Part shown: piece after piece, positions 1 through 64,000 of the stretch
Numbering within the stretch: the stretch's first letter is position 1
How the letters are laid out: every line of letters begins with the position of its first letter
Source: Gammaproteobacteria bacterium
GTDB lineage: Bacteria; Pseudomonadota; Gammaproteobacteria; CAJXQU01
DNA: 64,000 nucleotides
Reading direction: 5' to 3'
Assembly (NCBI GenBank): GCA_965238175.1
Contig: CBDEGZ010000003.1
Location: 608,001 to 672,000 of the forward strand
Notes under the pieces: generated by a model
What the model saw: only the letters and a program-made list of their open reading frames with translations
Database searches by the model: none
What the model was told of the DNA's origin: nothing
Made by a program: the position numbers and the translations under genes

Positions 1-336
1 CAAAACACCGGCTGCTTCGGCTTGCTCTAACAAATAGGTGGAATAAATGTATTCCATGTCGAAAGGAGGATCTTTACGCATCAGGATAACGTCCAGATCT
101 TTCAACAATCGTGTTTGCTGCTCGCCCAGATTAAACCAACTTGCAGGATTATCTTTCACTGATAATTCTCGGCACTGGGCTTTTATTTCACCTTCGTCGA
201 GAAATAGATCGGATTGCTGCATATAGATGAGTTTCCAACCTCTTGCCTGAGCGGCAAGCAACATTGCAAAACTTGAATCCTTTTTGATCGTGATTTGATC
301 AATCGGATCCATAACAATTCCTAACGTGATAGACAT
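1..336 (-). CDS. gshB: Glutathione synthetase, N-terminal part (runs off the window)
   Basis: Manual minus-strand translation MSITLGIVMDPIDQITIKKDSSFAMLLAAQARGW...DVILMRKDPPFDMEYIYSTYLLE, the typical GshB N-terminus. Confidence 0.93.
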   Translation of the reverse strand, partial: MSITLGIVMDPIDQITIKKDSSFAMLLAAQARGWKLIYMQQSDLFLDEGEIKAQCRELSVKDNPASWFNLGEQQTRLLKDLDVILMRKDPPFDMEYIYSTYLLEQAEAAGVL

Positions 337-472
337 GTCTAACTGAGTCCAAAAGAGAAAACCCGATTTTACAGTAATCCGCCCAGCTGAAATACCTGAA
401 CTACCTAATTAAGACGAAATTATAATCAAAATTCAGTTGCGACCGGTCGCGGCAATTCGTAGCATGTCACCT

Positions 473-1399
473 ATGAAAACACTCAAAATTGTTACTCGCA
501 AAAGTCCGCTTGCTATGTGGCAAGCTGAACATGTCCAAGATTTACTCCTGAAAACCCACCATGATCTGAAAGTTGAATTGATCGGCATACAAACTCAAGG
601 GGACAAAATTCTCGACTCACCACTGGCAAAAATTGGGGGTAAAGGTTTATTCGTTAAAGAACTGGAAACTGCATTATTAGAAAAACGCGCCGATATTGCT
701 GTCCATTCAATGAAGGATGTCACCGTCGATATGCCGGAAGGTTTAGCCTTACCTGTGATTTTGGAACGAGAAGATCCGCGTGATGTTTTAATCTCTGCGA
801 CAGGCGAGAATCTGGACATTTCTGTTCTGCCAGAAAATGCACGGGTTGGAACTTCCAGCTTACGCCGACAATGTCAGATCAAAAACCTCAGACCTGACCT
901 AAATATTCTTGATCTACGCGGCAATGTAGGGACACGTCTCGGCAAACTCGAAAAGGGTGAATACGATGTGATTATTCTGGCCGCCGCTGGCATTATCCGT
1001 TTAGGTCTTGAAGAAAAAGTTAGCCACTTTATAGCAAGCGATGTTCTGCTGCCCGCTATTGGGCAGGGTGCTATCGGCATACAATCCCGTGATCAGGATA
1101 AAGAAACACTTTCTTTGATTAATCCACTAAATCATAATGATACACATACCCGCGTTCTTGCCGAACGTGCTGTCAATCGCCGACTTTTTGGTGGTTGCCA
1201 AGTACCTATTGCCGGTTTTTCTGAGTTAAATGGTGATCAAATTCAAATTCGTGCGCTGGTTGGAGAAGTGGATGGAACTGAGATTATTCGCAGTGAAATT
1301 AGCGGCCACCGTGACGATGCGGAAAAACTCGGCACGACATTAGCAGAAGAATTGTTGTCGCAAGGTGCGGGTGAAATTTTGGATAAATTGAGTCACTAA
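473..1399 (+). CDS. hemC: Hydroxymethylbilane synthase (porphobilinogen deaminase)
   Basis: [51 protein letters not shown] motifs. ATG at 473 preferred over the TTG at 437. Confidence 0.97.
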
Positions 1400-1401
1400 T
1401 T

Positions 1402-2193
1402 TTGGATCAATCGCTTCAAGATCTTTGGGTGGTGGTTACCCGGCCAGCCGATCAAGCCGCTGGACTTTCTGCAGCGATTGAAAAAAGAGGCGGGCATACT
1501 ATCTCCTGGCCTGCGCTTTCAATTGAGCCGATCAAAATATCAAGCCAAACTCAGACAAATATTGCTGAAATAGAATTTTACGATCACATTGTTTTTATTA
1601 GTGTGAATGCTGTCAATTACGGATTTGATACGATAAAAAAATATCGACCAGATCTGAATCTGAACACCATAAATGATAAGAAAATTTTTGCTGTAGGTAA
1701 AACAACCGCTAGTGCATTACAGGCTGAAGGAATAGAGAATGTCCATATCCCCGCAATTGCGTCAAGTGAAGGCTTGTTACAGATGCCGATTTTTGGCCGA
1801 GATGCTATCTGTGGAAAACGGTGTTTAATCTTCAGAGGTATTGGTGGTAATGAAAAGTTGGCTGAAGGTTTATTAACGCGCGGCGCAATTGTGGATTATA
1901 CGGAGGTTTATCAGCGCAAATCGGCGTATTCTGATCCAACAATTCTTGAAACATATTGGAAACAAGAACAGCTGGACGTAATCATCATTACAAGTATTGC
2001 AGGGCTAGAGAATTTATTTGATACAATGGGAGTAGAAAATCGAGCACGGCTTTTCTCAACACCATTATTGACTGTCAGTAGTCGTGTAGCAGAATTTGCA
2101 CAGAGAATCGGCTTTACGCATCAGCTATTGATCGCAAACAGTGCGAGAGACAATGACATTATTGCTGCGTTAGAATTGTGGCAACAATCTTAA
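1402..2193 (+). CDS. hemD: Uroporphyrinogen-III synthase
   Basis: VVTRP, FISVNAV, AVGKTTA, SEGLL, EVYQR motifs; directly follows hemC. Confidence 0.93.
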   Translation: MDQSLQDLWVVVTRPADQAAGLSAAIEKRGGHTISWPALSIEPIKISSQTQTNIAEIEFYDHIVFISVNAVNYGFDTIKKYRPDLNLNTINDKKIFAVGKTTASALQAEGIENVHIPAIASSEGLLQMPIFGRDAICGKRCLIFRGIGGNEKLAEGLLTRGAIVDYTEVYQRKSAYSDPTILETYWKQEQLDVIIITSIAGLENLFDTMGVENRARLFSTPLLTVSSRVAEFAQRIGFTHQLLIANSARDNDIIAALELWQQS

Positions 2194-2217
2194 TAAATCC
2201 TTAGGGAGAATTGAATA

Positions 2218-3318
2218 ATGAGCGAGAACACCGCTAAAGACATCAGCGAAGATGTTGATTTTGATCAGGTTCAAGAAGTTGCCCAGCCTGAAAAAAAAGG
2301 CAACACCGGGCTGGTTGCCTTAATTGTATTACTCGTCCTCATCCTTGGTGGAGGCGCTGTTTATTGGCTTTATGATAAGCAACAAGCTATCCAGTTGCGT
2401 GCCGATGATCAGATCAAACAATACGATAGTAAAATGGAAGATCTGGCCTCGCAGGTTGAAAAAGGCTCTTCAAAAATTGAAGAAATTTCTTCTTCTCAGC
2501 AGAAGGCATCCACTGCAATTAATTCCAATATACAAGAATTGGTCGGCAAACAAACCGTGCTCGCCGAAACATTGGAAACTGTTCAGAATGCAAAACCCAA
2601 ACAAGAAACTGACTGGATTATTGCTGAAGTAGAGTATCTATTAACCGTTGCTCAGCAACGTCTTAGTTTAGAACGAGATGTTCCCACTGCACTCTCAGCA
2701 ATGCAGGGCGCTGATAATCGCTTGCGTGATTTAGGTAATCCAAATTTAAATGGCGTGCGTGAACAATTGATTAAGGAAATGAATGCGTTACGTGAAGTCG
2801 AAGATGCCGATATTAGTGGCATGGTTTTGTATCTTGCTGATGCAACTTCCCGCGTTGAATCTCTACCACTTAAGAACTTTGAAGTGCCAACAATGAACAA
2901 ATTGAAAATTCCAACAAAGGAAGAAGCCATTGCTGGGAACTGGAAAGATATGACACTTTCCATGTGGGGAGATCTGGTCAAACTGGTTGAAATTAAAGAT
3001 CAGCAAGTGCCCGATGAGATTCTTTTTGATCCTGAACTAAGATACTTTCTTCACCAAAATCTTCAACTAGAGCTAACCAGTGCGAAACTCTCAGTGTTAC
3101 GTAGAGACAGTGGCAGTATGCAAGCTTCGTTGACACGTGTTTCCGATATTCTGAAGCGTTATTTTGATGTTGAAGCCGCTCCTGTAAAAAGCCTGTTAGA
3201 ACAGGTAGGTAGTATGGGGAAAACCGATCTTAAACCAGCGATGCCGGAAGTAACGCAAGCATTAAATTTGCTTAAAGAATACAAAAAAGTAACCATCCAA
3301 GAGGAGCAATCTTCATGA
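2218..3318 (+). CDS. hemX: HemX family membrane-anchored coiled-coil protein
   Basis: N-terminal TM, coiled coil, DWIIAEVEYLL..A.QRL motif; hemCDXY order. Confidence 0.9.
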   Translation: MSENTAKDISEDVDFDQVQEVAQPEKKGNTGLVALIVLLVLILGGGAVYWLYDKQQAIQLRADDQIKQYDSKMEDLASQVEKGSSKIEEISSSQQKASTAINSNIQELVGKQTVLAETLETVQNAKPKQETDWIIAEVEYLLTVAQQRLSLERDVPTALSAMQGADNRLRDLGNPNLNGVREQLIKEMNALREVEDADISGMVLYLADATSRVESLPLKNFEVPTMNKLKIPTKEEAIAGNWKDMTLSMWGDLVKLVEIKDQQVPDEILFDPELRYFLHQNLQLELTSAKLSVLRRDSGSMQASLTRVSDILKRYFDVEAAPVKSLLEQVGSMGKTDLKPAMPEVTQALNLLKEYKKVTIQEEQSS

Positions 3319-4529
3319 AACTGCTCTTAATTACACTCGTCTTACTATTAGCTGCGATCTATGTTGGATCCGTTGCAATGGATGATCCTGGCTTTATTAT
3401 TATTGGTTATCATGGACAGGTATTACGAACTAGTTTTATCTTCTTTGCACTTTGTATTATTTTGGCTGGCGTCATTTTATACTATGCAGTTCGCTTCCTT
3501 GCTAACCTTTTGACAGCACCCAAAAAAGTCAGTGACTGGAACGCAGACCGCAAAGAATTAAAGGCCCAAAAATCGCTGTCTAAAGGGTTTGTAGCCTTGG
3601 CAGAAGGGAAGTGGGAAGTCGCTGAGCGTTCACTTTCTCATGATGCAGGAACCAGTGATCGGCTATCATATATTCATTATCTTGGTGCTGCTGAAGCTGC
3701 ACAAAATCTTGGACATATAGAAAAGCGTGACGATTATCTTCAACTCGCACATTCCGCTGCACCACAGGCCGATGTTGCAGTTGGAATAACAAGAGCTGAA
3801 CTACAAATGCAAGAGGGTCAAAGTGAAATGGCCCGGTTCACACTGGAAGAACTATTATCTTCTCATCAGAACCATCCGCGTATCTTAAAATTATTATCTG
3901 AAATCTATGTTGAAAACCGTGAATGGAGTGTTCTACAGCCATTGATGGCGCGCATCAGAAAAAATCGTGTATTGCCCTCAGCAGGTTTAGATGACTTAGA
4001 AAAACAAATTTGGACTGGGTTATTGGAAGAGTCCACTGCTGACATTTCAAAAATGAAGCAAACATGGTCAACTTTGCCGAAAAAATTGAAAGCTGATTTC
4101 GATCTATTATTTACTTATTTAGACAAACTAGCTAATTCTGATAGTAGTTCTGAAGCCGTGCCGATGATCGAAAGAGCTTTGAAAAATAATTGGGACGATC
4201 GCTTGGTTAATTTATACGGAATTGCGAATGGATCAAACCCAGCCAAACAACTGGAACAGGCTGAAAAATGGTTACTTGATCATCCTGAAAATCATCAACT
4301 ACTTTCAATATTAGGAAAAATCGCCAACAAAAACGAGTTGTGGGGGAAGGCCAAACACTATTTAGAAACGGCAATCGACTTTGGAGCTGGCCCAGAAATA
4401 TACCGACAACTTGCAGAAACGCTGGAAAAAATGGGTGAAACTGAAGAAGCGTCTAACTGTTGTAAAAAAGGGTTGTATTTAGCGACAGAACAATCGCAGG
4501 AAATTGCGATAGTTAAAGAAAATATTTAA
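3315..4529 (+). CDS. hemY: HemY (TPR-containing) protein
   Basis: Two N-terminal TMs, DPGFIII, ALAEGKWEVAE, TPR-like helices; overlaps the hemX stop. Confidence 0.9.
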   Translation: MKLLLITLVLLLAAIYVGSVAMDDPGFIIIGYHGQVLRTSFIFFALCIILAGVILYYAVRFLANLLTAPKKVSDWNADRKELKAQKSLSKGFVALAEGKWEVAERSLSHDAGTSDRLSYIHYLGAAEAAQNLGHIEKRDDYLQLAHSAAPQADVAVGITRAELQMQEGQSEMARFTLEELLSSHQNHPRILKLLSEIYVENREWSVLQPLMARIRKNRVLPSAGLDDLEKQIWTGLLEESTADISKMKQTWSTLPKKLKADFDLLFTYLDKLANSDSSSEAVPMIERALKNNWDDRLVNLYGIANGSNPAKQLEQAEKWLLDHPENHQLLSILGKIANKNELWGKAKHYLETAIDFGAGPEIYRQLAETLEKMGETEEASNCCKKGLYLATEQSQEIAIVKENI

Positions 4530-4548
4530 GCTGATTTAACTAAGTTTA

Positions 4549-4575
4549 AACTGCATATAAATTTTTTCATGCAGT
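4549..4575 (+). terminator. Hairpin after hemY
   Basis: actgcat...atgcagt inverted repeat; no strong U-tract. Confidence 0.3.
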
Positions 4576-4799
4576 CGTTACAGGGTTATATAGCCCGAGA
4601 GAGTCCCACGAAATAGTTAATAGAATCAGTAATTAAGGTATAATGACCTTTCCTGGTGTTAGTTGATCTGAGCAATCACTCAACATGCATAAAGTTCGAG
4701 GCCAAAGTTTTCATGATATGGTACTTTTAGTTCTTTACTCAAAACTCACACGAATGTTTTCTGAGAAAGAAAAATTATAGCTGAAACTATTGGTTTTAA

Positions 4800-4846
4800 T
4801 GGTGGCTCGGGGCAGAATCGAATTGCCGACACAAGGATTTTCAGTC
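4800..4846 (-). pseudogene. tRNA-Phe(GAA) 3' half, att-site remnant
   Basis: Reverse complement GACTGAAAATCCTTGTGTCGGCAATTCGATTCTGCCCCGAGCCACCA covers anticodon loop, T-arm and CCA; the 5' half (D-arm) is absent. Confidence 0.85.
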
Positions 4847-4962
4847 AAGCGAATAGAATTTCGCCTCTTTATATTCAATAACTTACCGGAGCGCCCGTTG
4901 CTCTATTTGCATGACAATGTACAACTGCGCAGGACCGAGTTACGCAAAACTCACGCAAGAAG
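4800..4962. repeat. ~160-bp imperfect direct repeat, copy 1 (tRNA-Phe fragment plus island-end sequence)
   Basis: Shares TGCCGACACAAGGATTTT, ATAGAATTTC, TATATTCAATAACTTACCG, CGCCCGTTGCTC, TTTGCATG, CACGCAAGAAG with copy 2. Confidence 0.85.
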
Positions 4963-5332
4963 CAATGGCTAAATGATCATAAATGGCTTGTTCATCAAAT
5001 ACTTTATACTTTTTATTGATGCACTCACTGCATTTAATAGTTGGTTTATTGCACAGTCCCTGACGCCATTCGTGATGGCATGCGACTGAATATCCGCTGC
5101 GTCCTTTTGCGTTTTGCCATTGCGTCGCATAGATATCGGTGCGACCCTGGAATCGGTCTTGGAATAATGCAACTTTTTGGTTTACGCTAAATAGATGAGT
5201 TTCAGAACTATTTACGTGCTGTTGATTTTCTAGTCTTTGTTTTCTCTGTTGCAACGCTTCCTTTTCTGCATCCAACAATTGGAGGCGAGAAGTGATTTGC
5301 CGAAGTTCATCATTGATGTTCTTTTCTTTCAT
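4940..5332 (-). pseudogene. N-terminal fragment of a TOTE-type primase/DEAD helicase protein, truncated at the repeat
   Basis: KVALFQDRFQGRTDIYA.QW...GRSGYSVAC.HEW..GLC.KP.IKC.EC...IYDHL motif; similarity stops at ~4963 where the repeat begins. Confidence 0.7.
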
Positions 5333-5558
5333 TTCAGAACTATTGGCTGTGAAAGCATTGCATAATCACCTCTAGGATAGTTCGCGGGAAATCCGATACC
5401 ACCTATCTCCATATTCACATCCTTATTCATAAATTGAGCCTCAACATCCTGAAACTTAATTGATCGTACATTTAGATTTCGATCTCTAATCATTTACTCC
5501 AAACAATATCCAATCGTCCCGTCTCGACATTGAGGATCATGGCTCCGCCAACAAAAGA

Positions 5559-6044
5559 TTATCCTCTTCTGGCTTTTTCCGAATCCTCATGCTCAAAAGC
5601 GAAAGCCATCCGTTCAATCTCTCGCGTGCTTAACCCTAGCTGCTTGGTTATCACTTTCTCTTCGGGTACAACTGCCGCCACTTCACTAACAATTTTCTGG
5701 GCTTGTTCTTTTGATAATCTAAATTCATCGATCACGGATAGCGCAATGTCAACAGAAGCTGTGCTATCTTCAAAGTCTATGGCCGTTGAGAGAATTCTTG
5801 GTTTTATATTGACAGGTGTTGGATTCAGATCGTAAGCAGGTGACAGCCACCATTCATGATGTTGCTCATAAACAAACCCGTGATTACGCAAATGGTCATC
5901 TGTATTTGAAATCAGAATACTGAAAGATAATACGTCGCCATAATTCTGCCATGTTCAAGTTCGGATCAGCACCATTTTGTACTAAGCCATAGGCAATGTC
6001 TAAATAGCTGTGTTGTTCGTTATTTTTTGCCCCCAGCATACTCG
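5559..6044 (-). pseudogene. hipA: HipA kinase toxin, C-terminal fragment, frameshifted
   Basis: SMLGAKNNEQHSYLDIA...ELWRRI, frameshift near 5925, then FSILISNTDDHLRNHGF...WLSPAYDLNPTP; no N-terminus. Confidence 0.8.
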
Positions 6045-6206
6045 TATCTTATCGATTGACTAAAATTGGACGGATTTTTAGTCCATACACAACTGTGGAC
6101 TTTGTTACGCAAGACTCACGCATCAAATTCTGATATTCAAGATATTTTGAATTCAGGTAACTTACATTAACCATGTTTGTTTTTTCTTGACTATTCACCT
6201 TCTCAT

Positions 6207-6231
6207 GATATACATTTAAACAATGTATATC
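6207..6231. promoter_or_regulatory. Palindromic operator of the vapBC promoter
   Basis: Perfect GATATACATT-N5-AATGTATATC, downstream of a TTGACT (-35-like, 6187) and just upstream of the antitoxin RBS. Confidence 0.7.
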
Positions 6232-6250
6232 TTTTCGAAAGGAGGCCATT

Positions 6251-6484
6251 ATGCAAGTTTCAAAATGGGGCAATAGTCTCGCGATCCGTATACCCATCGC
6301 CATTATTGAAGCCTTGAAGCTCCGCGAAGGCGACGATATTGAAGTTCTAATTGCGGATGACCGTGTATTCAAGGTGAAGAAAAAACTTGGTAAAGAGGAT
6401 TTGCTCGCGCAGTTACGTAAGTTTCGGGGGAAACTACCAGACGATTTTAAATTCGACCGTGATGAGGAAAATGGCCGAAACTAA
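6251..6484 (+). CDS. AbrB/MazE-family antitoxin (VapB)
   Basis: MQVSKWGNSLAIRIP...LKLREGDDIE; GGAGG RBS. Confidence 0.92.
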   Translation: MQVSKWGNSLAIRIPIAIIEALKLREGDDIEVLIADDRVFKVKKKLGKEDLLAQLRKFRGKLPDDFKFDRDEENGRN

Positions 6485-6881
6485 AGTATTTATCGATACA
6501 AACGTCTTACTCTATCTTCTCTCAAGCGATGAAGAAAAGGCGGGCCGCGCTGAAGCTATTCTACAGTCCGGTAGTTCTATCAGTGTCCAGGTCTTAAATG
6601 AAATAGTCAATGTCGCTCGTCGCAAGCTTGCCCTGCCTTGGGAAGAGATTGCCGAATTTTCTGATCTCATTCGGGCATTCTGTCCTGTTAAACCCTTAAC
6701 TACTGAGACACATGATAAAGGCCGTTATATCGCTGAGCGATACAAGCTTAATGTGTATGACGCAATGATTGTGGCTGCAGCATTGTTGGCAGACTGTAAA
6801 ATCCTGTATTCGGAAGATATGCAGGATAGCATATTAATAGATGATCAACTTCGGATCACCAACCCTTTTAACCTCAAATAA
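6471..6881 (+). CDS. PIN-domain toxin (VapC)
   Basis: FIDTNVLLY, SVQVLNE, YDAMIVAAAL, LYSEDMQ; ATG at 6471 overlaps the antitoxin. Confidence 0.92.
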   Translation: MAETKVFIDTNVLLYLLSSDEEKAGRAEAILQSGSSISVQVLNEIVNVARRKLALPWEEIAEFSDLIRAFCPVKPLTTETHDKGRYIAERYKLNVYDAMIVAAALLADCKILYSEDMQDSILIDDQLRITNPFNLK

Positions 6882-6950
6882 GACGTAGGGTAGACCTAAA
6901 GCACTGGAACTTGATAGGAAACCCTGGCAATGAACGTCATAGTCTTTCAT

Positions 6951-7110
6951 TAGTGGCTGGTCAGAATCTGACTGCCGACACAAGGATTTTTAAACGGATA
7001 GAATTTCACATCTATATATTCAATAACTTACCGAGACGCCCGTTGCTCGATTTGCATGGCAAAGCACGACTGTACAGTACTGAGTCACGCAAAATTCACG
7101 CAAGAAGACG
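6951..7110. repeat. ~160-bp imperfect direct repeat, copy 2 (more degenerate tRNA-Phe fragment plus island end)
   Basis: TAGTGGCTGGTCAGAATCTGACTGCCGACACAAGGATTTT...CACGCAAGAAG aligns with 4800-4962. Confidence 0.8.
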
Positions 7111-7576
7111 GTAGCAAAAGACAATACTACAACTATTCGCAGCGAGTCATTGAGCCTCTTTGCCCGGCTTTGGGGTAGTTAGATATCAATCCATCTCATT
7201 ATCAATCAGATCTTGTCTAGAAAAGTACTTCACCTACACTAACAAACTGCAAGTCATCTCCCATGTCTTATGTGACCCTATCACATTGTGCCTTATTTCT
7301 GTCACCTAAGGCTAAAGTTATTACCCCCCTGTTGCTACCCCGAAGACATCCTCAGCAGATAACAATAGTGCTTGGATGAACTAAAAATAATGGTGTTTGT
7401 GTACTTTAAAAAAACACATGAACTTAAAAAAAGTGGCACGAAACCTGAATAGTAAAACAAGAATAATTAAACATCGACACACGTTAAACCTAAAAAGCTG
7501 AACTAAATAATTTAAGACAACACCTGGGGGAGAGCCGTGTTTTGCGCATTCCCTGGGTCTGGATAGGAGAGCCGCA

Positions 7577-10500
7577 TTGAACATGCACCGCATATTTGCC
7601 ACCCCCAGAACGCTACTTCCAAGCATCCTTCTCCTGAGTTTTTTGAGCCTAACCAGTCAATCTACTATCGGTGCAAGTGTTAACTTTGAAGAAATGGTAA
7701 CAGGAGGTTCAAGCGGCTCCAGTAGAGTACAAACGTCCAGTAATGTTACTGCAGCGAGCGATCATTTGTATCTGGCCGCCATTACCAGCAAATCTTACAA
7801 AACAGTGACGTCAGTCACTGGTCTCGGACTTACCTGGTCGGAAGTACTCACACAATGTGGAGGCCGAAACCAGACAGGCGTGACGGTCTGGAAAGCACAA
7901 GGTACTCCAAGTGGCCCTGGCCCCGTGAGTGCAACATTATCGGGCTCGGCCAACAATGCGGCTATCGCCGTATCGCGCTATTCCGGTGTGGCGTTGAGCA
8001 ACCCGATAGGGAATACGGTTTCTGACAATAGCAACGGTATTGGAGGTGGTTGCTCTGGCGGTGTAGATACAGACGCCTATAGTTTTAGCTTAACCACGAC
8101 CGCAAGTGACTCGTTGGTTTATGGTGCGATCAGTATGCGCAATAAAACCCATACACCCGGCGCAGGTTATACAGAGCGCGTCGCCTTTGTTCAAGGCAGT
8201 GGTGGCGGTACAGCATCTGTTGCCGTGATGGAACGAGCGACTAATAGCCCATCATCGACAATCATTGATGGCGGATTCAGCAGTTCAGTGGACTATGGAG
8301 TCATCGGGATAGAGATAAAACCCGTAGGGAACAACAATACCGCACCAGACGTCACCAACCCAGGCAACCAGACAGGAACAGTCAATACAGCCATCACATC
8401 GTTACAAATTAATGCTACTGATAGCGACAACGGTGACATCCTGACGTTTAGTGACAATGGCAACAGCCTGCCTGCGGGCTTAAGTATTAGCAGTAGCGGT
8501 TTGATTACGGGAACACCGATCACGGTGAGTAATTACAACGTCACTATCAACATCAGTGATAATACCGATATCACCCCGACCAGTTTTGATTGGAACATCA
8601 GTCCGGCAACGAATAATAATAGTGCCCCCACGATAACTACGATTGGTGCACAGACTGCCACCAGTGGAACGAGCAAAACCATTAACGTAACGGCCACTGA
8701 CAGTGATAGCAGCGACACCTTAAGTTTTAGCTTAGGAAGCGGCCCAAGTTTTGTTAGCTTAACAGACAACGGTAATCGAACAGCTACCATCACGGTTGGT
8801 GCAGGTAGTACCGTAGGTAACCATAATATTACGGTCAATGTCAGTGATGGTAATAACGGCAATGACAGTGGAAGCTTTGTCTTAACTGTTTCCTCCACGG
8901 GCAGCAGTAGTTGTGGACCCCTAACCCAGGAAGCTGAAGCAGGAATCTTAAGTGGTGATTTTGAGATAAGTGACAACAGCTCTGCCAGTGGCGGACAGAT
9001 TGTGGAAGTCCCCGCCGACCCTTCCTACTATACTCAACAAGGAGTTACAGAACACTATGTAGAGCATTGCTTCAATGTCACCCAAGTAGGTACCTATCGA
9101 ATAGTCGGTACCGCGAAAGGATCCGGCAGCAATGACAACTCCTTCCGCGTTACCATGAATGACCAGCCGAGCGATGGCCATGCTTGGTCCTATACTCACA
9201 GTAATGGGTTTGTAACTGAAGAGATTAGTGGTGGTAATGGCAGTGGAGATGTAGAAGAGTTTTTCCTGAACACAGGGGACAACACCGTGCGATTTTATCT
9301 GCGTGAAGACGGCGCCCAGCTTGATAAAATCAGCCTCGTTTTACAGGGCAGTGGTAACACCGTGCCAAACGTGACCAACCCAGGTAACCAGACAGGTACC
9401 GTCAATACGGCCATCACACCATTACAGATTAATGCCACAGATGATGACGGTGACATTCTGACATTTAGCGAAAGTGGTAACAGCTTACCAGCGGGTCTAA
9501 GTATCAGTAGTAGCGGTCTGGTTATGGGAACACCGACAACAGCAAGTAACTACAACGTCACCATCAACGTCAGTGATAATGACAACACTACCCCAACCAG
9601 TTTTGATTGGAATATCAATCCTGCTGGTGGTGGCGGTAGCTGTGGCCCTCTGACCCAGGAAGCTGAAACCGGAACGTTAAGTGGTGCTTTTGGCCTAGTG
9701 GCAGACAGTGCCGCCAGTGGCGGACAATATGTCGAAGTGCCAGCTGACACTACCTCCACGGGTTCAGCACCATCGAGTAATTATGCCGAATATTGCTTTA
9801 ATGTCACCCAAGCCGGCACCTACCGAATTGAAGGCACCGCCCGCGCATCAAACAGCTCATACAACTCCTTCCGCGTGACCGTGAACGACAACCCAAGCAG
9901 TGGTCATGCCTGGGCCTTCAGCCACGGTAATGGCTTTGTGACCGAAGAAATAGCCGGTGGCAATGGCAGTGGCAGCCCCGAAGACTTCAGCCTAAACGCC
10001 GGCGACAACACCGTGCGCTTCTACCTACGCGAAGACGGTGCTCAACTGGACAAAGTCCGCCTTGTCCTACAAGGTGGCGGTAACACCGCCCCCAGTGTCA
10101 CCATCAGCAACCCCAACAACGGCACCAACGTCACCCAAGGCAGCAATATAACCTTAACCGCCACCGCCAATGACACCGAAGACGGCAGCCTAACCAACAC
10201 TATCAGCTGGAGCTCAAACCACGATGGCAGCTTAGGCACCGGTGGCAGCGTGAGCCTAAGTAATTTAAGTGCAAACACCCATACGATAACCGCCAGCGTC
10301 ACCGACAGTGGCGGATTGTCTGGAAACAGCACTATCAGTCTTACCGTCACCGTCACGACTACCGGTGGCAGTACCGTCACCGACATCATCGTCGACAACA
10401 GCGATAACAACACCCACACAACCGGCACCTGGTTAAACTCAAGCACAACACCAACACACGATGGAAGCAACTCTGTTTATAGCAATACCAATGGCAGCTT

Positions 10501-12376
10501 TCGGTGGACACCGAACATTATCACCGCCGGAGAATACACCGTCTATGCCTGGTGGACCTATTACGCAAGCCGACCTTCGGCCGCGTCCTACACCCTTCAA
10601 CACAATGGTGGCAGCAGTGTGGTGACCAAAGCCCAGAACGATCAATCACTGGGCGGACAATGGGTTGAATTAGGCACCTACACCTTCGCCGCCGGTAGTG
10701 CAGGCTATGTTGAACTCACCAGTAACACCAGCGGTAACTTCAGTGCCGATGCAATTAAATTAGTCCATGGTGGTGGGAGTAGGCCGAGCAGTAGTAATGC
10801 TGATCCAGTAATCAGCACAATTGGTACCCAAACGGCGACGGTGGGCAGTAGCAAGACCATCAATGTGAGTGCCAGCGACAGTGATAGTGGTGACACCTTG
10901 AGCTTTATTCTGGAGAGTGCGCCGAGTTTTGTGAGCTTGACCGACAATGGCAATCGCACCGCCACTCTCGCTGTGAGTAGCAACAGTACATCAGGTCATC
11001 ACAACATTGTTGTGAGTGTACGTGATGCTAACGGTAGCAGTGACAGCGAGAGCGTTGTGTTGACAGTGAGTGGTCAAATTGCCGCAAACCTCGTTGACTG
11101 GCAAGTAGTTGGAACGAATGATTTTGATGGCGATGGCAAGTTCGACACCTTGTTACACAACTTCAGTACGGGTGAAGTTTGGATGTATCTCATGGACGCG
11201 GCTCAAGTGAGCACGAGTGCCCATGTTACCAATGTTGGCGCGAATTGGCGCGTTGCAGGAACGGGTGATTTTAATGGCGACGGCAAAGCGGATGTTCTGT
11301 GGCGAGAAACAATCACACATAAGACCCGAGTCTACCTGATGAATGGAACAACGGTGAGTGCAGATCAAGCGGTCAGTAATGCTACGGAACTTCCAGAGTG
11401 GCAGATAAGAGGCGTCGATGATTTTGACGGTGATGGTAAAGCAGATATTTTGTGGCGCAATATCAATACAGAACGAAGCTGGATGTACTTAATGAATGGT
11501 TCCACCATCGTTAGTCAGGGGATTGTCGCTGATCACGGACCTAATTGGAGAATTAAAGGGACAGGTGATTTTAATGGCGATGGCAAGGCCGATATCTTAT
11601 TTAGAAATACGGTATCAGACAAGAATATTATCTTCCTGATGAACGGCAACAGCATCTTGCAGCAAAGCGCAGAGCTCACGTTTGCCGCCTTGGTTTGGGA
11701 AGTTCGCGGTGTTGCTGACTTCAATGGCGATGGTAAAGCAGACATCCTGTGGCGACACAAGACGACCGGTGAAAATCGGATCTATATGATGAATTCCTTC
11801 ACGGTAACGTCCAACCAGAGCGTGAATACAGAAGCGGATCTCGCCTGGAAGATTGTGGGTGTCGGTGATTTTAATGGCGATGGTAAATCGGATATCTATT
11901 GGCGTTATGACACGGATGGTCAGCACCGTTTGTACTTAATGAATGGCGCTAGCATCAATGCGAGTGTGCTTATCGATCAAACCCTTCCTCAGCAGACACT
12001 TACGGTTAGTGTTTCCACGCTCTCCTTTACATTAGACGAAGGGACTACTGGAACGCAGAGCATCTTTTTTACTAGCACGAGCAATGACGGTGTGAGTAGT
12101 CTACCTGACTTAATATCGCTAGAGGGATGGTTATCGTCAACGAATGGAAGATTTTCAAATGGCGCCAAGATCACGGTTGATACGACGGGATTAGCACTAG
12201 GCACCTACACCAGTGATGTCATCGCAATATTAGCGAATCATACAACGGCCACGATACGCGTAACGTTAGAGGTCACGCAAGCATCAGGCCTAGGCCCAGG
12301 ACCCGTCCTCGTCTTTGTCGAAAACGACTGCCCTACTGAGCCGGATGTTGCGTTCCCAACGCCCCTGACACCCTAA
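7577..12376 (+). CDS. Large secreted multidomain adhesin-like protein (putative Ig x2, cadherin-like x2, CBM6/35-like x2, Ig, golvesin-like, FG-GAP x6, BACON-like)
   Basis: Signal peptide; repeated modules PDVTNPGNQTGTVNTAIT..LPAGLSISSSG, SCGPLTQEAE, PSFVSLTDNGNRTAT; IIVDNSD..GGQWVELGTY..ADAIK; six W...GDFNGDGKADILWR repeats. Confidence 0.8.
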   Translation: MNMHRIFATPRTLLPSILLLSFLSLTSQSTIGASVNFEEMVTGGSSGSSRVQTSSNVTAASDHLYLAAITSKSYKTVTSVTGLGLTWSEVLTQCGGRNQTGVTVWKAQGTPSGPGPVSATLSGSANNAAIAVSRYSGVALSNPIGNTVSDNSNGIGGGCSGGVDTDAYSFSLTTTASDSLVYGAISMRNKTHTPGAGYTERVAFVQGSGGGTASVAVMERATNSPSSTIIDGGFSSSVDYGVIGIEIKPVGNNNTAPDVTNPGNQTGTVNTAITSLQINATDSDNGDILTFSDNGNSLPAGLSISSSGLITGTPITVSNYNVTINISDNTDITPTSFDWNISPATNNNSAPTITTIGAQTATSGTSKTINVTATDSDSSDTLSFSLGSGPSFVSLTDNGNRTATITVGAGSTVGNHNITVNVSDGNNGNDSGSFVLTVSSTGSSSCGPLTQEAEAGILSGDFEISDNSSASGGQIVEVPADPSYYTQQGVTEHYVEHCFNVTQVGTYRIVGTAKGSGSNDNSFRVTMNDQPSDGHAWSYTHSNGFVTEEISGGNGSGDVEEFFLNTGDNTVRFYLREDGAQLDKISLVLQGSGNTVPNVTNPGNQTGTVNTAITPLQINATDDDGDILTFSESGNSLPAGLSISSSGLVMGTPTTASNYNVTINVSDNDNTTPTSFDWNINPAGGGGSCGPLTQEAETGTLSGAFGLVADSAASGGQYVEVPADTTSTGSAPSSNYAEYCFNVTQAGTYRIEGTARASNSSYNSFRVTVNDNPSSGHAWAFSHGNGFVTEEIAGGNGSGSPEDFSLNAGDNTVRFYLREDGAQLDKVRLVLQGGGNTAPSVTISNPNNGTNVTQGSNITLTATANDTEDGSLTNTISWSSNHDGSLGTGGSVSLSNLSANTHTITASVTDSGGLSGNSTISLTVTVTTTGGSTVTDIIVDNSDNNTHTTGTWLNSSTTPTHDGSNSVYSNTNGSFRWTPNIITAGEYTVYAWWTYYASRPSAASYTLQHNGGSSVVTKAQNDQSLGGQWVELGTYTFAAGSAGYVELTSNTSGNFSADAIKLVHGGGSRPSSSNADPVISTIGTQTATVGSSKTINVSASDSDSGDTLSFILESAPSFVSLTDNGNRTATLAVSSNSTSGHHNIVVSVRDANGSSDSESVVLTVSGQIAANLVDWQVVGTNDFDGDGKFDTLLHNFSTGEVWMYLMDAAQVSTSAHVTNVGANWRVAGTGDFNGDGKADVLWRETITHKTRVYLMNGTTVSADQAVSNATELPEWQIRGVDDFDGDGKADILWRNINTERSWMYLMNGSTIVSQGIVADHGPNWRIKGTGDFNGDGKADILFRNTVSDKNIIFLMNGNSILQQSAELTFAALVWEVRGVADFNGDGKADILWRHKTTGENRIYMMNSFTVTSNQSVNTEADLAWKIVGVGDFNGDGKSDIYWRYDTDGQHRLYLMNGASINASVLIDQTLPQQTLTVSVSTLSFTLDEGTTGTQSIFFTSTSNDGVSSLPDLISLEGWLSSTNGRFSNGAKITVDTTGLALGTYTSDVIAILANHTTATIRVTLEVTQASGLGPGPVLVFVENDCPTEPDVAFPTPLTP

Positions 12377-12476
12377 AGGATACACACACAACAACCGATA
12401 AAGACAGCCGCCTCAACACATTGTGCTGAGGAAGCCTAAAGAGACACGGCACAGACGTGCCACACACGACAGGAAA

Positions 12477-15400
12477 ATGCAGATGACACGCCAAACACAG
12501 ACAGGCCTTGGAACTCACCCACGCAGAGTTAACGCTTTTGTTGCCAGCTTAATTTTCGCCTTAATGTCATTAACCACATCGGTGATGCAAGCGGCAGTGC
12601 CGGGCCTCACCCCGGGAGAGCTGAGTGTTGGTCAGTCGGGTGCGGCAGAATACAATGTGCCGATTGCAGTGCCACCGGGCACGGCTGGCATGGCACCGAT
12701 CTTATCGTTGAACTACAGCAGCAACAGCGGCAATGGGCCGCTAGGGGTCGGGTGGTCATTAAGTGGTCTATCGGCGATTACCCGCTGTCCACAGACCCTG
12801 GCACAAGATGGACAAATACGCGCAGTGAAGTTTGACACTCAGGATAAGTTTTGTCTGGATGGCCAGCGTCTAGTCGTCTCAAACGGCGGTGCCTATGGTG
12901 CCAATGGTACACAATATCGCACTGAGATGGATAACTTTAGTTTGATTACTTCGCACGGCAGTGGCTCAGGCTCACCTGTCAGTGGACCAAACTACTTCAC
13001 CGTCAAAACCAAAGCCGGTCAAACGATGTTTTACGGCACGACAACGGACTCAAACATTGACAGCCTCAACGGCGGACACGTGCGCACCTGGGCCTTAAAC
13101 CAGCTCCACGACACGGTCGGTAACTACATCAATTTCACTTATGAAGAAGATACCGACAAGCAAGATTACCGGATAGCGCGGATAGATTACACCGGCAACG
13201 TTAATGGCAGGGGCCCCTACAGCTCGGTACGGTTTGCGTACATGCCACGGCCAAGACTGGCCAAAGGTTACATTGCAGGCCACCCCTTTGCACAACGTAA
13301 GCTGATGACAAACATCAAGACCTATGCAGGTGAGACGCAGGTGAAAGACTATCGGCTGCATTATGAGATGACCGGTGTGGTGGGGCAACCGCGCATCGAA
13401 GAAATCAAAGAGTGTGATGGTGGTGGTCAGTGTTTTAATCCGTTGACGTTTGACTGGTCGCCGGAGTTATTTGGTTTTGTTGGCGCACAAAGCCTTGCAG
13501 ATGTGCCCCTTAAAGAAAGTCATGGTTTCCAGTGGGTGGATCATAATGGCGATGGTAAAACCGACTTTTGTTATATCGCCAAGTCCAATGAATTGCGCTG
13601 TCACCTCTCGACCTCCACTTTGGATGGCGGCAACGAGTTCAATCGTACACCAGTCAGATCAGCATCCACTATTGATAAGGGCTATGAAGAGGGAAGAGAA
13701 TGGGTGGATGTAAATGGTGATGGACGGGTGGATTTTTGTCGTTTAGTGGTGGATGGGTCTAGCAACAAATATATGGCATGCAACGCATCCACTGGCAATG
13801 GTTTTAATAATACGTTCTACAGTAGTATCTTAGCTGACGGTGGAGGTCAGTCAGAAGGTCGCCGATGGGTGGATTTTAATGGTGATGGACGAGCGGATTT
13901 TTGTCGGGTGACAGGATCTAGCAGTGCCGCCTGTACGCTCTCAACCGGTACTGGCTTTGGTCAGACTATTATTGGCACAGGTTTAACTTATGGAACCGGT
14001 GCGAATGGAAAAAATATCCGTGACTGGGAAGACGTCAATGGCGATGGTCTGGTGGATTTTTGTCGGACGCTGTCTGATAAAAGCAAAACGTGTAATTTTT
14101 CCACGGGTAGCGGGTTTGATCTTACTCCACATCAAACGGCAGCCAATACGGTGGGAACGAGCCTTAGCTTTGTGGGAGGAACGAACCCCAACCAAAATCG
14201 CTGGATCGACTTCAATGGTGACGGCAATAAAGATCTCTGTGTTGTACAAAGGGAAGGAGGTGAGAGGTACTCTGAGGAACGTCGAATAGTTCCGAATTTA
14301 GGCTATCCTATTCATCATAATATCATTGGTGAAGTGACTTATACAACAAAATGCACTTTGTTCACTGGGGTAGGTTTCGCACCTATTGCTATCGAATCAG
14401 AGCCGCTTGTCATCCCTGAACAATATTGTCAGGGTCGGTTCTGCACTCCTGAAGGCCTTGGAGTCGATTTTAAATGGAAAGATGTCAACAATGATGGGCT
14501 TGGCGATGTGTGCTTTAGGGTTGACAAAGGACGTTCTGGGTGTTTTTTTTCTGAAGGGCATCGCTTCCACTCTCTTATGAGTGTAACAGGTATAGTGTTT
14601 GGGGACAGCCGATTAATTGATGCGAACTTCGCCGATGTCAACGGCGATGCCATCGCTGATGCGTGCTATGTCCGATTTAGACGTAATCCGGACAATGACG
14701 ATCAAATCAACTGCAACATCGGCAACACCCGCCCCCAGATGCGCATTATCAAAGTCACCAACAGCCTTGGTAGCCCCACCGAGATTGAATACAAACCGAT
14801 GACCGACAGCAGCGTCTACAGTAAATCTGCGGATGTGGTTCCGAAAACAACAGGCTACCCTTACCTTGACGTCCAAGCCCCGATGTACGTAGTCTCCAAG
14901 GTTAAAAATGACAATGGCCTCGGCCTCGGCATCACCAACGACGTCGACTACACCTATGCAGGCGCCAAAGTCCACCTAAAAGGCCGTGGTTTTGCTGGTT
15001 TTCGTTGGATGTTTGCCTACAACAGAGCCCAAGGCACCTATGCGGCGACCGAGTTCCATCAAGACTTCCCACTCGCCGGCATGGTCGCCTACACACGTAG
15101 CAACCTGATTGCAGACAATAGCCTGATTAGTCAAACCAACAACACCTATAACGTTGTGGCAAGAACCGACGGCAGCTATTTTCCCTATCTTCAAACCAGT
15201 AACCAAGTCACATACGAACTCGGCGGAGCCATGGTCAAACAAACCGTTACAGACTACGTCTACGATGATTATGGTAACCCGATCTCGATTAAAGTGGCCA
15301 CCGCAGGCCTCGACCAAAATACCTTCCGCACAGAAACCACCAACACCTACGACGCGTCCAGTACCGCCATCAGCAAATGGTACCTAGGCCGCTTAACCAC

Positions 15401-18400
15401 CACCGCCGTCACGCAAACCGCCAACGGCAAGACCGCAACCCGTAAATCAGCGTTTGAATACGACATCAATGGTCACGGCATGCTGATGAAAGAAATCATC
15501 GAGCCGAATAACCCCGCACTTCGATTAGAAACCGCCTATCAATACGACGCCTACGGTAACAAAACCCGCGTCACCGCCTTGGGCGGCAGCGGATCTACCG
15601 CCATCACCGCCCGCAGCACACGAACAGAATATAGCGGCGGCGGTCACAACACCGGGCAATTCCCGATCAAAATCACCAATGCGATGGGCGAATCTGAAAC
15701 CCATACCTACGATGCGCGCTTTGGCGTCATGACCAAACTCACCGGCCCCAATGGTCTGGAGACCACCTGGCAATACGATAGCTTTGGACGCAAGATAAAA
15801 GAGACACGGGCAGATAGCACGACAACCACCTTTACTCGTAACTGGTGTGCTAAATACTGTAAGACCTCCCTGACCACCCAAAGCACTGGCAGTGCGCCTG
15901 CTCTGGAAGCCTTTGACCGACTCGGCCGAATTCAATATGTCAATACCTATGGTCTTGGAAATGATCTGTCTGGCAGCAATGTCTACACAGATCTAAATAT
16001 CATTAACCCCCGCATTATCAGTGTAGCAACCCAATACAATATTCGCGGTGAAATCAAACGAACCTCACAACCCTTCTATCTTCAGAGCCCCATTCACTGG
16101 ACCAACTTCACCTACGACGCCCTCGGCCGGCCGCTAACCGAAACCGACGCCAACGGCACCACCGGTTATGAATATAAGGGACTAACATCAACCCTCACCA
16201 ACCGCCTCAACCAAAAAACCACCCGGCGAGTTAATGCGCGTGACGAATTGATCCAAACCACCGACAACCTAGGCTTCAACACCTATTACCAATATGATGC
16301 ACAGGGCAACCAAACCCAAGTCACTGACCACCTCGGCAACATCACCACCATTGACTACGACGCCCGTGGTCGCAAAATCGCCATGAACGACCCCGACATG
16401 GGCGACTGGGAATACAGCTACAACGCCCTCGGAGAGCTGATAAGCCAAACCGACGCCAAAGGCCAAATCACCCGCATGGAATACGATATTCTAGGGCGCA
16501 TGATCACACGCACAGACGCGGAATGTAACAGCTTCTGGGTCTATGGCTCACACAGCAACACCGGCGCAAGTGATAAGGCCATCGGCAAACTCATCTACAG
16601 CCAAAAAGGCCAGCAAGAAAAAATCTTCACTCGCTACGACAGCCTAGGCCGTCCGAATGAAATTGAAACAAGACTACAGTTTGAAGCCACCAACAAAACC
16701 TACCTCACCCAAACAAATTACGACACGCTCGGACGAGTACAAGACATCACCTATCCGGCCAGCAACGACTACCCAACAGGCCTCGTAGTCAGAAACCACT
16801 ACGACGCCAACGGCCATATGCACAAAGTCACCGGCCCCAACAACATCACCTACTGGCAAGCCACCAAACAAAATGCGCGAGGCCAGATAACCGAGTTCCG
16901 TATGGGCAATGGCGCCACCGAAACCCAACGGTCTTATAATGCAATAAACGGCCTGGTAAGCAACATCAACACCCGTAACGATAATGGAACTGACAACATT
17001 CAGAAACTTGGCTTTACCTTTGACGTCGCCGGCAACCTCAAAACCCGCCGAGGCTACGACCAAGGCAATAACACCAACCTCGAAGAAAACTTCCATTATG
17101 ACGGCATCAATCGCCTCATCGTGTCACAGCTTGGCGATGGGTCACATCGAAAGCAATACGACTACGACGCGCTCGGCAACCTCACCTTCAAAACCGGGGT
17201 TGGCACCTACGACTACACCAACGGCCGTCCACATGCGGTGAGCAACACCTCGATTGGGAGTAAACAATACCAATACGACGACAATGGCAACATGATGAGC
17301 GGTGATGGTCGAACCATCACCTGGTCACCGTACAACAAACCGATCAAAATTGAGAAAGACGGTGTACAAACCGCCACCCAATTTGACTACGGCGCGAACC
17401 GCAACCGCATTCGGCAGGTAAATGATCAAAAAATCATTTATTACGTCAACGGCCTGTTTGAGCAGGAATACGATGGCACCACCACCACCGACGTGCACTA
17501 CATCAAAGCCGGTGGCAGCACCATTGCGATTGTTAAATCCAAAGGCACCAACGACCCACTAGAAACCCGCTACCTGCACAAAGACCACTTAGGCGGCATT
17601 GAGTCGATTACAAATGAACAAGGTAACCTAGTCCAACAGTTTAGCTATGACCCGCATGGCAAACGCCGGGCGGTTAACTGGACCGATGATGACAATGTCA
17701 GCAACCCGGCTATTTATCAATTTGACACCCAACGTGGCTTTACCGGGCATGAACACCTGGACGAGGTGGGGCTAATTCACATGAACGGCCGAGTCTATGA
17801 CCCGACGCTTGGACGGTTTATCAGTGCAGATCCGTTTGTGCAGTTCCCGGACAATGGCCAGTCATTGAACCGCTATTCGTATGTGTTGAATAATCCGTTG
17901 AGTTATAGTGACCCGAGTGGTTTCTTGTCTTTGGGCTTTTTAAAAAAAGCTTTTAAGGTTGTGGCGAGTTATTTTATCGCGGTAATCCCCGGGGTTAATG
18001 TATTCGTAGCTGGTTTTCTGATTGGTTTTTTAAATGGAGGCACTTTAAAATCAGGATTTATTGGTGCAGTGACGATGGGCGCATTCCAGAAACTGGGAGG
18101 TGCCGGTGCAATTGCAGGGAAAATTGGAGGTTTTACAGGTGATGTTGTCGAGGTCGTGGCTCATGGTGTTGTTGGAGGTGTCTCTGCCATCGCCCGTGGT
18201 GGTAGGTTTATCCAGGGGTTCTTGCCTGCCGGGTTGAGTAGTGCAACGAGCTTGTCTGGTTTCTTAAGGAACTTAGATGATGTGACGCAAGGTTTTGCGC
18301 AGGCTGTTATTGGTGGAACCGCTTCTGTGTTGGGTGGCGGTAAGTTCGCAAATGGGGCGATTACGGGGGCGTTTGTTTATGCGGCGGGGAGGGTTGGGCA

Positions 18401-21400
18401 GGCGAGTGCTGACGGTAATATCTGTAGTAGACGCCCAATCAACATCGCTACCGGTGAGAAGTACCTGACCATGCTGGATTATAAAGCCGCTGGCGCAAGC
18501 CAGCTTAAATTTGAGCGTTACTACAGTAGTCATGCAAAAGAAAAAACATCGTTAGGTTACGGTTGGCGTTCCAATTTTGATAAGAAACTCCGTTTTGAAG
18601 GGGTTGCAATGGGGATCCCATGGAAGGTTATCTATACCAAGACTAATCGTGAAGAAGTGGTTTTCTCACAAAATGATGAGGGCAACTGGATCACCTCAAG
18701 CGATACGTTAGAAAGCCTTCAGAAAACCGAAGCTGGTTGGCAGCTAACCGATGCCAGTGGCACGGTTGAAACCTTTAATACGGACGGTCAGTTTGAGACT
18801 GTTGAAAAACGCGGTGGTTATCAACAAGCGCTGTCATACAATGATAACGGTCAGCTTGTACAAGTGACCGACAGCTTCAATGTTAGCTTGAACTTTACAT
18901 ATAACCGTAAAGGCTTGCTGGAGAGCATGAGCGATCCAGAAGGCAATGTAACGCACTATCGCTACAATCATACCAAACAAGTCCTGGCACAAGTTCTCTA
19001 TCCGGATGAAACAGAAACCTTAGCGGATAACCCTTACAAACGATACTTCTATCGGGATAAACGCTTCCCTACCGCCATTACCGGGATTGAAAACGAGCTG
19101 GGTCAACGCATCCACTCAATGGCCTATGATGGACAAGGCCGCGCAATCTTAAGTGAACTCGGTGACTCCGGTGAACGTGTTGATATTGTCTTCCACAAAG
19201 GTGTCAATGCAGCTAACAAGAGCAGCACTGTACGCAACTCCCTAGGCCGTGAAACTAAATACTTCTTCGATGCAGATAATCGGCCACTCTCCGTTGAAGG
19301 TCACGCCACCAAAACCTGTATCGCCTCCAATCAAGGTTATACCTACGATGAGAATGGCAACATTGAGACCAAGACCGATTGGAACGGCGTAGTGACGCGA
19401 TACCAATATAACGATCGCAATCTTGAAATCCTGCGCATCGAAGCCGAAGGCACCGACAGCGAACGTGTTGTTACGACTTCATGGCATCCACACTACCGGA
19501 TCCCAACGCAAGTTGTAGCACCAGGTAACACCACTGAGTTTGATTATGATCAACGTGGATTACTCACCAAACGGACCGAGCGCGATACCTTATCCGCACG
19601 TACTGCCTGGCAAGAACTATTGTCAGTCTATCCAGAACGCGTCACCACCTATGCCTACAATGCACAAGGGCTGGTTGAAAAAATCGACGGACCGCTGACT
19701 GGCGAAGACGACGTACTCACCTTTGCTTATGACGCCATGGGTAATCGCACACAAGTGAACAACTCACTAGGTCATCAAAGTGAAACCCGTGCGTTTGATC
19801 AAAATGGACGACCATTACTCGTGGTCGATGCCAATGGCGTTGAAACCCATCTTGAATACAATGCGCGCGGCTGGCTTGCACGTAAAACCATCAAAGGGAA
19901 TGACGGTGAAGCCACCACACAGTATGAATACGCACACAGTGGCACCTATGAAGGCCAAGGGCTGATATCAAAAGTCACCTTACCAAACCAAAAAACAGTG
20001 AACTACGATTATGATAGCGCCTATAAATTGATCGGCCTGCATAATAGCCAAGGCGAGCGAATTGAATACACCCTTGACCTTGAAGGCAACCGCATTGCCG
20101 AAACCACCTTTAATGCCAGTAACGAACTGGTACGCACACAACGACGCGTGTTTGACGAACTCAGCCGACTGCTATCCAGCATCGGTGCAGATCAACAAAC
20201 CACTCGTTACCATTACGACAAAAACGGCAACCTAACCGGCAGAGTGGATCCACTCAATAATGAAACCCACTACGCCTTTGATGCACTCAATCGACTGATT
20301 GCCACCACCGATGCCAATGATGGCGTTGTGGCAACGGCGTATAATGGCCAGGGGCAAGTCACCTCTGTGACAGATCAACGCGGTCTGACCACCGAATACC
20401 ACTACAATGGCTTTGGTGAGAAGGTGGCTCAGATTAGCCCGGACACCGGCAAAACCGTGTTTGACTACAACAAAGCAGGACAATTGATCAAACAGATAGA
20501 CGCACGGGAAATCGAGACACAATACCACTATGACGCGATAGGACGAGTCACACAGATCCACTACCCCGCCGCCAATGACGATGACATTTACTATGCCTAT
20601 GATCAACAACGTACGGGTACCGATCATGCGATTGGACAGTTGACTGAGGTCACTGATCCAGCGGGCACCACCGAGTACGGTTATAACCAACATGGGCAAG
20701 TAAACCGTCAGGACTACACCCTCGGCGGTGTTGCATACCATACACAAAACCACTACAACGCCGCTGGCGAATTAACCGCCATGACCTACCCAAGCGGACG
20801 CGTGGTCAACTACCAACATGATAACCTGGGCCGCATTCAGGGAGTCACCACCCAAGCCTCAGCGACAAACCGTGCACAAACGGTCGTTAATCACCTTGAC
20901 TACCACGCCTTTGGCCCTGTCTCGCAAATGGACTATGGTAATGGCGCACAGATCAATATTGATCGCGATAAAGACTACCGCGTCACCCATATCCGGGTCA
21001 CCGACAGCAATAACGATGTCGCCTACTATGACGCCGGCTATCACTATGATGATGCCAGCAATATTAAACAGATCGACGATCAGATAGAAACCACCGACAG
21101 TCAAACCTTTGATTATGATGCACTCTATCGTTTAACCCGTGCAGAAGGACAATACGGTCAAATCGACTACGATTATGACGGTGTCGGCAATCGCCTGGAA
21201 CGACGGTTGAATGATAAATTGAGTGATACAGACACGCTAGACAGCCTGATAGAGACCTATGATTACGCCCATGACAGTAATCGTTTGATCTCCGTGGCCA
21301 AGCAAAAAGGCCAACATAGCACACAGCGCAGCCTGGATTATGATCCGGTAGGGAATATCATCCATGACAGCCGCTCAAGTGAAAATAATCTGGCCTTAAA

Positions 21401-22418
21401 CTACGGCGCCAACAACCGCCTGCAACAGGTGGATAAACAGACGGAAGGTGAGACAACCTCGGCCTATGTGTATAACGCCAAAAACCAACGTGTGATCAAA
21501 ACGGTCACACAAGCGGACGGTTCGCAAACCACGACGCACTTCCATTACAACGCGCTCGATCAATTGATTGCAGAAACCAGCAACAATGGCGCGGTGTTTA
21601 AGGAATACCTGTATGCCGGTGGTACGCGTGTAGCGATGGTGGATTATGCACAGGATAATGCGGGGCAGCTGGTGTTTATCCATAATGATCACTTAGGCAC
21701 ACCGAAGTTGATGACCGATGGTGACATGCGCGTGGTCTGGCAGGCACAAAGCTTACCGTTTGGTGAAACCCGTGCGTCGGTGGCGGATGTGAAACAATCA
21801 TTGCGCTTCCCGGGGCAGTACAAGGATGAGGAAACGGGGTATCATTATAATTATCATCGGGATTATGATCCGACGTTGGGAAGGTATATTCAGTCGGATC
21901 CGATTGGGTTGCTGGGTGGGGTTAATACGTTTGGGTATGTGGGGGGGAATCCGGTGACATCTTTTGATCCTAAAGGCCTAGTTGAATGGACTGGCCGAGT
22001 TGAATATATAAATGCTGGTCAAGTTGCTGGTACTATTAGAGCACGTTTTTTCTTAGAGTCTGAGGCTGTGAAAGGAGTGAAATGGAGAGTAAGGGTTAAT
22101 GCGGCCGGATCAGGTAGTGTAATTGGCAAAGGCCCTTATGCGGTTTCAGCATCAAAAATCACATTTAATGATGGGTTAACGTCTACTGGACCAACTGTTT
22201 TTGAAGGTAATTTTGTTATGGCAAATGCTGGTTTTTCTACACCTCTTGGTGGTGTTACTTATGGTGGGGTGATACTGGGAAATGCTGCTTCAAAAGGCTT
22301 CTCATTTTCAATAGGTATAGAGGTTCCCGGTGCATTAGATATGCATGGGGAGTCATCATTAGTCTCTGCAGAACAAATATTTGTTGAAGATGAAAATCAA
22401 CAACTGATGTGTCCTTAG
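12477..22418 (+). CDS. Secreted SpvB/FG-GAP/YD-RHS toxin with a second DUF6531-RHS module and C-terminal tip
   Basis: AGGA RBS before ATG 12477 (open frame from 12423); signal peptide; SpvB motif GAAEYNVPIAVPPG..P.LSLNYSS..GNG.LGVGW; DxNGDG repeats; YD repeats; core 1 GRFISADP..NRYSYVLNNPLSYSDPSG; DUF6531-like PINIATGEK..ERYYSS..LGYGW; core 2 GRYIQSDPIGL.GG.N.FGYVGGNP...DPKG. Confidence 0.9.
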   Translation: MQMTRQTQTGLGTHPRRVNAFVASLIFALMSLTTSVMQAAVPGLTPGELSVGQSGAAEYNVPIAVPPGTAGMAPILSLNYSSNSGNGPLGVGWSLSGLSAITRCPQTLAQDGQIRAVKFDTQDKFCLDGQRLVVSNGGAYGANGTQYRTEMDNFSLITSHGSGSGSPVSGPNYFTVKTKAGQTMFYGTTTDSNIDSLNGGHVRTWALNQLHDTVGNYINFTYEEDTDKQDYRIARIDYTGNVNGRGPYSSVRFAYMPRPRLAKGYIAGHPFAQRKLMTNIKTYAGETQVKDYRLHYEMTGVVGQPRIEEIKECDGGGQCFNPLTFDWSPELFGFVGAQSLADVPLKESHGFQWVDHNGDGKTDFCYIAKSNELRCHLSTSTLDGGNEFNRTPVRSASTIDKGYEEGREWVDVNGDGRVDFCRLVVDGSSNKYMACNASTGNGFNNTFYSSILADGGGQSEGRRWVDFNGDGRADFCRVTGSSSAACTLSTGTGFGQTIIGTGLTYGTGANGKNIRDWEDVNGDGLVDFCRTLSDKSKTCNFSTGSGFDLTPHQTAANTVGTSLSFVGGTNPNQNRWIDFNGDGNKDLCVVQREGGERYSEERRIVPNLGYPIHHNIIGEVTYTTKCTLFTGVGFAPIAIESEPLVIPEQYCQGRFCTPEGLGVDFKWKDVNNDGLGDVCFRVDKGRSGCFFSEGHRFHSLMSVTGIVFGDSRLIDANFADVNGDAIADACYVRFRRNPDNDDQINCNIGNTRPQMRIIKVTNSLGSPTEIEYKPMTDSSVYSKSADVVPKTTGYPYLDVQAPMYVVSKVKNDNGLGLGITNDVDYTYAGAKVHLKGRGFAGFRWMFAYNRAQGTYAATEFHQDFPLAGMVAYTRSNLIADNSLISQTNNTYNVVARTDGSYFPYLQTSNQVTYELGGAMVKQTVTDYVYDDYGNPISIKVATAGLDQNTFRTETTNTYDASSTAISKWYLGRLTTTAVTQTANGKTATRKSAFEYDINGHGMLMKEIIEPNNPALRLETAYQYDAYGNKTRVTALGGSGSTAITARSTRTEYSGGGHNTGQFPIKITNAMGESETHTYDARFGVMTKLTGPNGLETTWQYDSFGRKIKETRADSTTTTFTRNWCAKYCKTSLTTQSTGSAPALEAFDRLGRIQYVNTYGLGNDLSGSNVYTDLNIINPRIISVATQYNIRGEIKRTSQPFYLQSPIHWTNFTYDALGRPLTETDANGTTGYEYKGLTSTLTNRLNQKTTRRVNARDELIQTTDNLGFNTYYQYDAQGNQTQVTDHLGNITTIDYDARGRKIAMNDPDMGDWEYSYNALGELISQTDAKGQITRMEYDILGRMITRTDAECNSFWVYGSHSNTGASDKAIGKLIYSQKGQQEKIFTRYDSLGRPNEIETRLQFEATNKTYLTQTNYDTLGRVQDITYPASNDYPTGLVVRNHYDANGHMHKVTGPNNITYWQATKQNARGQITEFRMGNGATETQRSYNAINGLVSNINTRNDNGTDNIQKLGFTFDVAGNLKTRRGYDQGNNTNLEENFHYDGINRLIVSQLGDGSHRKQYDYDALGNLTFKTGVGTYDYTNGRPHAVSNTSIGSKQYQYDDNGNMMSGDGRTITWSPYNKPIKIEKDGVQTATQFDYGANRNRIRQVNDQKIIYYVNGLFEQEYDGTTTTDVHYIKAGGSTIAIVKSKGTNDPLETRYLHKDHLGGIESITNEQGNLVQQFSYDPHGKRRAVNWTDDDNVSNPAIYQFDTQRGFTGHEHLDEVGLIHMNGRVYDPTLGRFISADPFVQFPDNGQSLNRYSYVLNNPLSYSDPSGFLSLGFLKKAFKVVASYFIAVIPGVNVFVAGFLIGFLNGGTLKSGFIGAVTMGAFQKLGGAGAIAGKIGGFTGDVVEVVAHGVVGGVSAIARGGRFIQGFLPAGLSSATSLSGFLRNLDDVTQGFAQAVIGGTASVLGGGKFANGAITGAFVYAAGRVGQASADGNICSRRPINIATGEKYLTMLDYKAAGASQLKFERYYSSHAKEKTSLGYGWRSNFDKKLRFEGVAMGIPWKVIYTKTNREEVVFSQNDEGNWITSSDTLESLQKTEAGWQLTDASGTVETFNTDGQFETVEKRGGYQQALSYNDNGQLVQVTDSFNVSLNFTYNRKGLLESMSDPEGNVTHYRYNHTKQVLAQVLYPDETETLADNPYKRYFYRDKRFPTAITGIENELGQRIHSMAYDGQGRAILSELGDSGERVDIVFHKGVNAANKSSTVRNSLGRETKYFFDADNRPLSVEGHATKTCIASNQGYTYDENGNIETKTDWNGVVTRYQYNDRNLEILRIEAEGTDSERVVTTSWHPHYRIPTQVVAPGNTTEFDYDQRGLLTKRTERDTLSARTAWQELLSVYPERVTTYAYNAQGLVEKIDGPLTGEDDVLTFAYDAMGNRTQVNNSLGHQSETRAFDQNGRPLLVVDANGVETHLEYNARGWLARKTIKGNDGEATTQYEYAHSGTYEGQGLISKVTLPNQKTVNYDYDSAYKLIGLHNSQGERIEYTLDLEGNRIAETTFNASNELVRTQRRVFDELSRLLSSIGADQQTTRYHYDKNGNLTGRVDPLNNETHYAFDALNRLIATTDANDGVVATAYNGQGQVTSVTDQRGLTTEYHYNGFGEKVAQISPDTGKTVFDYNKAGQLIKQIDAREIETQYHYDAIGRVTQIHYPAANDDDIYYAYDQQRTGTDHAIGQLTEVTDPAGTTEYGYNQHGQVNRQDYTLGGVAYHTQNHYNAAGELTAMTYPSGRVVNYQHDNLGRIQGVTTQASATNRAQTVVNHLDYHAFGPVSQMDYGNGAQINIDRDKDYRVTHIRVTDSNNDVAYYDAGYHYDDASNIKQIDDQIETTDSQTFDYDALYRLTRAEGQYGQIDYDYDGVGNRLERRLNDKLSDTDTLDSLIETYDYAHDSNRLISVAKQKGQHSTQRSLDYDPVGNIIHDSRSSENNLALNYGANNRLQQVDKQTEGETTSAYVYNAKNQRVIKTVTQADGSQTTTHFHYNALDQLIAETSNNGAVFKEYLYAGGTRVAMVDYAQDNAGQLVFIHNDHLGTPKLMTDGDMRVVWQAQSLPFGETRASVADVKQSLRFPGQYKDEETGYHYNYHRDYDPTLGRYIQSDPIGLLGGVNTFGYVGGNPVTSFDPKGLVEWTGRVEYINAGQVAGTIRARFFLESEAVKGVKWRVRVNAAGSGSVIGKGPYAVSASKITFNDGLTSTGPTVFEGNFVMANAGFSTPLGGVTYGGVILGNAASKGFSFSIGIEVPGALDMHGESSLVSAEQIFVEDENQQLMCP

Positions 22419-22436
22419 GATAATAATTTCCGGTTT

Positions 22437-22748
22437 GTGAGAAGCATAATGACAGTTCATGATTATTTTGCACTTTTAATATTGGTTCAATTAGTGCTTT
22501 TTGCACTCGCTTTTGGGCAGCTGGAACGGAATCATCCTATAGAGCACAATGAATTGGGTGGCAGTAAAGCATTGCTTGGTTTCTTAAGCACAATGCGTTT
22601 CATTACTTTTTTTATGGCACTTAGATTTTTAAGGATGTCAGAAAAACCAGTACTTACTAATAGAGAATTGATTATATATTTTGGTTTTTTTATTTCTTCA
22701 TGGATAACTTTTGTAGGCTTGGTGTGGCTTTTGGTTGCGAGAATATAA
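22437..22748 (+). CDS. Probable immunity protein (small, 2-3 TM)
   Basis: Immediately after the RHS tip, low GC, hydrophobic segments; function inferred from position. Confidence 0.6.
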   Translation: MRSIMTVHDYFALLILVQLVLFALAFGQLERNHPIEHNELGGSKALLGFLSTMRFITFFMALRFLRMSEKPVLTNRELIIYFGFFISSWITFVGLVWLLVARI

Positions 22749-22750
22749 AG

Positions 22751-22800
22751 AACCAATGGGGTCAGCCTGAAAAACCAAGGGGTCAGCCAGCTTGATATTT
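22751..22800. repeat. Two tandem AACCAAGGGGTCAGCC repeats (RAYT-associated)
   Basis: aaccaatggggtcagcc (22751-22767) and aaccaaggggtcagccagcttgatattt (22773-22800). Confidence 0.85.
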
Positions 22801-22801
22801 T

Positions 22802-23050
22802 AGTTACATAGAGTTCTTCTATGAGGCGCGTCAAGATCAGGTTTCTGGCTACTATGCGGGCAATCTGGCTATCCAGAAGTTCCGCATGTCAAATATCAAA
22901 ACCTATAATGGTCAGATCTTGGTGCATGATTACCAGCTTGCGTATCTTCCTGAGCAAAGCGTCAATAGTAATTCTTACATAAAGACGCTGACACAATGTG
23001 ATGCCGCAGGTTTGTGTTTTAACCCAACAACCTTGGGCTGGAGTGCAGAG
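22802..23050 (+). pseudogene. Orphan fragment of a paralogous SpvB/TcB-like RHS N-terminal region
   Basis: SYIEFFYEARQDQVSGYYAG..QKFRMSNIKTYNGQILVHDYQLAY...QCDAAGLCFNPTTLGWS aligns with SSVRFAYMPRPRLAKGYIAG..QRKLMTNIKTYAGETQVKDYRLHY...ECDGGGQCFNPLTFDWS of the large RHS gene. Confidence 0.75.
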
Positions 23051-23058
23051 CAAAAAGA

Positions 23059-23847
23059 AACCAAGGGGTCAGCCATCTTGATATTTCACTTTGAAGCAAG
23101 TAATCTACCCAAATGGCGCGCCTACCAAGAATAGTTATCCCAGACCAAGCACTGCATATCATGCACAGAGGCAATAATCGTCAAGTCATCTTTGAAACAG
23201 AAGAAGATTTTATAAGGCTTAAGGATGATATTAACCACACCTTATTAAAAGCAGACTGTCAGCTTCATGCCTATGTGATAATGAATAACCACCTACACTT
23301 ACTACTTACACCCAAAGATAAAGAGCAGCTCAAAGTCTTTATGCAATCGTTGAGTAATCGCTATGTGCGTTACTTCAATGCTGTACGAAAACGAACCGGC
23401 ACTCTTTGGGAAGGACGCTATAAATCTTGCTTAATCGACAGTGACAACTACCTGTTCACGCTCTATAAATACATCGAAATGAACCCGGTGAAAGCCAATA
23501 TTGTTGATAACTTAGAAGCCTATCGATGGTCGAGTTATCACCACAATGCGTTAGGAAAGAAAGACAAGCTCATCGCTACCCATCCACTCTATAAGAAATT
23601 AGGAAAGACATTTGATCAACAAACAGCTGCCTACAAGGCTTTGTTTGAAGGGTTAGACCTATCGCAAGATGTTGACATTACCCAAGCGACTCAAAAGGGT
23701 GAGGTTTTTGGTAAGGCGGGTTTTCATACACAAATGGCTGCAAAATTATCGAGACCGACAAAATTAACCTCGCACGGTGGAGATAGGAAAAGTGAGGCTT
23801 ATCGAGATAATCATGCTGGCTGACCCCTTGATTCCGACCCCTTGATT
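23059..23847 (+). mobile_element. RAYT element bounded by inverted CAAGGGGTCAGCC repeats
   Basis: Left aaccaaggggtcagccatcttgat (23059); right atcatgctggctgaccccttgatt (23810-23833) plus a partial tandem copy gaccccttgatt (to 23847). Confidence 0.8.
23113..23823 (+). CDS. REP-associated tyrosine (Y1/HUH) transposase
   Basis: MARLPR, HIMHRGNNRQ, YVIMNNHLHLL (HUH), RTGTLWEGRYKS, YIEMNPVKA, YRWSSY, C-terminal HGGDRKS. Confidence 0.92.
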   Translation: MARLPRIVIPDQALHIMHRGNNRQVIFETEEDFIRLKDDINHTLLKADCQLHAYVIMNNHLHLLLTPKDKEQLKVFMQSLSNRYVRYFNAVRKRTGTLWEGRYKSCLIDSDNYLFTLYKYIEMNPVKANIVDNLEAYRWSSYHHNALGKKDKLIATHPLYKKLGKTFDQQTAAYKALFEGLDLSQDVDITQATQKGEVFGKAGFHTQMAAKLSRPTKLTSHGGDRKSEAYRDNHAG

Positions 23848-23874
23848 CTTTAGCACGGGTATATATGCAGATTT

Positions 23875-24738
23875 TTATGCTGTTGCAGATAAAAAGGTAA
23901 CGCCAGAGACTATCAGCAAAACCCCACCCCACTGCGACCAACTCATTTTTTCTTTTAAGATAAATCTGGCTAGCAGTATTGTTACCACACAAAAACCTGA
24001 AGATGTGACTACAGCAATTTCGGCATTTTCTGTCCATGCAGCTAAGGTCAAGGCTGTCACTCCACAGGTATCCAGCAATCCTTGAAGAGTTATCAATCGC
24101 CAGCTTTTTACTATTGGGGCAGGTGAAATACGTTTTTTTATAAAAAAGCATCCGAGTACCAACAATCCGATCCCTCTTGTAAGGTAGATGGTTTGCATAC
24201 CTCCAAAGTACTCTGTTGCTGCTTGCGAGGTGGCGATAAAGATCCCAAATCCCAATGAGGAACATAAAGAAATAATTATGACACGTTGTAAATGTTGCTT
24301 GCTGTATTCTGGCTGCTTGAGGAAATGTCCGGAGGCCATTCCAACTATCCAAACACCTGCCAGCACACCGAATATTGTAAGCCATTGTACTAGGTTAGGA
24401 CGTGAACCAAGCACAACCGCTAATAGAAGGTTGAATACTGGGTAGCTACCGACAATAGGGGCAACAATTGTTACTGGACCTAATGCCAATGCTTGATACA
24501 AAAGTAGTGTTGAGACCATGACCAAAATACCCGAAACGATTAATAGCCATAGTTTGGAAAACTGCCAGATAAACTCAATGTCGTAGCACAAGAAAACTAT
24601 AGATAAGGCGATAATTCCTACCGCCATCATGCCAAATAGCGCTTGCTGATGTCCGATTGAGCGACTAGTGAATCGTGCGATGAAATCGGCACTTCCCCAA
24701 CCAAGTGCTGCAACAAGACCGTATAATCCAGCTGTCAT
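23875..24738 (-). CDS. DMT/EamA family transporter
   Basis: About 10 TMs, ALGWGSADF, GPVTIVAPI, LARFILKEK. Confidence 0.88.
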   Translation of the reverse strand: MTAGLYGLVAALGWGSADFIARFTSRSIGHQQALFGMMAVGIIALSIVFLCYDIEFIWQFSKLWLLIVSGILVMVSTLLLYQALALGPVTIVAPIVGSYPVFNLLLAVVLGSRPNLVQWLTIFGVLAGVWIVGMASGHFLKQPEYSKQHLQRVIIISLCSSLGFGIFIATSQAATEYFGGMQTIYLTRGIGLLVLGCFFIKKRISPAPIVKSWRLITLQGLLDTCGVTALTLAAWTENAEIAVVTSSGFCVVTILLARFILKEKMSWSQWGGVLLIVSGVTFLSATA

Positions 24739-24892
24739 AAATAGATGTCCTTACTCTGATTCAAGAGAGCCTTCGAAGCTCGATGAATTGTAAATAGCAT
24801 GCAATCAGAAATGTGGTGAGATTTAAATACACATTTGTATGTATTGAGTTGCTGTACGGTATAGATTATATGAGTTCATGTAGAAAAGTTTA

Positions 24893-25005
24893 GGGGCTGT
24901 TGATCTTTCATGCGCATTAATTGTGGAGGCTAAACTTCACACCTTTTGCCTTGTTGAGATCAAAAAACATTCCAGTAGTTGTGTGCATGAAAGATCAATA
25001 GCCCC
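24893..25005. mobile_element. MITE with ~24-bp TIRs
   Basis: GGGGCTGTTGATCTTTCATGCGCA ... TGTGCATGAAAGATCAATAGCCCC, flanked by TTA/TAA. Confidence 0.75.
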
Positions 25006-25050
25006 TAACTAAAAATACAAACTAATAGCGACTATATTAAGGATATTGTT

Positions 25051-25629
25051 ATGACAGATACAGAGATACCTGAAAATGAAAGATCGGATGCAATAGTTGA
25101 TTCCACTATTAGCAGTTTTATGAACTGGCAATGTAGTTTGAGACAACAGACCGTACGAATGGGAGATGGTAGACCGCTGCCGGGAATGTGTCCTGAAGTT
25201 GTTGTAGGTAGTAATGAGTTACTTGGCAGAATTGTTGTCGTAATGTTGAAAAAGGAGCTTCAAAATTATACGGCACAGTTTCAGCATATGGTCAAAAAGA
25301 CTCGCGATCCTATTGAGCGATGGGAAGCAGCAATCAATACACTTTCTACGTCTTACTATCAGCAAGCCGATACCTTTTCACCAAGGTTAACAGCATTATT
25401 TGGTCCAGATTCCCAAATAAGAGATCGACTCTTAGAAACGGGGCAGTGCACTTTAATGTTTGAACAAAATGGGCGAACGTTTGAAGTTCCTTGTGAAGTA
25501 TGCGATTTACCCGAGGAGAATCCAGAATACATAGGAACCTTCTGGCATAACAGCATGTTTAACCCTAATTTGCCGGGAGGTGTAAAGATTTTGAGTTTTG
25601 AGCCCGATTGGATCCAGGCTAAGTTTTGA
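25051..25629 (+). CDS. Hypothetical soluble protein
   Basis: 192-aa ORF with AAGGA RBS; no family recognised. Confidence 0.7.
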   Translation: MTDTEIPENERSDAIVDSTISSFMNWQCSLRQQTVRMGDGRPLPGMCPEVVVGSNELLGRIVVVMLKKELQNYTAQFQHMVKKTRDPIERWEAAINTLSTSYYQQADTFSPRLTALFGPDSQIRDRLLETGQCTLMFEQNGRTFEVPCEVCDLPEENPEYIGTFWHNSMFNPNLPGGVKILSFEPDWIQAKF

Positions 25630-25852
25630 GAATGACGGTCGTTTCGCTATTGTGAAAATTGATCCAACTAATTGGATTACAAGAAAATATTTCTACCACC
25701 AAAGGAATATATGAAAAAGTAACCTGCTCGTTTACAGTTGGTTACAAGGAATAGTTCAACGGTATTTCAGCCATTGAGCTTTCTCTTAATAAAAATATAC
25801 TGGGCTAATAGTTTTCTAACTATGAAAAGGCCTTAAACAATAATAAAAGGGG

Positions 25853-27304
25853 ATGTTAAGAATGGATAATGAATTATCATCACTGGTAGTTATATTTACA
25901 GAGTTTTACTACTGGGTAACAGTAGTAATGATGTTTCTAATACATGTTGGATTCTGCATGTATGAGGTGGGTGTCACTCGTTATAAAAATCATTTGCACA
26001 CATTAATGAAGAACACAATGGTAATACCTTTGATTACTATTACATTCTTCTTCTTTGGTTGGTGGATCTATTTTGCCTTTCCAAACGGGCCGTTTATCAA
26101 CATGGCCGGTTTACAGGCTGAAGGCGGAGGCTTAGTTCCTTCTCCACATGCGTTACCATGGAGTGAGTTCATGGGTACACATATGGGTGGCTCAACTGTT
26201 CAAGAAGGTACTACAGCGGAAGATCATGGTTGGTGGGCACGTATCAACGGTGTATTCTGGGCGGCATTTTTGCTATTTTCATGGACAACCGCTTCTATTG
26301 TCTCAGGTGCTGTGATTGAACGAATTCGTTCTGGCGCATTCTGGATAATGGCAGTAGTTCTTGGTTCTGGACTTTGGATCCTTGATGCATCTTGGGGTTG
26401 GCACTGGGATGGCTGGATGGTCGCCAAGCTTGGTTATCATGATGCCTATGCCTCTGGAGTCGTACATGCCATTGCTGGTGGTTTTGCACTTGCAGTTTTG
26501 ATGGTGCTTGGACCACGTGTTGGTAAGTTTAGAGATGATGGTACACCTCGCGATATTCGTCCGCGTAGTCCTTGGTTGGTAACAGTAGGGATTTTTCTAA
26601 TTTTCACTGGTTTTTGGGGATTTTATGCAGCGTGTAATATCCCAATCATTGATTTCTACAGCGATGCGATGACTGCAAGGGGAGATGGTACGAGTTTTTT
26701 CACTGCTACTAATATTTATCTTGCACCAACGTCATTATCAGCGATTACCTTTAATTTTCTAATGGCTTTAGCTGGCGGACTGCTAGCGGGTTATTTTGTG
26801 TCTAAAGGTGATCCGTTCTGGTCTTACTCAGGTGGTTTAGCAGGTTTGATTACAGCATCTGCAGGTAATGATTTGTACCATCCGATACAAGCGATGATTA
26901 TTTCAATGATTGGTGTAGTTATTATTTACAATATGCACTATTGGGTTGAACGTAAATTCAAGCTTGATGATGCGGTAGGCGCAGTCGCAGTTCATGGCTA
27001 TGCTGGTTTTCTTGGTGTCGTTATTGCTGGCTTCATGCTATGGGGTTACCCGGCATCACCATTCCTAGAAGTTACAGTTACTCCATGGGGTAATTTTCTA
27101 GGTGCGCTTATTATGTTCTTTGGTTTGGGATTCTTCCCAGGTTTGATCTTAGCGCTAATTCTGAACAGTATGGGTATATTACGTATCCCACGAGCTGTTG
27201 AGATTGCTGGTCTTGATCTGGACTATATGGTCGAAGATGAAAATGCCAGTAAGGATATTGATGAAGCAGTTCGAGAAGAAGCAAAAAAAATGGGCATTCT
27301 TTAA
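25853..27304 (+). CDS. Amt-family ammonium/methylamine transporter
   Basis: HVGFCMYE, ASIVSGAVIER, HDAYASGVVHAIAG, LGPRVG, DDAVGAVAVHG, E.AGLD; about 11 TMs. Confidence 0.9.
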   Translation: MLRMDNELSSLVVIFTEFYYWVTVVMMFLIHVGFCMYEVGVTRYKNHLHTLMKNTMVIPLITITFFFFGWWIYFAFPNGPFINMAGLQAEGGGLVPSPHALPWSEFMGTHMGGSTVQEGTTAEDHGWWARINGVFWAAFLLFSWTTASIVSGAVIERIRSGAFWIMAVVLGSGLWILDASWGWHWDGWMVAKLGYHDAYASGVVHAIAGGFALAVLMVLGPRVGKFRDDGTPRDIRPRSPWLVTVGIFLIFTGFWGFYAACNIPIIDFYSDAMTARGDGTSFFTATNIYLAPTSLSAITFNFLMALAGGLLAGYFVSKGDPFWSYSGGLAGLITASAGNDLYHPIQAMIISMIGVVIIYNMHYWVERKFKLDDAVGAVAVHGYAGFLGVVIAGFMLWGYPASPFLEVTVTPWGNFLGALIMFFGLGFFPGLILALILNSMGILRIPRAVEIAGLDLDYMVEDENASKDIDEAVREEAKKMGIL

Positions 27305-27343
27305 GAATAAATTAATAAATTTCATAATCAGGAGTACATTGTT

Positions 27344-27565
27344 ATGTCAACTGGAGTTGAAACTTGGGCAGATGTTCATACTTTAGGCGCAGTTTATCCT
27401 TTCGCCGGTAGTGAATTTATGCTGACCGTTGTAGGAGTAACTTTATGGGGTGTCTGGCATTTTTGGCAGTTAGCGAATGAAGCTAAAGAACTCGACACTG
27501 AGGCTACAGAGTTAAAAGATAAAGCGAGGATCAGTAAGATTCTTGAGAGTAAATCAATTAATTAG
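27344..27565 (+). CDS. Small single-TM protein following Amt
   Basis: AGGAG RBS; GAVYPFAGSE followed by a TM; terminator lies after this gene, not after amt. Confidence 0.75.
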   Translation: MSTGVETWADVHTLGAVYPFAGSEFMLTVVGVTLWGVWHFWQLANEAKELDTEATELKDKARISKILESKSIN

Positions 27566-27616
27566 GAGTAAGAAAGTAATTTCTTAACTTTTCAATAGTT
27601 GATAGTCACTTTGCAC

Positions 27617-27652
27617 ATCCCCTGGGTATCTTAGGTATCCAGGGGATTTTTT
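27617..27652 (+). terminator. Rho-independent terminator
   Basis: ATCCCCTGG-loop-CCAGGGGAT followed by a T run. Confidence 0.8.
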
Positions 27653-27688
27653 ATTTCTAAACTGCTGATAATATGAACAGTCTAAGTT

Positions 27689-27786
27689 TATACCCGTGCT
27701 ACTTGGAATTGCAGATTTCGGCGAGCCCAAGGGTCTACACAGCAAGGCAGCCACTGAATCCTGCAGTTTCAAGTAGCACAGGTATA
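27689..27786. mobile_element. ERIC/IRU-like MITE
   Basis: TATACCCGTGCTACTTGGAATTGCAG ... CTGCAGTTTCAAGTAGCACAGGTATA; TIRs resemble ERIC ends. Confidence 0.75.
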
Positions 27787-27837
27787 TACATTGGGCTTAA
27801 AGTCTAAGACTTTTAATTTTAATTAAGGTGTATCTCA

Positions 27838-28341
27838 ATGATCGGTCGTATGTTAGAAGGGTATCCAAGCAAACCTGCTGTTGTTGTTGCAATCATTCTT
27901 ACCATAGGTGTCATGTCATACTATTATTACGATTTGAACCGAACGTGTATAGGTAATGATACGAGTCGATCTCTGCTTTTTTCTTTGGTAGAAAAGAATC
28001 AAAGTAACAAAATTCATCTTGTGAACGCAATAGATTTCAAATGGGACAATGCAAGAATTATTGTTGATTATAAAACTGAGGGTAAATCTTTAGACTGTCC
28101 TTTTGGTTGGGGGTGGAGCCAGGAATATCGACAAGAATTAATGAGTAAGGGAATGCTAAATATGATTGTTTTTACCTGGAAAGGTGTGGTGATATCTTAC
28201 CTTGATCTCGATCGAAGTATGCTTGATTTTGAGCTGCGTGAAACATTACTTACTCCTGATAAAGCCGTGTTCTTAGTTAGAAAAAAAGAGCAAGGGAAAC
28301 CGGGTTACTTGTTGTTTCAAAACGAATCCATTCTAAAATAG
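27838..28341 (+). CDS. Hypothetical membrane-anchored periplasmic protein
   Basis: N-terminal TM, two Cys, AAGG RBS. Confidence 0.65.
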   Translation: MIGRMLEGYPSKPAVVVAIILTIGVMSYYYYDLNRTCIGNDTSRSLLFSLVEKNQSNKIHLVNAIDFKWDNARIIVDYKTEGKSLDCPFGWGWSQEYRQELMSKGMLNMIVFTWKGVVISYLDLDRSMLDFELRETLLTPDKAVFLVRKKEQGKPGYLLFQNESILK

Positions 28342-28374
28342 ATCGAAGAAAATTTTATAGTCATACTCGTGAAC

Positions 28375-30522
28375 TTATCGTTGTGTAGAAAGTTCTTCCC
28401 ACGGCCACTTAGGCGTATGAAGTATAGTTTCAATGGTGGAAAAATTAACAGGTTTACAGATATTTGAACCTTGCAAATAATTGGGGTTGAGTTTGCGTAT
28501 TGAATCAATATTTGTATCTGGGTAGATATTACAAATAATGACAGGAATATTGTGGCTATGTACAAAATTAATTTTGGATTTGATCATGTGGTAGTGGTCG
28601 TGACTAACAGGGCTATCTGGGTTTTTGATCATGATCATATCTGTATTAGTATTTTTTAATTCATTATCAAACAGCATTCCTGGACCTTGTAATTCAACAC
28701 ATTTACTAAAATTGTTTTTACTACATAAGTCCTGAAGCAAATCAGATTGTTTTTTTGTTAGAGATTGATTCTCTTCATCTGTGAGATAAAGATAATATCG
28801 AACTCTACTACTCAGATTTTTTAGCATAAGACGATCCAATCTTTTTATGAAAGTTTCGTGCAAATAATAAGAATTGAAAAAATCGAAGATGATAAAAAAA
28901 TCTGGTTCGAAGTAAGTTAGAGCATCGCTATTGATGATCTGTTTATCTAGAATATCAAGAATATGATTATTGATTTTATCTGAAATTCTTTTTTCATTTA
29001 CTACTGACAAATAGTCCTTAAGATAGATTGTACCTCTACGTGGGTGTTCCCAAACCAGAATGGTCTCAACACCGGAGATCAGGTCACTTTCTGACGAAAC
29101 TATAGGCTGATAGAGTAGATTAATTTCATCATTACTTATTGCGTTATTGATATCTGCTTCAAAGCGAGAAAGTAAAGAGACTTTAAGGTTCAATTTTTCG
29201 TCAAAAATTTCATCACAACCACCACCCAATACTTTAGCTCTAATTAAAGCAGTATTTGCATCTCGAATAACGTGGTTGTGATCAGAGTATTGAGGTGAGC
29301 TGGTCGCAATACCAACACTTACGGTTATAAATAGATTCGAGTTTTCTAATATTATCGATGTTGATAAGCTGTTGTGAATTTTTTCTGTGAAATTAGTAAT
29401 CTCATCGAGTGATGAGATATTCTCAATTAATATTGCAAACTTATCATCTTTAATCATACAGATCGTATCAAGAGGTCTCATAATATCTGATAAGGTTTGT
29501 TGCATCTGGATTCGTACTTTGTTGCGACTTTCTTCACTAAAGTTCATAAGTAATTTATTTATTCTATCTGCTTGAACCATCAGTAAAGCAAAATTAAAGT
29601 CATTGAGCTCACTAGATCGGGTGACAGCTAGCATCAACCTGTCCATGAATAAATGTCGGTGTGTTAGATCTGTATTACCCACATATAGAGTATCATTTAA
29701 TGATTGTAGATAGTCTTTTTTCCAACTGGTGATGTTGGTCATATGACCTTCAAGGCTTAACAATTCACCGTTGGATGAATAATTTCCTTGTCCTCGTTCC
29801 CAGATCCATTTTTCTTCGCCTTTAATCGTTGTTATTTGATATATGAGTTCAAAAGGAGTGCGATCATTTAAAGCCAGTTGAACTTCATTCCATACGTTTT
29901 CTCTATCTTCCGGATGAATTAGTGATGCAAATGTTACGGATTTATTTATCAAGTCTTCAGGCTTATAACCTGTCAGTTTATAACAGCCTGATGAAACATA
30001 CTCCATAGTCCAGTCATGATCATTTCTTCCTCGATATATAAGACCACTCAGGTTATCGACAAGGCTTGATAAGCTACGGTGTGTTGCTTCAAACTCACCT
30101 GCCTCACGTACTTCATCACTAATATCTGTTAACGATCCAACGATGACCGGAGTAGTTTCATCAAATTTGTTAGCATGCAAACTTGCCCAGAAAAAATTTT
30201 CTTCCTTAGAAATAAAACGTACCTTTATATGAAAGTGTTCTTTCTCTTTTTTAATTAAACTTATAATATTCTGGTTGCATAAATCACGATCATTTGGATG
30301 AACAAACTCAAGAAAATTTTTGCCTAGACTTTCTTCAAGAGAAAATCCAGTAAATGTTACCCACGTTCCATTTAAAAAAATCCAGCTTCCAGCTACATCT
30401 ATCTGGAATATAACTTGATTGAGGTGTTCAATTAGATCTAATGAGCTGTTTAATAAATCTCTGGAAGGTTTGCTTCTAGATTTTATTATAGCCGGCAGCA
30501 AGATTTTTTTTAAAAAATTCAT
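28375..30522 (-). CDS. PAS-PAS-GGDEF-EAL protein with degenerate catalytic motifs
   Basis: Two PAS/PAC domains (FVHPNDR, LIHPEDR); GGDEF replaced by KDDKF; EAL replaced by ETIL; YLQG remnant. Confidence 0.85.
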   Translation of the reverse strand: MNFLKKILLPAIIKSRSKPSRDLLNSSLDLIEHLNQVIFQIDVAGSWIFLNGTWVTFTGFSLEESLGKNFLEFVHPNDRDLCNQNIISLIKKEKEHFHIKVRFISKEENFFWASLHANKFDETTPVIVGSLTDISDEVREAGEFEATHRSLSSLVDNLSGLIYRGRNDHDWTMEYVSSGCYKLTGYKPEDLINKSVTFASLIHPEDRENVWNEVQLALNDRTPFELIYQITTIKGEEKWIWERGQGNYSSNGELLSLEGHMTNITSWKKDYLQSLNDTLYVGNTDLTHRHLFMDRLMLAVTRSSELNDFNFALLMVQADRINKLLMNFSEESRNKVRIQMQQTLSDIMRPLDTICMIKDDKFAILIENISSLDEITNFTEKIHNSLSTSIILENSNLFITVSVGIATSSPQYSDHNHVIRDANTALIRAKVLGGGCDEIFDEKLNLKVSLLSRFEADINNAISNDEINLLYQPIVSSESDLISGVETILVWEHPRRGTIYLKDYLSVVNEKRISDKINNHILDILDKQIINSDALTYFEPDFFIIFDFFNSYYLHETFIKRLDRLMLKNLSSRVRYYLYLTDEENQSLTKKQSDLLQDLCSKNNFSKCVELQGPGMLFDNELKNTNTDMIMIKNPDSPVSHDHYHMIKSKINFVHSHNIPVIICNIYPDTNIDSIRKLNPNYLQGSNICKPVNFSTIETILHTPKWPWEELSTQR

Positions 30523-30597
30523 GAATAATATTTTTTATAAATAAGCCGAAAAAAATATTGCCGATAGTTGATAATGAAATTACTAAAACTAATTGTG

Positions 30598-31272
30598 TTA
30601 GACATCTTTATGTTCTAAAGCCCAAACAGCTGCTTCTAATCGAGACTTAAGCTTCAATTTTCGCAAAAGATTTTTAACATGAACTTTCACTGTGCCGTCA
30701 CTGATTTCAAGCTTTCTTGCAATTACTTTATTACACGAACCTTCTGAAATATATGACAAAATTTCAGATTCTCTATTTGTCAAAGAGGATTTGTCAGTGG
30801 GAGAGTCATACTTGTCTTCCCTAATTGCTTGGGACAATATTGAAGCTAATGAGTCATCAAGCACAGTTTCGCCTTTTGCTGCTTGTCTAATTTTATTGAG
30901 CATATCTTCAGGCTCAGAATCCTTTAGTAGATAACCATCTGCACCTAAACGAATAGCTGTGACCAGGTCTTTCTCAACGTCAGATACAGTTAACATGATT
31001 ACCAGCGAATCAAGATCTGTTTCTTTAATATATTTTAATACTTGAAAGCCATCCATCTGCTTCATATTTAGATCAAGTAGGATAAGGTCAGGTTTTTTAA
31101 GGTTTGCAATCTGAATACCTTCTTTACCTGATGCAGATTCACCGACAACATTTAAATCATTTTGTGAGTTTATGAGCTGTACAACGCCTTTTCGAAATAA
31201 AGGGTGATCATCAATAATCAGTACGGAATTTATTTCTGGTTCTAGCTCCATTTCTATTTCTCCAGGATTCAA
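30598..31272 (-). CDS. NarL/LuxR-family response regulator
   Basis: IIDDHPLFRKG, LLDLNM, GADGYLLKD, LTNRESEIL..NKVIARKLEISDGTVKVHVKNLLRKL. Confidence 0.92.
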   Translation of the reverse strand: MNPGEIEMELEPEINSVLIIDDHPLFRKGVVQLINSQNDLNVVGESASGKEGIQIANLKKPDLILLDLNMKQMDGFQVLKYIKETDLDSLVIMLTVSDVEKDLVTAIRLGADGYLLKDSEPEDMLNKIRQAAKGETVLDDSLASILSQAIREDKYDSPTDKSSLTNRESEILSYISEGSCNKVIARKLEISDGTVKVHVKNLLRKLKLKSRLEAAVWALEHKDV

Positions 31273-32591
31273 TCAGAAGATTGATTATTCGTATTAAATT
31301 TTATCAAAACAATAGTCCCACCACCCAAATTTTCTTTAAACTGAATATTCCCATTTAATGCTAACACTCTTTCTTGCATAATAATGATCCCATGATGTCT
31401 ATCACGGTTATATGTTTTCGGTAATCCAATACCGTTGTCCTCAATGCGGATACTGATTGGAGAGTTATTATTATAGTGTAAAGATACTTGTGCAGTAGTA
31501 GCTTGAGAGTGTCTGATCATATTTGATAAACCTTCACGAATGATTTGTAGGAGTTGGACTTCTTCAGGCACTGATAATAAATTTTCCGGTATTCTGTTAT
31601 CGACATTAATATCAATAATACTCCTGTTCGAAAATTCTCTTATGGAATCATTTAATGCTTGTTTAAAGCCTCTCCCACCTAAGGTAATTCTGTAAGATGA
31701 CATGAGTTCTCGAAGGTGGCGATATGCAATATTTAATGACGTTCGTAATTCCTGGATCACATTATCAATAACCAGCGCATCATCATTTGATAAAGCAGAT
31801 ACTGAAATTATTTCTTGTAATCGGCTTACTTGAATTTTCATATAAGATAGAGACTGGGCAATGGAATCGTGCAGTTCTCGTGCGATTGATGCACGCTCAT
31901 CATACTGAACATTTCTAATATTTTCTTCAGTTAGTCTTGAGATATAGAGAATGTTAGCCATGAATTTCGAATATAATTTGAAAGTATCTTCGACCTGTTT
32001 TGTAACGATTAAATCGATTGGTATTCTAAACACTAGTTGACCTTGAAATTCCACCCCTCTATAGATCGGGATATAGACAACGTTGAATGATGTATTCTGT
32101 CCATTTTTTACAAGTATCTCACCATTAGATAGAACCAACGTGTCATAGGGGGACTCGGATGGCCATGGAGGATCCGTAATGTTTGAATTTACAAATAGTT
32201 TCACATGATCTGTATCTTCATCAGGCAAATAAATTGCTGAAGAACATGCACCCGAAAGTGATTCAATATTTTCCAGAAAATTTATATAGGGTTTTTTTGA
32301 TAGAGGATTTTTATATAACTCGGACAAAAGATCATGCGCACTATCTATCAGAGAAATTAGTAGTTCACTATTATTTTTTAAAAACATTTCACTTTTGTAT
32401 ATATAGATGAATAATGCAAAAAGTATCAGAGTTGTAATTAAGAATAGAATGTTGCTTGAAACTAAAAGTGAACTTGCTTTCTCAGAAGTTATCCACCAAT
32501 TAATTAAATTTAAAACAAAAACTAAAGTCAAACCAATTAATAACAGGTGTTTGTTTTCAAAACGAATAGTTAAGTGTTTTTTATGTGGCAT
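31269..32591 (-). CDS. NarX/NarQ-like HisKA_3 sensor kinase without a large periplasmic domain
   Basis: ERASIARELHDSIAQSLSY, QIIREGLSNMIRHS, DNGIG, HHGIIIMQER; two adjacent N-terminal TMs. Confidence 0.88.
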   Translation of the reverse strand: MPHKKHLTIRFENKHLLLIGLTLVFVLNLINWWITSEKASSLLVSSNILFLITTLILFALFIYIYKSEMFLKNNSELLISLIDSAHDLLSELYKNPLSKKPYINFLENIESLSGACSSAIYLPDEDTDHVKLFVNSNITDPPWPSESPYDTLVLSNGEILVKNGQNTSFNVVYIPIYRGVEFQGQLVFRIPIDLIVTKQVEDTFKLYSKFMANILYISRLTEENIRNVQYDERASIARELHDSIAQSLSYMKIQVSRLQEIISVSALSNDDALVIDNVIQELRTSLNIAYRHLRELMSSYRITLGGRGFKQALNDSIREFSNRSIIDINVDNRIPENLLSVPEEVQLLQIIREGLSNMIRHSQATTAQVSLHYNNNSPISIRIEDNGIGLPKTYNRDRHHGIIIMQERVLALNGNIQFKENLGGGTIVLIKFNTNNQSSD

Positions 32592-32949
32592 AGAGTAAGC
32601 TCATTGACAAACATCATGCTTAATATAAATACTTTTTAAATGATCTATTTTGAAATACATATAAACCGTAAATAGGTGATAGTGGTTATACATCTTAATC
32701 CTAAAATAACCCTGTTTAAAACTAATATTCATCGACTACTACTTATTAAGTACTAACGAAAGGGGATTGTCTGAATTATGCTGATAAGAGAGGATCCTTT
32801 ATGCAGTTGTAGTAGCTTTCCACCTTATGTAACACGAAGTTGAATAGGCTTCTTCACTATTTACCCCACTCTTTACCTATATTGAGTGGGGCCTTTTTTA
32901 GTATTTAATAACGCATGTTCAAATAATAGTTTTGCGATTTTTGAACGTG

Positions 32950-32984
32950 TACCCATAAAGTGGTACTCCTTCAAAGCGATTGAT
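32950..32984 (+). promoter_or_regulatory. Shared NarL-type motif (7-2-7 plus TACTCC-N9-ATTGAY) upstream of the porin
   Basis: TACCCAT-AA-AGTGGTA-CTCCTTCAAAGCG-ATTGAT. Confidence 0.6.
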
Positions 32985-33235
32985 ATTTAAGGCTAAATCG
33001 CTTCAAATTAGGATGTGGTAATTTACAATAAATGTATGGAGTGTTTGTTGTAATTTAACAACATATTTTATATTTGGTTAATAAAAATTAGAAAATATAC
33101 GTAGGAATATGGGTAGTACTTATCTAAACAATTAGTACTTGTCTAATTTTTGAAACCTTAACAAAACGATCATACAAAGCAAGTTTTTGATCCTTAAAAA
33201 ATTAAAGATATCCCGGCCTAGGAGGGAAAAGAGTT

Positions 33236-34084
33236 ATGAATAAAATATTAGCAATGGCGGCGGCATTACTACTTGTATCGTCATCGACAGTATCTGCGGA
33301 AGATGGTGGCCCATTTGACGCCAGTAATTTTTCAGCAACATTGACGTTCACTACGGATTATACATTCCGAGGTGTTACATTTTCAGGTACAGGTGATGCT
33401 GATGGTGAGCCAGCTTTACAGGGTAGTTTTGACTGGGGTTATGGTCCATGGTTTGCTGGTGCCTGGGCATCAAGCCAAGCACCACTTGATGGAGCACTAG
33501 ATCCAAATTTTGTGGCACCTGGAGGTGATGATGTTGCCAGTGGAACATTGGAAATCGATTATTACTTTGGTTGGTCAGATACCGTTGGAGGTATTGATCT
33601 GACCGTTTTTCCACTCTTCTATACCTATCCAGGCCAGGATCAGTTGGACGATTTCACATTTGAACTCTGGACAGCGGTAGGTTATGGCTTCGCCAACGCT
33701 CCGGGGGCTCCGTATCTCAATTTTGAATTCAATTGGTCACCGGAATTCTTTGATGGTGGTGATGATGCTTTCTACTACAGACTTTCGGCAGCTTTCACAT
33801 TAGCAAACGATTTTGGTATTGATTTTGGTTATGGTTATCAAGACGTAGGCGGAGATGGTAACGGAGATGTGTCAGTTGGTGGTACCGGTGATGGTAGTAG
33901 GTTCTTTTCTGATGATTACGGTCATTGGGATATTGGTGTGACCAAATCTTTTCTAGGGTTTGATTTTGATTTGCGTTACCACGATGCAGATGATGATGCT
34001 GATTTTACATTAGCTGACGATGGATTTGATTTTAAAATTGCGCATGACAGCGAAGTTGTTTTCTCTGTTTCACGTAGTTTCTAA
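33236..34084 (+). CDS. TorF/Gcw_chp family putative outer-membrane porin
   Basis: Signal peptide, TDYTFRGV, PALQGSFD, GAWAS, EIDYYFG, C-terminal VFSVSRSF. Confidence 0.85.
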   Translation: MNKILAMAAALLLVSSSTVSAEDGGPFDASNFSATLTFTTDYTFRGVTFSGTGDADGEPALQGSFDWGYGPWFAGAWASSQAPLDGALDPNFVAPGGDDVASGTLEIDYYFGWSDTVGGIDLTVFPLFYTYPGQDQLDDFTFELWTAVGYGFANAPGAPYLNFEFNWSPEFFDGGDDAFYYRLSAAFTLANDFGIDFGYGYQDVGGDGNGDVSVGGTGDGSRFFSDDYGHWDIGVTKSFLGFDFDLRYHDADDDADFTLADDGFDFKIAHDSEVVFSVSRSF

Positions 34085-34173
34085 ATTAAACGAAAGTTTA
34101 TATATTGCTTGACTAATCCCCTCTTACCGGAAAAGTCTGGACACATATATAGCGAGTTGATTTAGGGATAGGG

Positions 34174-34200
34174 TAGTGGCTCGAGAGGGCCACTATTTTA
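34174..34200 (+). terminator. Rho-independent terminator
   Basis: TAGTGGCTC-GAGA-GGGCCACTA-TTTT. Confidence 0.6.
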
Positions 34201-34294
34201 TTAGCTTCTTCATGTTTAAAACCCATTAATAATTTTCAATAGTTCTCTTCTTATCTAAACCTTCTAGGTGAATTAAAGGTTGTTTAAAAACACC

Positions 34295-34329
34295 TACTCC
34301 CTATTAGGTACACCTAATGTGAAATTGAT
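34295..34329 (+). promoter_or_regulatory. Shared NarL-type motif upstream of tmd
   Basis: TACTCCC-TA-TTAGGTA-CACCTAATGTGAA-ATTGAT. Confidence 0.6.
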
Positions 34330-34374
34330 CAGAAACACTTTTCGGATCACTCTTTAACATCTTTGAAACATTAA

Positions 34375-34662
34375 GGAAGCTCTGAACAAGTCATGATTGT
34401 TTTATGCTGGCTAAAACCATCCCAAACTTATCCAAAGATCGCTGTAATAGAACAACTATTACTGCTTACTTCGAAAAAGTTTGAAATAATTTTATCTCAG
34501 CCTAAATTCAACCAGACTTATTCAGAGATCCCTTAAGGGACCTCTGATGCGTCATGAACGGTCAACTTGAGTTCAAACTATTCAATCTCAGCATTACGAA
34601 ACTGAGCAATAGAACCACTATTGCATGCGTTTCGTGTTTTGCCCAGACACATCAGAAGTTCC
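34375..34662. mobile_element. Two related MITEs in tandem (34375-34532 and 34537-34662) joined by TTAA
   Basis: GGAAGCTCTGAACAAGTC...GACTTATTCAGAGATCCC and GGGACCTCTGATGCGTC...GACACATCAGAAGTTCC; each has a central AATAG-N5-CTATT. Confidence 0.7.
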
Positions 34663-34798
34663 TAAAACTAACTAGAAAATTATCGAGGTATTAATCAGTT
34701 GATTTATTGTGAACCTATCTCTCTTTATAGATCGTCGAAAGCCTTTCTGAGTTACGGATCAATCCAAATCATTAATCAACGTTATAAGAATAATATAG

Positions 34799-37006
<2,208 letters not shown>

Positions 37007-37119
37007 TTATTTCTTTCAAGCTACTGTTGGTAAATTTTGGTTTTGCCGACAGGGGTTTTCTATAAATAATATAAATAATATGAATTATTTGAATCAGTAA
37101 TCTTATTTATAAGGATAGC

Positions 37120-39273
37120 ATGATCAATCCAGCACATAATCCGGAGCAGGTGACCCGCACCTTGTTTCAAGAGTTTCCTACCTGGATGACAGTGTCATTT
37201 TATATCATTGGTTTTGCCGCCATAGGCATATTTATCTACGGCTGTTATATACAGATCCGTAAATACAAAAGAGGGCAAAGATCAGAATGGTCGATATCCT
37301 CTCTTTGGCCAAAACTCCAACAAATGGCCGCTACTGTTTTATCCCATAGAACATTAACTCGACGCGATAAGCCAGCAGGTCGTTCGCATGCACGAATATT
37401 TTACGGCTTTGCATTGTTGTTTATTGGTACATCTATAATCACACTGGAATACGATATTTTAGAACCCCTAACTGGGATCAAATTCTGGTATGGATCATTT
37501 TATCTTTGGTTCTCATTAATTCTTGATGTCGCGGGTGTTTTTCTGATCGCGGGTCTTCTATACATGATGTACCGACGTAAATGGATGGGATTACCAAAGC
37601 TGGATTATGCGCGACCTGATCGATCACTAGAAGATCCTGACTATGATCGTTCCTCGTATCATCGTGAGGACTGGGCATTCCTCTGGACCTTGATATTAAT
37701 AGGCCTCACCGGATTCTTATTAGAAGCCAGTCGCTTGATTTGGTTACAAGCTGATCCAACTGTTTGGGATTATCGCTGGTGGTCGCCGGTTGGAATGTTC
37801 ATCGCCTCGATTTTTTCTGGTTTTGGAATGTCACCAGAGAGTGCTGGTGAATTCCGAATGGGGTTATGGTGGTTTCACGGAATTATCTCTTTAACGTTTA
37901 TTGCCTTAGTCCCTTTCAGCAAGGCCAAGCATATTTTTACAGCAATGGGATCACTAACATTAAAAGATCCTCTTGCGGTGCAACATCTTCCTGCAGCAGA
38001 TATGGACAAGGATAAAATTGGCTATTCTGTGTTGACAGATTTTACTTCAAAGCATTTATTACAACTTGATGCCTGTACTAAATGTGGACGCTGTCATGAA
38101 GCCTGTCCTGCTAACGCGACAGAGTATCCGCTCTCTCCGCGCGATCTGGTTTTGTCCTTGAGAGAACAATCAAACCAGTGCTTGTCTTCAGGCACTATGC
38201 CAAGTTTGGTTGAGTTAGCTGTCAGCGGTGAAGGTATAAATAAGATCTTGCCGGAAACATTATGGTCGTGTCGTACTTGTGCTGCTTGTGTAGAAATTTG
38301 TCCGGTCGGTATTGAGCATGTTCCGATGATTGTCGAGATGCGTCGCGCCCTGATCGAAGAAGGGGAGATGGAACCGCAGTTACAAAAAACACTGCAATCG
38401 ATTCATAAAGCAGGCAATTCTTTTGGAGACAATAAACGTAAGCGTCCGGCCTGGACTAAGAAGCTCAATTTCAAGATTAAAAATGCCACAAAGGAACCTG
38501 TCGATGTTCTCTGGTTTGTTGGTGATTACGCTTCTTTTGATCCACGTTATCAAAAAGTCTCACAGGATTTTGCCAACATTTTGAATGAGGTAGGACTTAA
38601 CTTTGGGATCCTTTATGAAAAAGAAATGACGGCTGGCAATGATGTACGTCGAGTTGGTGAAGAAGGCCTTTATCAACATGTTGCTGAATTAAATATTGCC
38701 ACACTTGAAGTTTGTGATTTCAAAAGCATCGTTACGACTGATCCACATTCTTATAACACGATCAAAAATGAATACCCGGAATTTGGGGGTGAGTACGATA
38801 TCGAGCATGCCAGTGCAATGATCCAACGCTTGCTCGATTCTTGTGAAATTAAATTGGCCAGAAGGTTAGATCTAAAAGTGACTTATCACGACCCTTGTAA
38901 CTTAGGGCGGTATAACAAAGGTTATAACCCACCACGTGAAGCGATAAAGTCTCTGGGTGCGAATTTGATCGAGATGGAGCGTTCACAAGATAACGCTTTT
39001 TGTTGCGGAGCCGGTGGTGGGCGGATCTGGCACCCTGATCCGATCGGAAAAGAAAAACCATCGGAAAACAGAGTCAAAGAAGCTGGTCAGATCGAAGATC
39101 TCGACGTTTTGGTAGTTAACTGTCCCAAATGTATGACGATGATGGAAGATGCGGTGAAGTCGACTGGACATGATAAAGATTTTGTCGTTCGAGAATTGAC
39201 CGAGCTGGTGGCTGAATGCATGGATTTTGATCAAGAAGATGCAGATCAAGAAAGCGAGTCAGTAACTTCTTAA
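37120..39273 (+). CDS. FadF/HdrED-like membrane Fe-S oxidoreductase (probable ETF:quinone oxidoreductase)
   Basis: N-terminal NarI-like TMs with His, CTKCGRCHEACP, CRTCAACVEICP, YHDPCNLGR, CCGAGGG, CPKC. Confidence 0.85.
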   Translation: MINPAHNPEQVTRTLFQEFPTWMTVSFYIIGFAAIGIFIYGCYIQIRKYKRGQRSEWSISSLWPKLQQMAATVLSHRTLTRRDKPAGRSHARIFYGFALLFIGTSIITLEYDILEPLTGIKFWYGSFYLWFSLILDVAGVFLIAGLLYMMYRRKWMGLPKLDYARPDRSLEDPDYDRSSYHREDWAFLWTLILIGLTGFLLEASRLIWLQADPTVWDYRWWSPVGMFIASIFSGFGMSPESAGEFRMGLWWFHGIISLTFIALVPFSKAKHIFTAMGSLTLKDPLAVQHLPAADMDKDKIGYSVLTDFTSKHLLQLDACTKCGRCHEACPANATEYPLSPRDLVLSLREQSNQCLSSGTMPSLVELAVSGEGINKILPETLWSCRTCAACVEICPVGIEHVPMIVEMRRALIEEGEMEPQLQKTLQSIHKAGNSFGDNKRKRPAWTKKLNFKIKNATKEPVDVLWFVGDYASFDPRYQKVSQDFANILNEVGLNFGILYEKEMTAGNDVRRVGEEGLYQHVAELNIATLEVCDFKSIVTTDPHSYNTIKNEYPEFGGEYDIEHASAMIQRLLDSCEIKLARRLDLKVTYHDPCNLGRYNKGYNPPREAIKSLGANLIEMERSQDNAFCCGAGGGRIWHPDPIGKEKPSENRVKEAGQIEDLDVLVVNCPKCMTMMEDAVKSTGHDKDFVVRELTELVAECMDFDQEDADQESESVTS

Positions 39274-39320
39274 GCTAAAAGAGAAATGAATATATTAAAA
39301 CGATCCGCATATTTCATACT

Positions 39321-40778
39321 GTGATCACAGAAACATTAACAGAATTTATACCAACAACTTTACCAAAAACTTTAGATGAACTGACTGAATGGATACTCGA
39401 ACAAAAAGATGTATACGCCGCGTTAGCAGCACATCCATTTGTGAATCCAGGTTCACAATTACAATTGGAAAAGTTGATGTTTAATAATAAACGAACAAAG
39501 TTGGCTTTTGCTTCATCACATTACACACCTGTTAGTGTTCTGAATCGACTTGTTCAAGATCAAAAAGACGATTCATATAACCAACAATTACTTCTAAGGA
39601 TAGTTAAGCATTCAAATACTTCGGCAGAGGCAATAAAAAGAATTTATCAAAAGAAGAATTCAGAAATAATTAACTTATTAATTGCTGTACATAAAAATAC
39701 ACCTAGCTCTATTTTGCAAGAGCTCGACTGGAAAAATTCAGACAAGATCAGACAGGCCTTATGTGCTAACCCAAATACACCTATTGAATTGATTAAAAAG
39801 ATATTTCCCGTAAGTAGTAACAAAGAAAAGAAAAAGTTGATAAAAAATCCACAACTGGATGAATCAATTTTGAATGCTGTTTGGGATGAGGGTGATAAAT
39901 ATCTGCAGGCTGAAGTGGCCGCACATAAAAACTGCCCACCAAAATTGATCGACCAAGCAGTTAATAGCCCTTATGCGATCGTAAGAAAAAGGCTCGCTTC
40001 AAATAACTCTATTAATGATGCTATTCGACATCAATTGTTACAGGATGATGAGTCACAAGTACGTGCGGCATTGGTTAAAAATCAGCAAGTAACTTGTGAG
40101 TCTTTCAGTGAAGATGAATTTCTTGAACTTTGTGAAGATCCTTCAAAACAGGTACGTCGTAATCAAGCGCAGCGATCAGAAATTGATTCCACTGTGATAG
40201 TGCGACTTGCTAAAGATAAGGATGTCTGGGTGAGACGTTGGTTAGCAAGAAATATAAAAATGCCAGAAGTAATTTTGAGAGGACTAGCAGAAGATGAAGA
40301 TGAAAATGTAAGGCGATCGGTTTCGAGGAACCCATCGTGCCCAGAAAATTTATTAATAAAGTTAACAAAAGATGATTCATCTTGGGTAAGAGCAGGAGTG
40401 GCGTTGCGATCAGATATACCGCAAGAGTACTTACTCAAATTATCGAAGGGAAATGATGTAGATGTGATTTCAGCAGTAGGATCAAATGAGTCTACGCCAG
40501 TCGAAATTCTTGATGAAATTATCAACAGCAACAATCGTGATATTCGTCGTTCTGTAATTATTAATAAGCAAGTTACAGGAAAGACATTAGAGAAACTTCA
40601 GGATGATCCTTATCCATTAAACAGAATTATTCTCGCAAGTCGAAAGCAGTGTAAGTCGAAGACAAGATGGCGGTTGGCCAATGACCCAGATCCAGAAGTG
40701 AGATTTAGTGCGATCAGTATGTACAGCAAAAATCTACGTGACATGGAGCAAGAGAAAATACGGGGTAGTAAAAGATGA
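39321..40778 (+). CDS. Leucine-rich repeat variant (LRV)/HEAT-like repeat protein
   Basis: Many ~24-aa repeats, e.g. LAKDKDVWVRRWLARN, LAEDEDENVRRSVSRNPSCP, NPNTP. Confidence 0.8.
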   Translation: MITETLTEFIPTTLPKTLDELTEWILEQKDVYAALAAHPFVNPGSQLQLEKLMFNNKRTKLAFASSHYTPVSVLNRLVQDQKDDSYNQQLLLRIVKHSNTSAEAIKRIYQKKNSEIINLLIAVHKNTPSSILQELDWKNSDKIRQALCANPNTPIELIKKIFPVSSNKEKKKLIKNPQLDESILNAVWDEGDKYLQAEVAAHKNCPPKLIDQAVNSPYAIVRKRLASNNSINDAIRHQLLQDDESQVRAALVKNQQVTCESFSEDEFLELCEDPSKQVRRNQAQRSEIDSTVIVRLAKDKDVWVRRWLARNIKMPEVILRGLAEDEDENVRRSVSRNPSCPENLLIKLTKDDSSWVRAGVALRSDIPQEYLLKLSKGNDVDVISAVGSNESTPVEILDEIINSNNRDIRRSVIINKQVTGKTLEKLQDDPYPLNRIILASRKQCKSKTRWRLANDPDPEVRFSAISMYSKNLRDMEQEKIRGSKR

Positions 40779-41569
40779 AAATACTAGTAGCAATAAAACA
40801 GGTCGCATCGCTTGATGATGAGTTCGAGTTGAGTGATGACGGTAAAGATGTTGATCACGATTATTGTGATTACGAAATAAATGAGTGGGATGACTATTCG
40901 CTTGAAGAAGCCTTGTTGATCAAAGAACGCTATGAAGGTGATTGCGAAGTTGTTGTTGTTACTGTTGGTGAGGAGCGTGCAGAGGATGAACTGCGTAAAT
41001 GTCTTGCCAAAGGTGCTGATCGCGGAATTAGGGTTTGGGATGATGCGATAAAAGGATCTGATCAAGTCGCTATTGGGAGAATTCTTGCGAAGGTTGCTGA
41101 ACAAGAACAACCGACAATGGTTTTTCTTGGAGTTCAAGCGTCTGATCATGCCTTTGCTCAGACAGGAATAACAGTAGCCGCTATGCTTGGCTGGCCTCAT
41201 ACCGCTGTTGTTACGAATCTCGAATACAATCTTGGTGATGACACAGCAACGTTACGACGCGAATTAGAAGGAGGGTTAGAAGAAGTTATTTCTATTGATT
41301 GTCCTGCCGTGCTCAGTATTCATCTTGGTATTAATGAACCACGCTATGCGTCTTTACGTGGTATCAAGCAAGCTGCCGCAAAACCTGTTGATGACATGAG
41401 TCATAAGGATTATGGACTTGGAAATAATGATGTTGGTGAGCAAGGAAGTGTTTCTCGTATTAGAGAAATGTATATACCAGAGAGAGCAAGAGCAACATTA
41501 ATCGAGGGAACTGCAGCTGAACAGGCCGAACGCCTTGCAGACATAATAAAAGAACATACTGGAGTATGA
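40775..41569 (+). CDS. etfB: Electron transfer flavoprotein beta subunit
   Basis: MKILVAIKQ, INEWDDYSLEEA, LAKGADR, RRELEGG, INEPRYASLRGI; resembles the TMADH-partner ETF. Confidence 0.95.
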   Translation: MKILVAIKQVASLDDEFELSDDGKDVDHDYCDYEINEWDDYSLEEALLIKERYEGDCEVVVVTVGEERAEDELRKCLAKGADRGIRVWDDAIKGSDQVAIGRILAKVAEQEQPTMVFLGVQASDHAFAQTGITVAAMLGWPHTAVVTNLEYNLGDDTATLRRELEGGLEEVISIDCPAVLSIHLGINEPRYASLRGIKQAAAKPVDDMSHKDYGLGNNDVGEQGSVSRIREMYIPERARATLIEGTAAEQAERLADIIKEHTGV

Positions 41570-42531
41570 GCATGAGTGAAATATTAATTATAGCCGAACA
41601 TCGGCAAGGCGAATTACGGCCGATGGTATTTGAATTGGTAGCGGTCGCTACGGATATAAAAAGAGATGGTGATAATATAGCCGTTGCTATTCTTGCAACT
41701 GAACCGCAAAAATATGTAGATGAATTAAGTGTTGAAGGAGTTGATGAGATTGTCACCATATCAGTGAGTTCTGAAGCCTTTCAACCGGATATTTATGAAA
41801 AAACAGTTCGTGTTCTGATTGAAGATCGTAAACCGTCCTTAGTATTGATCCCGCACAGTGTTGACGCGTGGGGTTATGCCCCAGCCCTGGGAGCAACAGG
41901 TGATTATGGTTTTGCAACGGATGTAATTAAGCTTCGTTACGAAGATGATGATCTTGTCGCCACTCGTGCGGCATACAAAGAAAAAGTTTATATGGATCTG
42001 GATTTTCCGAATAAGGAAACGGTTATTGTTACTGTCCGTGGTGGCACATTTAAGCCAATGGAAGGGTCAGCCTCTCCAGCGGTGACTATTTTTGCAGCAC
42101 CTGAAGTGAATGCGAGGTGCCAACATGTTAATTTTGTAGAGCCGGAAGACACTGGTGATGTGGATATTACACAGGCTGAATTTATGTTTTCTATTGGTAG
42201 AGGTATTGAAGAAGAAAGTAATGTTGAACAATTTGCAGAGTTGGCAGAAATGGTCGGTGCGACTTTGGGCTGCTCGAGACCCATTGCTGACAATGGTTGG
42301 TTACCCAAATCTCGACAGGTAGGACAGTCTGGAAAAACCGTATCAAGCTGTAAGCTTTATATTGCAAATGGCATTTCAGGCTCAGTGCAGCATATGGCGG
42401 GAATGAAACATGTGGAAGATATTGTTGCTATTAATACGGATCCTGAAGCATCTATTTTTACGGTTGCCAAGTATGGAATTGTTGCTGATATTTTTGATAT
42501 TGCAGAAGAATTACCTGTACATTTTGAATAA
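41566..42531 (+). CDS. etfA: Electron transfer flavoprotein alpha subunit
   Basis: GCSRPIADNGW, RQVGQSGKTV, GISGSVQHMAGM, AINTDPEASIF. Confidence 0.95.
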   Translation: MSMSEILIIAEHRQGELRPMVFELVAVATDIKRDGDNIAVAILATEPQKYVDELSVEGVDEIVTISVSSEAFQPDIYEKTVRVLIEDRKPSLVLIPHSVDAWGYAPALGATGDYGFATDVIKLRYEDDDLVATRAAYKEKVYMDLDFPNKETVIVTVRGGTFKPMEGSASPAVTIFAAPEVNARCQHVNFVEPEDTGDVDITQAEFMFSIGRGIEEESNVEQFAELAEMVGATLGCSRPIADNGWLPKSRQVGQSGKTVSSCKLYIANGISGSVQHMAGMKHVEDIVAINTDPEASIFTVAKYGIVADIFDIAEELPVHFE

Positions 42532-42553
42532 ATATTAAAAGAGAATAAAGATA

Positions 42554-43360
42554 ATGAATGCCGAGATAAAGACTAAGCCTGAACAGATTTCACAAATGAC
42601 CGATGTCCAGGCTGGGATCGATTTGAGAAGTCTTGAGATCCAGAGAGTTGGAATTAAAGATTTAACTTACCCTCTTATATTCGAGGATAAACAAGGCGTC
42701 CAACAAACCCGTGCAAATTGTAACCTCTATGTGAAATTAGCAGCGGATCAACGGGGTACGCATATGTCACGCTTTATTGATCTAATGAATCAACATTGTG
42801 ATGAGATGAGTATCGAAAAGTTTAATCTTTTACCTGAAGAAGTTGCAGATTTATTAGATGCCTCATCTAGTAGAGTTGAACTTAACTTTACTTTTTTCCG
42901 CTGGAAAGAAGCACCAATATCTGGGATCAATTCCGCAATGGATTATGATGTCACTCTAACAGGTGAATTTGATGGTGAAAAAAGCACAATAATAAAAGTT
43001 GCAGTGCCGGCTACTAGTTTATGTCCTTGTTCTAAAAAGATATCGGATTTTGGTGCGCATAATCAACGATCATTAATATCGATCACCGTAAAGGTTACTG
43101 AACCAATATGGATTGAAGATATTATCGAAATTGCAGAGCGTAATGCTTCGGCTGAAGTATTTGGATTAATAAAACGAGACGATGAGAAATATTTAACAGA
43201 ACATGCTTATAATAATCCAAAATTTGTAGAAGATATTGTTCGTGATGTTGCGCTTAACTTACAACAAGATAGTCGTATCTCTGGCTATATAGTGGAAACG
43301 GAAAACTTTGAATCGATCCATAATCATTCGGCATATGCGATGATTGACCAAATGAATTAG
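42554..43360 (+). CDS. folE2: GTP cyclohydrolase IB
   Basis: DVQ, RGTHMSRF, TSLCPCSK, GAHNQRS, NPKFVED, ESIHNH. Confidence 0.95.
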   Translation: MNAEIKTKPEQISQMTDVQAGIDLRSLEIQRVGIKDLTYPLIFEDKQGVQQTRANCNLYVKLAADQRGTHMSRFIDLMNQHCDEMSIEKFNLLPEEVADLLDASSSRVELNFTFFRWKEAPISGINSAMDYDVTLTGEFDGEKSTIIKVAVPATSLCPCSKKISDFGAHNQRSLISITVKVTEPIWIEDIIEIAERNASAEVFGLIKRDDEKYLTEHAYNNPKFVEDIVRDVALNLQQDSRISGYIVETENFESIHNHSAYAMIDQMN

Positions 43361-43415
43361 AGAAGGTGAATTAGAGAAGATGTAGTAGGCAAAGTTTAAG
43401 GATGAAACACGATTT

Positions 43416-44114
43416 ATGATTTCTACAATAACGATCGATCTTGATGACACGCTTTGGGATAATAAGCCAACGTTAGAATATGCCGAAAATGTTTTACATG
43501 ATTGGTTACAAATAAATGTTCCATTGCTGGCGGCTCAAAATTCAATTGAGGATATGAAACAACATCGTCAAGAAATCTCAAATGAAGATCAAAAATTAAG
43601 CCACGACATGACACTGTTACGTAGTGAATCATTATTGCGTTTATCTAAGGATTTAGGTTATTCAGAGGACATTATAAATGAGGCAATGGATGTTTTTTTG
43701 CAAGCCAGAAATAATGTAAAACTCTATGATGATGTATTATTGTTTCTTGAGGAAAGCCAAAAAAATTATCAACTCGTAGCATTAAGTAATGGTAATGCTG
43801 ATGTAAATGCAATTGGGATAGGGAAATATTTTTCTAGAACATTCTCGCCTGCAGATATGGGAACATCAAAACCTGATCCAGCAATGTTTTATTATGTATT
43901 TGATCAGATGAGTATCGAAGCAGATTCAGTATTACATATAGGAGATGAACCAAAAACAGATGTGCTCGGAGCTGCGGCTGCTGGAGTTCGTTGTATCTGG
44001 ATTAATCGGAATAATATGCGGTTGCCAGAAGAGATTTCACAGCCGGAAATGGAAATATCATCACTCGCTCAACTTACTCCTTTGAGTGAAGCGATTCGGG
44101 ATTTATGTAAATAG
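43416..44114 (+). CDS. HAD-family hydrolase (YigB/YjjG-like)
   Basis: DLDDTLWD, LSNGNAD, KPDP, HIGD...DV.GA. Confidence 0.85.
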   Translation: MISTITIDLDDTLWDNKPTLEYAENVLHDWLQINVPLLAAQNSIEDMKQHRQEISNEDQKLSHDMTLLRSESLLRLSKDLGYSEDIINEAMDVFLQARNNVKLYDDVLLFLEESQKNYQLVALSNGNADVNAIGIGKYFSRTFSPADMGTSKPDPAMFYYVFDQMSIEADSVLHIGDEPKTDVLGAAAAGVRCIWINRNNMRLPEEISQPEMEISSLAQLTPLSEAIRDLCK

Positions 44115-44123
44115 GTGATAATT

Positions 44124-45349
44124 TGTAGAAATTCAGATTTGATCTGACAGTTACCCAATTATCAGTAACCGACTGTCAGGTTAAGTTTAATTCACAAACT
44201 TTTCCTTCCAGATAGCTTGTCCGTCGATGAGTGTTTCCATCGGCGTCCTCCCGCAGCACATTTTGCCTTGGTGAGTTCGTTGAGTATTGTATTTGAGCAA
44301 CCATTCGTCAAGGTCGAGTTGCAGTTCATCAATCGATTGGTAAATTTTCTTACGCAAAGCGACTTGATAAAACTCATTGAGGATCGTCTTATGGAATCGC
44401 TCACAAATACCATTCGTCTGAGGTGATTTGACCTTGGTTTTGGTGTGTTCGATATTGTTCAACGCCATATAAAGCTGATAATCATGCTGGTCAGCTCGCC
44501 CACAATACTCCGTCCCTCTATCTGTCAAAATGCGCAACATAGGCAAACGTTGTTGTTCGTAGAATGGGAGGACGCGGTCATTGAGCATGTCAGCTGCCGT
44601 AATCGGTGTTTTAGTCGGGTACAGTTTCGCGTGAGCGACCTTGCTGTAAGTATCAACAAACGTTTGTTGATAAACCCGACCAATGCCTTTGAAAGTACCG
44701 ACATAGTAAGTATCTTGCGAGCCAAGATAACCAGGGTGTGCCGTCTCTATCTCGCCACAAGCCTCATCGTCGTCTTTTTTGCGTTCCATCGCCGCGACTT
44801 GAGACTCAGTGAGGATCAAGCCTTCACCAGCTACCTTATCAGACAATGCCTTCAGGCGATCTTTAAAGCAAGCAAGACCATGACGAAGCCAGATACAACG
44901 AACGCCACTGGGTGAGACAAATGTTCCCCGTTTGCGCAGCTCGTTACTGGTGCGCGTTTGACCATGTGCGGGCTCTTCCAGTGCATACTCGAGCACAACG
45001 GTTTCAATAGCCGGGTCGATTCTGTTTTTAAGATTTGGGGTACGCCGATTACGATCAAACAAGGCTTCTACACCGCCTTCATCAGCCGCTTCTTTGTAGC
45101 GATAAAATGTATCTCTGGACAAACCCATCATCTTGCAGGCTTTTGAGACATTGCCGAGTTCTTCAGCGAGATTGAGTAGACCAACTTTATGTTTTATAAC
45201 TTTGTCATTAGTATGAATCATGAGAGTTACCTCTTTGTGTTTTGATGTTTACGTTGCAGTTACATCAAAGCGGGTAACTCTCACTAAATCAAGCGTCGCT
45301 ACGCTCCGCTTGATTTAGTGATGTGTCAGATTGGGTCTAAACTTCTACA
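44124..45349 (-). mobile_element. IS481-family insertion sequence, copy 1
   Basis: TGT...ACA ends with imperfect TIRs (TGTAGAAATTCAGATTTGATCTGACA / TGTCAGATTGGGTCTAAACTTCTACA); duplicated at 62937. Confidence 0.93.
44187..45221 (-). CDS. IS481-family DDE transposase
   Basis: GNVSKAC HTH, GSQDTYY, LTDRGTEY, SPQTNGICERFHKT. Confidence 0.95.
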   Translation of the reverse strand: MIHTNDKVIKHKVGLLNLAEELGNVSKACKMMGLSRDTFYRYKEAADEGGVEALFDRNRRTPNLKNRIDPAIETVVLEYALEEPAHGQTRTSNELRKRGTFVSPSGVRCIWLRHGLACFKDRLKALSDKVAGEGLILTESQVAAMERKKDDDEACGEIETAHPGYLGSQDTYYVGTFKGIGRVYQQTFVDTYSKVAHAKLYPTKTPITAADMLNDRVLPFYEQQRLPMLRILTDRGTEYCGRADQHDYQLYMALNNIEHTKTKVKSPQTNGICERFHKTILNEFYQVALRKKIYQSIDELQLDLDEWLLKYNTQRTHQGKMCCGRTPMETLIDGQAIWKEKFVN

Positions 45350-45484
45350 TATAATCTTGTACAAGAATAACCTATTACTCAACGGGAATGGGTAAAAACA
45401 ACTTGTTTATAATCTTAGTAAATATCTTAAATTTATTGTCATGTATCCGTCTGAATCAATTTTTTGTATAGCGTAAACTTTTGT

Positions 45485-46201
45485 TTATAGTTGTAATGGT
45501 CTCGGAAAATAAAATTCTTTGGTCAATCCAGTGGACTTATATAACAAGGCAGTACGCTTTCCACTTTGTTTATTACCTCCGGTAGGTTCGACGACTCTAG
45601 CACTCAAGACTCTTCTCCTGAAGGATTTTGTTTGCAGGGTTTTATCTAAAATTGTTTCAAAAATTTGTTGTAGTTCGGTTAAGGTGAATTCTTCTGGGAG
45701 TAAAGCAATTGGAAGAGCGGTGTAACAGGTTTTTGATTTGAGTCTTTCAACAGCTTTATAGAGCAGCTCATTATGATCAAAAGCCAAGTTGTTTTGCCTA
45801 GCTTGGTTGACGGGACTCCATTGAGTTTCTTCACTAGACTCATTAAGCCGAACTTTTTCAATATCAATCAGGGCAAAATACAATACTGTGGTAGACCAAC
45901 CTCTGGGATCGCGTGTTGTATTCCCAATACTTTCAATTTGTTCTAAGTATGGAGATGAAATGCCCGTCTTTGCGAGTAAGTTTCGGTGTGCAGTGTCATC
46001 TAGTGAATGATCATTTTTTAAATCAACAAATCCACCTGGAAGTGACCACTCACCTAGTGAAGGGTGTTCGCTCCGCTTAACTAAAAGGACATTCAATTGA
46101 TGATCAATGATGGAGAAAATGCTCATATCAACTGATGTTAAAGGTACATCATAGTCATGGATGTTGTAAGCAGCTAAAAATTCTTTTTCAGTAGTCGACA
46201 T
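45485..46201 (-). CDS. nrtR: NrtR: Nudix plus wHTH regulator of NAD metabolism
   Basis: WSLPGGF, YLEQ, RDPRGW, LAFDH, FTLTELQ..FE.IL..SFRRR. Confidence 0.9.
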   Translation of the reverse strand: MSTTEKEFLAAYNIHDYDVPLTSVDMSIFSIIDHQLNVLLVKRSEHPSLGEWSLPGGFVDLKNDHSLDDTAHRNLLAKTGISSPYLEQIESIGNTTRDPRGWSTTVLYFALIDIEKVRLNESSEETQWSPVNQARQNNLAFDHNELLYKAVERLKSKTCYTALPIALLPEEFTLTELQQIFETILDKTLQTKSFRRRVLSARVVEPTGGNKQSGKRTALLYKSTGLTKEFYFPRPLQL

Positions 46202-46232
46202 ATTTCTATTAATAAAAGTTTATAAATAATAT

Positions 46233-46261
46233 TTAAGGAACCCCATCTAGAGGTTCCTTAA
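46233..46261. repeat. Short palindrome; terminator or collapsed MITE
   Basis: TTAAGGAACC-CCATCTAGA-GGTTCCTTAA; ends resemble the TIRs of the 34.4-kb MITEs. Confidence 0.45.
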
Positions 46262-46269
46262 ACGTTAGC

Positions 46270-47757
46270 TTATGATATCTCAAGAGCCAGTGATGCTCTA
46301 ATCTCATTTATAGAAATTTCTTTTACTAAGTTACCATCTTCAAATACAACACTAAGTTCACCTTCCTGTTCTTGTTCAGTAGTTTGTCTATCAAATAATT
46401 GGTAGCCCTGATCTGTTTTTTCTATCCTCATCAAACCAGCAGCCGACTTTTTATCTCCTTGATCTGTAATGGGATCTTTAAATATCTCACGGCTTTCACC
46501 ATTGACTTGGCCCCAGGTACCTTTAATGGCAAATCCAAAACTATCACGGGTGATATATTGATAGGTATAGCTGCCAATACCGAAAACGATATTTGTTGAG
46601 GCAAATCTTTTCGCTTCTAACTGTTCCAATATATCGTTAGCGCGTTGTAAGGTAATAGAATCTCCATAAATCAAACCGACTCGTTCATTCAAAAGTTTAT
46701 AACCTTTTTCGGTAGTTGTGCCGGAAAAAATATCCCACAAACATTCAACTGCACCTTTGTATTGAGGTGAGCCTTCTTCCGCATCTGGATCGCCGCAAAT
46801 AACTTTTACCGGGTCACCACTATCGGGTCTGAACACAACTTTGGCTAAGCCTAAACTATTTTCTTTACGCCCAAGAATATCTGCTTTAAGTTCTACTGAA
46901 TATTCAGTAATAACTTTCCAAAAATCCCAGGTATCAGACACTATGCTGACGATGCCTGTTGGATAGAGATCATTGATCAGACGTTTAAATGTTCCAATCT
47001 CATCTTCTTTGGTACCCATGCACATGACGCTGTGTTCTGTCGCAGGTACAGAGACACCGATTATGCCGTCAGCATTATAATAATCTTCAGCGTAGTCTAT
47101 GGCAGCGACAGTATCGGTGCCGATAAAACTAGTTAAGTGACCTATGCCTGATTGTGCGGCATCCGCTATTCCACTCATACCTCGCGAGCTGAAGTCATGG
47201 CCTTGTAAAGCAACAAAATCGATAGGTGATCCCGTTTTAACTGCATATCTGGTTAAGAGTTTTTTATACTCATAGGCGATAGTGGCAGTCGTGCAGGGTT
47301 TCCATACTTCGGCGCTGATGCTTGTCTCAATATAATTAGTCAACCAATAAAATTCGGGCAGAGTATTAATCACTGTAAACATAGGTACTTTTATATTGAC
47401 GCGACTTCCTTCTGGTAATGCCTTTATCTTTAAAGGCAGATGGCCGAGATCGTGTAAGGCTTCAAAGTGATCTACACCTACTGCATTTTCACCTAAAGAG
47501 GTATCCATGCGGTGTTTATATTTTGCAATGACTTTTGCTTTTGGTTTGTTAAAAAATTCTCTATTCCATTGCTCAATTAAAATATTTTTGATAAATCCTT
47601 GTAAGCCGACGAAAACAACACGATCATCAAACCCATCTAAAACAGGGGCTAGGCGAGATGACCTGGGAGTAAAGTTTGAATAAACATACTCGGTTCCTTC
47701 TGGGTATTGACGTCTGTGATCTGCTTTATAAAAATCTATTGCCATAAGAGGGTTCAT
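46270..47757 (-). CDS. nadV: Nicotinamide phosphoribosyltransferase family protein
   Basis: DFYKADH..QYP, YSNFTPRS, HDFSSRG, PATEHSVM, SIVSDTWD, RPDSGDP, IYGDSI, GIGSYTYQ. Confidence 0.92.
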   Translation of the reverse strand: MNPLMAIDFYKADHRRQYPEGTEYVYSNFTPRSSRLAPVLDGFDDRVVFVGLQGFIKNILIEQWNREFFNKPKAKVIAKYKHRMDTSLGENAVGVDHFEALHDLGHLPLKIKALPEGSRVNIKVPMFTVINTLPEFYWLTNYIETSISAEVWKPCTTATIAYEYKKLLTRYAVKTGSPIDFVALQGHDFSSRGMSGIADAAQSGIGHLTSFIGTDTVAAIDYAEDYYNADGIIGVSVPATEHSVMCMGTKEDEIGTFKRLINDLYPTGIVSIVSDTWDFWKVITEYSVELKADILGRKENSLGLAKVVFRPDSGDPVKVICGDPDAEEGSPQYKGAVECLWDIFSGTTTEKGYKLLNERVGLIYGDSITLQRANDILEQLEAKRFASTNIVFGIGSYTYQYITRDSFGFAIKGTWGQVNGESREIFKDPITDQGDKKSAAGLMRIEKTDQGYQLFDRQTTEQEQEGELSVVFEDGNLVKEISINEIRASLALEIS

Positions 47758-48605
47758 TTTTTTGCTCCTGAGTTTGTACTAAATTTAATTACAGTTAGTT
47801 TTTTATTTTCCTGATTAGGGAAGCTATCTGTGGTAAATACGTGGTCAATCAATCCATCGAATACATCTAAACCTTTACTAAAGATCCCGTGAGTGACAAA
47901 TAAGATGACTTTGCCAACATTTTTTTTATGTAATTGTTCTGCAATTTTTATGAAGGTATATCCTCCATCGCAGATGTCATCTGTAATGACGGCAACTGCA
48001 TTGCTCAAATCATCCGCTAACACATCGGTATGATTAATTTTTCCTGTCGCGGGATCTCGTTTTTTTTCACAATAAATAATTTCTTCTATTCCCAAACTTT
48101 CCTTGATCTGTAAACATCTGCTTCTTGCCCCTTTATCTGGACAGATCAAGACAGTATCTGGAGCGGATAATAAGGTGAGCAACTCATCATTGCTTTGAAT
48201 GATCTCTGTAGGTGAAATATTCTTGGCATTAGTCATCTCAACACCAACTTCGCTATGACAATCCCAAGTGACAAGTTGATCTATTGCCATGGTCTGTATG
48301 AGACGAGTGATCACTTCAAGTGAAAAGGCTTGTCCCTGTGAACAGACTCTATCCTGACGGGAATAGGGCAGGTAAGGCAATTCCAGATTGATGCTTACCT
48401 GTCCTGAGTATTGATTTTGCAACGCATTTTCTACAAGCAATAAGTCCATCAAATCATTACTGGTTAAAATGTTGGCTTGTATCGTAATTGGGCCTGTAAT
48501 CTGGTCTGGTAAATCAGATAACTCGACATGTCTTTCGCCGCCCGAAAAGCCAATGGTTTTCACTCTTATTTGTTGGTTACTAGTCGTATTTATTTGTAAT
48601 GACAT
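47754..48605 (-). CDS. prs: Ribose-phosphate pyrophosphokinase-like protein
   Basis: FSGGERHV, PYLPYSRQDRVC, DCHS, PDKGA, DDICDGGYTF, VTHGIFSKG. Confidence 0.88.
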   Translation of the reverse strand: MSLQINTTSNQQIRVKTIGFSGGERHVELSDLPDQITGPITIQANILTSNDLMDLLLVENALQNQYSGQVSINLELPYLPYSRQDRVCSQGQAFSLEVITRLIQTMAIDQLVTWDCHSEVGVEMTNAKNISPTEIIQSNDELLTLLSAPDTVLICPDKGARSRCLQIKESLGIEEIIYCEKKRDPATGKINHTDVLADDLSNAVAVITDDICDGGYTFIKIAEQLHKKNVGKVILFVTHGIFSKGLDVFDGLIDHVFTTDSFPNQENKKLTVIKFSTNSGAKK

Positions 48606-48617
48606 AACTACCTCTCA

Positions 48618-48664
48618 TATATTGTCTCTGTGACATTATATCTAATACTGACACATAGACAGTA
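48618..48664. promoter_or_regulatory. Two candidate NrtR operators
   Basis: Palindromes ATATTGTC-N5-GACATTAT and TACTGAC-N5-GACAGTA just upstream of prs; fit the GT-N7-AC NrtR core (second with one mismatch). Confidence 0.55.
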
Positions 48665-48949
48665 TAAATGTCAAATAGATTATTACTGTGTAGAGACGTT
48701 TATTAGTACATCGTGCACTTTTAGTATGCCGAGGTGTTTAGATCTGAACTGTAATATGGTTCCAAACTTACGGTTGGTGTATGCAGGGATAGAAGGATCG
48801 ACGTTACAAAGACATGTGCCGTATAGTGATGATCCAGATAAGGAGATGAAAACTTCCAGTTAAAGATTAAAAACCATTCCAAATGGAATTTCTAAGGCTA
48901 TAATGACAATGCTAAATTATATATCATAATATTATTATAAATAATAAAA

Positions 48950-50044
48950 CTACCTGACATATCCATGATCAACCCTGTAGGTGGGTAAAAAAGAGGCCGG
49001 TGCTAGAGATGTATCAAGATCGATATTATCGACGTTAGTTTCATCAACCAAAACAATTTTTGGTCCCGCGTGTTTCACGTAATCTTTTTCTTCAAGAACA
49101 CGAACTGCTTGAATGATAGATAATCTCCCTTGAGCAACCGGTGAATCTGTTGGGGCAGCTAAGATACGATGTCGTTTGATTCCACGGTAAATTCCGTGTG
49201 TTAGATAAGTAGAGAGTATTCCAATTTTATCTGTCAGTTTTTCTCTTCTTAAAATACTGACAGCCGCTTCAGCCGCTGGAGCATTGCCGACAATATAATC
49301 TATGTTTTGATTGGTTGCTTCTAATGCTTCTTGTATTAATGTCCGTTGGATTTCTTTCCCAGTGTCACCCCATCTCACATCGACAATATTAATTGCGCCA
49401 TTTGCAATACCACTACGGAATCCTTGATCGATGTAGGGAACCCATCCAGATCCTGTCGGTCCAGGTAGCCAACTTATATTGACTGGTGAACTTCCTTTAG
49501 GGTGTTTTTCAGCTAAATATTTACCAACACTTTTTCCCATGGAAAACCACGATACACCCGACTTGGCTGATATACCTTCATTACTAATATCGTTTACAGT
49601 GGCGAGTACAGGAATATTTTTTGCAATTTTAGTTAAAGTAGAAGATAAACCAGAAAATGAAACGGTACCCACGACTAAAGCATCAGTGGAATTTTTCACA
49701 CAATCTTCAACTTGTTTTTTTTGACGCTCTAAATTGGGGTAACCACCTGCATCAACTATTGCTAACGACAAGCCCAGTCGTTTAGCTTCTTCAACCATTC
49801 CATAATTAACACTCAACCAGTAGTTATCTTTCATGTGAGGGTAAGAAGCGCAAATCTTCCAATGCTTTTTTGCTGCCTCTATAGGTTGATACGCAACTAT
49901 TTTAGAAGGACTGTCAAAGTTGAAAGGTTCCTCTGGAACTTCTAATTCCCAGGTTTGTGCAAAAAGTTTTACAGTAATAAAGGTTAGCGCTATGACGAAT
50001 GAAAAGAAGATGGAACGCGAGTAGACTACAGGGAAGGAGTGCAT
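48950..50044 (-). CDS. torT: Periplasmic TMAO-binding sensor partner TorT
   Basis: WKICASYPHMKDNYWLSVNYGMVEEA, AGGYPNL, GVSW.SMG, WGDTGKEIQR, LSTYLTHGIYRG, APTD. Confidence 0.92.
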   Translation of the reverse strand: MHSFPVVYSRSIFFSFVIALTFITVKLFAQTWELEVPEEPFNFDSPSKIVAYQPIEAAKKHWKICASYPHMKDNYWLSVNYGMVEEAKRLGLSLAIVDAGGYPNLERQKKQVEDCVKNSTDALVVGTVSFSGLSSTLTKIAKNIPVLATVNDISNEGISAKSGVSWFSMGKSVGKYLAEKHPKGSSPVNISWLPGPTGSGWVPYIDQGFRSGIANGAINIVDVRWGDTGKEIQRTLIQEALEATNQNIDYIVGNAPAAEAAVSILRREKLTDKIGILSTYLTHGIYRGIKRHRILAAPTDSPVAQGRLSIIQAVRVLEEKDYVKHAGPKIVLVDETNVDNIDLDTSLAPASFLPTYRVDHGYVR

Positions 50045-50175
50045 AACTAACTAAGACTCTGAGTAATATTAGATGATTCTATACCTGCAGTTTATAAAGT
50101 AAAGTAACAAGGATGATAGGTTAAATTATTAATATTGATTAGTCTTACATCTTATAAAATAATTCTCGTTTATTT

Positions 50176-53124
50176 ATGTTTGCATTAAATAAAAAAATTG
50201 GTATTGGCGGCAAACTATTTCTGGCGTTTGGTTTTACGTTGACATTGATTTTAGCGGCTGCAATTTTTGGCTGGTTTAGTTTTGGTCAAGTTACTATTAA
50301 ACAGCAAGATGTGATTAACAGAGCAATTCCGGCAATGAAAGAGGCGCAGCAACTTGCAAAGATCAGTGCTAGTGTGAATGCAATGACCTCTGTCTTAGCA
50401 TCTACTATTTCCGAACAACAATATCTCGATATTCAAGCACGTCTTAATAGACAAAAAGATCGGCTAAAACATTTACTAAAGGATCTGGAGCATCATGGGT
50501 TTACTTCAAAAACGATTAAATCATTAAGAAAAACAGTAGAACGAATTACTGATAATCTTAATTTGCAAAATAGACAAGTCAGGTTACGTCTGGATGTGGG
50601 GAAAAAACGCGACATTGCAATTTCTAAAATGTTGACTGCTGCGGGAGATATTACCGATCTTTCCGGCTCACTTGTTGCAAATTCTGCATCAAGCACTACG
50701 GCTGTTGCATCAAGCTTATATGAGTTGATCGATAACCCTGAACACAATGATGCAGCTTTTGATGCACTGGATAGATTGATTGAACTAGATGTTGATTCAA
50801 TGGAGAGGATGTTTGAGCTACGCTTGAGTAGTGCTCTGATTAATGCACTAGTAACACAGCTTAGTAAGGAGACAGATATATCCAAGATCACATCTTTACA
50901 TAGAAATTTTATCAACCTATTGAAAATCATCACTCGTAGGATCAGTGAAATAAATGATCCAACTCGACAACATTTAGCAAAAAACTTTCTTATTAAACTA
51001 GAACATCATAGTAGTCCAGAAAATACAGAAAACGTTTTTACTTTACAACGCCGCCGTCTGATGAATAGTGAAGCATTACAACGATTACATATACAAGGGC
51101 TTGAAGCAGCAGCATCACTCAATACGATTGTCGGTGAAATGATAAAAGAAGGCAGTAACATCATTAATCAATCGACTTTAAATGTTGAAGAGGCTGTCGA
51201 CTCAGGTAAATTTAGCCTGGTAGCTACGGCCATTTTTTCGTTGATTTGTATTACGCTTTTTCTCTGGTTTTATATACAGAAAAAAATTGTTGATAGATTG
51301 GTGCAGCTTAAGTTTGCGATGAGTGAACTGGCAAATGGCAACTATGATCTATCGATTGATATGGATGGTTATGATGAGTTGTCATCCATGGCCGAAACGA
51401 TTCAAGTATTTAAAGAAAATGCAATTATTAAAGAGCGTTTAGAAAGAGTACAAGAAGCCACAGAACTTGAGCTCAGGCGACACAAAACACATCTAGAACA
51501 AGATATTGAAGAAAGGACAGAACAACTTAGGACAGCCAATAAACAGCTAGAGCAAGAAGCTAAACAACATGATAAAGCTAGAGATATTGCGGTCAAAGCA
51601 AATCGAGCCAAGACCGAATTTTTAGCGACAATGAGTCACGAACTGCGCACGCCAATGAGTGGGTTACTTGGCACTGTCAATTTACTTACAGATACAGAGT
51701 TGTCGCAACAACAGAAACATTACACTGAAATTGTTAATTCAGCAGGTCAAAGTTTACTTGAAATACTCAATGACTTGCTTGAATTTTCACAGATTGAGGG
51801 AGGAAAACTAGAACTGGGCCATATAGATTTTAGTCTGCAGCAATTGATGAATAATATGACTTCTCTGATGCAGACTTCTGTTGATAAAAAAGATATTTTT
51901 TTAGTAACAGATATTGATCCTAACGTGCCCAGGTTTCTAAATGGTGATCCTGGTAAGCTGCGGCAGATCTTATTGAACTTGATTGGAAACGCGATCAAAT
52001 TTACCGATCATGGGCAGATCGATGTCATTGTAAGACAACAAAAAAGGACAAGTAGTCATTCACATTTATTATTTGAAGTTAGAGATACCGGTATTGGTAT
52101 ACCTCTTGTAAGTCAAGATAATATTTTTGAACCTTTCACGCAGGTTAATTCGAGCATTTCACGTCAATATGGTGGGATTGGTTTAGGCTTGGCTATATGT
52201 AAACGTTTTATCCAGGCGATGGGGGGTGAGATAAATTGCAAAAGCGAGGAAAATAAAGGCACTATGATTAGTTTTTCATTAGCGCTTTTAATTGGTGATG
52301 ATAATAAATTGGAAGTTACCAGTCCTTTAGCTCACGAAGATTTTTTATTTTCACTAAAAATATTGTTAGTAGAAGATGATGAAGTTAATTGCATGGTTGC
52401 CAGATCCTATTTAGAAAAGATGGGTTGTCAGGTTGCAGAAGCTACTGATGGTTTTCAGGCGATTGAACTTGTAAATAAAGAAGTTTATGACGTGATACTT
52501 ATGGATATTGGATTGCCTGGTAAAGATGGTGTGGAGACGATGCGCGAGATAAGGCAACTTGGAGATCCTTATGTTGGTATTCCTGTCATTGCTATGTCAG
52601 CTCATGTTTTTAAAGAAGAAGTGAAAGGATATCTTGAGGCGGGCATGAATGGTTTTCTAGGTAAGCCGATAGATGTTGATCGTATGAAGAGTGTGTTGTT
52701 TGAAGTGGTTTATAGTAAGGATAAAACAGTGTCATTATTATCCTCTAAAACATTTAAAGAACAGGCAACAAGTTGTAGAGATATTTTGGTTGAAGATGTT
52801 GAGCAAATAGGTTTAGAAAAAACCAATGAACTTGTTGAATTATTTTTTAATTCATCACAGAAAACACTCAAAGATCTTAAACGAGCCATGGAGAATAAAG
52901 ATAATAAAGCGATAGGTGAAAGTGCGCATAAACTTAAGGGAGCGGCCTGCAATGTTGGACTTAATTTATTATCCCAATACGCAATGGAGCTTGAGTTGAG
53001 TGTCGATACACAACATGCGGAATTTCAGCAATATTTTGATCACATAAACCAGGTTTATAAAGACTCTTGTTTGTTATTGAAAAGTGTTTTTGAAGATATC
53101 TATCAGAGACAAAAAGCGGGTTAA
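50176..53124 (+). CDS. torS: Hybrid sensor kinase TorS
   Basis: IGGKLFLAF, LDRLIELDVD..ERM.ELR periplasmic motif, HAMP, FLATMSHELRTP, receiver and HPt (AHKLKGAA); between torT and torR. Confidence 0.92.
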   Translation: MFALNKKIGIGGKLFLAFGFTLTLILAAAIFGWFSFGQVTIKQQDVINRAIPAMKEAQQLAKISASVNAMTSVLASTISEQQYLDIQARLNRQKDRLKHLLKDLEHHGFTSKTIKSLRKTVERITDNLNLQNRQVRLRLDVGKKRDIAISKMLTAAGDITDLSGSLVANSASSTTAVASSLYELIDNPEHNDAAFDALDRLIELDVDSMERMFELRLSSALINALVTQLSKETDISKITSLHRNFINLLKIITRRISEINDPTRQHLAKNFLIKLEHHSSPENTENVFTLQRRRLMNSEALQRLHIQGLEAAASLNTIVGEMIKEGSNIINQSTLNVEEAVDSGKFSLVATAIFSLICITLFLWFYIQKKIVDRLVQLKFAMSELANGNYDLSIDMDGYDELSSMAETIQVFKENAIIKERLERVQEATELELRRHKTHLEQDIEERTEQLRTANKQLEQEAKQHDKARDIAVKANRAKTEFLATMSHELRTPMSGLLGTVNLLTDTELSQQQKHYTEIVNSAGQSLLEILNDLLEFSQIEGGKLELGHIDFSLQQLMNNMTSLMQTSVDKKDIFLVTDIDPNVPRFLNGDPGKLRQILLNLIGNAIKFTDHGQIDVIVRQQKRTSSHSHLLFEVRDTGIGIPLVSQDNIFEPFTQVNSSISRQYGGIGLGLAICKRFIQAMGGEINCKSEENKGTMISFSLALLIGDDNKLEVTSPLAHEDFLFSLKILLVEDDEVNCMVARSYLEKMGCQVAEATDGFQAIELVNKEVYDVILMDIGLPGKDGVETMREIRQLGDPYVGIPVIAMSAHVFKEEVKGYLEAGMNGFLGKPIDVDRMKSVLFEVVYSKDKTVSLLSSKTFKEQATSCRDILVEDVEQIGLEKTNELVELFFNSSQKTLKDLKRAMENKDNKAIGESAHKLKGAACNVGLNLLSQYAMELELSVDTQHAEFQQYFDHINQVYKDSCLLLKSVFEDIYQRQKAG

Positions 53125-53843
53125 TTAATGTCTGCTGTGAATTGGTAGCCTTCTCCATGAACAGTAATAATTATTTCAGGGTTTGCTGGATCAGTTTCCA
53201 ATTTTTGCCTTAATTTTCTTACCAGTACATCAATGGTACGATCAGAAGGGTTCCATTCCCGATGATTTATATATTTCATAATTTGATCACGGTTAAGTAC
53301 GTTTCCTGGGTGAGTTGTGAACAAATTCATCAATTCAAACTCACCACGCGTTAATTTGACACGGTGATCAGATTTATTTTCTAGTTGACGTTTTTTCAGG
53401 TCAAAACGCCAGTCTAGAAAATGACGTGTTTTATTTTCGTTCTTTATCTTTAAATCAACACTACCTGTGGTTCGACGGAGTAAGTTTTTTACTCGGATCA
53501 ACAATTCACGCATATTAACAGGTTTAGTAACATAGTCATCAGCGCCAATTTCAAGACCGACGATCCGATCAATATCCCCAGTTCTGCCTGTCACTAAAAT
53601 AATACCGATGTCGGAGTTTGCTCGTACTTCTCGCGCAAGAATTAAACCGTCCTCATCAGGGAGGTTTATATCAAGTAATAATAGATCAATTTGAAATTGA
53701 TCTATTAATCTACGCATTTCTTGGCCATTTTCAGCTTGGCTAACGATAAAACCTTCAGCTTCGAAATAGCTGGCCAAACGCATTCGTGTTACTGGTTCAT
53801 CTTCAACCATCAATAAATGTGCTTGGGTAGAATCATTCGTCAT
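53121..53843 (-). CDS. torR: OmpR-family response regulator TorR
   Basis: VEDEPVTRMRLASYF, LLDINLPDEDGL, IVGLEIGADDY, DRTIDVLVRKLR; ATG at 53843. Confidence 0.9.
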   Translation of the reverse strand: MTNDSTQAHLLMVEDEPVTRMRLASYFEAEGFIVSQAENGQEMRRLIDQFQIDLLLLDINLPDEDGLILAREVRANSDIGIILVTGRTGDIDRIVGLEIGADDYVTKPVNMRELLIRVKNLLRRTTGSVDLKIKNENKTRHFLDWRFDLKKRQLENKSDHRVKLTRGEFELMNLFTTHPGNVLNRDQIMKYINHREWNPSDRTIDVLVRKLRQKLETDPANPEIIITVHGEGYQFTADIN

Positions 53844-54037
53844 ATTGATGAATTTTTGCCTAAATAATCGCAAATAGAAATACAATTTTGAAGATATAAG
53901 GTCTAGTTTTATTATTTTATATTTGTACTCAATTTTCAAAAAGATTAAATTTAAAAAATCTAAGCTGAAAAGTGACTGAACTAACTTTACCAGCTATTGC
54001 ATTCAGACAGAAGTTTGAACTAACTCAGCATTATTTT

Positions 54038-54100
54038 TGTTAACAACCCTTAACAAAACTCCTACAAATAAGATCCAGGTATTGGCATCTCATTCACATC
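54038..54100 (+). promoter_or_regulatory. Candidate TorR direct-repeat boxes
   Basis: TTAACAA (54040), TTAACAA (54050), CCTACAA (54061), TTCACAT (54093); 10-11-bp phasing typical of OmpR-family sites. Confidence 0.45.
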
Positions 54101-54210
54101 ACTTTGATAGTGTTCTTGATAACCGAAATTGTATCGATTTTATTAATACAACATAAGGCTATACGAGTTTTTATTTAACTTTATATTTAAATGTAAAAAG
54201 GAGCTAAGTT

Positions 54211-55749
54211 ATGAAAAAAATGCTACCTGTTGTTACAACGGCACTGGTCATATTTGCATGTGGGCCTCAAAAGTCCTATGCAGAGCCAACCGTTGACAAT
54301 ATAACGGATGGTTCACCCTATTATTATACAGGAGCCTCAACTGATCCTATAGAAAATGGCGTTGGTGGCAAAGCGACTACAGATTCTGGGATTAATCATC
54401 TACCTGTCTTTCACGGACATATGCAAACTAATAATACTTATCGATTTGTTAATGTTGCTGAGCAAGTTTTCACCATGATTGGTGATGGTAAACATGGTCT
54501 CTGGCGTGTCCAGGATAACGGCACTATCCGTGAATATATTACTGATGAAGCTGAAGCTTCAGGTGATGGTCTTGATGATGGTTTGAGTAACGATGATCCA
54601 GCTAATTTATCAGTACTGGAAGATTATTACACGCATTATGATGTATCTGCGAGCTTTGGTTCGATCGGTGGTGGTGGTTATAAATCTATCGGTGGTTTCA
54701 ATGGTCAGACTGTTAACGCTGATGGTCATAAAACATTTGTAGATCTACCAATTTTCCATCCAAAATATGGTGGTAAATATGATAATCATCCACCAATTGA
54801 TCTAGCTAGTTACTATTGCACAATGTCTGGGCCAAGTTACGACAAGGCAAGACAGGCAATGGATTTTGCTTTTTCACAACCAGGTGCAGGGCATGACAAT
54901 ATTGGACCATTAGGTATTCGGGCTGGCTTGGACATTACTGAAAACTATACCAGGATTATTAGACTAAACTCACTCCCAGATGCCAAAATCTGGGCAAATA
55001 GTGATACTCGTAATGAAGCGAGGTGGCAACAAATAGATACATCTAAAACTAAAGCGGAAATTTATTTGGTTGAACGTCCGTTTTTTAATGAAGACTATCT
55101 TTTCATTACCGTCGTGTTTGATGATGAGAAACGCAGGAAAGAACATTCTTATGTACGCCCGGATGGTGTCTATTATGAACATCTGATGGAACGCAAGAAT
55201 AATGGTGAAAAACTGTACTTTGATACTAGACTCCAACAAAGACCAATATTTAATCTTCTAAAAGAAAGAAGTAGTGGTCGTCTCTTTAGATCGAGGGCGC
55301 GAGTCGATGGTTTCCCTCTCTATGGTGTACATCACCCTGGTGGTCTGACTGTCAGTAATGGTGCTTGCCCAGGAATGGGTGGTGACTTTGGTGAAACTTA
55401 TTATGGATCTGCATGGCCAACTAATTATCAAGAAATCACGCCACTGTGTGATGGTATCGTAATTGATATTAAGTTGTTTGCAAATCTAGATGGTGTTAAC
55501 TGGGATAATGAAAGTAAAAATCTGGCAAATAACGTTGGTACTGTAAACGGAGATACTACTACATTAGCTCCAGGTGATCTTGTGAAAAACTACACTACTG
55601 TACCGGGTAATTACGGTGATTATAGTGCAGCAAACACTGATCCATACTTGACGATTAAAGGACTCGTTAATCATGAAGCCTTCACAACAGATGGCACTGA
55701 AGAACTTAAGTTTCCTTCGTCGAATGGTCAAGTTGAAGTTAATGAGTAA
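54211..55749 (+). CDS. Unknown secreted protein, divergent from torR
   Basis: AAGGAG RBS; signal peptide (SYA|EP, or lipobox-like FAC); no recognised domain. Confidence 0.8.
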   Translation: MKKMLPVVTTALVIFACGPQKSYAEPTVDNITDGSPYYYTGASTDPIENGVGGKATTDSGINHLPVFHGHMQTNNTYRFVNVAEQVFTMIGDGKHGLWRVQDNGTIREYITDEAEASGDGLDDGLSNDDPANLSVLEDYYTHYDVSASFGSIGGGGYKSIGGFNGQTVNADGHKTFVDLPIFHPKYGGKYDNHPPIDLASYYCTMSGPSYDKARQAMDFAFSQPGAGHDNIGPLGIRAGLDITENYTRIIRLNSLPDAKIWANSDTRNEARWQQIDTSKTKAEIYLVERPFFNEDYLFITVVFDDEKRRKEHSYVRPDGVYYEHLMERKNNGEKLYFDTRLQQRPIFNLLKERSSGRLFRSRARVDGFPLYGVHHPGGLTVSNGACPGMGGDFGETYYGSAWPTNYQEITPLCDGIVIDIKLFANLDGVNWDNESKNLANNVGTVNGDTTTLAPGDLVKNYTTVPGNYGDYSAANTDPYLTIKGLVNHEAFTTDGTEELKFPSSNGQVEVNE

Positions 55750-55787
55750 ATGATCATGAGGTTGTGTAAATAGCAATATTTACGGAC

Positions 55788-55819
55788 AGCCCGGTTGATT
55801 TTTCAGCCGGGCTATTTTT
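55788..55819 (+). terminator. Rho-independent terminator
   Basis: AGCCCGGTTGA-loop-TCAGCCGGGCT-ATTTTT. Confidence 0.8.
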
Positions 55820-55993
55820 AAGATTAAGTACAAAAAATAGAGATTAAAAACAAATAGAAAATCTACGCGGCACATTAGTAAAAAATCATATCTATACAGT
55901 CGAAGAATAATTATCAATAGCATGCATTTGTTGGAAGCTATTATTAAGTAGTAAGCAAATAAAGTCTTTTCTGATCAGCTATTTATATTCAAC

Positions 55994-56028
55994 TACCAAC
56001 TTTGTGATACTCCCATATGGTAATTGAC
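55994..56028 (+). promoter_or_regulatory. Shared NarL-type motif upstream of the ABC operon
   Basis: TACCAAC-TT-TGTGATA-CTCCCATATGGTA-ATTGAC. Confidence 0.55.
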
Positions 56029-56204
56029 GAAAATTGGTTGGCGGTCGACTATCGGATACGTATAAATGCTTTAATTATGAGAGCTTGATTACATGATTTA
56101 TTGCTAGAAGTTCGTTAAGAAATAAATAAAAAAAATGTTTGAACTTTAACAATATTTGAGATCAAACAACGCATTCTATTACTAAAGTTTGGAGGTCGAA
56201 GCAA

Positions 56205-57473
56205 ATGAGTATTACACGTAGAAAATTTATAAAATCAACTGCAACTGGTGCAGCGCTTGCCAGTGTCGCAGCTGGTTTGCCTTTTAACGTATTTGCAGAA
56301 GGGAAAACGATAAAAATAGGTTTGAATATTCCAGAAACTGGGGACTATGCTCCTTGGGGTCTTCCTGGTCGATACGGTTGTGAAATCGTGGCTAAAAATT
56401 TGAATGATGCTGGCGGCGTGAAGATAGGTGATCAAACATACATGATTGAACCGGTTAGTTATGATCATGGTTATGATATTGAAAAAGCGATCACAGGATA
56501 TAAGCAACTTTCTGGTGACGATTCGTCAATGATTATGATGCTTGGTGGTGGTACAACTGGCGCGGTTGTTGATCGTGCAGCCAGACAAAAAAAATTACTA
56601 ACCACCTTATTACCAAGTGATTTAACGCCAGATACACCTAATCTTATTGCACCTAGTGAATCACACCCACTTTATAACGTGACGGGTGTTGATTGGTTGG
56701 CAGCAAACTTTCCTAAAGCTAAAACAGCAGTTATCTGTACTACCAATGATATCGAATACGGTCAACAATCTGCGGCAATTTATCAAGCTGCATTTGAAGT
56801 TAATGGTATCGAAGTTCTGGATACAAACTTCCATGGTTTTGATGACACAATTTTACCCGCAGTCGTTAGTGGACTTCTCGCTAAAAAACCAGATATTTTT
56901 TGTATGGCAACGGATGTTTATACGACACCATTGGTCGTGGCATTACGTGATCAAGGTTTTAAAGGGAAAATTGTCTCTTGTACGCTTGATGGCTACGGTG
57001 ATTTGATCGACAAAGTGGGCAAAGAATATGTTGAAGGTATTGTCTTTCAATTCCCTGATTTTGATGATCCAGCCTTGATCGCAAAAGAAGATAGTGATTT
57101 TCCTGATCCAAAAGGTTTCTGGGATGCGTTCCAGGCTCAACATCCTGGTGAATGGTCTGCTGTTGCATGGCAATATCCAGCAATCATGGTTGCATGGATT
57201 GAGGCAGCACAAGCGGCGGGTTCAATAGATCAAATGGAAGTATTGAAAGCATGGAAAGCAAATCCAAATCCACCTCACTCATTTGGTAATGCAATCTGGT
57301 GGGGTTCACAACTATATGGACAGGATAACTGTGTTGTAGGCGATTGGCCTGTCGTTACTATGCAAGATGGCCGAGCACGTATTGTTGAGTTCCGTAGCGT
57401 GGCAGATTGGGTCTCTAAACATAACGATGTAATAAAAGCCAAAATGCAAGCATTGGATCTGCGAACTGTTTAA
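56205..57473 (+). CDS. HAAT (LivK-like) ABC substrate-binding protein with Tat signal
   Basis: TRRKFIK twin-arginine motif; IKIG...TG.YAPWG, LNDAGGV. Confidence 0.88.
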   Translation: MSITRRKFIKSTATGAALASVAAGLPFNVFAEGKTIKIGLNIPETGDYAPWGLPGRYGCEIVAKNLNDAGGVKIGDQTYMIEPVSYDHGYDIEKAITGYKQLSGDDSSMIMMLGGGTTGAVVDRAARQKKLLTTLLPSDLTPDTPNLIAPSESHPLYNVTGVDWLAANFPKAKTAVICTTNDIEYGQQSAAIYQAAFEVNGIEVLDTNFHGFDDTILPAVVSGLLAKKPDIFCMATDVYTTPLVVALRDQGFKGKIVSCTLDGYGDLIDKVGKEYVEGIVFQFPDFDDPALIAKEDSDFPDPKGFWDAFQAQHPGEWSAVAWQYPAIMVAWIEAAQAAGSIDQMEVLKAWKANPNPPHSFGNAIWWGSQLYGQDNCVVGDWPVVTMQDGRARIVEFRSVADWVSKHNDVIKAKMQALDLRTV

Positions 57474-57495
57474 GTAGATCGATTATAAGCAGATT

Positions 57496-57524
57496 AAAAG
57501 GGGAGGTTTTCCTCCCCTTTTTTT
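57496..57524 (+). terminator. Hairpin/terminator after the SBP gene
   Basis: AAAAGGGGAGG-TTTT-CCTCCCCTTTTTTT. Confidence 0.75.
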
Positions 57525-57564
57525 ATCTAACTTATAAATAATTATAATAAAGGCAGGTGATGTT

Positions 57565-58434
57565 GTGGAATTGTTCCAACAATCAATTTTTAACAGTCTT
57601 ATGCAGGGTGGTTTTTTTGCACTCTGGGCAGTAGGACTAGTATTGATATTTGGTGTTATGGGGGTTGTAAACTTTGCTCATGGTGAGCTGGTGATGGCCG
57701 GTGCATTTACAGTCTGGGTTTTACATGCACAAAATGGTGTGCCGTATTTTGTAGCCATACTCGCTGCAATTATTCTTGCATCATTTATCGGCTTACTCAT
57801 GGAGCGGTTTTTATTCCGGCCAAATAGGGAGGATCCACTTGCCGGATTAATTTGTTCTATTGGCGTACTTTTCATTCTTCAGGTAATTGCGCACGAAGTT
57901 GGCGGTACCGGCCCGGCAAAACAAGTGGCTTCGCCTTTTGTTGGTTTTATTGATGTTACCGAAACTTTGCGCGTGCCTGTTCAAAAAGCATTTAGCTTTG
58001 GTGTTTCCACAGTATCTCTTGTGATTTTATGGTTTTTCCTGACGCGTACTAAATTAGGTTGGGCGTTACGAGCTGTTGCTTTAGATCGCGAAGCATCGGC
58101 ACTACAAGGTATCAATATTAATAAGATTTCTATGCTAGCCATTGGTGTCGGTACCGCATTGGCTGGTTTAGCAGGTGCATTGATGGCACCGCTACAAAAT
58201 ATACATTCACACATGGGACACAACGTTATAATTACGGCTTTCATCGTAACGATTGTTGGTGGTGTAGGGAGTCTCTCAGGTGCAGTAGCCGCTGCTTTTC
58301 TTTATGCATTTTTCTACACGTTCGTGTCAGCTTATTTTGACGGCACGATAGCAACAATCTGTGGATTATTGATCATGGTATTAGTACTGATAATCAAACC
58401 CACTGGCATTATGGGCGTGAAGGTGAGTGAATAA
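57565..58434 (+). CDS. HAAT ABC permease (LivH-like)
   Basis: GLVLIFGVMGVVNFAHGE, GWALRA, IVGGVGS. Confidence 0.9.
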   Translation: MELFQQSIFNSLMQGGFFALWAVGLVLIFGVMGVVNFAHGELVMAGAFTVWVLHAQNGVPYFVAILAAIILASFIGLLMERFLFRPNREDPLAGLICSIGVLFILQVIAHEVGGTGPAKQVASPFVGFIDVTETLRVPVQKAFSFGVSTVSLVILWFFLTRTKLGWALRAVALDREASALQGININKISMLAIGVGTALAGLAGALMAPLQNIHSHMGHNVIITAFIVTIVGGVGSLSGAVAAAFLYAFFYTFVSAYFDGTIATICGLLIMVLVLIIKPTGIMGVKVSE

Positions 58435-59416
58435 CATGAGTTCAATGAAAAGTGTAATTGGTCTGGTTGTTCTTTTGATCGCATTGGTCGTCATTCCTCA
58501 TTTTGTTCAGTATAAGCACCAGGATATTTTGATCTTTCTGGTTATAAATGTATTGGTGGTTGTGAGTTATCGATTAGTCACGCTAACAGGCGAATGGTCT
58601 CTGATTCATATCGTTATGATGGGTATTGGTGCCTATGCAAGTGCTTTGTTATCTAAGTCCCTGGGTATGCCATTTTGGATAACAATGCCTTTAGCTGGTT
58701 TTACAGCTGCGGCTGTTGCAGCAATATTATGTTTCCCTTTATTTAGAATGACTCAATTTTATTTTCTGATCGGATCGTTCGCTGCTGGCGAAGCGATACG
58801 GTTGTGTTGGGTCTATTTCATTAAGCCATTTGGGGGCACCAGTGGCGTTAAGAGTATTCCACCTCCCGAGCTTGGTGCTATTGATTTCTATGAAGCGATT
58901 CCGTATTACTACCTGACTTTGATCGTTGTCATCATCTCGTTATTTATTTTGTATCGAATAGAGAGATCACGTGTTGGTTTAACTTTGCATGCAGTGCATT
59001 GGAAAGCACCACTGGCAGAATCGGTCGGTGTTGATACCTGGAAATATCGCTCGTTGGCTTTTATCGTAGGTTCTTTTTTTGTCGGTATTGCAGGTGCGTT
59101 AAAGGTTCATTATCTGGGTGTTGTAACGCCTAATCAATTTGGGATCGGAGCAATGGTATTTGTTCTGATATGGGTAATCGTAGGGGGATATGCAACATTC
59201 GCTGGCCCTATTATTGGTGTCGTCCTGCTGACAATATTTGATGAATCAATTCGAAGTTTTGAAGTAATTCGGCCAGCAATTTATGGATCTGTACTTATTT
59301 TATCGATCCTCTTTTTACCGACTGGTTTAGAAAGCGTACCCGCAAAAATAAGGGCCTGGTTTGGGATTGGTTCAAAGCCCCAAGAACCGACATTATCAGA
59401 AAAAATTGATCATTAA
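58427..59416 (+). CDS. HAAT ABC permease (LivM-like)
   Basis: TGEWSL.H, GIGAYASA, SRVG, AESVGVD, IVGG...GP. Confidence 0.9.
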   Translation: MNNMSSMKSVIGLVVLLIALVVIPHFVQYKHQDILIFLVINVLVVVSYRLVTLTGEWSLIHIVMMGIGAYASALLSKSLGMPFWITMPLAGFTAAAVAAILCFPLFRMTQFYFLIGSFAAGEAIRLCWVYFIKPFGGTSGVKSIPPPELGAIDFYEAIPYYYLTLIVVIISLFILYRIERSRVGLTLHAVHWKAPLAESVGVDTWKYRSLAFIVGSFFVGIAGALKVHYLGVVTPNQFGIGAMVFVLIWVIVGGYATFAGPIIGVVLLTIFDESIRSFEVIRPAIYGSVLILSILFLPTGLESVPAKIRAWFGIGSKPQEPTLSEKIDH

Positions 59417-59463
59417 TTAGAATAAATTATTAATTAAAATAAAAAAACAATAGCGAGAAATTT

Positions 59464-60219
59464 GTGTCAATACTACAAGTTGAAAATGTAACCAAGCAAT
59501 TTGGTGGACTGACTGCTTTGAATGATGTCAGTTTCCAGGTTGAGAAAGGTTCAATTCATGGTCTGATTGGCCCTAATGGTGCAGGTAAGAGCACTATGTT
59601 TAAAAACATTGCTGGTTTTTATACTCCGACGAAAGGCAGTATTAAATATCAGGGTGAAAATATCGCAGGTAAGAAACCTTATACAATTGCTGAAATGGGG
59701 ATTGTTCGCACCTTCCAGGAGACAACATTGTTTCAGGAGCTTACGGTTTTTGAAAATGCTTTGGTTGGTTCACATATAAAGGCTCGCACGGATATTTTTT
59801 CAGCTATTTTTCGTCTTGATAAGCAGAAACAAGAAGCCGCATCTGAAAAGGTGATGGAAGTTCTCGATTTTATGGGACTAAGTGATCGTAAAGATCAGCT
59901 TGCTTCAGGTTTACCTTTGGGCTCACAACGTGCACTGGCAATATCCATTGCTCTGGTATCGGAACCAAAATTAATGCTGATGGATGAACCCTTTGCCGGT
60001 ATGAATCCTGAAGAGACCAATCATATGATGGATTTGACTCAAAAAGTCAGAGAGTCTGGCATAACAATCGTACTTGTTGAACATGATATGAAGGCAGTAA
60101 TGGGATTGTGTGATTATCTAACTGTTTTGAATTTTGGACAATTATTAGCAGAAGGAACACCCGAGGAAGTACGACATGACGATAAGGTGATCGAAGCTTA
60201 TCTGGGTGGGGTAAAATAA
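59464..60219 (+). CDS. HAAT ABC ATPase (LivG-like)
   Basis: FGGLTAL, GPNGAGKST, RTFQ, DEPFAGMN, VEHDM, AYLG. Confidence 0.92.
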   Translation: MSILQVENVTKQFGGLTALNDVSFQVEKGSIHGLIGPNGAGKSTMFKNIAGFYTPTKGSIKYQGENIAGKKPYTIAEMGIVRTFQETTLFQELTVFENALVGSHIKARTDIFSAIFRLDKQKQEAASEKVMEVLDFMGLSDRKDQLASGLPLGSQRALAISIALVSEPKLMLMDEPFAGMNPEETNHMMDLTQKVRESGITIVLVEHDMKAVMGLCDYLTVLNFGQLLAEGTPEEVRHDDKVIEAYLGGVK

Positions 60220-60929
60220 TGTTGCTAGAAGTAAACGATATTCATGTTCACTATGGTCAAGTGGCTGCCCTTAAAGGGATTTCATTACAAGTTGAAGAGG
60301 CTGATTTTATAACTTTGATAGGTTCGAACGGGGCCGGCAAGAGTACGACCTTACGTGCGATATCAGGTCTTGATCATCCAAGTGCGGGAGTCATTGTTTT
60401 CGATGGTCAACGCATAGAAAAAATGTCTCCCGATAAAATCTTGAAAATGGGTATCGCTCATGTACCAGAAGGACGCCGTGTATTTAAAGATCTGACGGTG
60501 ACTGAGAATCTTCGTCTTGGTGCATTTACCCGTAATGATAAGGAACAAATAGAAAAAGATCTGGAAAATACTTTTGTTCGTTTCCCAAGATTGCGTGAGC
60601 GTAAGGATCAATCTGCCAGAACGATGAGTGGTGGTGAACAGCAAATGGTGGCTATTGGCCGCGCACTTATGTCTAAACCAAGATTGCTAATGTTAGATGA
60701 ACCTTCTCTAGGTTTGGCGCCAATTATTGTGCAGGAAATAGCGAGAATTCTGATCGAAATAAATAAACAACAAGACGTGGCTATTGTTCTGGTTGAACAG
60801 AATGCGGAGCTCGCGTTAGAAATAGCAAGACATGCTTATGTACTGGAAACCGGCAAAGTTTCACTTGAAGGAGAAGCCAGTGGTCTTATGGATAATGAGC
60901 ACGTAAGACAAGCTTACCTCGGCATGTAA
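60219..60929 (+). CDS. HAAT ABC ATPase (LivF-like)
   Basis: GSNGAGKST, VPEGRRVF, MSGGEQQM, DEPSLGLAP, VEQNA. Confidence 0.92.
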   Translation: MLLEVNDIHVHYGQVAALKGISLQVEEADFITLIGSNGAGKSTTLRAISGLDHPSAGVIVFDGQRIEKMSPDKILKMGIAHVPEGRRVFKDLTVTENLRLGAFTRNDKEQIEKDLENTFVRFPRLRERKDQSARTMSGGEQQMVAIGRALMSKPRLLMLDEPSLGLAPIIVQEIARILIEINKQQDVAIVLVEQNAELALEIARHAYVLETGKVSLEGEASGLMDNEHVRQAYLGM

Positions 60930-61012
60930 TCAATGAAAATATTTCAAAACCAGATCAAGATCTGGCTTTAAAGACTCATATAAAAATTTAAAAATAATTC
61001 GGGAGGAAAATC

Positions 61013-62116
61013 ATGGCAAGTCCAAGACAATCAGCACTCGCATCACGGCACAGAGCACTAGGTTCAGAACTTGGTGACTGGAATGATATGGATGTGGCGT
61101 GGGAATACGATCAGGATGTTAATCTGGAACACAAAGCAGTGCGTACAACTGCAGGTTTGTTTGATGTATCCGGTTTAAAGAAGATCCACATCACAGGGCC
61201 AGATGCACTCGCCGTTGCTGATCATGTCTGCACACGAGATCTAACAAAAATCTATCCTGGCAAATCGGCTTATGGAATTATTCTTAATGACGATGGCATG
61301 ATCACTGACGACTGCATCATGTTTCACATCAAGCCTAATGATGTATTGATGGTACATGGCGGTGGTACGGGCATGGAGCAGTTAATGAAATCTGCAGAAG
61401 GAAAGAATGTCAAAATAGAATTTGATGACGACATGCATGATATTTCTCTTCAAGGACCAAAAGCGGTAGATTTTCTCGATCAATTTGCAGATTGTAATTT
61501 ACAAGATCTAAAATATTTCCATCAGGTTCCGACAACATTGTTTGGTCATCATTGCATGATCTCACGCACAGGTTACTCAGGTGAAAGAGGCTACGAAATT
61601 TTCGCTAAGGCTGATGATATTGTGCCGATCTGGGATGCGATTCTAGAGAATGGAAAGTCTGAAGGGATCATACCTTGTTCATTTAACTGCATTGATATGA
61701 TCCGTGTGGAAGCAGCACTGTTATTTTACCCATATGATATGAGTGAAGAAACTAATCCCTGGGATGTGGGCTTAGGTTTTGCCGTTGCTAAAAATAAGCC
61801 TGGCGATTATCGCGGTAAAGCGGCATGTATGGCCGCTATGGGTAAAGAAACTACAACAACCTGGGGGATAATTGCTGATGCCGATACCGCAGTTGATGAA
61901 GGCGCAGAAATATTTGATGGCGATAAGAAAATTGGTTTTGTTACAGCCCCTTGTTATTCAACGATTATGAACGAATCAATCGCAATGGCTCGTGTCGATA
62001 AGGAGTATGCCAAGGAGGGTATTGCCCTGCAGTTAAAAGGCGATAATCTGTCATGTAATATAACAACTGCGACGATGCCGATTCTTGATCCGGAAAAGGG
62101 TAAACGAACTACTTAA
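61013..62116 (+). CDS. GcvT-family aminomethyltransferase, DmmD-like (THF-dependent C1 capture)
   Basis: SAL..RHRALGS.L.DWN.M..AW.Y, GLFDVSGLKK, TRDL.KIYPGKS, SRTGYSGERGYEIF; N-terminus resembles dimethylamine-pathway DmmD. Confidence 0.8.
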   Translation: MASPRQSALASRHRALGSELGDWNDMDVAWEYDQDVNLEHKAVRTTAGLFDVSGLKKIHITGPDALAVADHVCTRDLTKIYPGKSAYGIILNDDGMITDDCIMFHIKPNDVLMVHGGGTGMEQLMKSAEGKNVKIEFDDDMHDISLQGPKAVDFLDQFADCNLQDLKYFHQVPTTLFGHHCMISRTGYSGERGYEIFAKADDIVPIWDAILENGKSEGIIPCSFNCIDMIRVEAALLFYPYDMSEETNPWDVGLGFAVAKNKPGDYRGKAACMAAMGKETTTTWGIIADADTAVDEGAEIFDGDKKIGFVTAPCYSTIMNESIAMARVDKEYAKEGIALQLKGDNLSCNITTATMPILDPEKGKRTT

Positions 62117-62176
62117 TTTCGGATTAAGACTATGCCGTCACGGTTCATTATCATCTCAAATTTGTAAGGAAGAACT

Positions 62177-62936
62177 GTGAATAAAACGGAAGATATTATT
62201 AGCGGTTTACATACAGCAAGGAAAGATGGTGATCATCATGGATGATGAAGATCACGAAAATGAGAAGGCGATCTGCTAATAGCTGCAGATTATATGATAC
62301 CTGAAACGATCAATTTCATGGCTCATCATGGATGAGGGTTGATCTGTTTGACATTGATGCAGCAACGTTGTCAGCAATAATAGTTCAGAATTCAGTACCA
62401 ACTTTACTTTATCAATAGAGCAGTTCGAGGTGTTACCACTGGCATTTCAACGGCTGATCGGGCTACAACAATTCAAACTGCCGTTGCGACCGATGCGAAA
62501 CCAAAAGGCATCGTACAATCTGGGTATACCCATGCCACTTGGAAGTGCAGGTATCAGTGGCTCTATCATTCTTGCTGGCAAGGCATGTTTCGCCGTAAAG
62601 GGGCTTGTTAGCTGCTTGGCCCTTTTCAAGAAACACAACGTTGTCCAGCGAAAATGATAGGGTCACCCAAACGACTGCATGAACGCAGGAGATAGAATGC
62701 TGTCTGGAACATGCATCGAGGGCGAGTCCAGGCGTCCACACAACGGCGTTAGCCTACTTGAAAATGGCACCATAGCACGGCATCCTGGTTTGGAAAAATT
62801 TGCAAAAGAGCATGATCTGAAAATTGGAACGATAGCTGATCTCATCGAATATCGGATCAAGAAAGAACAAACAGTTTGTAGAAAACCCAGACATCACTAC
62901 CGACCGACCTTAGCGAATTCAATTTATTTGTTTATG
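62177..62936 (+). pseudogene. ribB: ribB/ribBA pseudogene with stops, frameshifts, an internal foreign segment and IS481 interruption
   Basis: Fragments GKMVIIMDDEDHENE, GDLLIAAD, INFMAHHG*GLICL, GVTTGISTADRATTI, ENGTIARHPGLEKFAKEHDLKIGTIADLIEYR. Confidence 0.85.
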
Positions 62937-64000
62937 TGTAGAAATTCAGATTTGATCTGACAGTTACCCAATTATCAGTAACCGACTGTCAGGTTAAGTT
63001 TAATTCACAAACTTTTCCTTCCAGATAGCTTGTCCGTCGATGAGTGTTTCCATCGGCGTCCTCCCGCAGCACATTTTGCCTTGGTGAGTTCGTTGAGTAT
63101 TGTATTTGAGCAACCATTCGTCAAGGTCGAGTTGCAGTTCATCAATCGATTGGTAAATTTTCTTACGCAAAGCGACTTGATAAAACTCATTGAGGATCGT
63201 CTTATGGAATCGCTCACAAATACCATTCGTCTGAGGTGATTTGACCTTGGTTTTGGTGTGTTCGATATTGTTCAACGCCATATAAAGCTGATAATCATGC
63301 TGGTCAGCTCGCCCACAATACTCCGTCCCTCTATCTGTCAAAATGCGCAACATAGGCAAACGTTGTTCTTCGTAGAATGGGAGGACGCGGTCATTGAGCA
63401 TGTCAGCTGCCGTAATCGGTGTTTTAGTCGGGTACAGTTTCGCGTGAGCGACCTTGCTGTAAGTATCAACAAACGTTTGTTGATAAACCCGACCAATGCC
63501 TTTGAAAGTACCGACATAGTAAGTATCTTGCGAGCCAAGATAACCAGGGTGTGCCGTCTCTATCTCGCCACAAGCCTCATCGTCGTCTTTTTTGCGTTCC
63601 ATCGCCGCGACTTGAGACTCAGTGAGGATCAAGCCTTCACCAGCTACCTTATCAGACAATGCCTTCAGGCGATCTTTAAAGCAAGCAAGACCATGACGAA
63701 GCCAGATACAACGAACGCCACTGGGTGAGACAAATGTTCCCCGTTTGCGCAGCTCGTTACTGGTGCGCGTTTGACCATGTGCGGGCTCTTCCAGTGCATA
63801 CTCGAGCACAACGGTTTCAATAGCCGGGTCGATTCTGTTTTTAAGATTTGGGGTACGCCGATTACGATCAAACAAGGCTTCTACACCGCCTTCATCAGCC
63901 GCTTCTTTGTAGCGATAAAATGTATCTCTGGACAAACCCATCATCTTGCAGGCTTTTGAGACATTGCCGAGTTCTTCAGCGAGATTGAGTAGACCAACTT
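62937..64000 (-). mobile_element. IS481-family insertion sequence, copy 2 (cut by the window end)
   Basis: Nearly identical to copy 1; one visible codon change (YEQQR vs YEEQR). Confidence 0.93.
63000..64000 (-). CDS. IS481-family transposase (5' end outside the window)
   Basis: Same protein as 44187-45221. Confidence 0.93.
   Translation of the reverse strand, partial: VGLLNLAEELGNVSKACKMMGLSRDTFYRYKEAADEGGVEALFDRNRRTPNLKNRIDPAIETVVLEYALEEPAHGQTRTSNELRKRGTFVSPSGVRCIWLRHGLACFKDRLKALSDKVAGEGLILTESQVAAMERKKDDDEACGEIETAHPGYLGSQDTYYVGTFKGIGRVYQQTFVDTYSKVAHAKLYPTKTPITAADMLNDRVLPFYEEQRLPMLRILTDRGTEYCGRADQHDYQLYMALNNIEHTKTKVKSPQTNGICERFHKTILNEFYQVALRKKIYQSIDELQLDLDEWLLKYNTQRTHQGKMCCGRTPMETLIDGQAIWKEKFVN

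Follow-up and report, generated by a model that had tools for sequence, protein, structure and literature searches.

RHS and Tc cocoons are generally understood as a single shell that holds a single small, unfolded cargo. In the solved TcB-TcC cocoons, the chain following the core lies within the closed shell, and we know of no opening in them other than the propeller gate. This gate is reported to open upon binding of TcA and to control cargo release into it (PMC12668620), and TcC cargoes are smaller than 40 kDa in 99.8% of cases (Song et al., PMC7861908). In plug-type Rhs proteins, toxins of about 15-16 kDa occupy cavities of roughly 32,000 cubic angstroms (PMC10684867), the published motif of N-terminal Rhs cleavage is x/PVxxxxGE (PMC7170923, PMC11461821), and mutagenesis of TseI and Tse5 identified the core Asp pair and the N-terminal Glu as catalytic (PMC7170923, PMC10684867, PMC11461821). 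In Tse5, the Rhs shell chaperones a membrane-inserting toxin, Tse5-CT, and the N-terminal cut is dispensable (PMC10684867).

The closest precedent for the protein reported here is WapA-CT1 of Streptococcus suis, in which the double design is described only in part. It is a Sec-exported protein of 3158 aa, and TDPSG closes each of its two Rhs domains (PMC12704120). Edman sequencing revealed three cuts and four fragments, the first cut being placed at P-I-N-L-N-T-G, at the start of DUF6531, and an AlphaFold model renders the molecule as one long column that encloses a single chamber and is shut by a DUF6531 lid and a core domain, one of each.

We analysed a window of 64,000 nucleotides from a gammaproteobacterium (GCA_965238175.1, CBDEGZ010000003.1:608001-672000), in which one gene encodes two cocoons, the second placed where the toxin of the first would be expected. 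We regard it as almost certain that this arrangement, a two-cocoon architecture in the toxin slot, is real and conserved, and read the protein as an RHS/Tc-like polymorphic toxin.

Layout of the double-RHS gene

The reading frame is unbroken, with no stop codon in the 9996 nt of positions 12423-22418, and in this single ORF Pfam and TIGR scans found SpvB, FG-GAP and two RHS shells, which follow a putative leader in the order that the initial annotation had claimed (Table 1). ATG 12477 or 12483 is likelier to be the start than GTG 12423, and the database copy of the 3331-aa protein (P0003) begins at M48. The leader was called from hydropathy and the RR...VMQA/A pattern only. Strongly hydrophobic 19-aa windows occur in the leader (aa 36-59) and in the linker between the two cocoons, and nowhere else in the protein. 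A search for RNA runs returned none containing the stretch.

Table 1. Features at the double-RHS locus; positions are counted from the first base of the window
Feature	Position	Strand	Remarks
Secreted Ig-like / Golvesin_C / FG-GAP-propeller protein, 1599 aa	7577..12376	+	upstream of double-RHS gene
Whole ORF	12423..22418	+	3331 aa counted from GTG 12423
Putative Sec leader (M19-A57)	12477..12593	+	RR in basic n-region, hydrophobic core aa 36-59, VMQA/A
SpvB-type N-terminal domain, TcB-like (aa 70-246)	12630..13160	+	PF03534, E 8.6e-18
FG-GAP beta-propeller (about aa 370-770)	13530..14732	+	domain scans; TcdB_toxin_midN-like stretch at end
RHS/YD-repeat shell 1 (about aa 771-1745)	14733..17657	+	RHS_repeat, YD_repeat_2x
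RHS core 1 (aa 1746-1833)	17658..17921	+	candidate catalytic D1803, D1830; predicted cut DPSG/F after G1833
Pre-toxin piece (aa 1834-2004), 171 aa	17922..18434	+	Gly-rich, basic, all-helical, DUF637-like
Last base of DNA identity with single-shell paralogue	18406	+	start of variable slot; aa ~1994, right after ...GAFVYAAGRVGQ
DUF6531 plug start (aa 2005-2075)	18435..18647	+	N-terminal autocleavage motif R2004/P2005-INIATG-E2012
RHS/YD-repeat shell 2 (aa 2005-3095)	18435..21707	+	RHS_repeat, YD_repeat_2x, homologue comparison
RHS core 2 (aa 3096-3185)	21708..21977	+	candidate catalytic D3159, D3182; predicted cut DPKG/L after G3185
C-terminal tip (aa 3186-3331), 146 aa, and stop	21978..22418	+	presumed toxin, by position
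Small ORF, 99-103 aa	22437..22748	+	both termini hydrophobic, TM-like; candidate immunity protein, by position
Remnant of third, diverged SpvB-type gene	22886..23134	+	55 aa, 45% identical to main protein aa ~295-348
IS200-like Y1 transposase	23113..23823	+	Pfam match

FG-GAP_3 matched the protein in four to five stretches and TcdB_toxin_midN scored 24.4 bits, just below its cut-off of 24.8. RHS_repeat matched 15 stretches over the whole protein (E 4.8e-97). Two separate TIGR03696 Rhs_assc_core matches were obtained, with 75.2 bits for core 1 and 93.1 bits for core 2 (cut-off 32.5), together with a DUF6531 match (PF20148, aa 2004-2060, E 8.2e-17), so the HMM scan suggested initially recovered all three elements. 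A motif search located DPSG of core 1 at aa 1830 (nt 17910) and DPKG of core 2 at aa 3182 (nt 21966), exactly where they had been placed before, and both Asp positions are kept in both cores, neither of which has thus lost its candidate catalytic residues. The lid of shell 2 opens with RR/PINIATGE (aa 2005-2012), which fits the motif x/PVxxxxGE. A chance match at the DUF6531 start was ruled out, as PINIATGE and the next ~30 residues hardly vary among the proteins sharing the double layout (hereafter doubles).

Between the core-1 cut point (G1833/F1834) and P2005 lies the linker, with 20.5% Gly and a TM-like stretch at aa 1843-1872. GGKFANGAITGAF occupies aa 1972-1984, and a Cys is found 4 residues short of the linker's end. 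The initial annotation had described a Gly-rich hydrophobic segment of ~170 aa ending at this motif; its size and composition hold, as does the position of GGKFANG (aa 1972, nt 18336), but GAITGAF stops at aa 1984, 20 residues before DUF6531. The linker scores 28.5-28.6 bits with PF04830 (DUF637; cut-off 26.6), over profile positions 101-166 of 168, and DUF637 was matched by 20 of 37 members of the linker family. For the family as a whole, segments were excised by regular expression from 34 of 77 loci (see below), the 43 loci without a core-to-motif segment being left out. An AF2 model built from 37 sequences has seven helices at a mean pLDDT of 74.7. Foldseek gave no PDB match to it at E <= 0.001, the best being Tim23 (E 1.1), and nothing in the PDB was matched by the linker sequence. 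The weak part of the Foldseek list consisted mostly of helical membrane proteins, which we discount as evidence.

No match to the C-terminal tip was found in Pfam, and nothing meaningful among PDB sequences (best E 0.0068, over 26 residues). The ESM Atlas gave only clusters without names for the tip (recognition 1406), which was uninformative. None of 1509 candidates of 257-2000 aa was a homologue of the tip, which is weak evidence, and single-sequence AF2 gave an unusable model (pLDDT 34.4). With no homologue detected and no usable fold, the label 'toxin' is therefore positional only. The small ORF that follows had no Pfam match. Further downstream lies the IS200-like element (23058-23830), of which a copy with 100% identity terminates the paralogous locus described below. 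The 1599-aa protein gene upstream of the double-RHS gene also lies upstream of the paralogue; its propeller is TcdB_midN-like, its domain scan returned no channel-like or TcA domain, and it is possibly a partner of the double-RHS protein. The genome, 97.7% complete, has no gene for the T6SS sheath protein VipB/TssC, for which the E. coli control was positive, and the 3331-aa protein has neither a PAAR domain nor, in the Pfam scan, a TPS domain or FHA repeats.

The toxin slot and the recurrence of the double design

The same genome carries a single-shell paralogue (L001:6539-13000), 89% identical over 2010 aa. At the DNA level, the two loci share a repeat of more than 8 kb, 95.6-98.5% identical in aligned blocks, which ends at nt 18406; past the equivalent position, the paralogue has an ordinary toxin tail of ~180 aa and a small downstream ORF. 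Shell 2 thus occupies the variable toxin slot. The earlier claim that the toxin slot of one RHS protein holds a second one is supported also by an 877-aa orphan cassette at the paralogue locus, which shares aa 1276 through GGKFANGAITGAF with the main protein, ends its conserved part there and then continues into a different tail of 153 aa. The greatest divergence between the two paralogues is in the propeller.

Read coverage over the junction had been proposed as a check on its assembly. A read-derived contig of 5280 nt (run X1) spans 17808-20000 with 0 differences, where X1 and a second run, X2, stem from one common sample from which the assembly itself may also derive. In the X2 assembly graph, forks are present at 18044 and 18406, and the loose end reads the paralogue's continuation. 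The junction is hence bridged, and misassembly does not account for it.

After core 1, the chain continues for 1498 aa. In the 93 single-shell relatives among the matches listed, the chain after the core measures 200-508 aa (median 327), with 90 of the 93 falling within 293-374. Compared with these, and with the TcC cargo range (about 201-400 aa, <40 kDa; PMC7861908), the part after core 1 is too big for caging, as the initial annotation had supposed. The 171-aa linker alone would fit.

The double layout is common to at least 27 other complete proteins and seven fragments, which form a small family from environmental bacteria. A homologue search yielded 2890 proteins at E <= 0.001, and the matches listed comprised 119 others, namely 25 with two cores and DUF6531 between them, one truncated double and 93 with a single core. 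Further searches added two complete doubles (P0244 and P0311) and the fragments P0243, P0246 and P0264; P0124-P0126 are truncated doubles. The idea that no other genome has the fusion, raised initially as a way to dismiss it, is thus contradicted. Nevertheless, the double design is rare: among sampled genomes of the same class, it was found in 0 of 399 others, two congeneric ones included. In a census of GTDB species genomes, 77 loci were recovered, and only two reached past query residue 100 (L004 of Cellvibrio sp. 79, residues 21-180, and L015, residues 13-146); this census undercounts, as its pattern peptides are mostly specific to the 3331-aa protein.

The 27 other complete doubles are 30-60% identical and keep the order of parts, the motifs and the linker length. 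Among 26 aligned doubles, core 1 has ...ADP... and DPSG in every case, and core 2 has SDPIGL, the second Asp and the Gly in every case. P-I-x-[ILF]-x-T-G-E is found in 25 of 28 doubles, and in the other three (P0035, P0042 and P0311) the Glu of this N-terminal motif is absent, suggesting that the N-terminal cut may not be obligatory. The tips after core 2 measure 99-167 aa (26 doubles). Linkers range from 171 to 220 aa in 27 doubles, and K+R exceeds D+E in 26 of them, P0010 being tied. A 19-aa window with a Kyte-Doolittle mean of at least 1.6 is present in only 14 of the 27, so a TM segment is not universal. With the linker of the 3331-aa protein as a query, phmmer detected only 11 of 25 double linkers.

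Among doubles, shell 2 is 40-60% identical and shell 1 30-35%. The nearest matches of shell 2 (proteins of 649-2067 aa) are truncated doubles or fragments, while its identity to true stand-alone Rhs proteins does not exceed 40%; we read these figures as a sign of selection on the entire design. Rhs proteins of 1300-1700 aa cover 100% of the shell 2 query. Shell 2 is a dedicated lineage with close relatives only among doubles or their fragments. It is swapped among different shell-1 backbones.

A model of action and its alternatives

We propose, with moderate confidence, a functional model of the composite polymorphic toxin as a whole, in which self-cleavage at three sites, enclosure of the linker and the way of delivery are all predicted from homology. 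The carrier would be a Sec-exported TcB/TcC-like cocoon composed of SpvB, FG-GAP propeller, RHS shell 1 and an aspartyl-protease core. In single-shell relatives, the carrier is followed by a DUF637-like helical pre-toxin piece of ~170-220 aa and then by a toxin of ~130-170 aa. According to the model, the present protein and at least 27 others would have arisen when recombination, acting where the pre-toxin piece ends, inserted a plug-type Rhs cocoon in front of the toxin, complete with DUF6531 lid, shell 2 and core 2. The precursor could then cut itself at G1833/F1834 (D1803/D1830), R2004/P2005 (E2012) and G3185/L3186 (D3159/D3182), the catalytic roles of these residues being assumed from the TseI and Tse5 counterparts, and four pieces, non-covalently associated, would result. 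Of the hydrophobic 171-aa piece, the N-terminal part would lie inside shell 1, like linker and toxin in single-shell relatives, and the C-terminal end would be anchored in the lid of shell 2, like the N-terminal fragments of T6SS Rhs effectors; the piece held at both ends would thereby tether the two cocoons. Shell 2, with an expected cavity fit for a cargo of ~15 kDa, would carry the 146-aa toxin, and the small membrane protein encoded downstream may be the immunity factor. Viewed from shell 2, shell 1 and the linker would take the place of a trafficking region, as PAAR/TMD do in T6SS, LXG in T7SS and LysM in WapA.

The initial annotation had suggested that shell 1 may shelter the hydrophobic segment and that delivery would proceed in two stages, replacing TcA or the PAAR/TMD chaperones, which would be compatible with Tse5 (PMC10684867). 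In the full form of this idea, which we put forward tentatively and consider rather unlikely, the double-RHS proteins would be self-sufficient, secreted delivery machines of two chambers that need neither TcA nor T6SS. Shell 1 would store a basic, Gly-zipper-rich helical translocon peptide, which the propeller would release upon target contact; the lid-anchored peptide would open a path through the target membrane and uncork shell 2, and the toxin would follow. Topology speaks against the model, as solved TcB-TcC cocoons keep everything that follows the core within a closed shell, and shell 2 could therefore be outside only if the linker exits shell 1.

Of the alternatives, it is doubtful that shell 2 is the only working cocoon, attached to shell 1 and the linker as a trafficking or adhesion scaffold of an ordinary plug-type Rhs effector. 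Shell 1 would then enclose nothing important, and core-1 cleavage would be kept for folding or to free shell 2. In the known Rhs effectors, everything upstream of x/PVxxxxGE is indeed a trafficking region; moreover, shell 2 is the better conserved shell, the propeller has diverged most between the paralogues, as a receptor-binding part might, and without a T6SS sheath gene in the genome another carrier is needed for shell 2. However, the catalytic motif of core 1 is invariant in the 26 aligned doubles, the linker length is held within narrow bounds, which suggests a structural job tied to shell 1, and in all 93 single-shell relatives listed linker and toxin form cargo-sized tails on the same family of shell 1.

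Distinctly less probable is a serial, Tc-like export, in which the propeller of shell 1 would dock on a channel-forming partner, for example the upstream FG-GAP/Ig giant or a TcA analogue, and the linker would go ahead through the channel, drawing shell 2 along or bringing it into position at the target. Shell 1 does have the hallmarks of TcB (SpvB, propeller and the TcdB_midN-like stretch), Tc propellers gate cargo release into TcA (PMC12668620), and in both loci the gene directly upstream codes for a large secreted protein whose propeller is TcdB_midN-like. Against this, the upstream protein contains no channel-like or TcA domain, and genome searches with PF18276 and PF03538 (TcA_TcB_BD and VRP1) gave no match, though their positive controls were silent as well. 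To our knowledge, a folded 130-kDa cocoon is also unable to traverse a Tc-type channel.

We find it very improbable that both RHS blocks form one elongated barrel around a single cargo chamber. WapA-CT1, of similar size, has been modelled in this way, as one column made of its two Rhs domains (PMC12704120), but here the blocks are separated by a full set of closing parts (core 1 with its Asp pair, the 171-aa helical non-RHS piece and the DUF6531 lid with its cleavage motif), shell 1 is complete on its own in the paralogue and in the 93 single-shell relatives listed, and shell 2 has the size and parts of stand-alone Rhs proteins. Finally, there is hardly any chance that the fusion is an accident, i.e. 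a repeat misassembly or a recent non-functional recombinant heading for decay. In its favour, the junction lies at the end of the long repeat that a second locus also carries, an IS200-like element and a gene remnant close the locus, and congeneric genomes lack the design. Against it, the junction is bridged without differences by a read-derived contig, either upstream copy of the repeat is a SpvB-RHS-linker gene so that a copy swap could not make the fusion, the frame is open throughout, and the same order, motifs and linker length recur in 27 other complete proteins.

A second complete cocoon in the cargo slot of a TcBC-like shell, conserved in a family, breaks the size rule, and the question of how the chain exits a closed shell thereby becomes pressing. 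The doubles offer a natural system for studying the delivery of SpvB-RHS toxins that lack TcA, toxins that abound among marine and soil bacteria, as the number of homologues indicates. The DUF637-like pre-toxin piece, flanked by two predicted self-cleavage sites, should give a handle on its function as an isolable 171-aa product, and exchange as cassettes extends beyond toxin tips to whole cocoons. If the two-chamber idea were true, this would be the first RHS cocoon to chaperone a membrane-entry device for a second cocoon, and a function would be assigned to the widespread DUF637/GGKFANGAITGAF pre-toxin module.

Comparison with known systems

In the literature searched, to which subscription journals and supplements did not belong, the only earlier reports of a double or tandem RHS cocoon were a remark on an RhsP dimer and WapA-CT1. 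The initial opinion that this is not known as a described architecture has to be qualified, as S. suis WapA-CT1 already has two Rhs domains and four fragments (PMC12704120), in a different layout. The likeness extends to a size above 3100 aa, Sec export, which we presume for the double-RHS protein, and two RHS blocks each with a DPxG-type site. As far as it is described there, however, WapA-CT1 is a Gram-positive, wall-anchored protein (LysM, DNRLRE), whereas the present protein has an N-terminus with SpvB and propeller; in WapA-CT1, DUF6531 precedes block 1 and the blocks adjoin, whereas here DUF6531 stands between the blocks, after a non-RHS piece of 171 aa. The account of WapA-CT1 includes no SpvB or propeller, hydrophobic linker or second lid.

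Shell 1 resembles TcB-TcC and the TcdB/TcaC-type toxins, for which Zhang et al. 2012 (PMC3482391) give a signal peptide, SpvB, propeller, RHS and a polymorphic slot, and which likewise have an RHS core with both Asp. The tails of the single-shell relatives are also similar in length to TcC cargo (201-400 aa; PMC7861908). In contrast to TcB-TcC, B and C make up a single fused chain, a DUF637-like piece follows the core, and the slot contains a whole second Rhs cocoon, so that what follows core 1 far exceeds the limit of ~40 kDa.

Shell 2 corresponds to the T6SS Rhs effectors TseI, RhsA, Rhs1, RhsP and Tse5, which share with it a DUF6531 lid, x/P[VI]xxxxGE and a YD shell (PMC7170923, PMC10684867, PMC11461821), as well as a core with two Asp, a ...G/L cut site and a C-terminal tip of ~15 kDa; three associated fragments would be expected of the shell 2 unit, as in these effectors. 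It differs from them in having no PAAR, prePAAR/TMD or VgrG-binding region, its N-terminal cut being preceded by a complete cocoon and the pre-toxin piece. The linker, finally, is small and helical and matches PF04830, like the pre-toxin region of CdiA (DUF637 / PT637, upstream of VENN-type motifs; PMC3482391 and PMC4725963), and GGKFANGAITGAF is the fixed motif at its conserved/variable boundary, a recombination point comparable to VENN in CdiA. Unlike in CdiA, the linker comes after an RHS core and not after FHA repeats, and the protein has no TPS domain or CdiB.

Organization of the double-RHS gene and its paralogue

A single stop-free reading frame of 3331 aa spans 12423-22418 of the window (+ strand). 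The initial annotation had described it as uninterrupted, and the DPSG, DPKG and GGKFANG motifs that it listed were all located where it had placed them. The HMM scan that it suggested recovered both TIGR03696 cores, which scored 75.2 and 93.1 bits in the whole-genome scan (cut-off 32.5 bits), together with DUF6531. The C-terminal 146 aa (the tip) had no match in the Pfam family scan.

Features of the double-RHS gene, its surroundings and the paralogous locus (aa, residue; nt, window position)
Feature	Position	Remark
PIN-domain ORF, 164 aa	window 6387-6881	E 1.2e-15
Secreted protein, 1599 aa	window 7577-12376	directly upstream; He_PIG/Big Ig-like domains, Golvesin_C; C-terminal FG-GAP propeller with TcdB_midN-like stretch
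SpvB	aa 70-246	family scan
FG-GAP repeats		4-5 copies; family scan
TcdB_toxin_midN stretch		borderline match; family scan
RHS-repeat		15 stretches; family scan
TIGR03696 core		two separate matches; family scan
DPSG	aa 1830, nt 17910	
Core 1, predicted cut	G1833/F1834	D1803, D1830
GGKFANG	aa 1972	
Pre-cut Cys region	aa 2000-2004, nt 18420-18434	
DUF6531	aa 2004-2060	family scan
N-terminal motif of shell 2, predicted cut	R2004/P2005	E2012
DPKG	aa 3182, nt 21966	
Core 2, predicted cut	G3185/L3186	D3159, D3182
Small ORF with TM-like ends	downstream of double-RHS ORF	candidate immunity protein
SpvB-type remnant, 55 aa	window 22886-23134	third, diverged gene; 45% identity to aa ~295-348
IS200-like transposase element	window 23058-23830	adjoins remnant
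L001, paralogous locus	G000:C3:908000-927000	four ORFs
Single-shell SpvB-RHS gene, 2153 aa	L001 6539-13000	
Small lipoprotein-like ORF	L001 12997-13440	
Orphan RHS cassette, 877 aa	L001 14053-16686	different tail
IS200-like element	L001 17248-17958	same as window's

The same genome contains a second SpvB-RHS gene (L001), 89% identical over 2010 aa. At the DNA level, aligned blocks showed 95.6-98.5% identity up to nt 18406, right after ...GAFVYAAGRVGQ. Beyond this point, in the slot where the initial annotation had recognized a second RHS toxin, the paralogue carries an ordinary, unrelated tail of ~180 aa, followed by the lipoprotein-like ORF and the orphan cassette. The latter is a copy of aa 1276 onward, with a diverged linker having the same final GGKFANGAITGAF and then another 153-aa tail. 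This is the classic main-gene-plus-orphan organization of polymorphic toxins, and it shows that the boundary between conserved and variable sequence lies behind the linker instead of at DPxG. The variable part of the window's gene is the DUF6531-RHS-core-tip unit. Outside this slot, nearly all differences between the paralogues fall within the FG-GAP propeller (aa ~350-770), which looks as if it were a second variable module, perhaps receptor-facing.

As for the neighbouring genes, a ~95% identical copy of the 1599-aa protein also lies upstream of the paralogue, and this protein is possibly a functional partner of the RHS proteins. The two IS200-like copies are 100% identical over 773 nt. The PIN ORF is probably a toxin-antitoxin component not related to the RHS genes. 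In the genome (97.7% complete) no T6SS sheath gene was found, and TcA profile searches of it were without match, with controls equally silent. Two further DUF6531-type RHS loci are each divided into three consecutive same-strand ORFs (L002, G000:C3:2001500-2014500, 1065+1160+270 aa; L003, G000:C3:3175500-3195000, 687+1565+262 aa), with core and tip on the last, small ORF in both; this could reflect a natural split, frameshifts or decay.

The junction and its recurrence in other organisms

Two public runs, both from one sample, contain the stretch. In one, a 5280-nt contig spanning core 1, the linker and the beginning of shell 2 covered 17808-20000 with 0 differences, and the misassembly considered in the initial annotation was not borne out. 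In the other, the graph branches at two positions, 18044 and 18406, and the second of these has a loose end that reads into the paralogue's continuation. Since the assembly may have been built from these two runs, they back the junction with raw data but do not replicate it independently. Doubles of other organisms, a recurrence that had been put forward as a check, supply the independent evidence, and the junction is genuine. Among the matches listed for the junction region were 119 other proteins: 25 with two cores and an intervening DUF6531, 1 truncated double and 93 with one core. Scanning 1.84 billion representatives brought in a further 2 complete doubles and 3 fragments, and three 'short' shell-2 relatives proved to be truncated doubles. 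One double came from a Cellvibrio MAG. The double design is rare: the match was located >1600 residues into the protein in 10 of the best 150 representatives, and the junction was absent from all 399 further genomes sampled from the class, two congeners included.

On a FastTree phylogeny built from 120 rows and the C-terminal 450 aa of shell 1, the double state required at least 5-6 changes, and the window's shell 1 was placed within a clade of single-shell proteins (starred). Identity among doubles was 40-60% for shell 2 versus 30-35% for shell 1. The closest proteins to shell 2 were without exception doubles or pieces of them; for stand-alone Rhs proteins, identity did not exceed 40%. Shell 2 is thus a dedicated lineage, moved among shell-1 backbones or replaced by simple toxins.

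Cargo size, linker and predicted cleavage

The initial annotation held that the ~1500 aa after core 1 are too large to be caged, and the lengths agree: this chain measures 1498 aa, against 200-508 aa (median 327; 293-374 aa in 90) in the 93 one-core proteins. The latter lie near the TcC cargo range published in PMC7861908 (97.9% of 201-400 aa, 99.8% <40 kDa). The 1498 aa cannot be enclosed; the linker alone can. With linkers of 171-220 aa (n=27) and tips of 99-167 aa (n=26), doubles resemble singles with an insertion of ~1180 aa of cocoon that separates the pre-toxin piece from the toxin. The 146-aa tip fits the ~15-16-kDa cargo given for plug-type Rhs cavities in PMC10684867.

The 171-aa linker is 20.5% Gly, contains the only strongly hydrophobic stretch besides the N-terminal leader, and matches Pfam DUF637 above cut-off. 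Linkers of 153-198 aa (core cut site to GGKFANGAITGAF) were obtained at 34 of 77 loci of highly diverse bacteria; 20 of 37 aligned members matched DUF637 and 3 Gly-zipper families. AF2 on this alignment gave seven helices (mean pLDDT 74.7, pTM 0.42), and the model had no significant structural neighbour in the PDB. In CdiA, as described in PMC4725963 and PMC3482391, DUF637 is a small helical domain immediately ahead of the pre-toxin motif; a similar region is named PT-TG in the S. suis paper (PMC12704120). At the 77 loci (L005-L080), whose hosts include Bacteroidota, Verrucomicrobiota, Campylobacterota and Alpha- and Gammaproteobacteria among other groups, a module of 150-200 aa after the core of the RHS proteins terminates in GGKFANGAITGAF. 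This motif seems to mark a pre-toxin boundary of very wide distribution, much as VENN does in CdiA.

Comparison with the TseI consensus and mutants (D1407, D1429, E428/E429; PMC7170923) and the x/PVxxxxGE motif (PMC11461821) yielded three candidate self-cleavage sites (Table). All 26 aligned doubles keep the two Asp positions in each core, so neither core lacks the catalytic Asp residues whose absence would have argued against the initial proposal. The N-terminal motif including Glu occurs in 25 of 28 doubles and, with ~30 following residues (NPINIATGEKYLTM.DY.A.GAS.LKFERYYSS), is nearly invariant. A Cys lies 2-10 residues ahead of the predicted N-terminal cut in 27/27 doubles measured and may act as a periplasmic disulfide tether.

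Possible mechanism and relation to known systems

The most likely reading, as we infer it, is a four-piece complex that would form after Sec export. Of the helical pre-toxin piece, the N-terminal part would be held in shell 1 and the tail in the lid of shell 2, modelled on Tse5-NT inside its own shell (as presented in PMC10684867), with the toxin held in shell 2; the linker would have to pass the shell-1 wall, presumably at the propeller. Viewed from shell 2, shell 1 and the linker would stand in place of the PAAR, LXG or LysM trafficking regions of other Rhs toxins.

That shell 1 is a scaffold and nothing more is unlikely, if the most serious alternative. Its docking on an as yet unnamed channel partner seems distinctly improbable. 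We give little credence to both RHS blocks forming one long barrel, and an accident or artefact can practically be dismissed beside the doubles of other organisms.

The double-RHS design, with a mechanism that we infer, is of clear interest for Rhs/Tc structural biologists. Its parts are known, namely the TcBC-like 'TcdB/TcaC-type' polymorphic toxin (described in PMC3482391), the two-cut plug-type Rhs and the DUF637 pre-toxin module; the novelty is their combination. The initial annotation's claim of an undescribed architecture holds for this combination, but not for the pairing of two Rhs domains, which full-text literature searches found in one related case only, S. suis WapA-CT1 (PMC12704120). 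Like the window's protein, WapA-CT1 has two Rhs domains, with four Edman-mapped fragments. As far as its description in that paper goes, it differs in having a single lid at the front, none between the blocks and no SpvB/propeller, and its structural model there is one column.

Follow-up and report, generated by a model that had tools for sequence, protein, structure and literature searches.

A Tor sensor system divergent from an uncharacterised exported protein that may serve an undescribed use of TMAO in a trimethylamine-consuming gammaproteobacterium

The tor genes, the divergent gene X and their intergenic region

The window (the whole stretch of DNA analysed, 64,000 nucleotides) contains torT, torS and torR, which are intact, as the preliminary description had it, with all three ORFs in place and above the NCBI family cut-offs. 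These include torT (48950..50044, minus strand), a 364-aa ORF for the periplasmic TMAO-binding partner of TorS, which in the profile search scored 422 bits against NF008185 (cut-off 200) and 358 bits against TIGR02955 (cut-off 310), and which gave 271 bits with the TorT of Vibrio parahaemolyticus (PDB 3o1h). The hybrid sensor kinase gene torS (50176..53124, plus strand) encodes 982 aa, with 805 bits against TIGR02956 (cut-off 676.5) and the Pfam domains TorS_sensor_domain, HisKA, HATPase_c, Response_reg and Hpt. The gene torR (53121..53843, minus strand) encodes an OmpR-family response regulator of 240 aa, with 299 bits against NF008034 (cut-off 275); the ORF listed for it (53121-53939) is too long, and the ATG at 53843 agrees with the family model.

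Divergent from torR, across a shared intergenic region of 367 bp, lies gene X (54211..55749, plus strand), which encodes a 512-aa protein, predicted to be exported, of an uncharacterised family. A Sec signal peptide is predicted at its N-terminus (54211-54282, plus strand), with cleavage between SYA and EP and the mature protein starting at 54283, and 90% or more of 39 relatives keep Ala24. A database copy of X has 509 aa, and therefore annotators may have started at the second ATG; the start at 54211 is favoured by the position of the ribosome-binding site, GGAG at 54200-54203, with the ATG 7 nt further on. Gene X has its own intrinsic terminator (55788..55819, plus strand), a stem (55788-55813) of 11 pairs, 7 of them G-C, followed by a T-run, and the transcript is, as far as these signals predict, that of a single gene. 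Export, ribosome-binding site and terminator had all been put forward in the preliminary description, and each was borne out.

Besides Cys17 in the signal peptide, X has three other Cys residues (C203, C386 and C413) and the three His motifs HLPVFHGH, FHP..NHPP and VHHP pointed out earlier; a twin-arginine motif and CxxCH are absent from the protein sequence, and neither a molybdopterin domain nor a haem motif came up in Pfam or on inspection of the sequence. No match to X was found in Pfam, NCBIfam or PDB sequences, and its AlphaFold model, which is confident (pLDDT 92.6), matched nothing among the solved PDB folds. Judged by sequence and model, X is a new, uncharacterised family, as had been suggested.

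Two tandem tor-box-like decamers, TGTTAACAAC and CCTTAACAAA, are present upstream of X (54038..54057, plus strand), with TTAACAA cores at 54040-54046 and 54050-54056 in a phasing of 10 bp, and the single perfect match of the pattern TTAACAAnnnTTAACAA in the 3.35-Mb genome is this site. These direct repeats, noticed before, are conserved between the window and the six complete torTSR loci in alignment A3, and all seven tor-linked loci and the window have them upstream of X. There, in plus orientation, the mismatches to TTAACAAnnnTTAACAA number 0-2 in the window and in L009, L010, L012, L032 and L034, and 3 in both L011 and L021; among the 73 loci without tor, matches occur at 3 mismatches only, which is the background rate (289 per 1.38 Mb). 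The aligned consensus of the tor-linked loci includes CTGTTAACAA and CGTGTTCAC, both related to the tor box CTGTTCATAT, and CTGTTAACAA is identical in 7 of 10 bases to this E. coli/Salmonella box as it appears in an excerpt of PMC9239176. A proximal tor-box-like element, CTCATTCACA (54089..54098, plus strand), aligns with GTTCAC/GTTCAT of the other tor-linked loci, and the T, T and A at window positions 54093, 54094 and 54096 are invariant in alignment A3. The placement of a candidate sigma-70-like promoter (TTGGCA, 18 nt, GATAGT; 54082..54111, plus strand; 9 of 12 matches) is tentative, since the promoter scan overall gave sites no more numerous than in shuffled sequence.

TMAO and methylamine genes in the window and in tor-linked genomes

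None of torA, torC and torD is found within the window. In the whole genome (97.7% complete), the best match to TIGR02164 for torA reached 101.7 bits against a cut-off of 1465, TIGR02162 for torC gave 0 matches, only the GCV_T half of Tdm was found in place of a full-length tdm, and there was no tmoX-like gene with the query used. What would have spoken against the preliminary reading, torCAD elsewhere (searched as torA and torC) or homologues of X in a known family unrelated to tor, was not found. The genome also has three DmsA-like molybdoenzymes of about 700 aa (scores of 303, 287 and 219 bits, with the cut-off at 777.7), which may be N-oxide reductases and count against X as a TMAO reductase.

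Besides a true trimethylamine dehydrogenase (TMADH), the genome encodes the N-methylglutamate pathway. The methylamine cluster of the window (33236..43360, plus strand) includes genes for a TorF-family porin, TMADH, a membrane Fe-S/CCG protein and a HEAT/LRV-repeat protein, as well as etfB, etfA and folE2. The porin gene (33236-34084, plus strand), some 20 kb away from X, adjoins the TMADH gene (34811-37006, plus strand), whose product matches PDB 1DJN at full length with 1301.5 bits; in L009, X is flanked by this same cluster. An ABC transporter (56205..60929, plus strand), comprising a Peripla_BP_6 binding protein with a Tat signal, two permeases and two ATPases, is presumably linked to X, and L009 has the same transporter (73-80% identity) beside torT. 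It is followed by a gene for a stand-alone GCV_T folate-binding aminomethyltransferase (61013..62116, plus strand), which scored 237 bits against the C-terminal half of NF053776, the Tdm model; in 9 of 80 loci, homologues of it lie no more than about 3 kb away from X. Insertion sequences are frequent in the region, which neither of the two same-genus genomes has.

Gene content was compared among the window genome and five other tor-linked genomes (G001-G005). None of the six has a TorA above 102 bits (cut-off 1465), a Tdm beyond the GCV_T half or, with the query used, a tmoX-like gene; the five others are metagenome-assembled and possibly incomplete, so absences there are weak evidence. All six have a TMADH orthologue, the copies of G001-G005 being 73-86% identical to that of the window. 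In a sample of 400 genomes of the class, X was present in seven, and only two of these, the window genome and the unpublished genome G301, also have a TMADH orthologue with 70% identity or more, so the function of X is not TMADH-dependent across the family. This counts against a strict tie between X and the neighbouring TMADH genes.

The X family, its neighbours and a parallel Tor arrangement

The relatives of X form a compact family, mostly from methylotroph hosts. Among 125 sequences, with identity down to 37%, 42 columns are invariant, including H95, H375, C203, C386 and C413, and H63, H183, H193 and H374 are kept in at least 90%; with these invariant columns, X looks like an enzyme. The genes torT-torS-torR adjoin X in 6 of 80 loci, and a torR-like gene does so in one more. 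In the X tree, the window and six tor-linked loci belong to one clade (SH-aLRT 100), which also includes L013, from a 5-kb contig; the tor-linked, cupin-bearing L034 falls outside it, which indicates that the Tor-X pairing arose at least twice.

At other loci X shares its operon with an exported cupin, with a TorF-family porin or with a di-haem protein. The cupin, present in 56 of 80 loci and absent from the window and its genome, has no conserved His and is therefore not a classical metal cupin, and the porin lies directly downstream of X in 27 of 80 loci. An exported c-type protein with two CxxCH motifs follows X in 17 of 80 loci, with no such gene in the window or its genome; its match to MauG/MbnH is weak and covers 38-70 residues only (MauG, 38 residues, E 2e-4). 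In L015, L026, L029 and L037, a cupin-X-di-haem operon lies between N-methylglutamate dehydrogenase and Amt/gmaS genes, and over the family the methylamine genes beside X are those for TMADH, GCV_T, Amt, TorF-family porins and the N-methylglutamate pathway. Both linkages asked about beforehand, to tor and to methylamine genes, are thus present in the family. The regulators at most X loci (73 of 80) are not Tor but a 264-aa LuxR-type or a 460-aa PAS-XRE protein, and TMAO need not be what induces X in most of the family.

A parallel arrangement was found in genome G078, which has no torA match at E<=1e-100. Its torR is divergent from a tmoX-like gene with 392.5 bits to PDB 4XZ6, a structure of TMAO-bound TmoX according to PMC8918994, followed by ABC genes and then by a true tdm (1182 bits, cut-off 1100). 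Three tandem TTCAC boxes lie between torR and the tmoX-like gene, and its TorT has 57% identity to that of the window. With torR facing tmoX-ABC-tdm in a genome that lacks torA, Tor systems do drive TMAO assimilation.

Proposed role of X and comparison with known systems

Here it is proposed, at roughly even confidence, that X is a TorR-activated periplasmic enzyme that converts TMAO and feeds TMADH-type catabolism, with Tor rewired from respiration to assimilation. X is very probably the TorR target; it probably works in the catabolism of TMAO or methylated amines, and it is somewhat likely to be an enzyme. In this scheme, TorT would bind periplasmic TMAO, TorS would phosphorylate TorR, and TorR would bind the putative sites at the tandem decamers (54038-54057) and the proximal box near 54092, which would switch on the single-gene X transcript. 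X would leave by the Sec route and, as a new enzyme family, convert TMAO in the periplasm, and TMA would be imported, oxidised by the nearby TMADH/ETF and continue to the N-methylglutamate pathway. Observed are the genes, the repeats, the export signal, the family of X, its gene neighbourhoods and the content of the genome; TMAO as the inducer, the binding of TorR, and the catalysis and reaction of X are what we infer. With torTSR beside this exported protein instead of a TMAO reductase, in a trimethylamine-consuming bacterium, X may represent an undescribed use of TMAO. The new exported family, the tor and methylamine linkage and the lack of torA and torC in the preliminary reading stand, and its metalloenzyme stays presumptive, as the conserved His and Cys fit a TMAO-converting metalloenzyme without proving it.

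The most likely reaction of X is the reduction of TMAO to TMA, which is itself doubtful, and demethylation to dimethylamine and formaldehyde is nearly as plausible. The di-haem protein after X in other loci fits a redox reaction; the window has no gene for an electron donor next to X, and we know of no biochemical precedent for molybdenum-free TMAO reduction. With TorR control unchanged, X could instead convert TMAO to dimethylamine and formaldehyde, or oxidise dimethylamine or monomethylamine, in the periplasm, a reading that we consider rather unlikely. A non-redox demethylation needs no electron donor and suits a single-gene transcript, a step giving monomethylamine or ammonium would be sensible at the four loci with N-methylglutamate dehydrogenase and Amt/gmaS genes, and the di-haem partner, with its weak MauG match, could take electrons from an oxidising X or clear the peroxide of an oxidase. 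Furthermore, four of the seven X-bearing genomes of the class sample have no close TMADH at a completeness of at least 99%, and the window genome has a single TMADH-like gene at E<=1e-150 and thus no DMADH paralogue, with no gene assigned to its dimethylamine step. However, TMADH, present in all six Tor-clade genomes examined, would be needless for TMAO if X made dimethylamine, the paralogue of 63% identity that could be a dimethylamine dehydrogenase is absent from the window genome and G001, and sequence and profile searches gave no similarity of X to known quinoproteins, copper amine oxidases or Tdm.

A role of X as a non-enzyme, in periplasmic binding, scaffolding or accessory to uptake with TorF-type porins, Amt or the ABC transporter, is improbable. 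The porins directly downstream, the nearby Amt or ABC transporters, the non-classical cupin and the lack of a recognised cofactor-binding motif agree with it; however, the adjoining ABC transporter comes with a binding protein of its own, the model of X has no apparent similarity to periplasmic binding-protein folds, and the high density of invariant residues (His, Cys, Asp, Glu, Arg and Tyr) and the di-haem partner at 17 loci are more catalyst-like.

Quite improbable, too, is a Tor-like sensor for a signal other than TMAO, with X serving, for example, metal handling or envelope stress and the methylamine context due to hitch-hiking in an island. NF008185 also takes sugar-type binding proteins above its cut-off, a second match in the genome (292 bits) being in an ABC transporter, X has a copper-type P-type ATPase gene nearby in L047 and L076, and the insertion sequences and restricted occurrence of the region would suit an island. 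However, TorT passes the stricter TIGR02955 and TorS has the TorS sensor domain, the related system of G078 faces genuine TMAO genes, and methylamine genes recur beside X in several unrelated arrangements. It is highly improbable that the adjacency is accidental, with the repeats serving only torR autoregulation and X expressed without TorR: the boxes lie within the shared intergenic region and in E. coli torR is also negatively autoregulated through the tor boxes, but the distance from the boxes to the start of X or cupin-X (roughly 130-280 bp) is steadier than that to torR (some 13-350 bp), L010 has an exact repeat upstream of X and its torR-like gene downstream, and the linkage has repeated origins.

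In E. coli, torR is divergent from the torCAD TMAO reductase operon that TorR activates. The window resembles the E. coli/Salmonella Tor system in its three regulators, in torR being divergent from its presumed target, and in the tandem decameric direct repeats with 10-bp phasing upstream of that target, related to the tor box. It differs in the core (TTCATA in E. coli/Salmonella, TTAACAA in the window) and in the target, X, which is without Tat signal, molybdopterin domain or haem motif, in a genome without torA or torC. A TorR target other than the reductase is also known from Shewanella oneidensis, where PtorF is listed, in a table row of PMC9948233, as a TorR-dependent, TMAO-responsive promoter. 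The product of torF is a putative porin (TIGR02001), of the family that adjoins X in other loci; however, X is not TorF-family and has no family or fold match pointing to a porin.

As with TmoXWV and Tdm of Ruegeria pomeroyi and SAR11, TMAO would be a nutrient and not an electron acceptor, and in G078 tmoX-ABC-tdm takes the position of X opposite torT-torS-torR. However, of these genes the window genome has just the GCV_T half of Tdm and, with the query used, nothing like tmoX, and Tdm is cytoplasmic, whereas X, predicted to be periplasmic, has no sequence similarity to either. The di-haem protein after X recalls the MauG/MbnH di-haem enzymes with their substrate proteins (methylamine dehydrogenase, MbnP), which hints that it may be a redox partner or maturation enzyme of X; the match, however, is short, the window genome lacks the gene, and in the searches run X resembled neither MauA/B nor MbnP. 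Like Methylophilus methylotrophus with its TMADH/ETF, the window encodes a full-length TMADH and etfBA; the known pathway, however, begins at TMA without a TMAO step, and X would be its front end.

Tor genes and the exported protein X

The torT (48950-50044, - strand), torS (50176-53124, + strand) and torR (53121-53843, - strand) genes lie side by side in the window, and all three exceed their NCBIfam family cut-offs, which upholds the preliminary description of them as intact. TorT has 422 bits with NF008185 (cut-off 200) and 358 bits with TIGR02955 (cut-off 310). TorS reaches 805 bits with TIGR02956 (cut-off 676.5) and has five of five Pfam domains (TorS sensor, HisKA, HATPase, receiver and Hpt), but it falls below the cut-off of the enterobacterial TorS model NF008543 (432 vs. 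982 bits). TorR, an OmpR-family regulator of 240 aa from an ATG fitting the family model, has 299 bits with NF008034 (cut-off 275). The window TorT would bind TMAO and signal on it, which is indirectly supported by its homologue in the genome G078, where the Tor genes face tmoX and tdm. A second TorT match in the genome (C3:2473113) was considered as a second Tor system and rejected; this protein belongs to an ABC transporter as its binding component, and the kinase with it is a different one, paired with a regulator of the LuxR type.

Divergent from torR is the gene for the 512-aa protein X (54211-55749, + strand), with a GGAG 7 nt 5' of the ATG, a Sec-type signal peptide (MKKMLPVV...) ending between SYA and EP, which gives a mature protein of residues 25-512, and a terminator with an 11-pair stem (55788-55813, + strand), beyond which the next gene starts after ~390 bp. 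Every motif named earlier for X was found in the translation, and its reported lack of CxxCH, Tat or molybdopterin motifs agrees with the translation, Pfam and NCBIfam. Compared with the TorA/DMSO-reductase family, X lacks the RR motif and has no molybdopterin domain in Pfam or NCBIfam; compared with TorC-type multihaem cytochromes, its translation has no CxxCH; and compared with the TMAO demethylase Tdm (DUF1989-type catalytic domain plus GCV_T), it has no NCBIfam match, NF053776 included. The quinoprotein or copper amine dehydrogenases and oxidases considered (MADH, QHNDH, LodA, copper amine oxidases) gave no Pfam or PDB sequence match to X and were not among its fold-search matches. On the 3' side of X, the ABC transporter includes a Peripla_BP_6 protein (56205-57473) with a twin-arginine signal (TIGR01409, 20.3 vs. 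16.7 bits), which is unusual in this transporter class.

A word-indexed search returned 294 relatives of X, all unnamed or "hypothetical", none with a Pfam domain and many from marine metagenomes, and a profile run against 1.84 billion representatives gave just 204 proteins (E<=0.001), many being fragments. The PDB sequence profile search had no match at E<=10, Pfam at E<=10 gave noise alone for 39 family members (TraG_N in 4/39, best E 0.031), and the ESM Atlas had no usable match. The AlphaFold model of X (125 sequences; pLDDT 92.6, pTM 0.91) had no Foldseek match in the PDB (best E 0.11). In sequences down to 37% identity the family has 42 invariant columns, including H95, H375, C203, C386 and C413, four further His (H63, H183, H193 and H374) conserved in >=90%, and the motifs GKHGLWR, YCTMS, VHHP, ACPxxGGD and PLCDG; the window X is a full-length member, scoring 687.7 bits with A1, a profile of 39 relatives. 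The new family that had been proposed is thus borne out by the lack of any Pfam, NCBIfam, PDB sequence or PDB fold match, and X, which has neither a known relative nor a matching fold, belongs to a compact family that is so far unstudied. A description of this family, or of a Tor system opposite a gene of this kind, was not found in the literature searched.

Methylated-amine and TMAO genes of the genome

The absence of the usual TMAO reductase, first noted for the window, extends to the whole genome (3.35 Mb, 97.7% complete) for torA, whose best match has 101.7 bits (cut-off 1465), and for torC, with zero matches; a Tor system controlling a torCAD-type reductase operon was therefore not found in this genome. 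The five largest molybdoenzyme matches are a formate dehydrogenase, a NapA/Fdh-like protein and three DmsA-like proteins of ~700 aa, the latter far under every cut-off (303, 287 and 219 bits; cut-off 777.7), and none of the five is a member of the TorA/BisC or DmsA families. The three DmsA-like molybdopterin oxidoreductases are paralogues (G000:C3:391746-393870, 1972896-1975016 and 3232692-3234755) with DmsA/YnfE as the best-scoring model, and they seem to lack a Tat-signal region because the alignment begins near model position 45. Matches to Tdm (NF053776) are confined to the C-terminal GCV_T half, and the query for the TMAO-binding uptake protein TmoX had no match.

The window contains the trimethylamine dehydrogenase (TMADH) gene (34811-37006, + strand; 1301.5 bits over the full length against PDB 1DJN), with etfBA, a membrane Fe-S/CCG protein gene and folE2 nearby, as well as genes for a TorF-family porin (33236-34084), an Amt-type transporter (25853-27304) and a stand-alone GCV_T protein (61013-62116). 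Outside the window, the genome has a cluster for the N-methylglutamate pathway (C3:192850-204229), and it has no second TMADH-like gene able to take dimethylamine. From this gene content, the bacterium is predicted to be a methylated-amine consumer and not a TMAO respirer. Between the TMADH gene and etfBA (37120-40778) two proteins are encoded, one a membrane Fe-S protein of 717 aa with CCG domains, the other a HEAT/LRV-repeat protein of 485 aa; both are also kept with TMADH in a second tor-linked locus (L009) and may form an ETF-to-quinone route.

Two direct-orientation copies of an IS481-family element of ~1.23 kb (44116-45340 and 62929-64000) flank the segment with the NAD-salvage, torTSR, X, ABC transporter and GCV_T genes. 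A composite transposon at 45.3-62.9 kb was rejected: the element is massively expanded genome-wide, with 64 BLASTN rows at E<=1e-20, and among the 60 matches listed nearly all are full-length and >=98.9% identical, so the bracketing is unremarkable. The window also has a single ORF of 3331 aa (12423-22418, + strand) with ~50% G+C, compared with ~40% in its surroundings.

Relatives of X and the Tor linkage

A scan of one genome per species gave 115 X relatives, of which 80 loci were kept; ORFs were called with a simple greedy caller and clustered by BLASTP, and neighbors were counted by position, also for five X genes of high-GC loci called on the wrong strand. Most carriers are methylotrophs (Methylophaga, Methylotenera, Methylophilus, Methylobacillus, Paracoccus, Hyphomicrobium and Methylonatrum), the others being uncultured marine or sponge-associated Gammaproteobacteria and a few Vibrionaceae, Algicola and Actinomycetota. 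Methylophaga thiooxydans DMS010, Methylotenera versatilis, Paracoccus species and Grimontia are carriers in culture. Among neighbors up to five genes away from X (n = 80 loci), the most frequent is an exported EutQ-like cupin of 146 aa (56 loci, in 53 directly upstream on the same strand), followed by a TorF-family porin (TIGR02001) directly downstream in 27 and, also directly downstream, an exported two-CxxCH protein that matches MauG/MbnH weakly in 17; a 264-aa LuxR-type regulator and a 460-aa PAS-XRE regulator are nearby in 22 and 19 loci, respectively. In four loci (L015, L026, L029, L037) the cupin-X-di-haem operon is flanked by N-methylglutamate dehydrogenase genes and by amt, mgsB-like and gmaS-like genes. 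GCV_T homologues lie within ~3 kb of X in 9 of the 80 loci and TMADH within 10 kb in 3.

The cupin partner is absent from the window and from its genome. The exported cupin (e.g., L028:8510-8950) has two invariant Cys, a conserved YTYxYD motif and no conserved His, which makes a classical metal cupin improbable; the complex prediction of X with the cupin of L028 scored 0.00 without controls and is evidence neither way. The di-haem protein (L014-L030, L037, L054-L056, L064; e.g., L014:11454-13139) is exported and has ~560 aa, with no Pfam match at E<=0.001 and a MauG/MbnH match spanning just 38-70 residues, possibly as a new branch within the di-haem peroxidase/MauG superfamily.

The pairing of X with Tor recurs outside the window: the torT-torS-torR genes adjoin X in six of the 80 loci (L009, L011, L012, L021, L032, L034), and L010 makes a seventh, with a torR-like gene (69% identity) at the end of its contig. 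L009 mirrors nearly the whole layout, with the ABC transporter, torTSR, X and TMADH cluster. In a quick maximum-likelihood tree of X with 79 rows, leaving out L039 (internal stop) and L082 (fragment), the window and six tor-linked loci form one clade (SH-aLRT 100), which also includes L013, a 5-kb contig, and in which no member has the cupin. In L034, torR is divergent from a cupin-X pair and X is placed among Methylophilaceae sequences; because L034 groups apart from the Tor-linked clade, the pairing arose at least two times. In L011, L021 and L032, the genes directly 3' of X on its strand encode a BNR_2 protein (sialidase-like beta-propeller, 387 aa) and a ~210-aa protein without Pfam match. 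L010 and L012 belong to one metagenome-assembled Pseudomonadales genome with two diverged X paralogues and tor-box-like repeats at each, and L012 has a phage-type integrase 3' of X.

Upstream of X, the window has the repeats TGTTAACAAC CCTTAACAAA (54038-54057) and, ~40 bp further downstream, CTCATTCACA; the pattern TTAACAAnnnTTAACAA has a single exact occurrence in the genome, at this place. When the six complete torTSR loci were aligned with the window, the consensus included CTGTTAACAA, TTTTAACAA and CGTGTTCAC. A mismatch scan of 1 kb upstream of X in the 80 loci found the repeat on the + strand with 0-2 mismatches in L009, L010, L012, L032 and L034, the window being an exact match, and with 3 mismatches in L011 and L021; the 73 other loci had 3-mismatch matches alone, at the background density (289 per 1.38 Mb). 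In the tor-linked loci the repeats hold a steadier distance from the start codon of X (or the cupin), ~130-280 bp, than from torR, ~13 to ~350 bp, by hand arithmetic. The tor boxes of Salmonella/E. coli in the excerpt of PMC9239176 are CTGTTCATAT and CCGTTCATCC; the consensus decamer is identical to this excerpt's CTGTTCATAT at 7/10 positions, and the proximal element has the TGTTCA core in common with these boxes. This comparative evidence suggests that TorR controls X. Two 1-mismatch copies elsewhere in the genome, one of them 36 bp ahead of the gene for an MFS transporter, the other beside DUF2461 and cytochrome c genes, were considered as TorR sites, and neither was convincing.

In the five other tor-linked genomes tested, which are metagenome-assembled and may be incomplete, the best torA match has 92.8 bits, Tdm is represented by the GCV_T half alone and the tmoX-like query has no match. 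All five have a TMADH orthologue (73-86% identity), and four have 63%-identity paralogues. The window genome and these five (metagenome-assembled) genomes thus keep the TMAO sensor, with every known TMAO enzyme or importer searched for being absent. X was found in 7 of 400 genomes of a class sample, including the unpublished G301, and in the two same-genus genomes X was not found, nor, with the queries used, TorT or TMADH.

Proposed role of X and other Tor systems

TMAO and methylamines rank among the main nitrogen and carbon currencies of the sea, and climate-active gases derive from them. Bacteria have two known ways of dealing with TMAO, molybdenum-dependent respiration of the TorA type and TmoX-mediated uptake followed by cytoplasmic demethylation by Tdm. 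Here it is proposed that TorT and TorS would sense TMAO in the periplasm, TorR would activate X, and X would convert TMAO outside the cytoplasmic membrane. Reduction to trimethylamine (TMA) is the favored reaction because TMADH is kept in every Tor-clade genome examined, these genomes show no TMAO importer or Tdm, and a second TMADH-like gene for dimethylamine is absent from the window genome. Against this reaction count the lack of an electron donor gene beside X in the window, the control of most of the X family by other regulators, and a weak genome-level co-occurrence, with TMADH in just 2 of the 7 X-bearing genomes of the class sample. To our knowledge, TMAO reduction without molybdenum has no precedent. 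The main alternative is that X demethylates or oxidizes methylated amines, which suits the X loci embedded in N-methylglutamate pathway genes; a non-catalytic binding protein is a weaker one.

For TMAO reduction or another TMAO conversion, a tentative and rather doubtful reading is that X is the first of a class of molybdenum-independent periplasmic N-oxide reductases, or of other TMAO-converting enzymes, with an unseen fold and switched on by TorTSR, that would open TMAO as a nutrient to TMADH-type methylotrophs, and to sponge or marine symbionts, in the absence of TorA, TmoX and Tdm. If X converts TMAO, it would be a new enzyme family in the methylated-amine cycle and a new metagenomic marker, and it would account for the access of TMADH-type methylotrophs to TMAO; such a reaction would be a third, undescribed biological route of marine TMAO turnover. 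Whatever the chemistry of X, methylotrophs widely carry a cupin-X-porin/di-haem operon that is still unstudied.

The Tor regulatory module itself is already known; X as its output and the assimilatory use of Tor were not found described in the literature. A parallel exists in G078, a TorT-positive genome of the class sample with no torA match at E<=1e-100, whose Tor locus (L095, G078:C2:79000-90879, plus G078:C2:77640-79898) has torR divergent from a tmoX-like gene (392.5 bits against PDB 4XZ6, which is TmoX with TMAO bound according to the excerpt of PMC8918994), followed by ABC genes and a true tdm (1182 bits, cut-off 1100), with three tandem TTCAC boxes between torR and the tmoX-like gene. 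This locus looks like an assimilatory Tor regulon of known TMAO genes, and because its torR faces the tmoX-like gene, ABC genes and tdm, Tor systems would also drive assimilatory TMAO genes. Re-use of Tor for assimilation, suggested by these gene arrangements even with another chemistry of X, is testable in cultured strains, as is the cupin-X-porin/di-haem operon. The output of Tor would be either tmoX-tdm, as in G078, or X, which holds the slot of tmoX-tdm in genomes without those genes.
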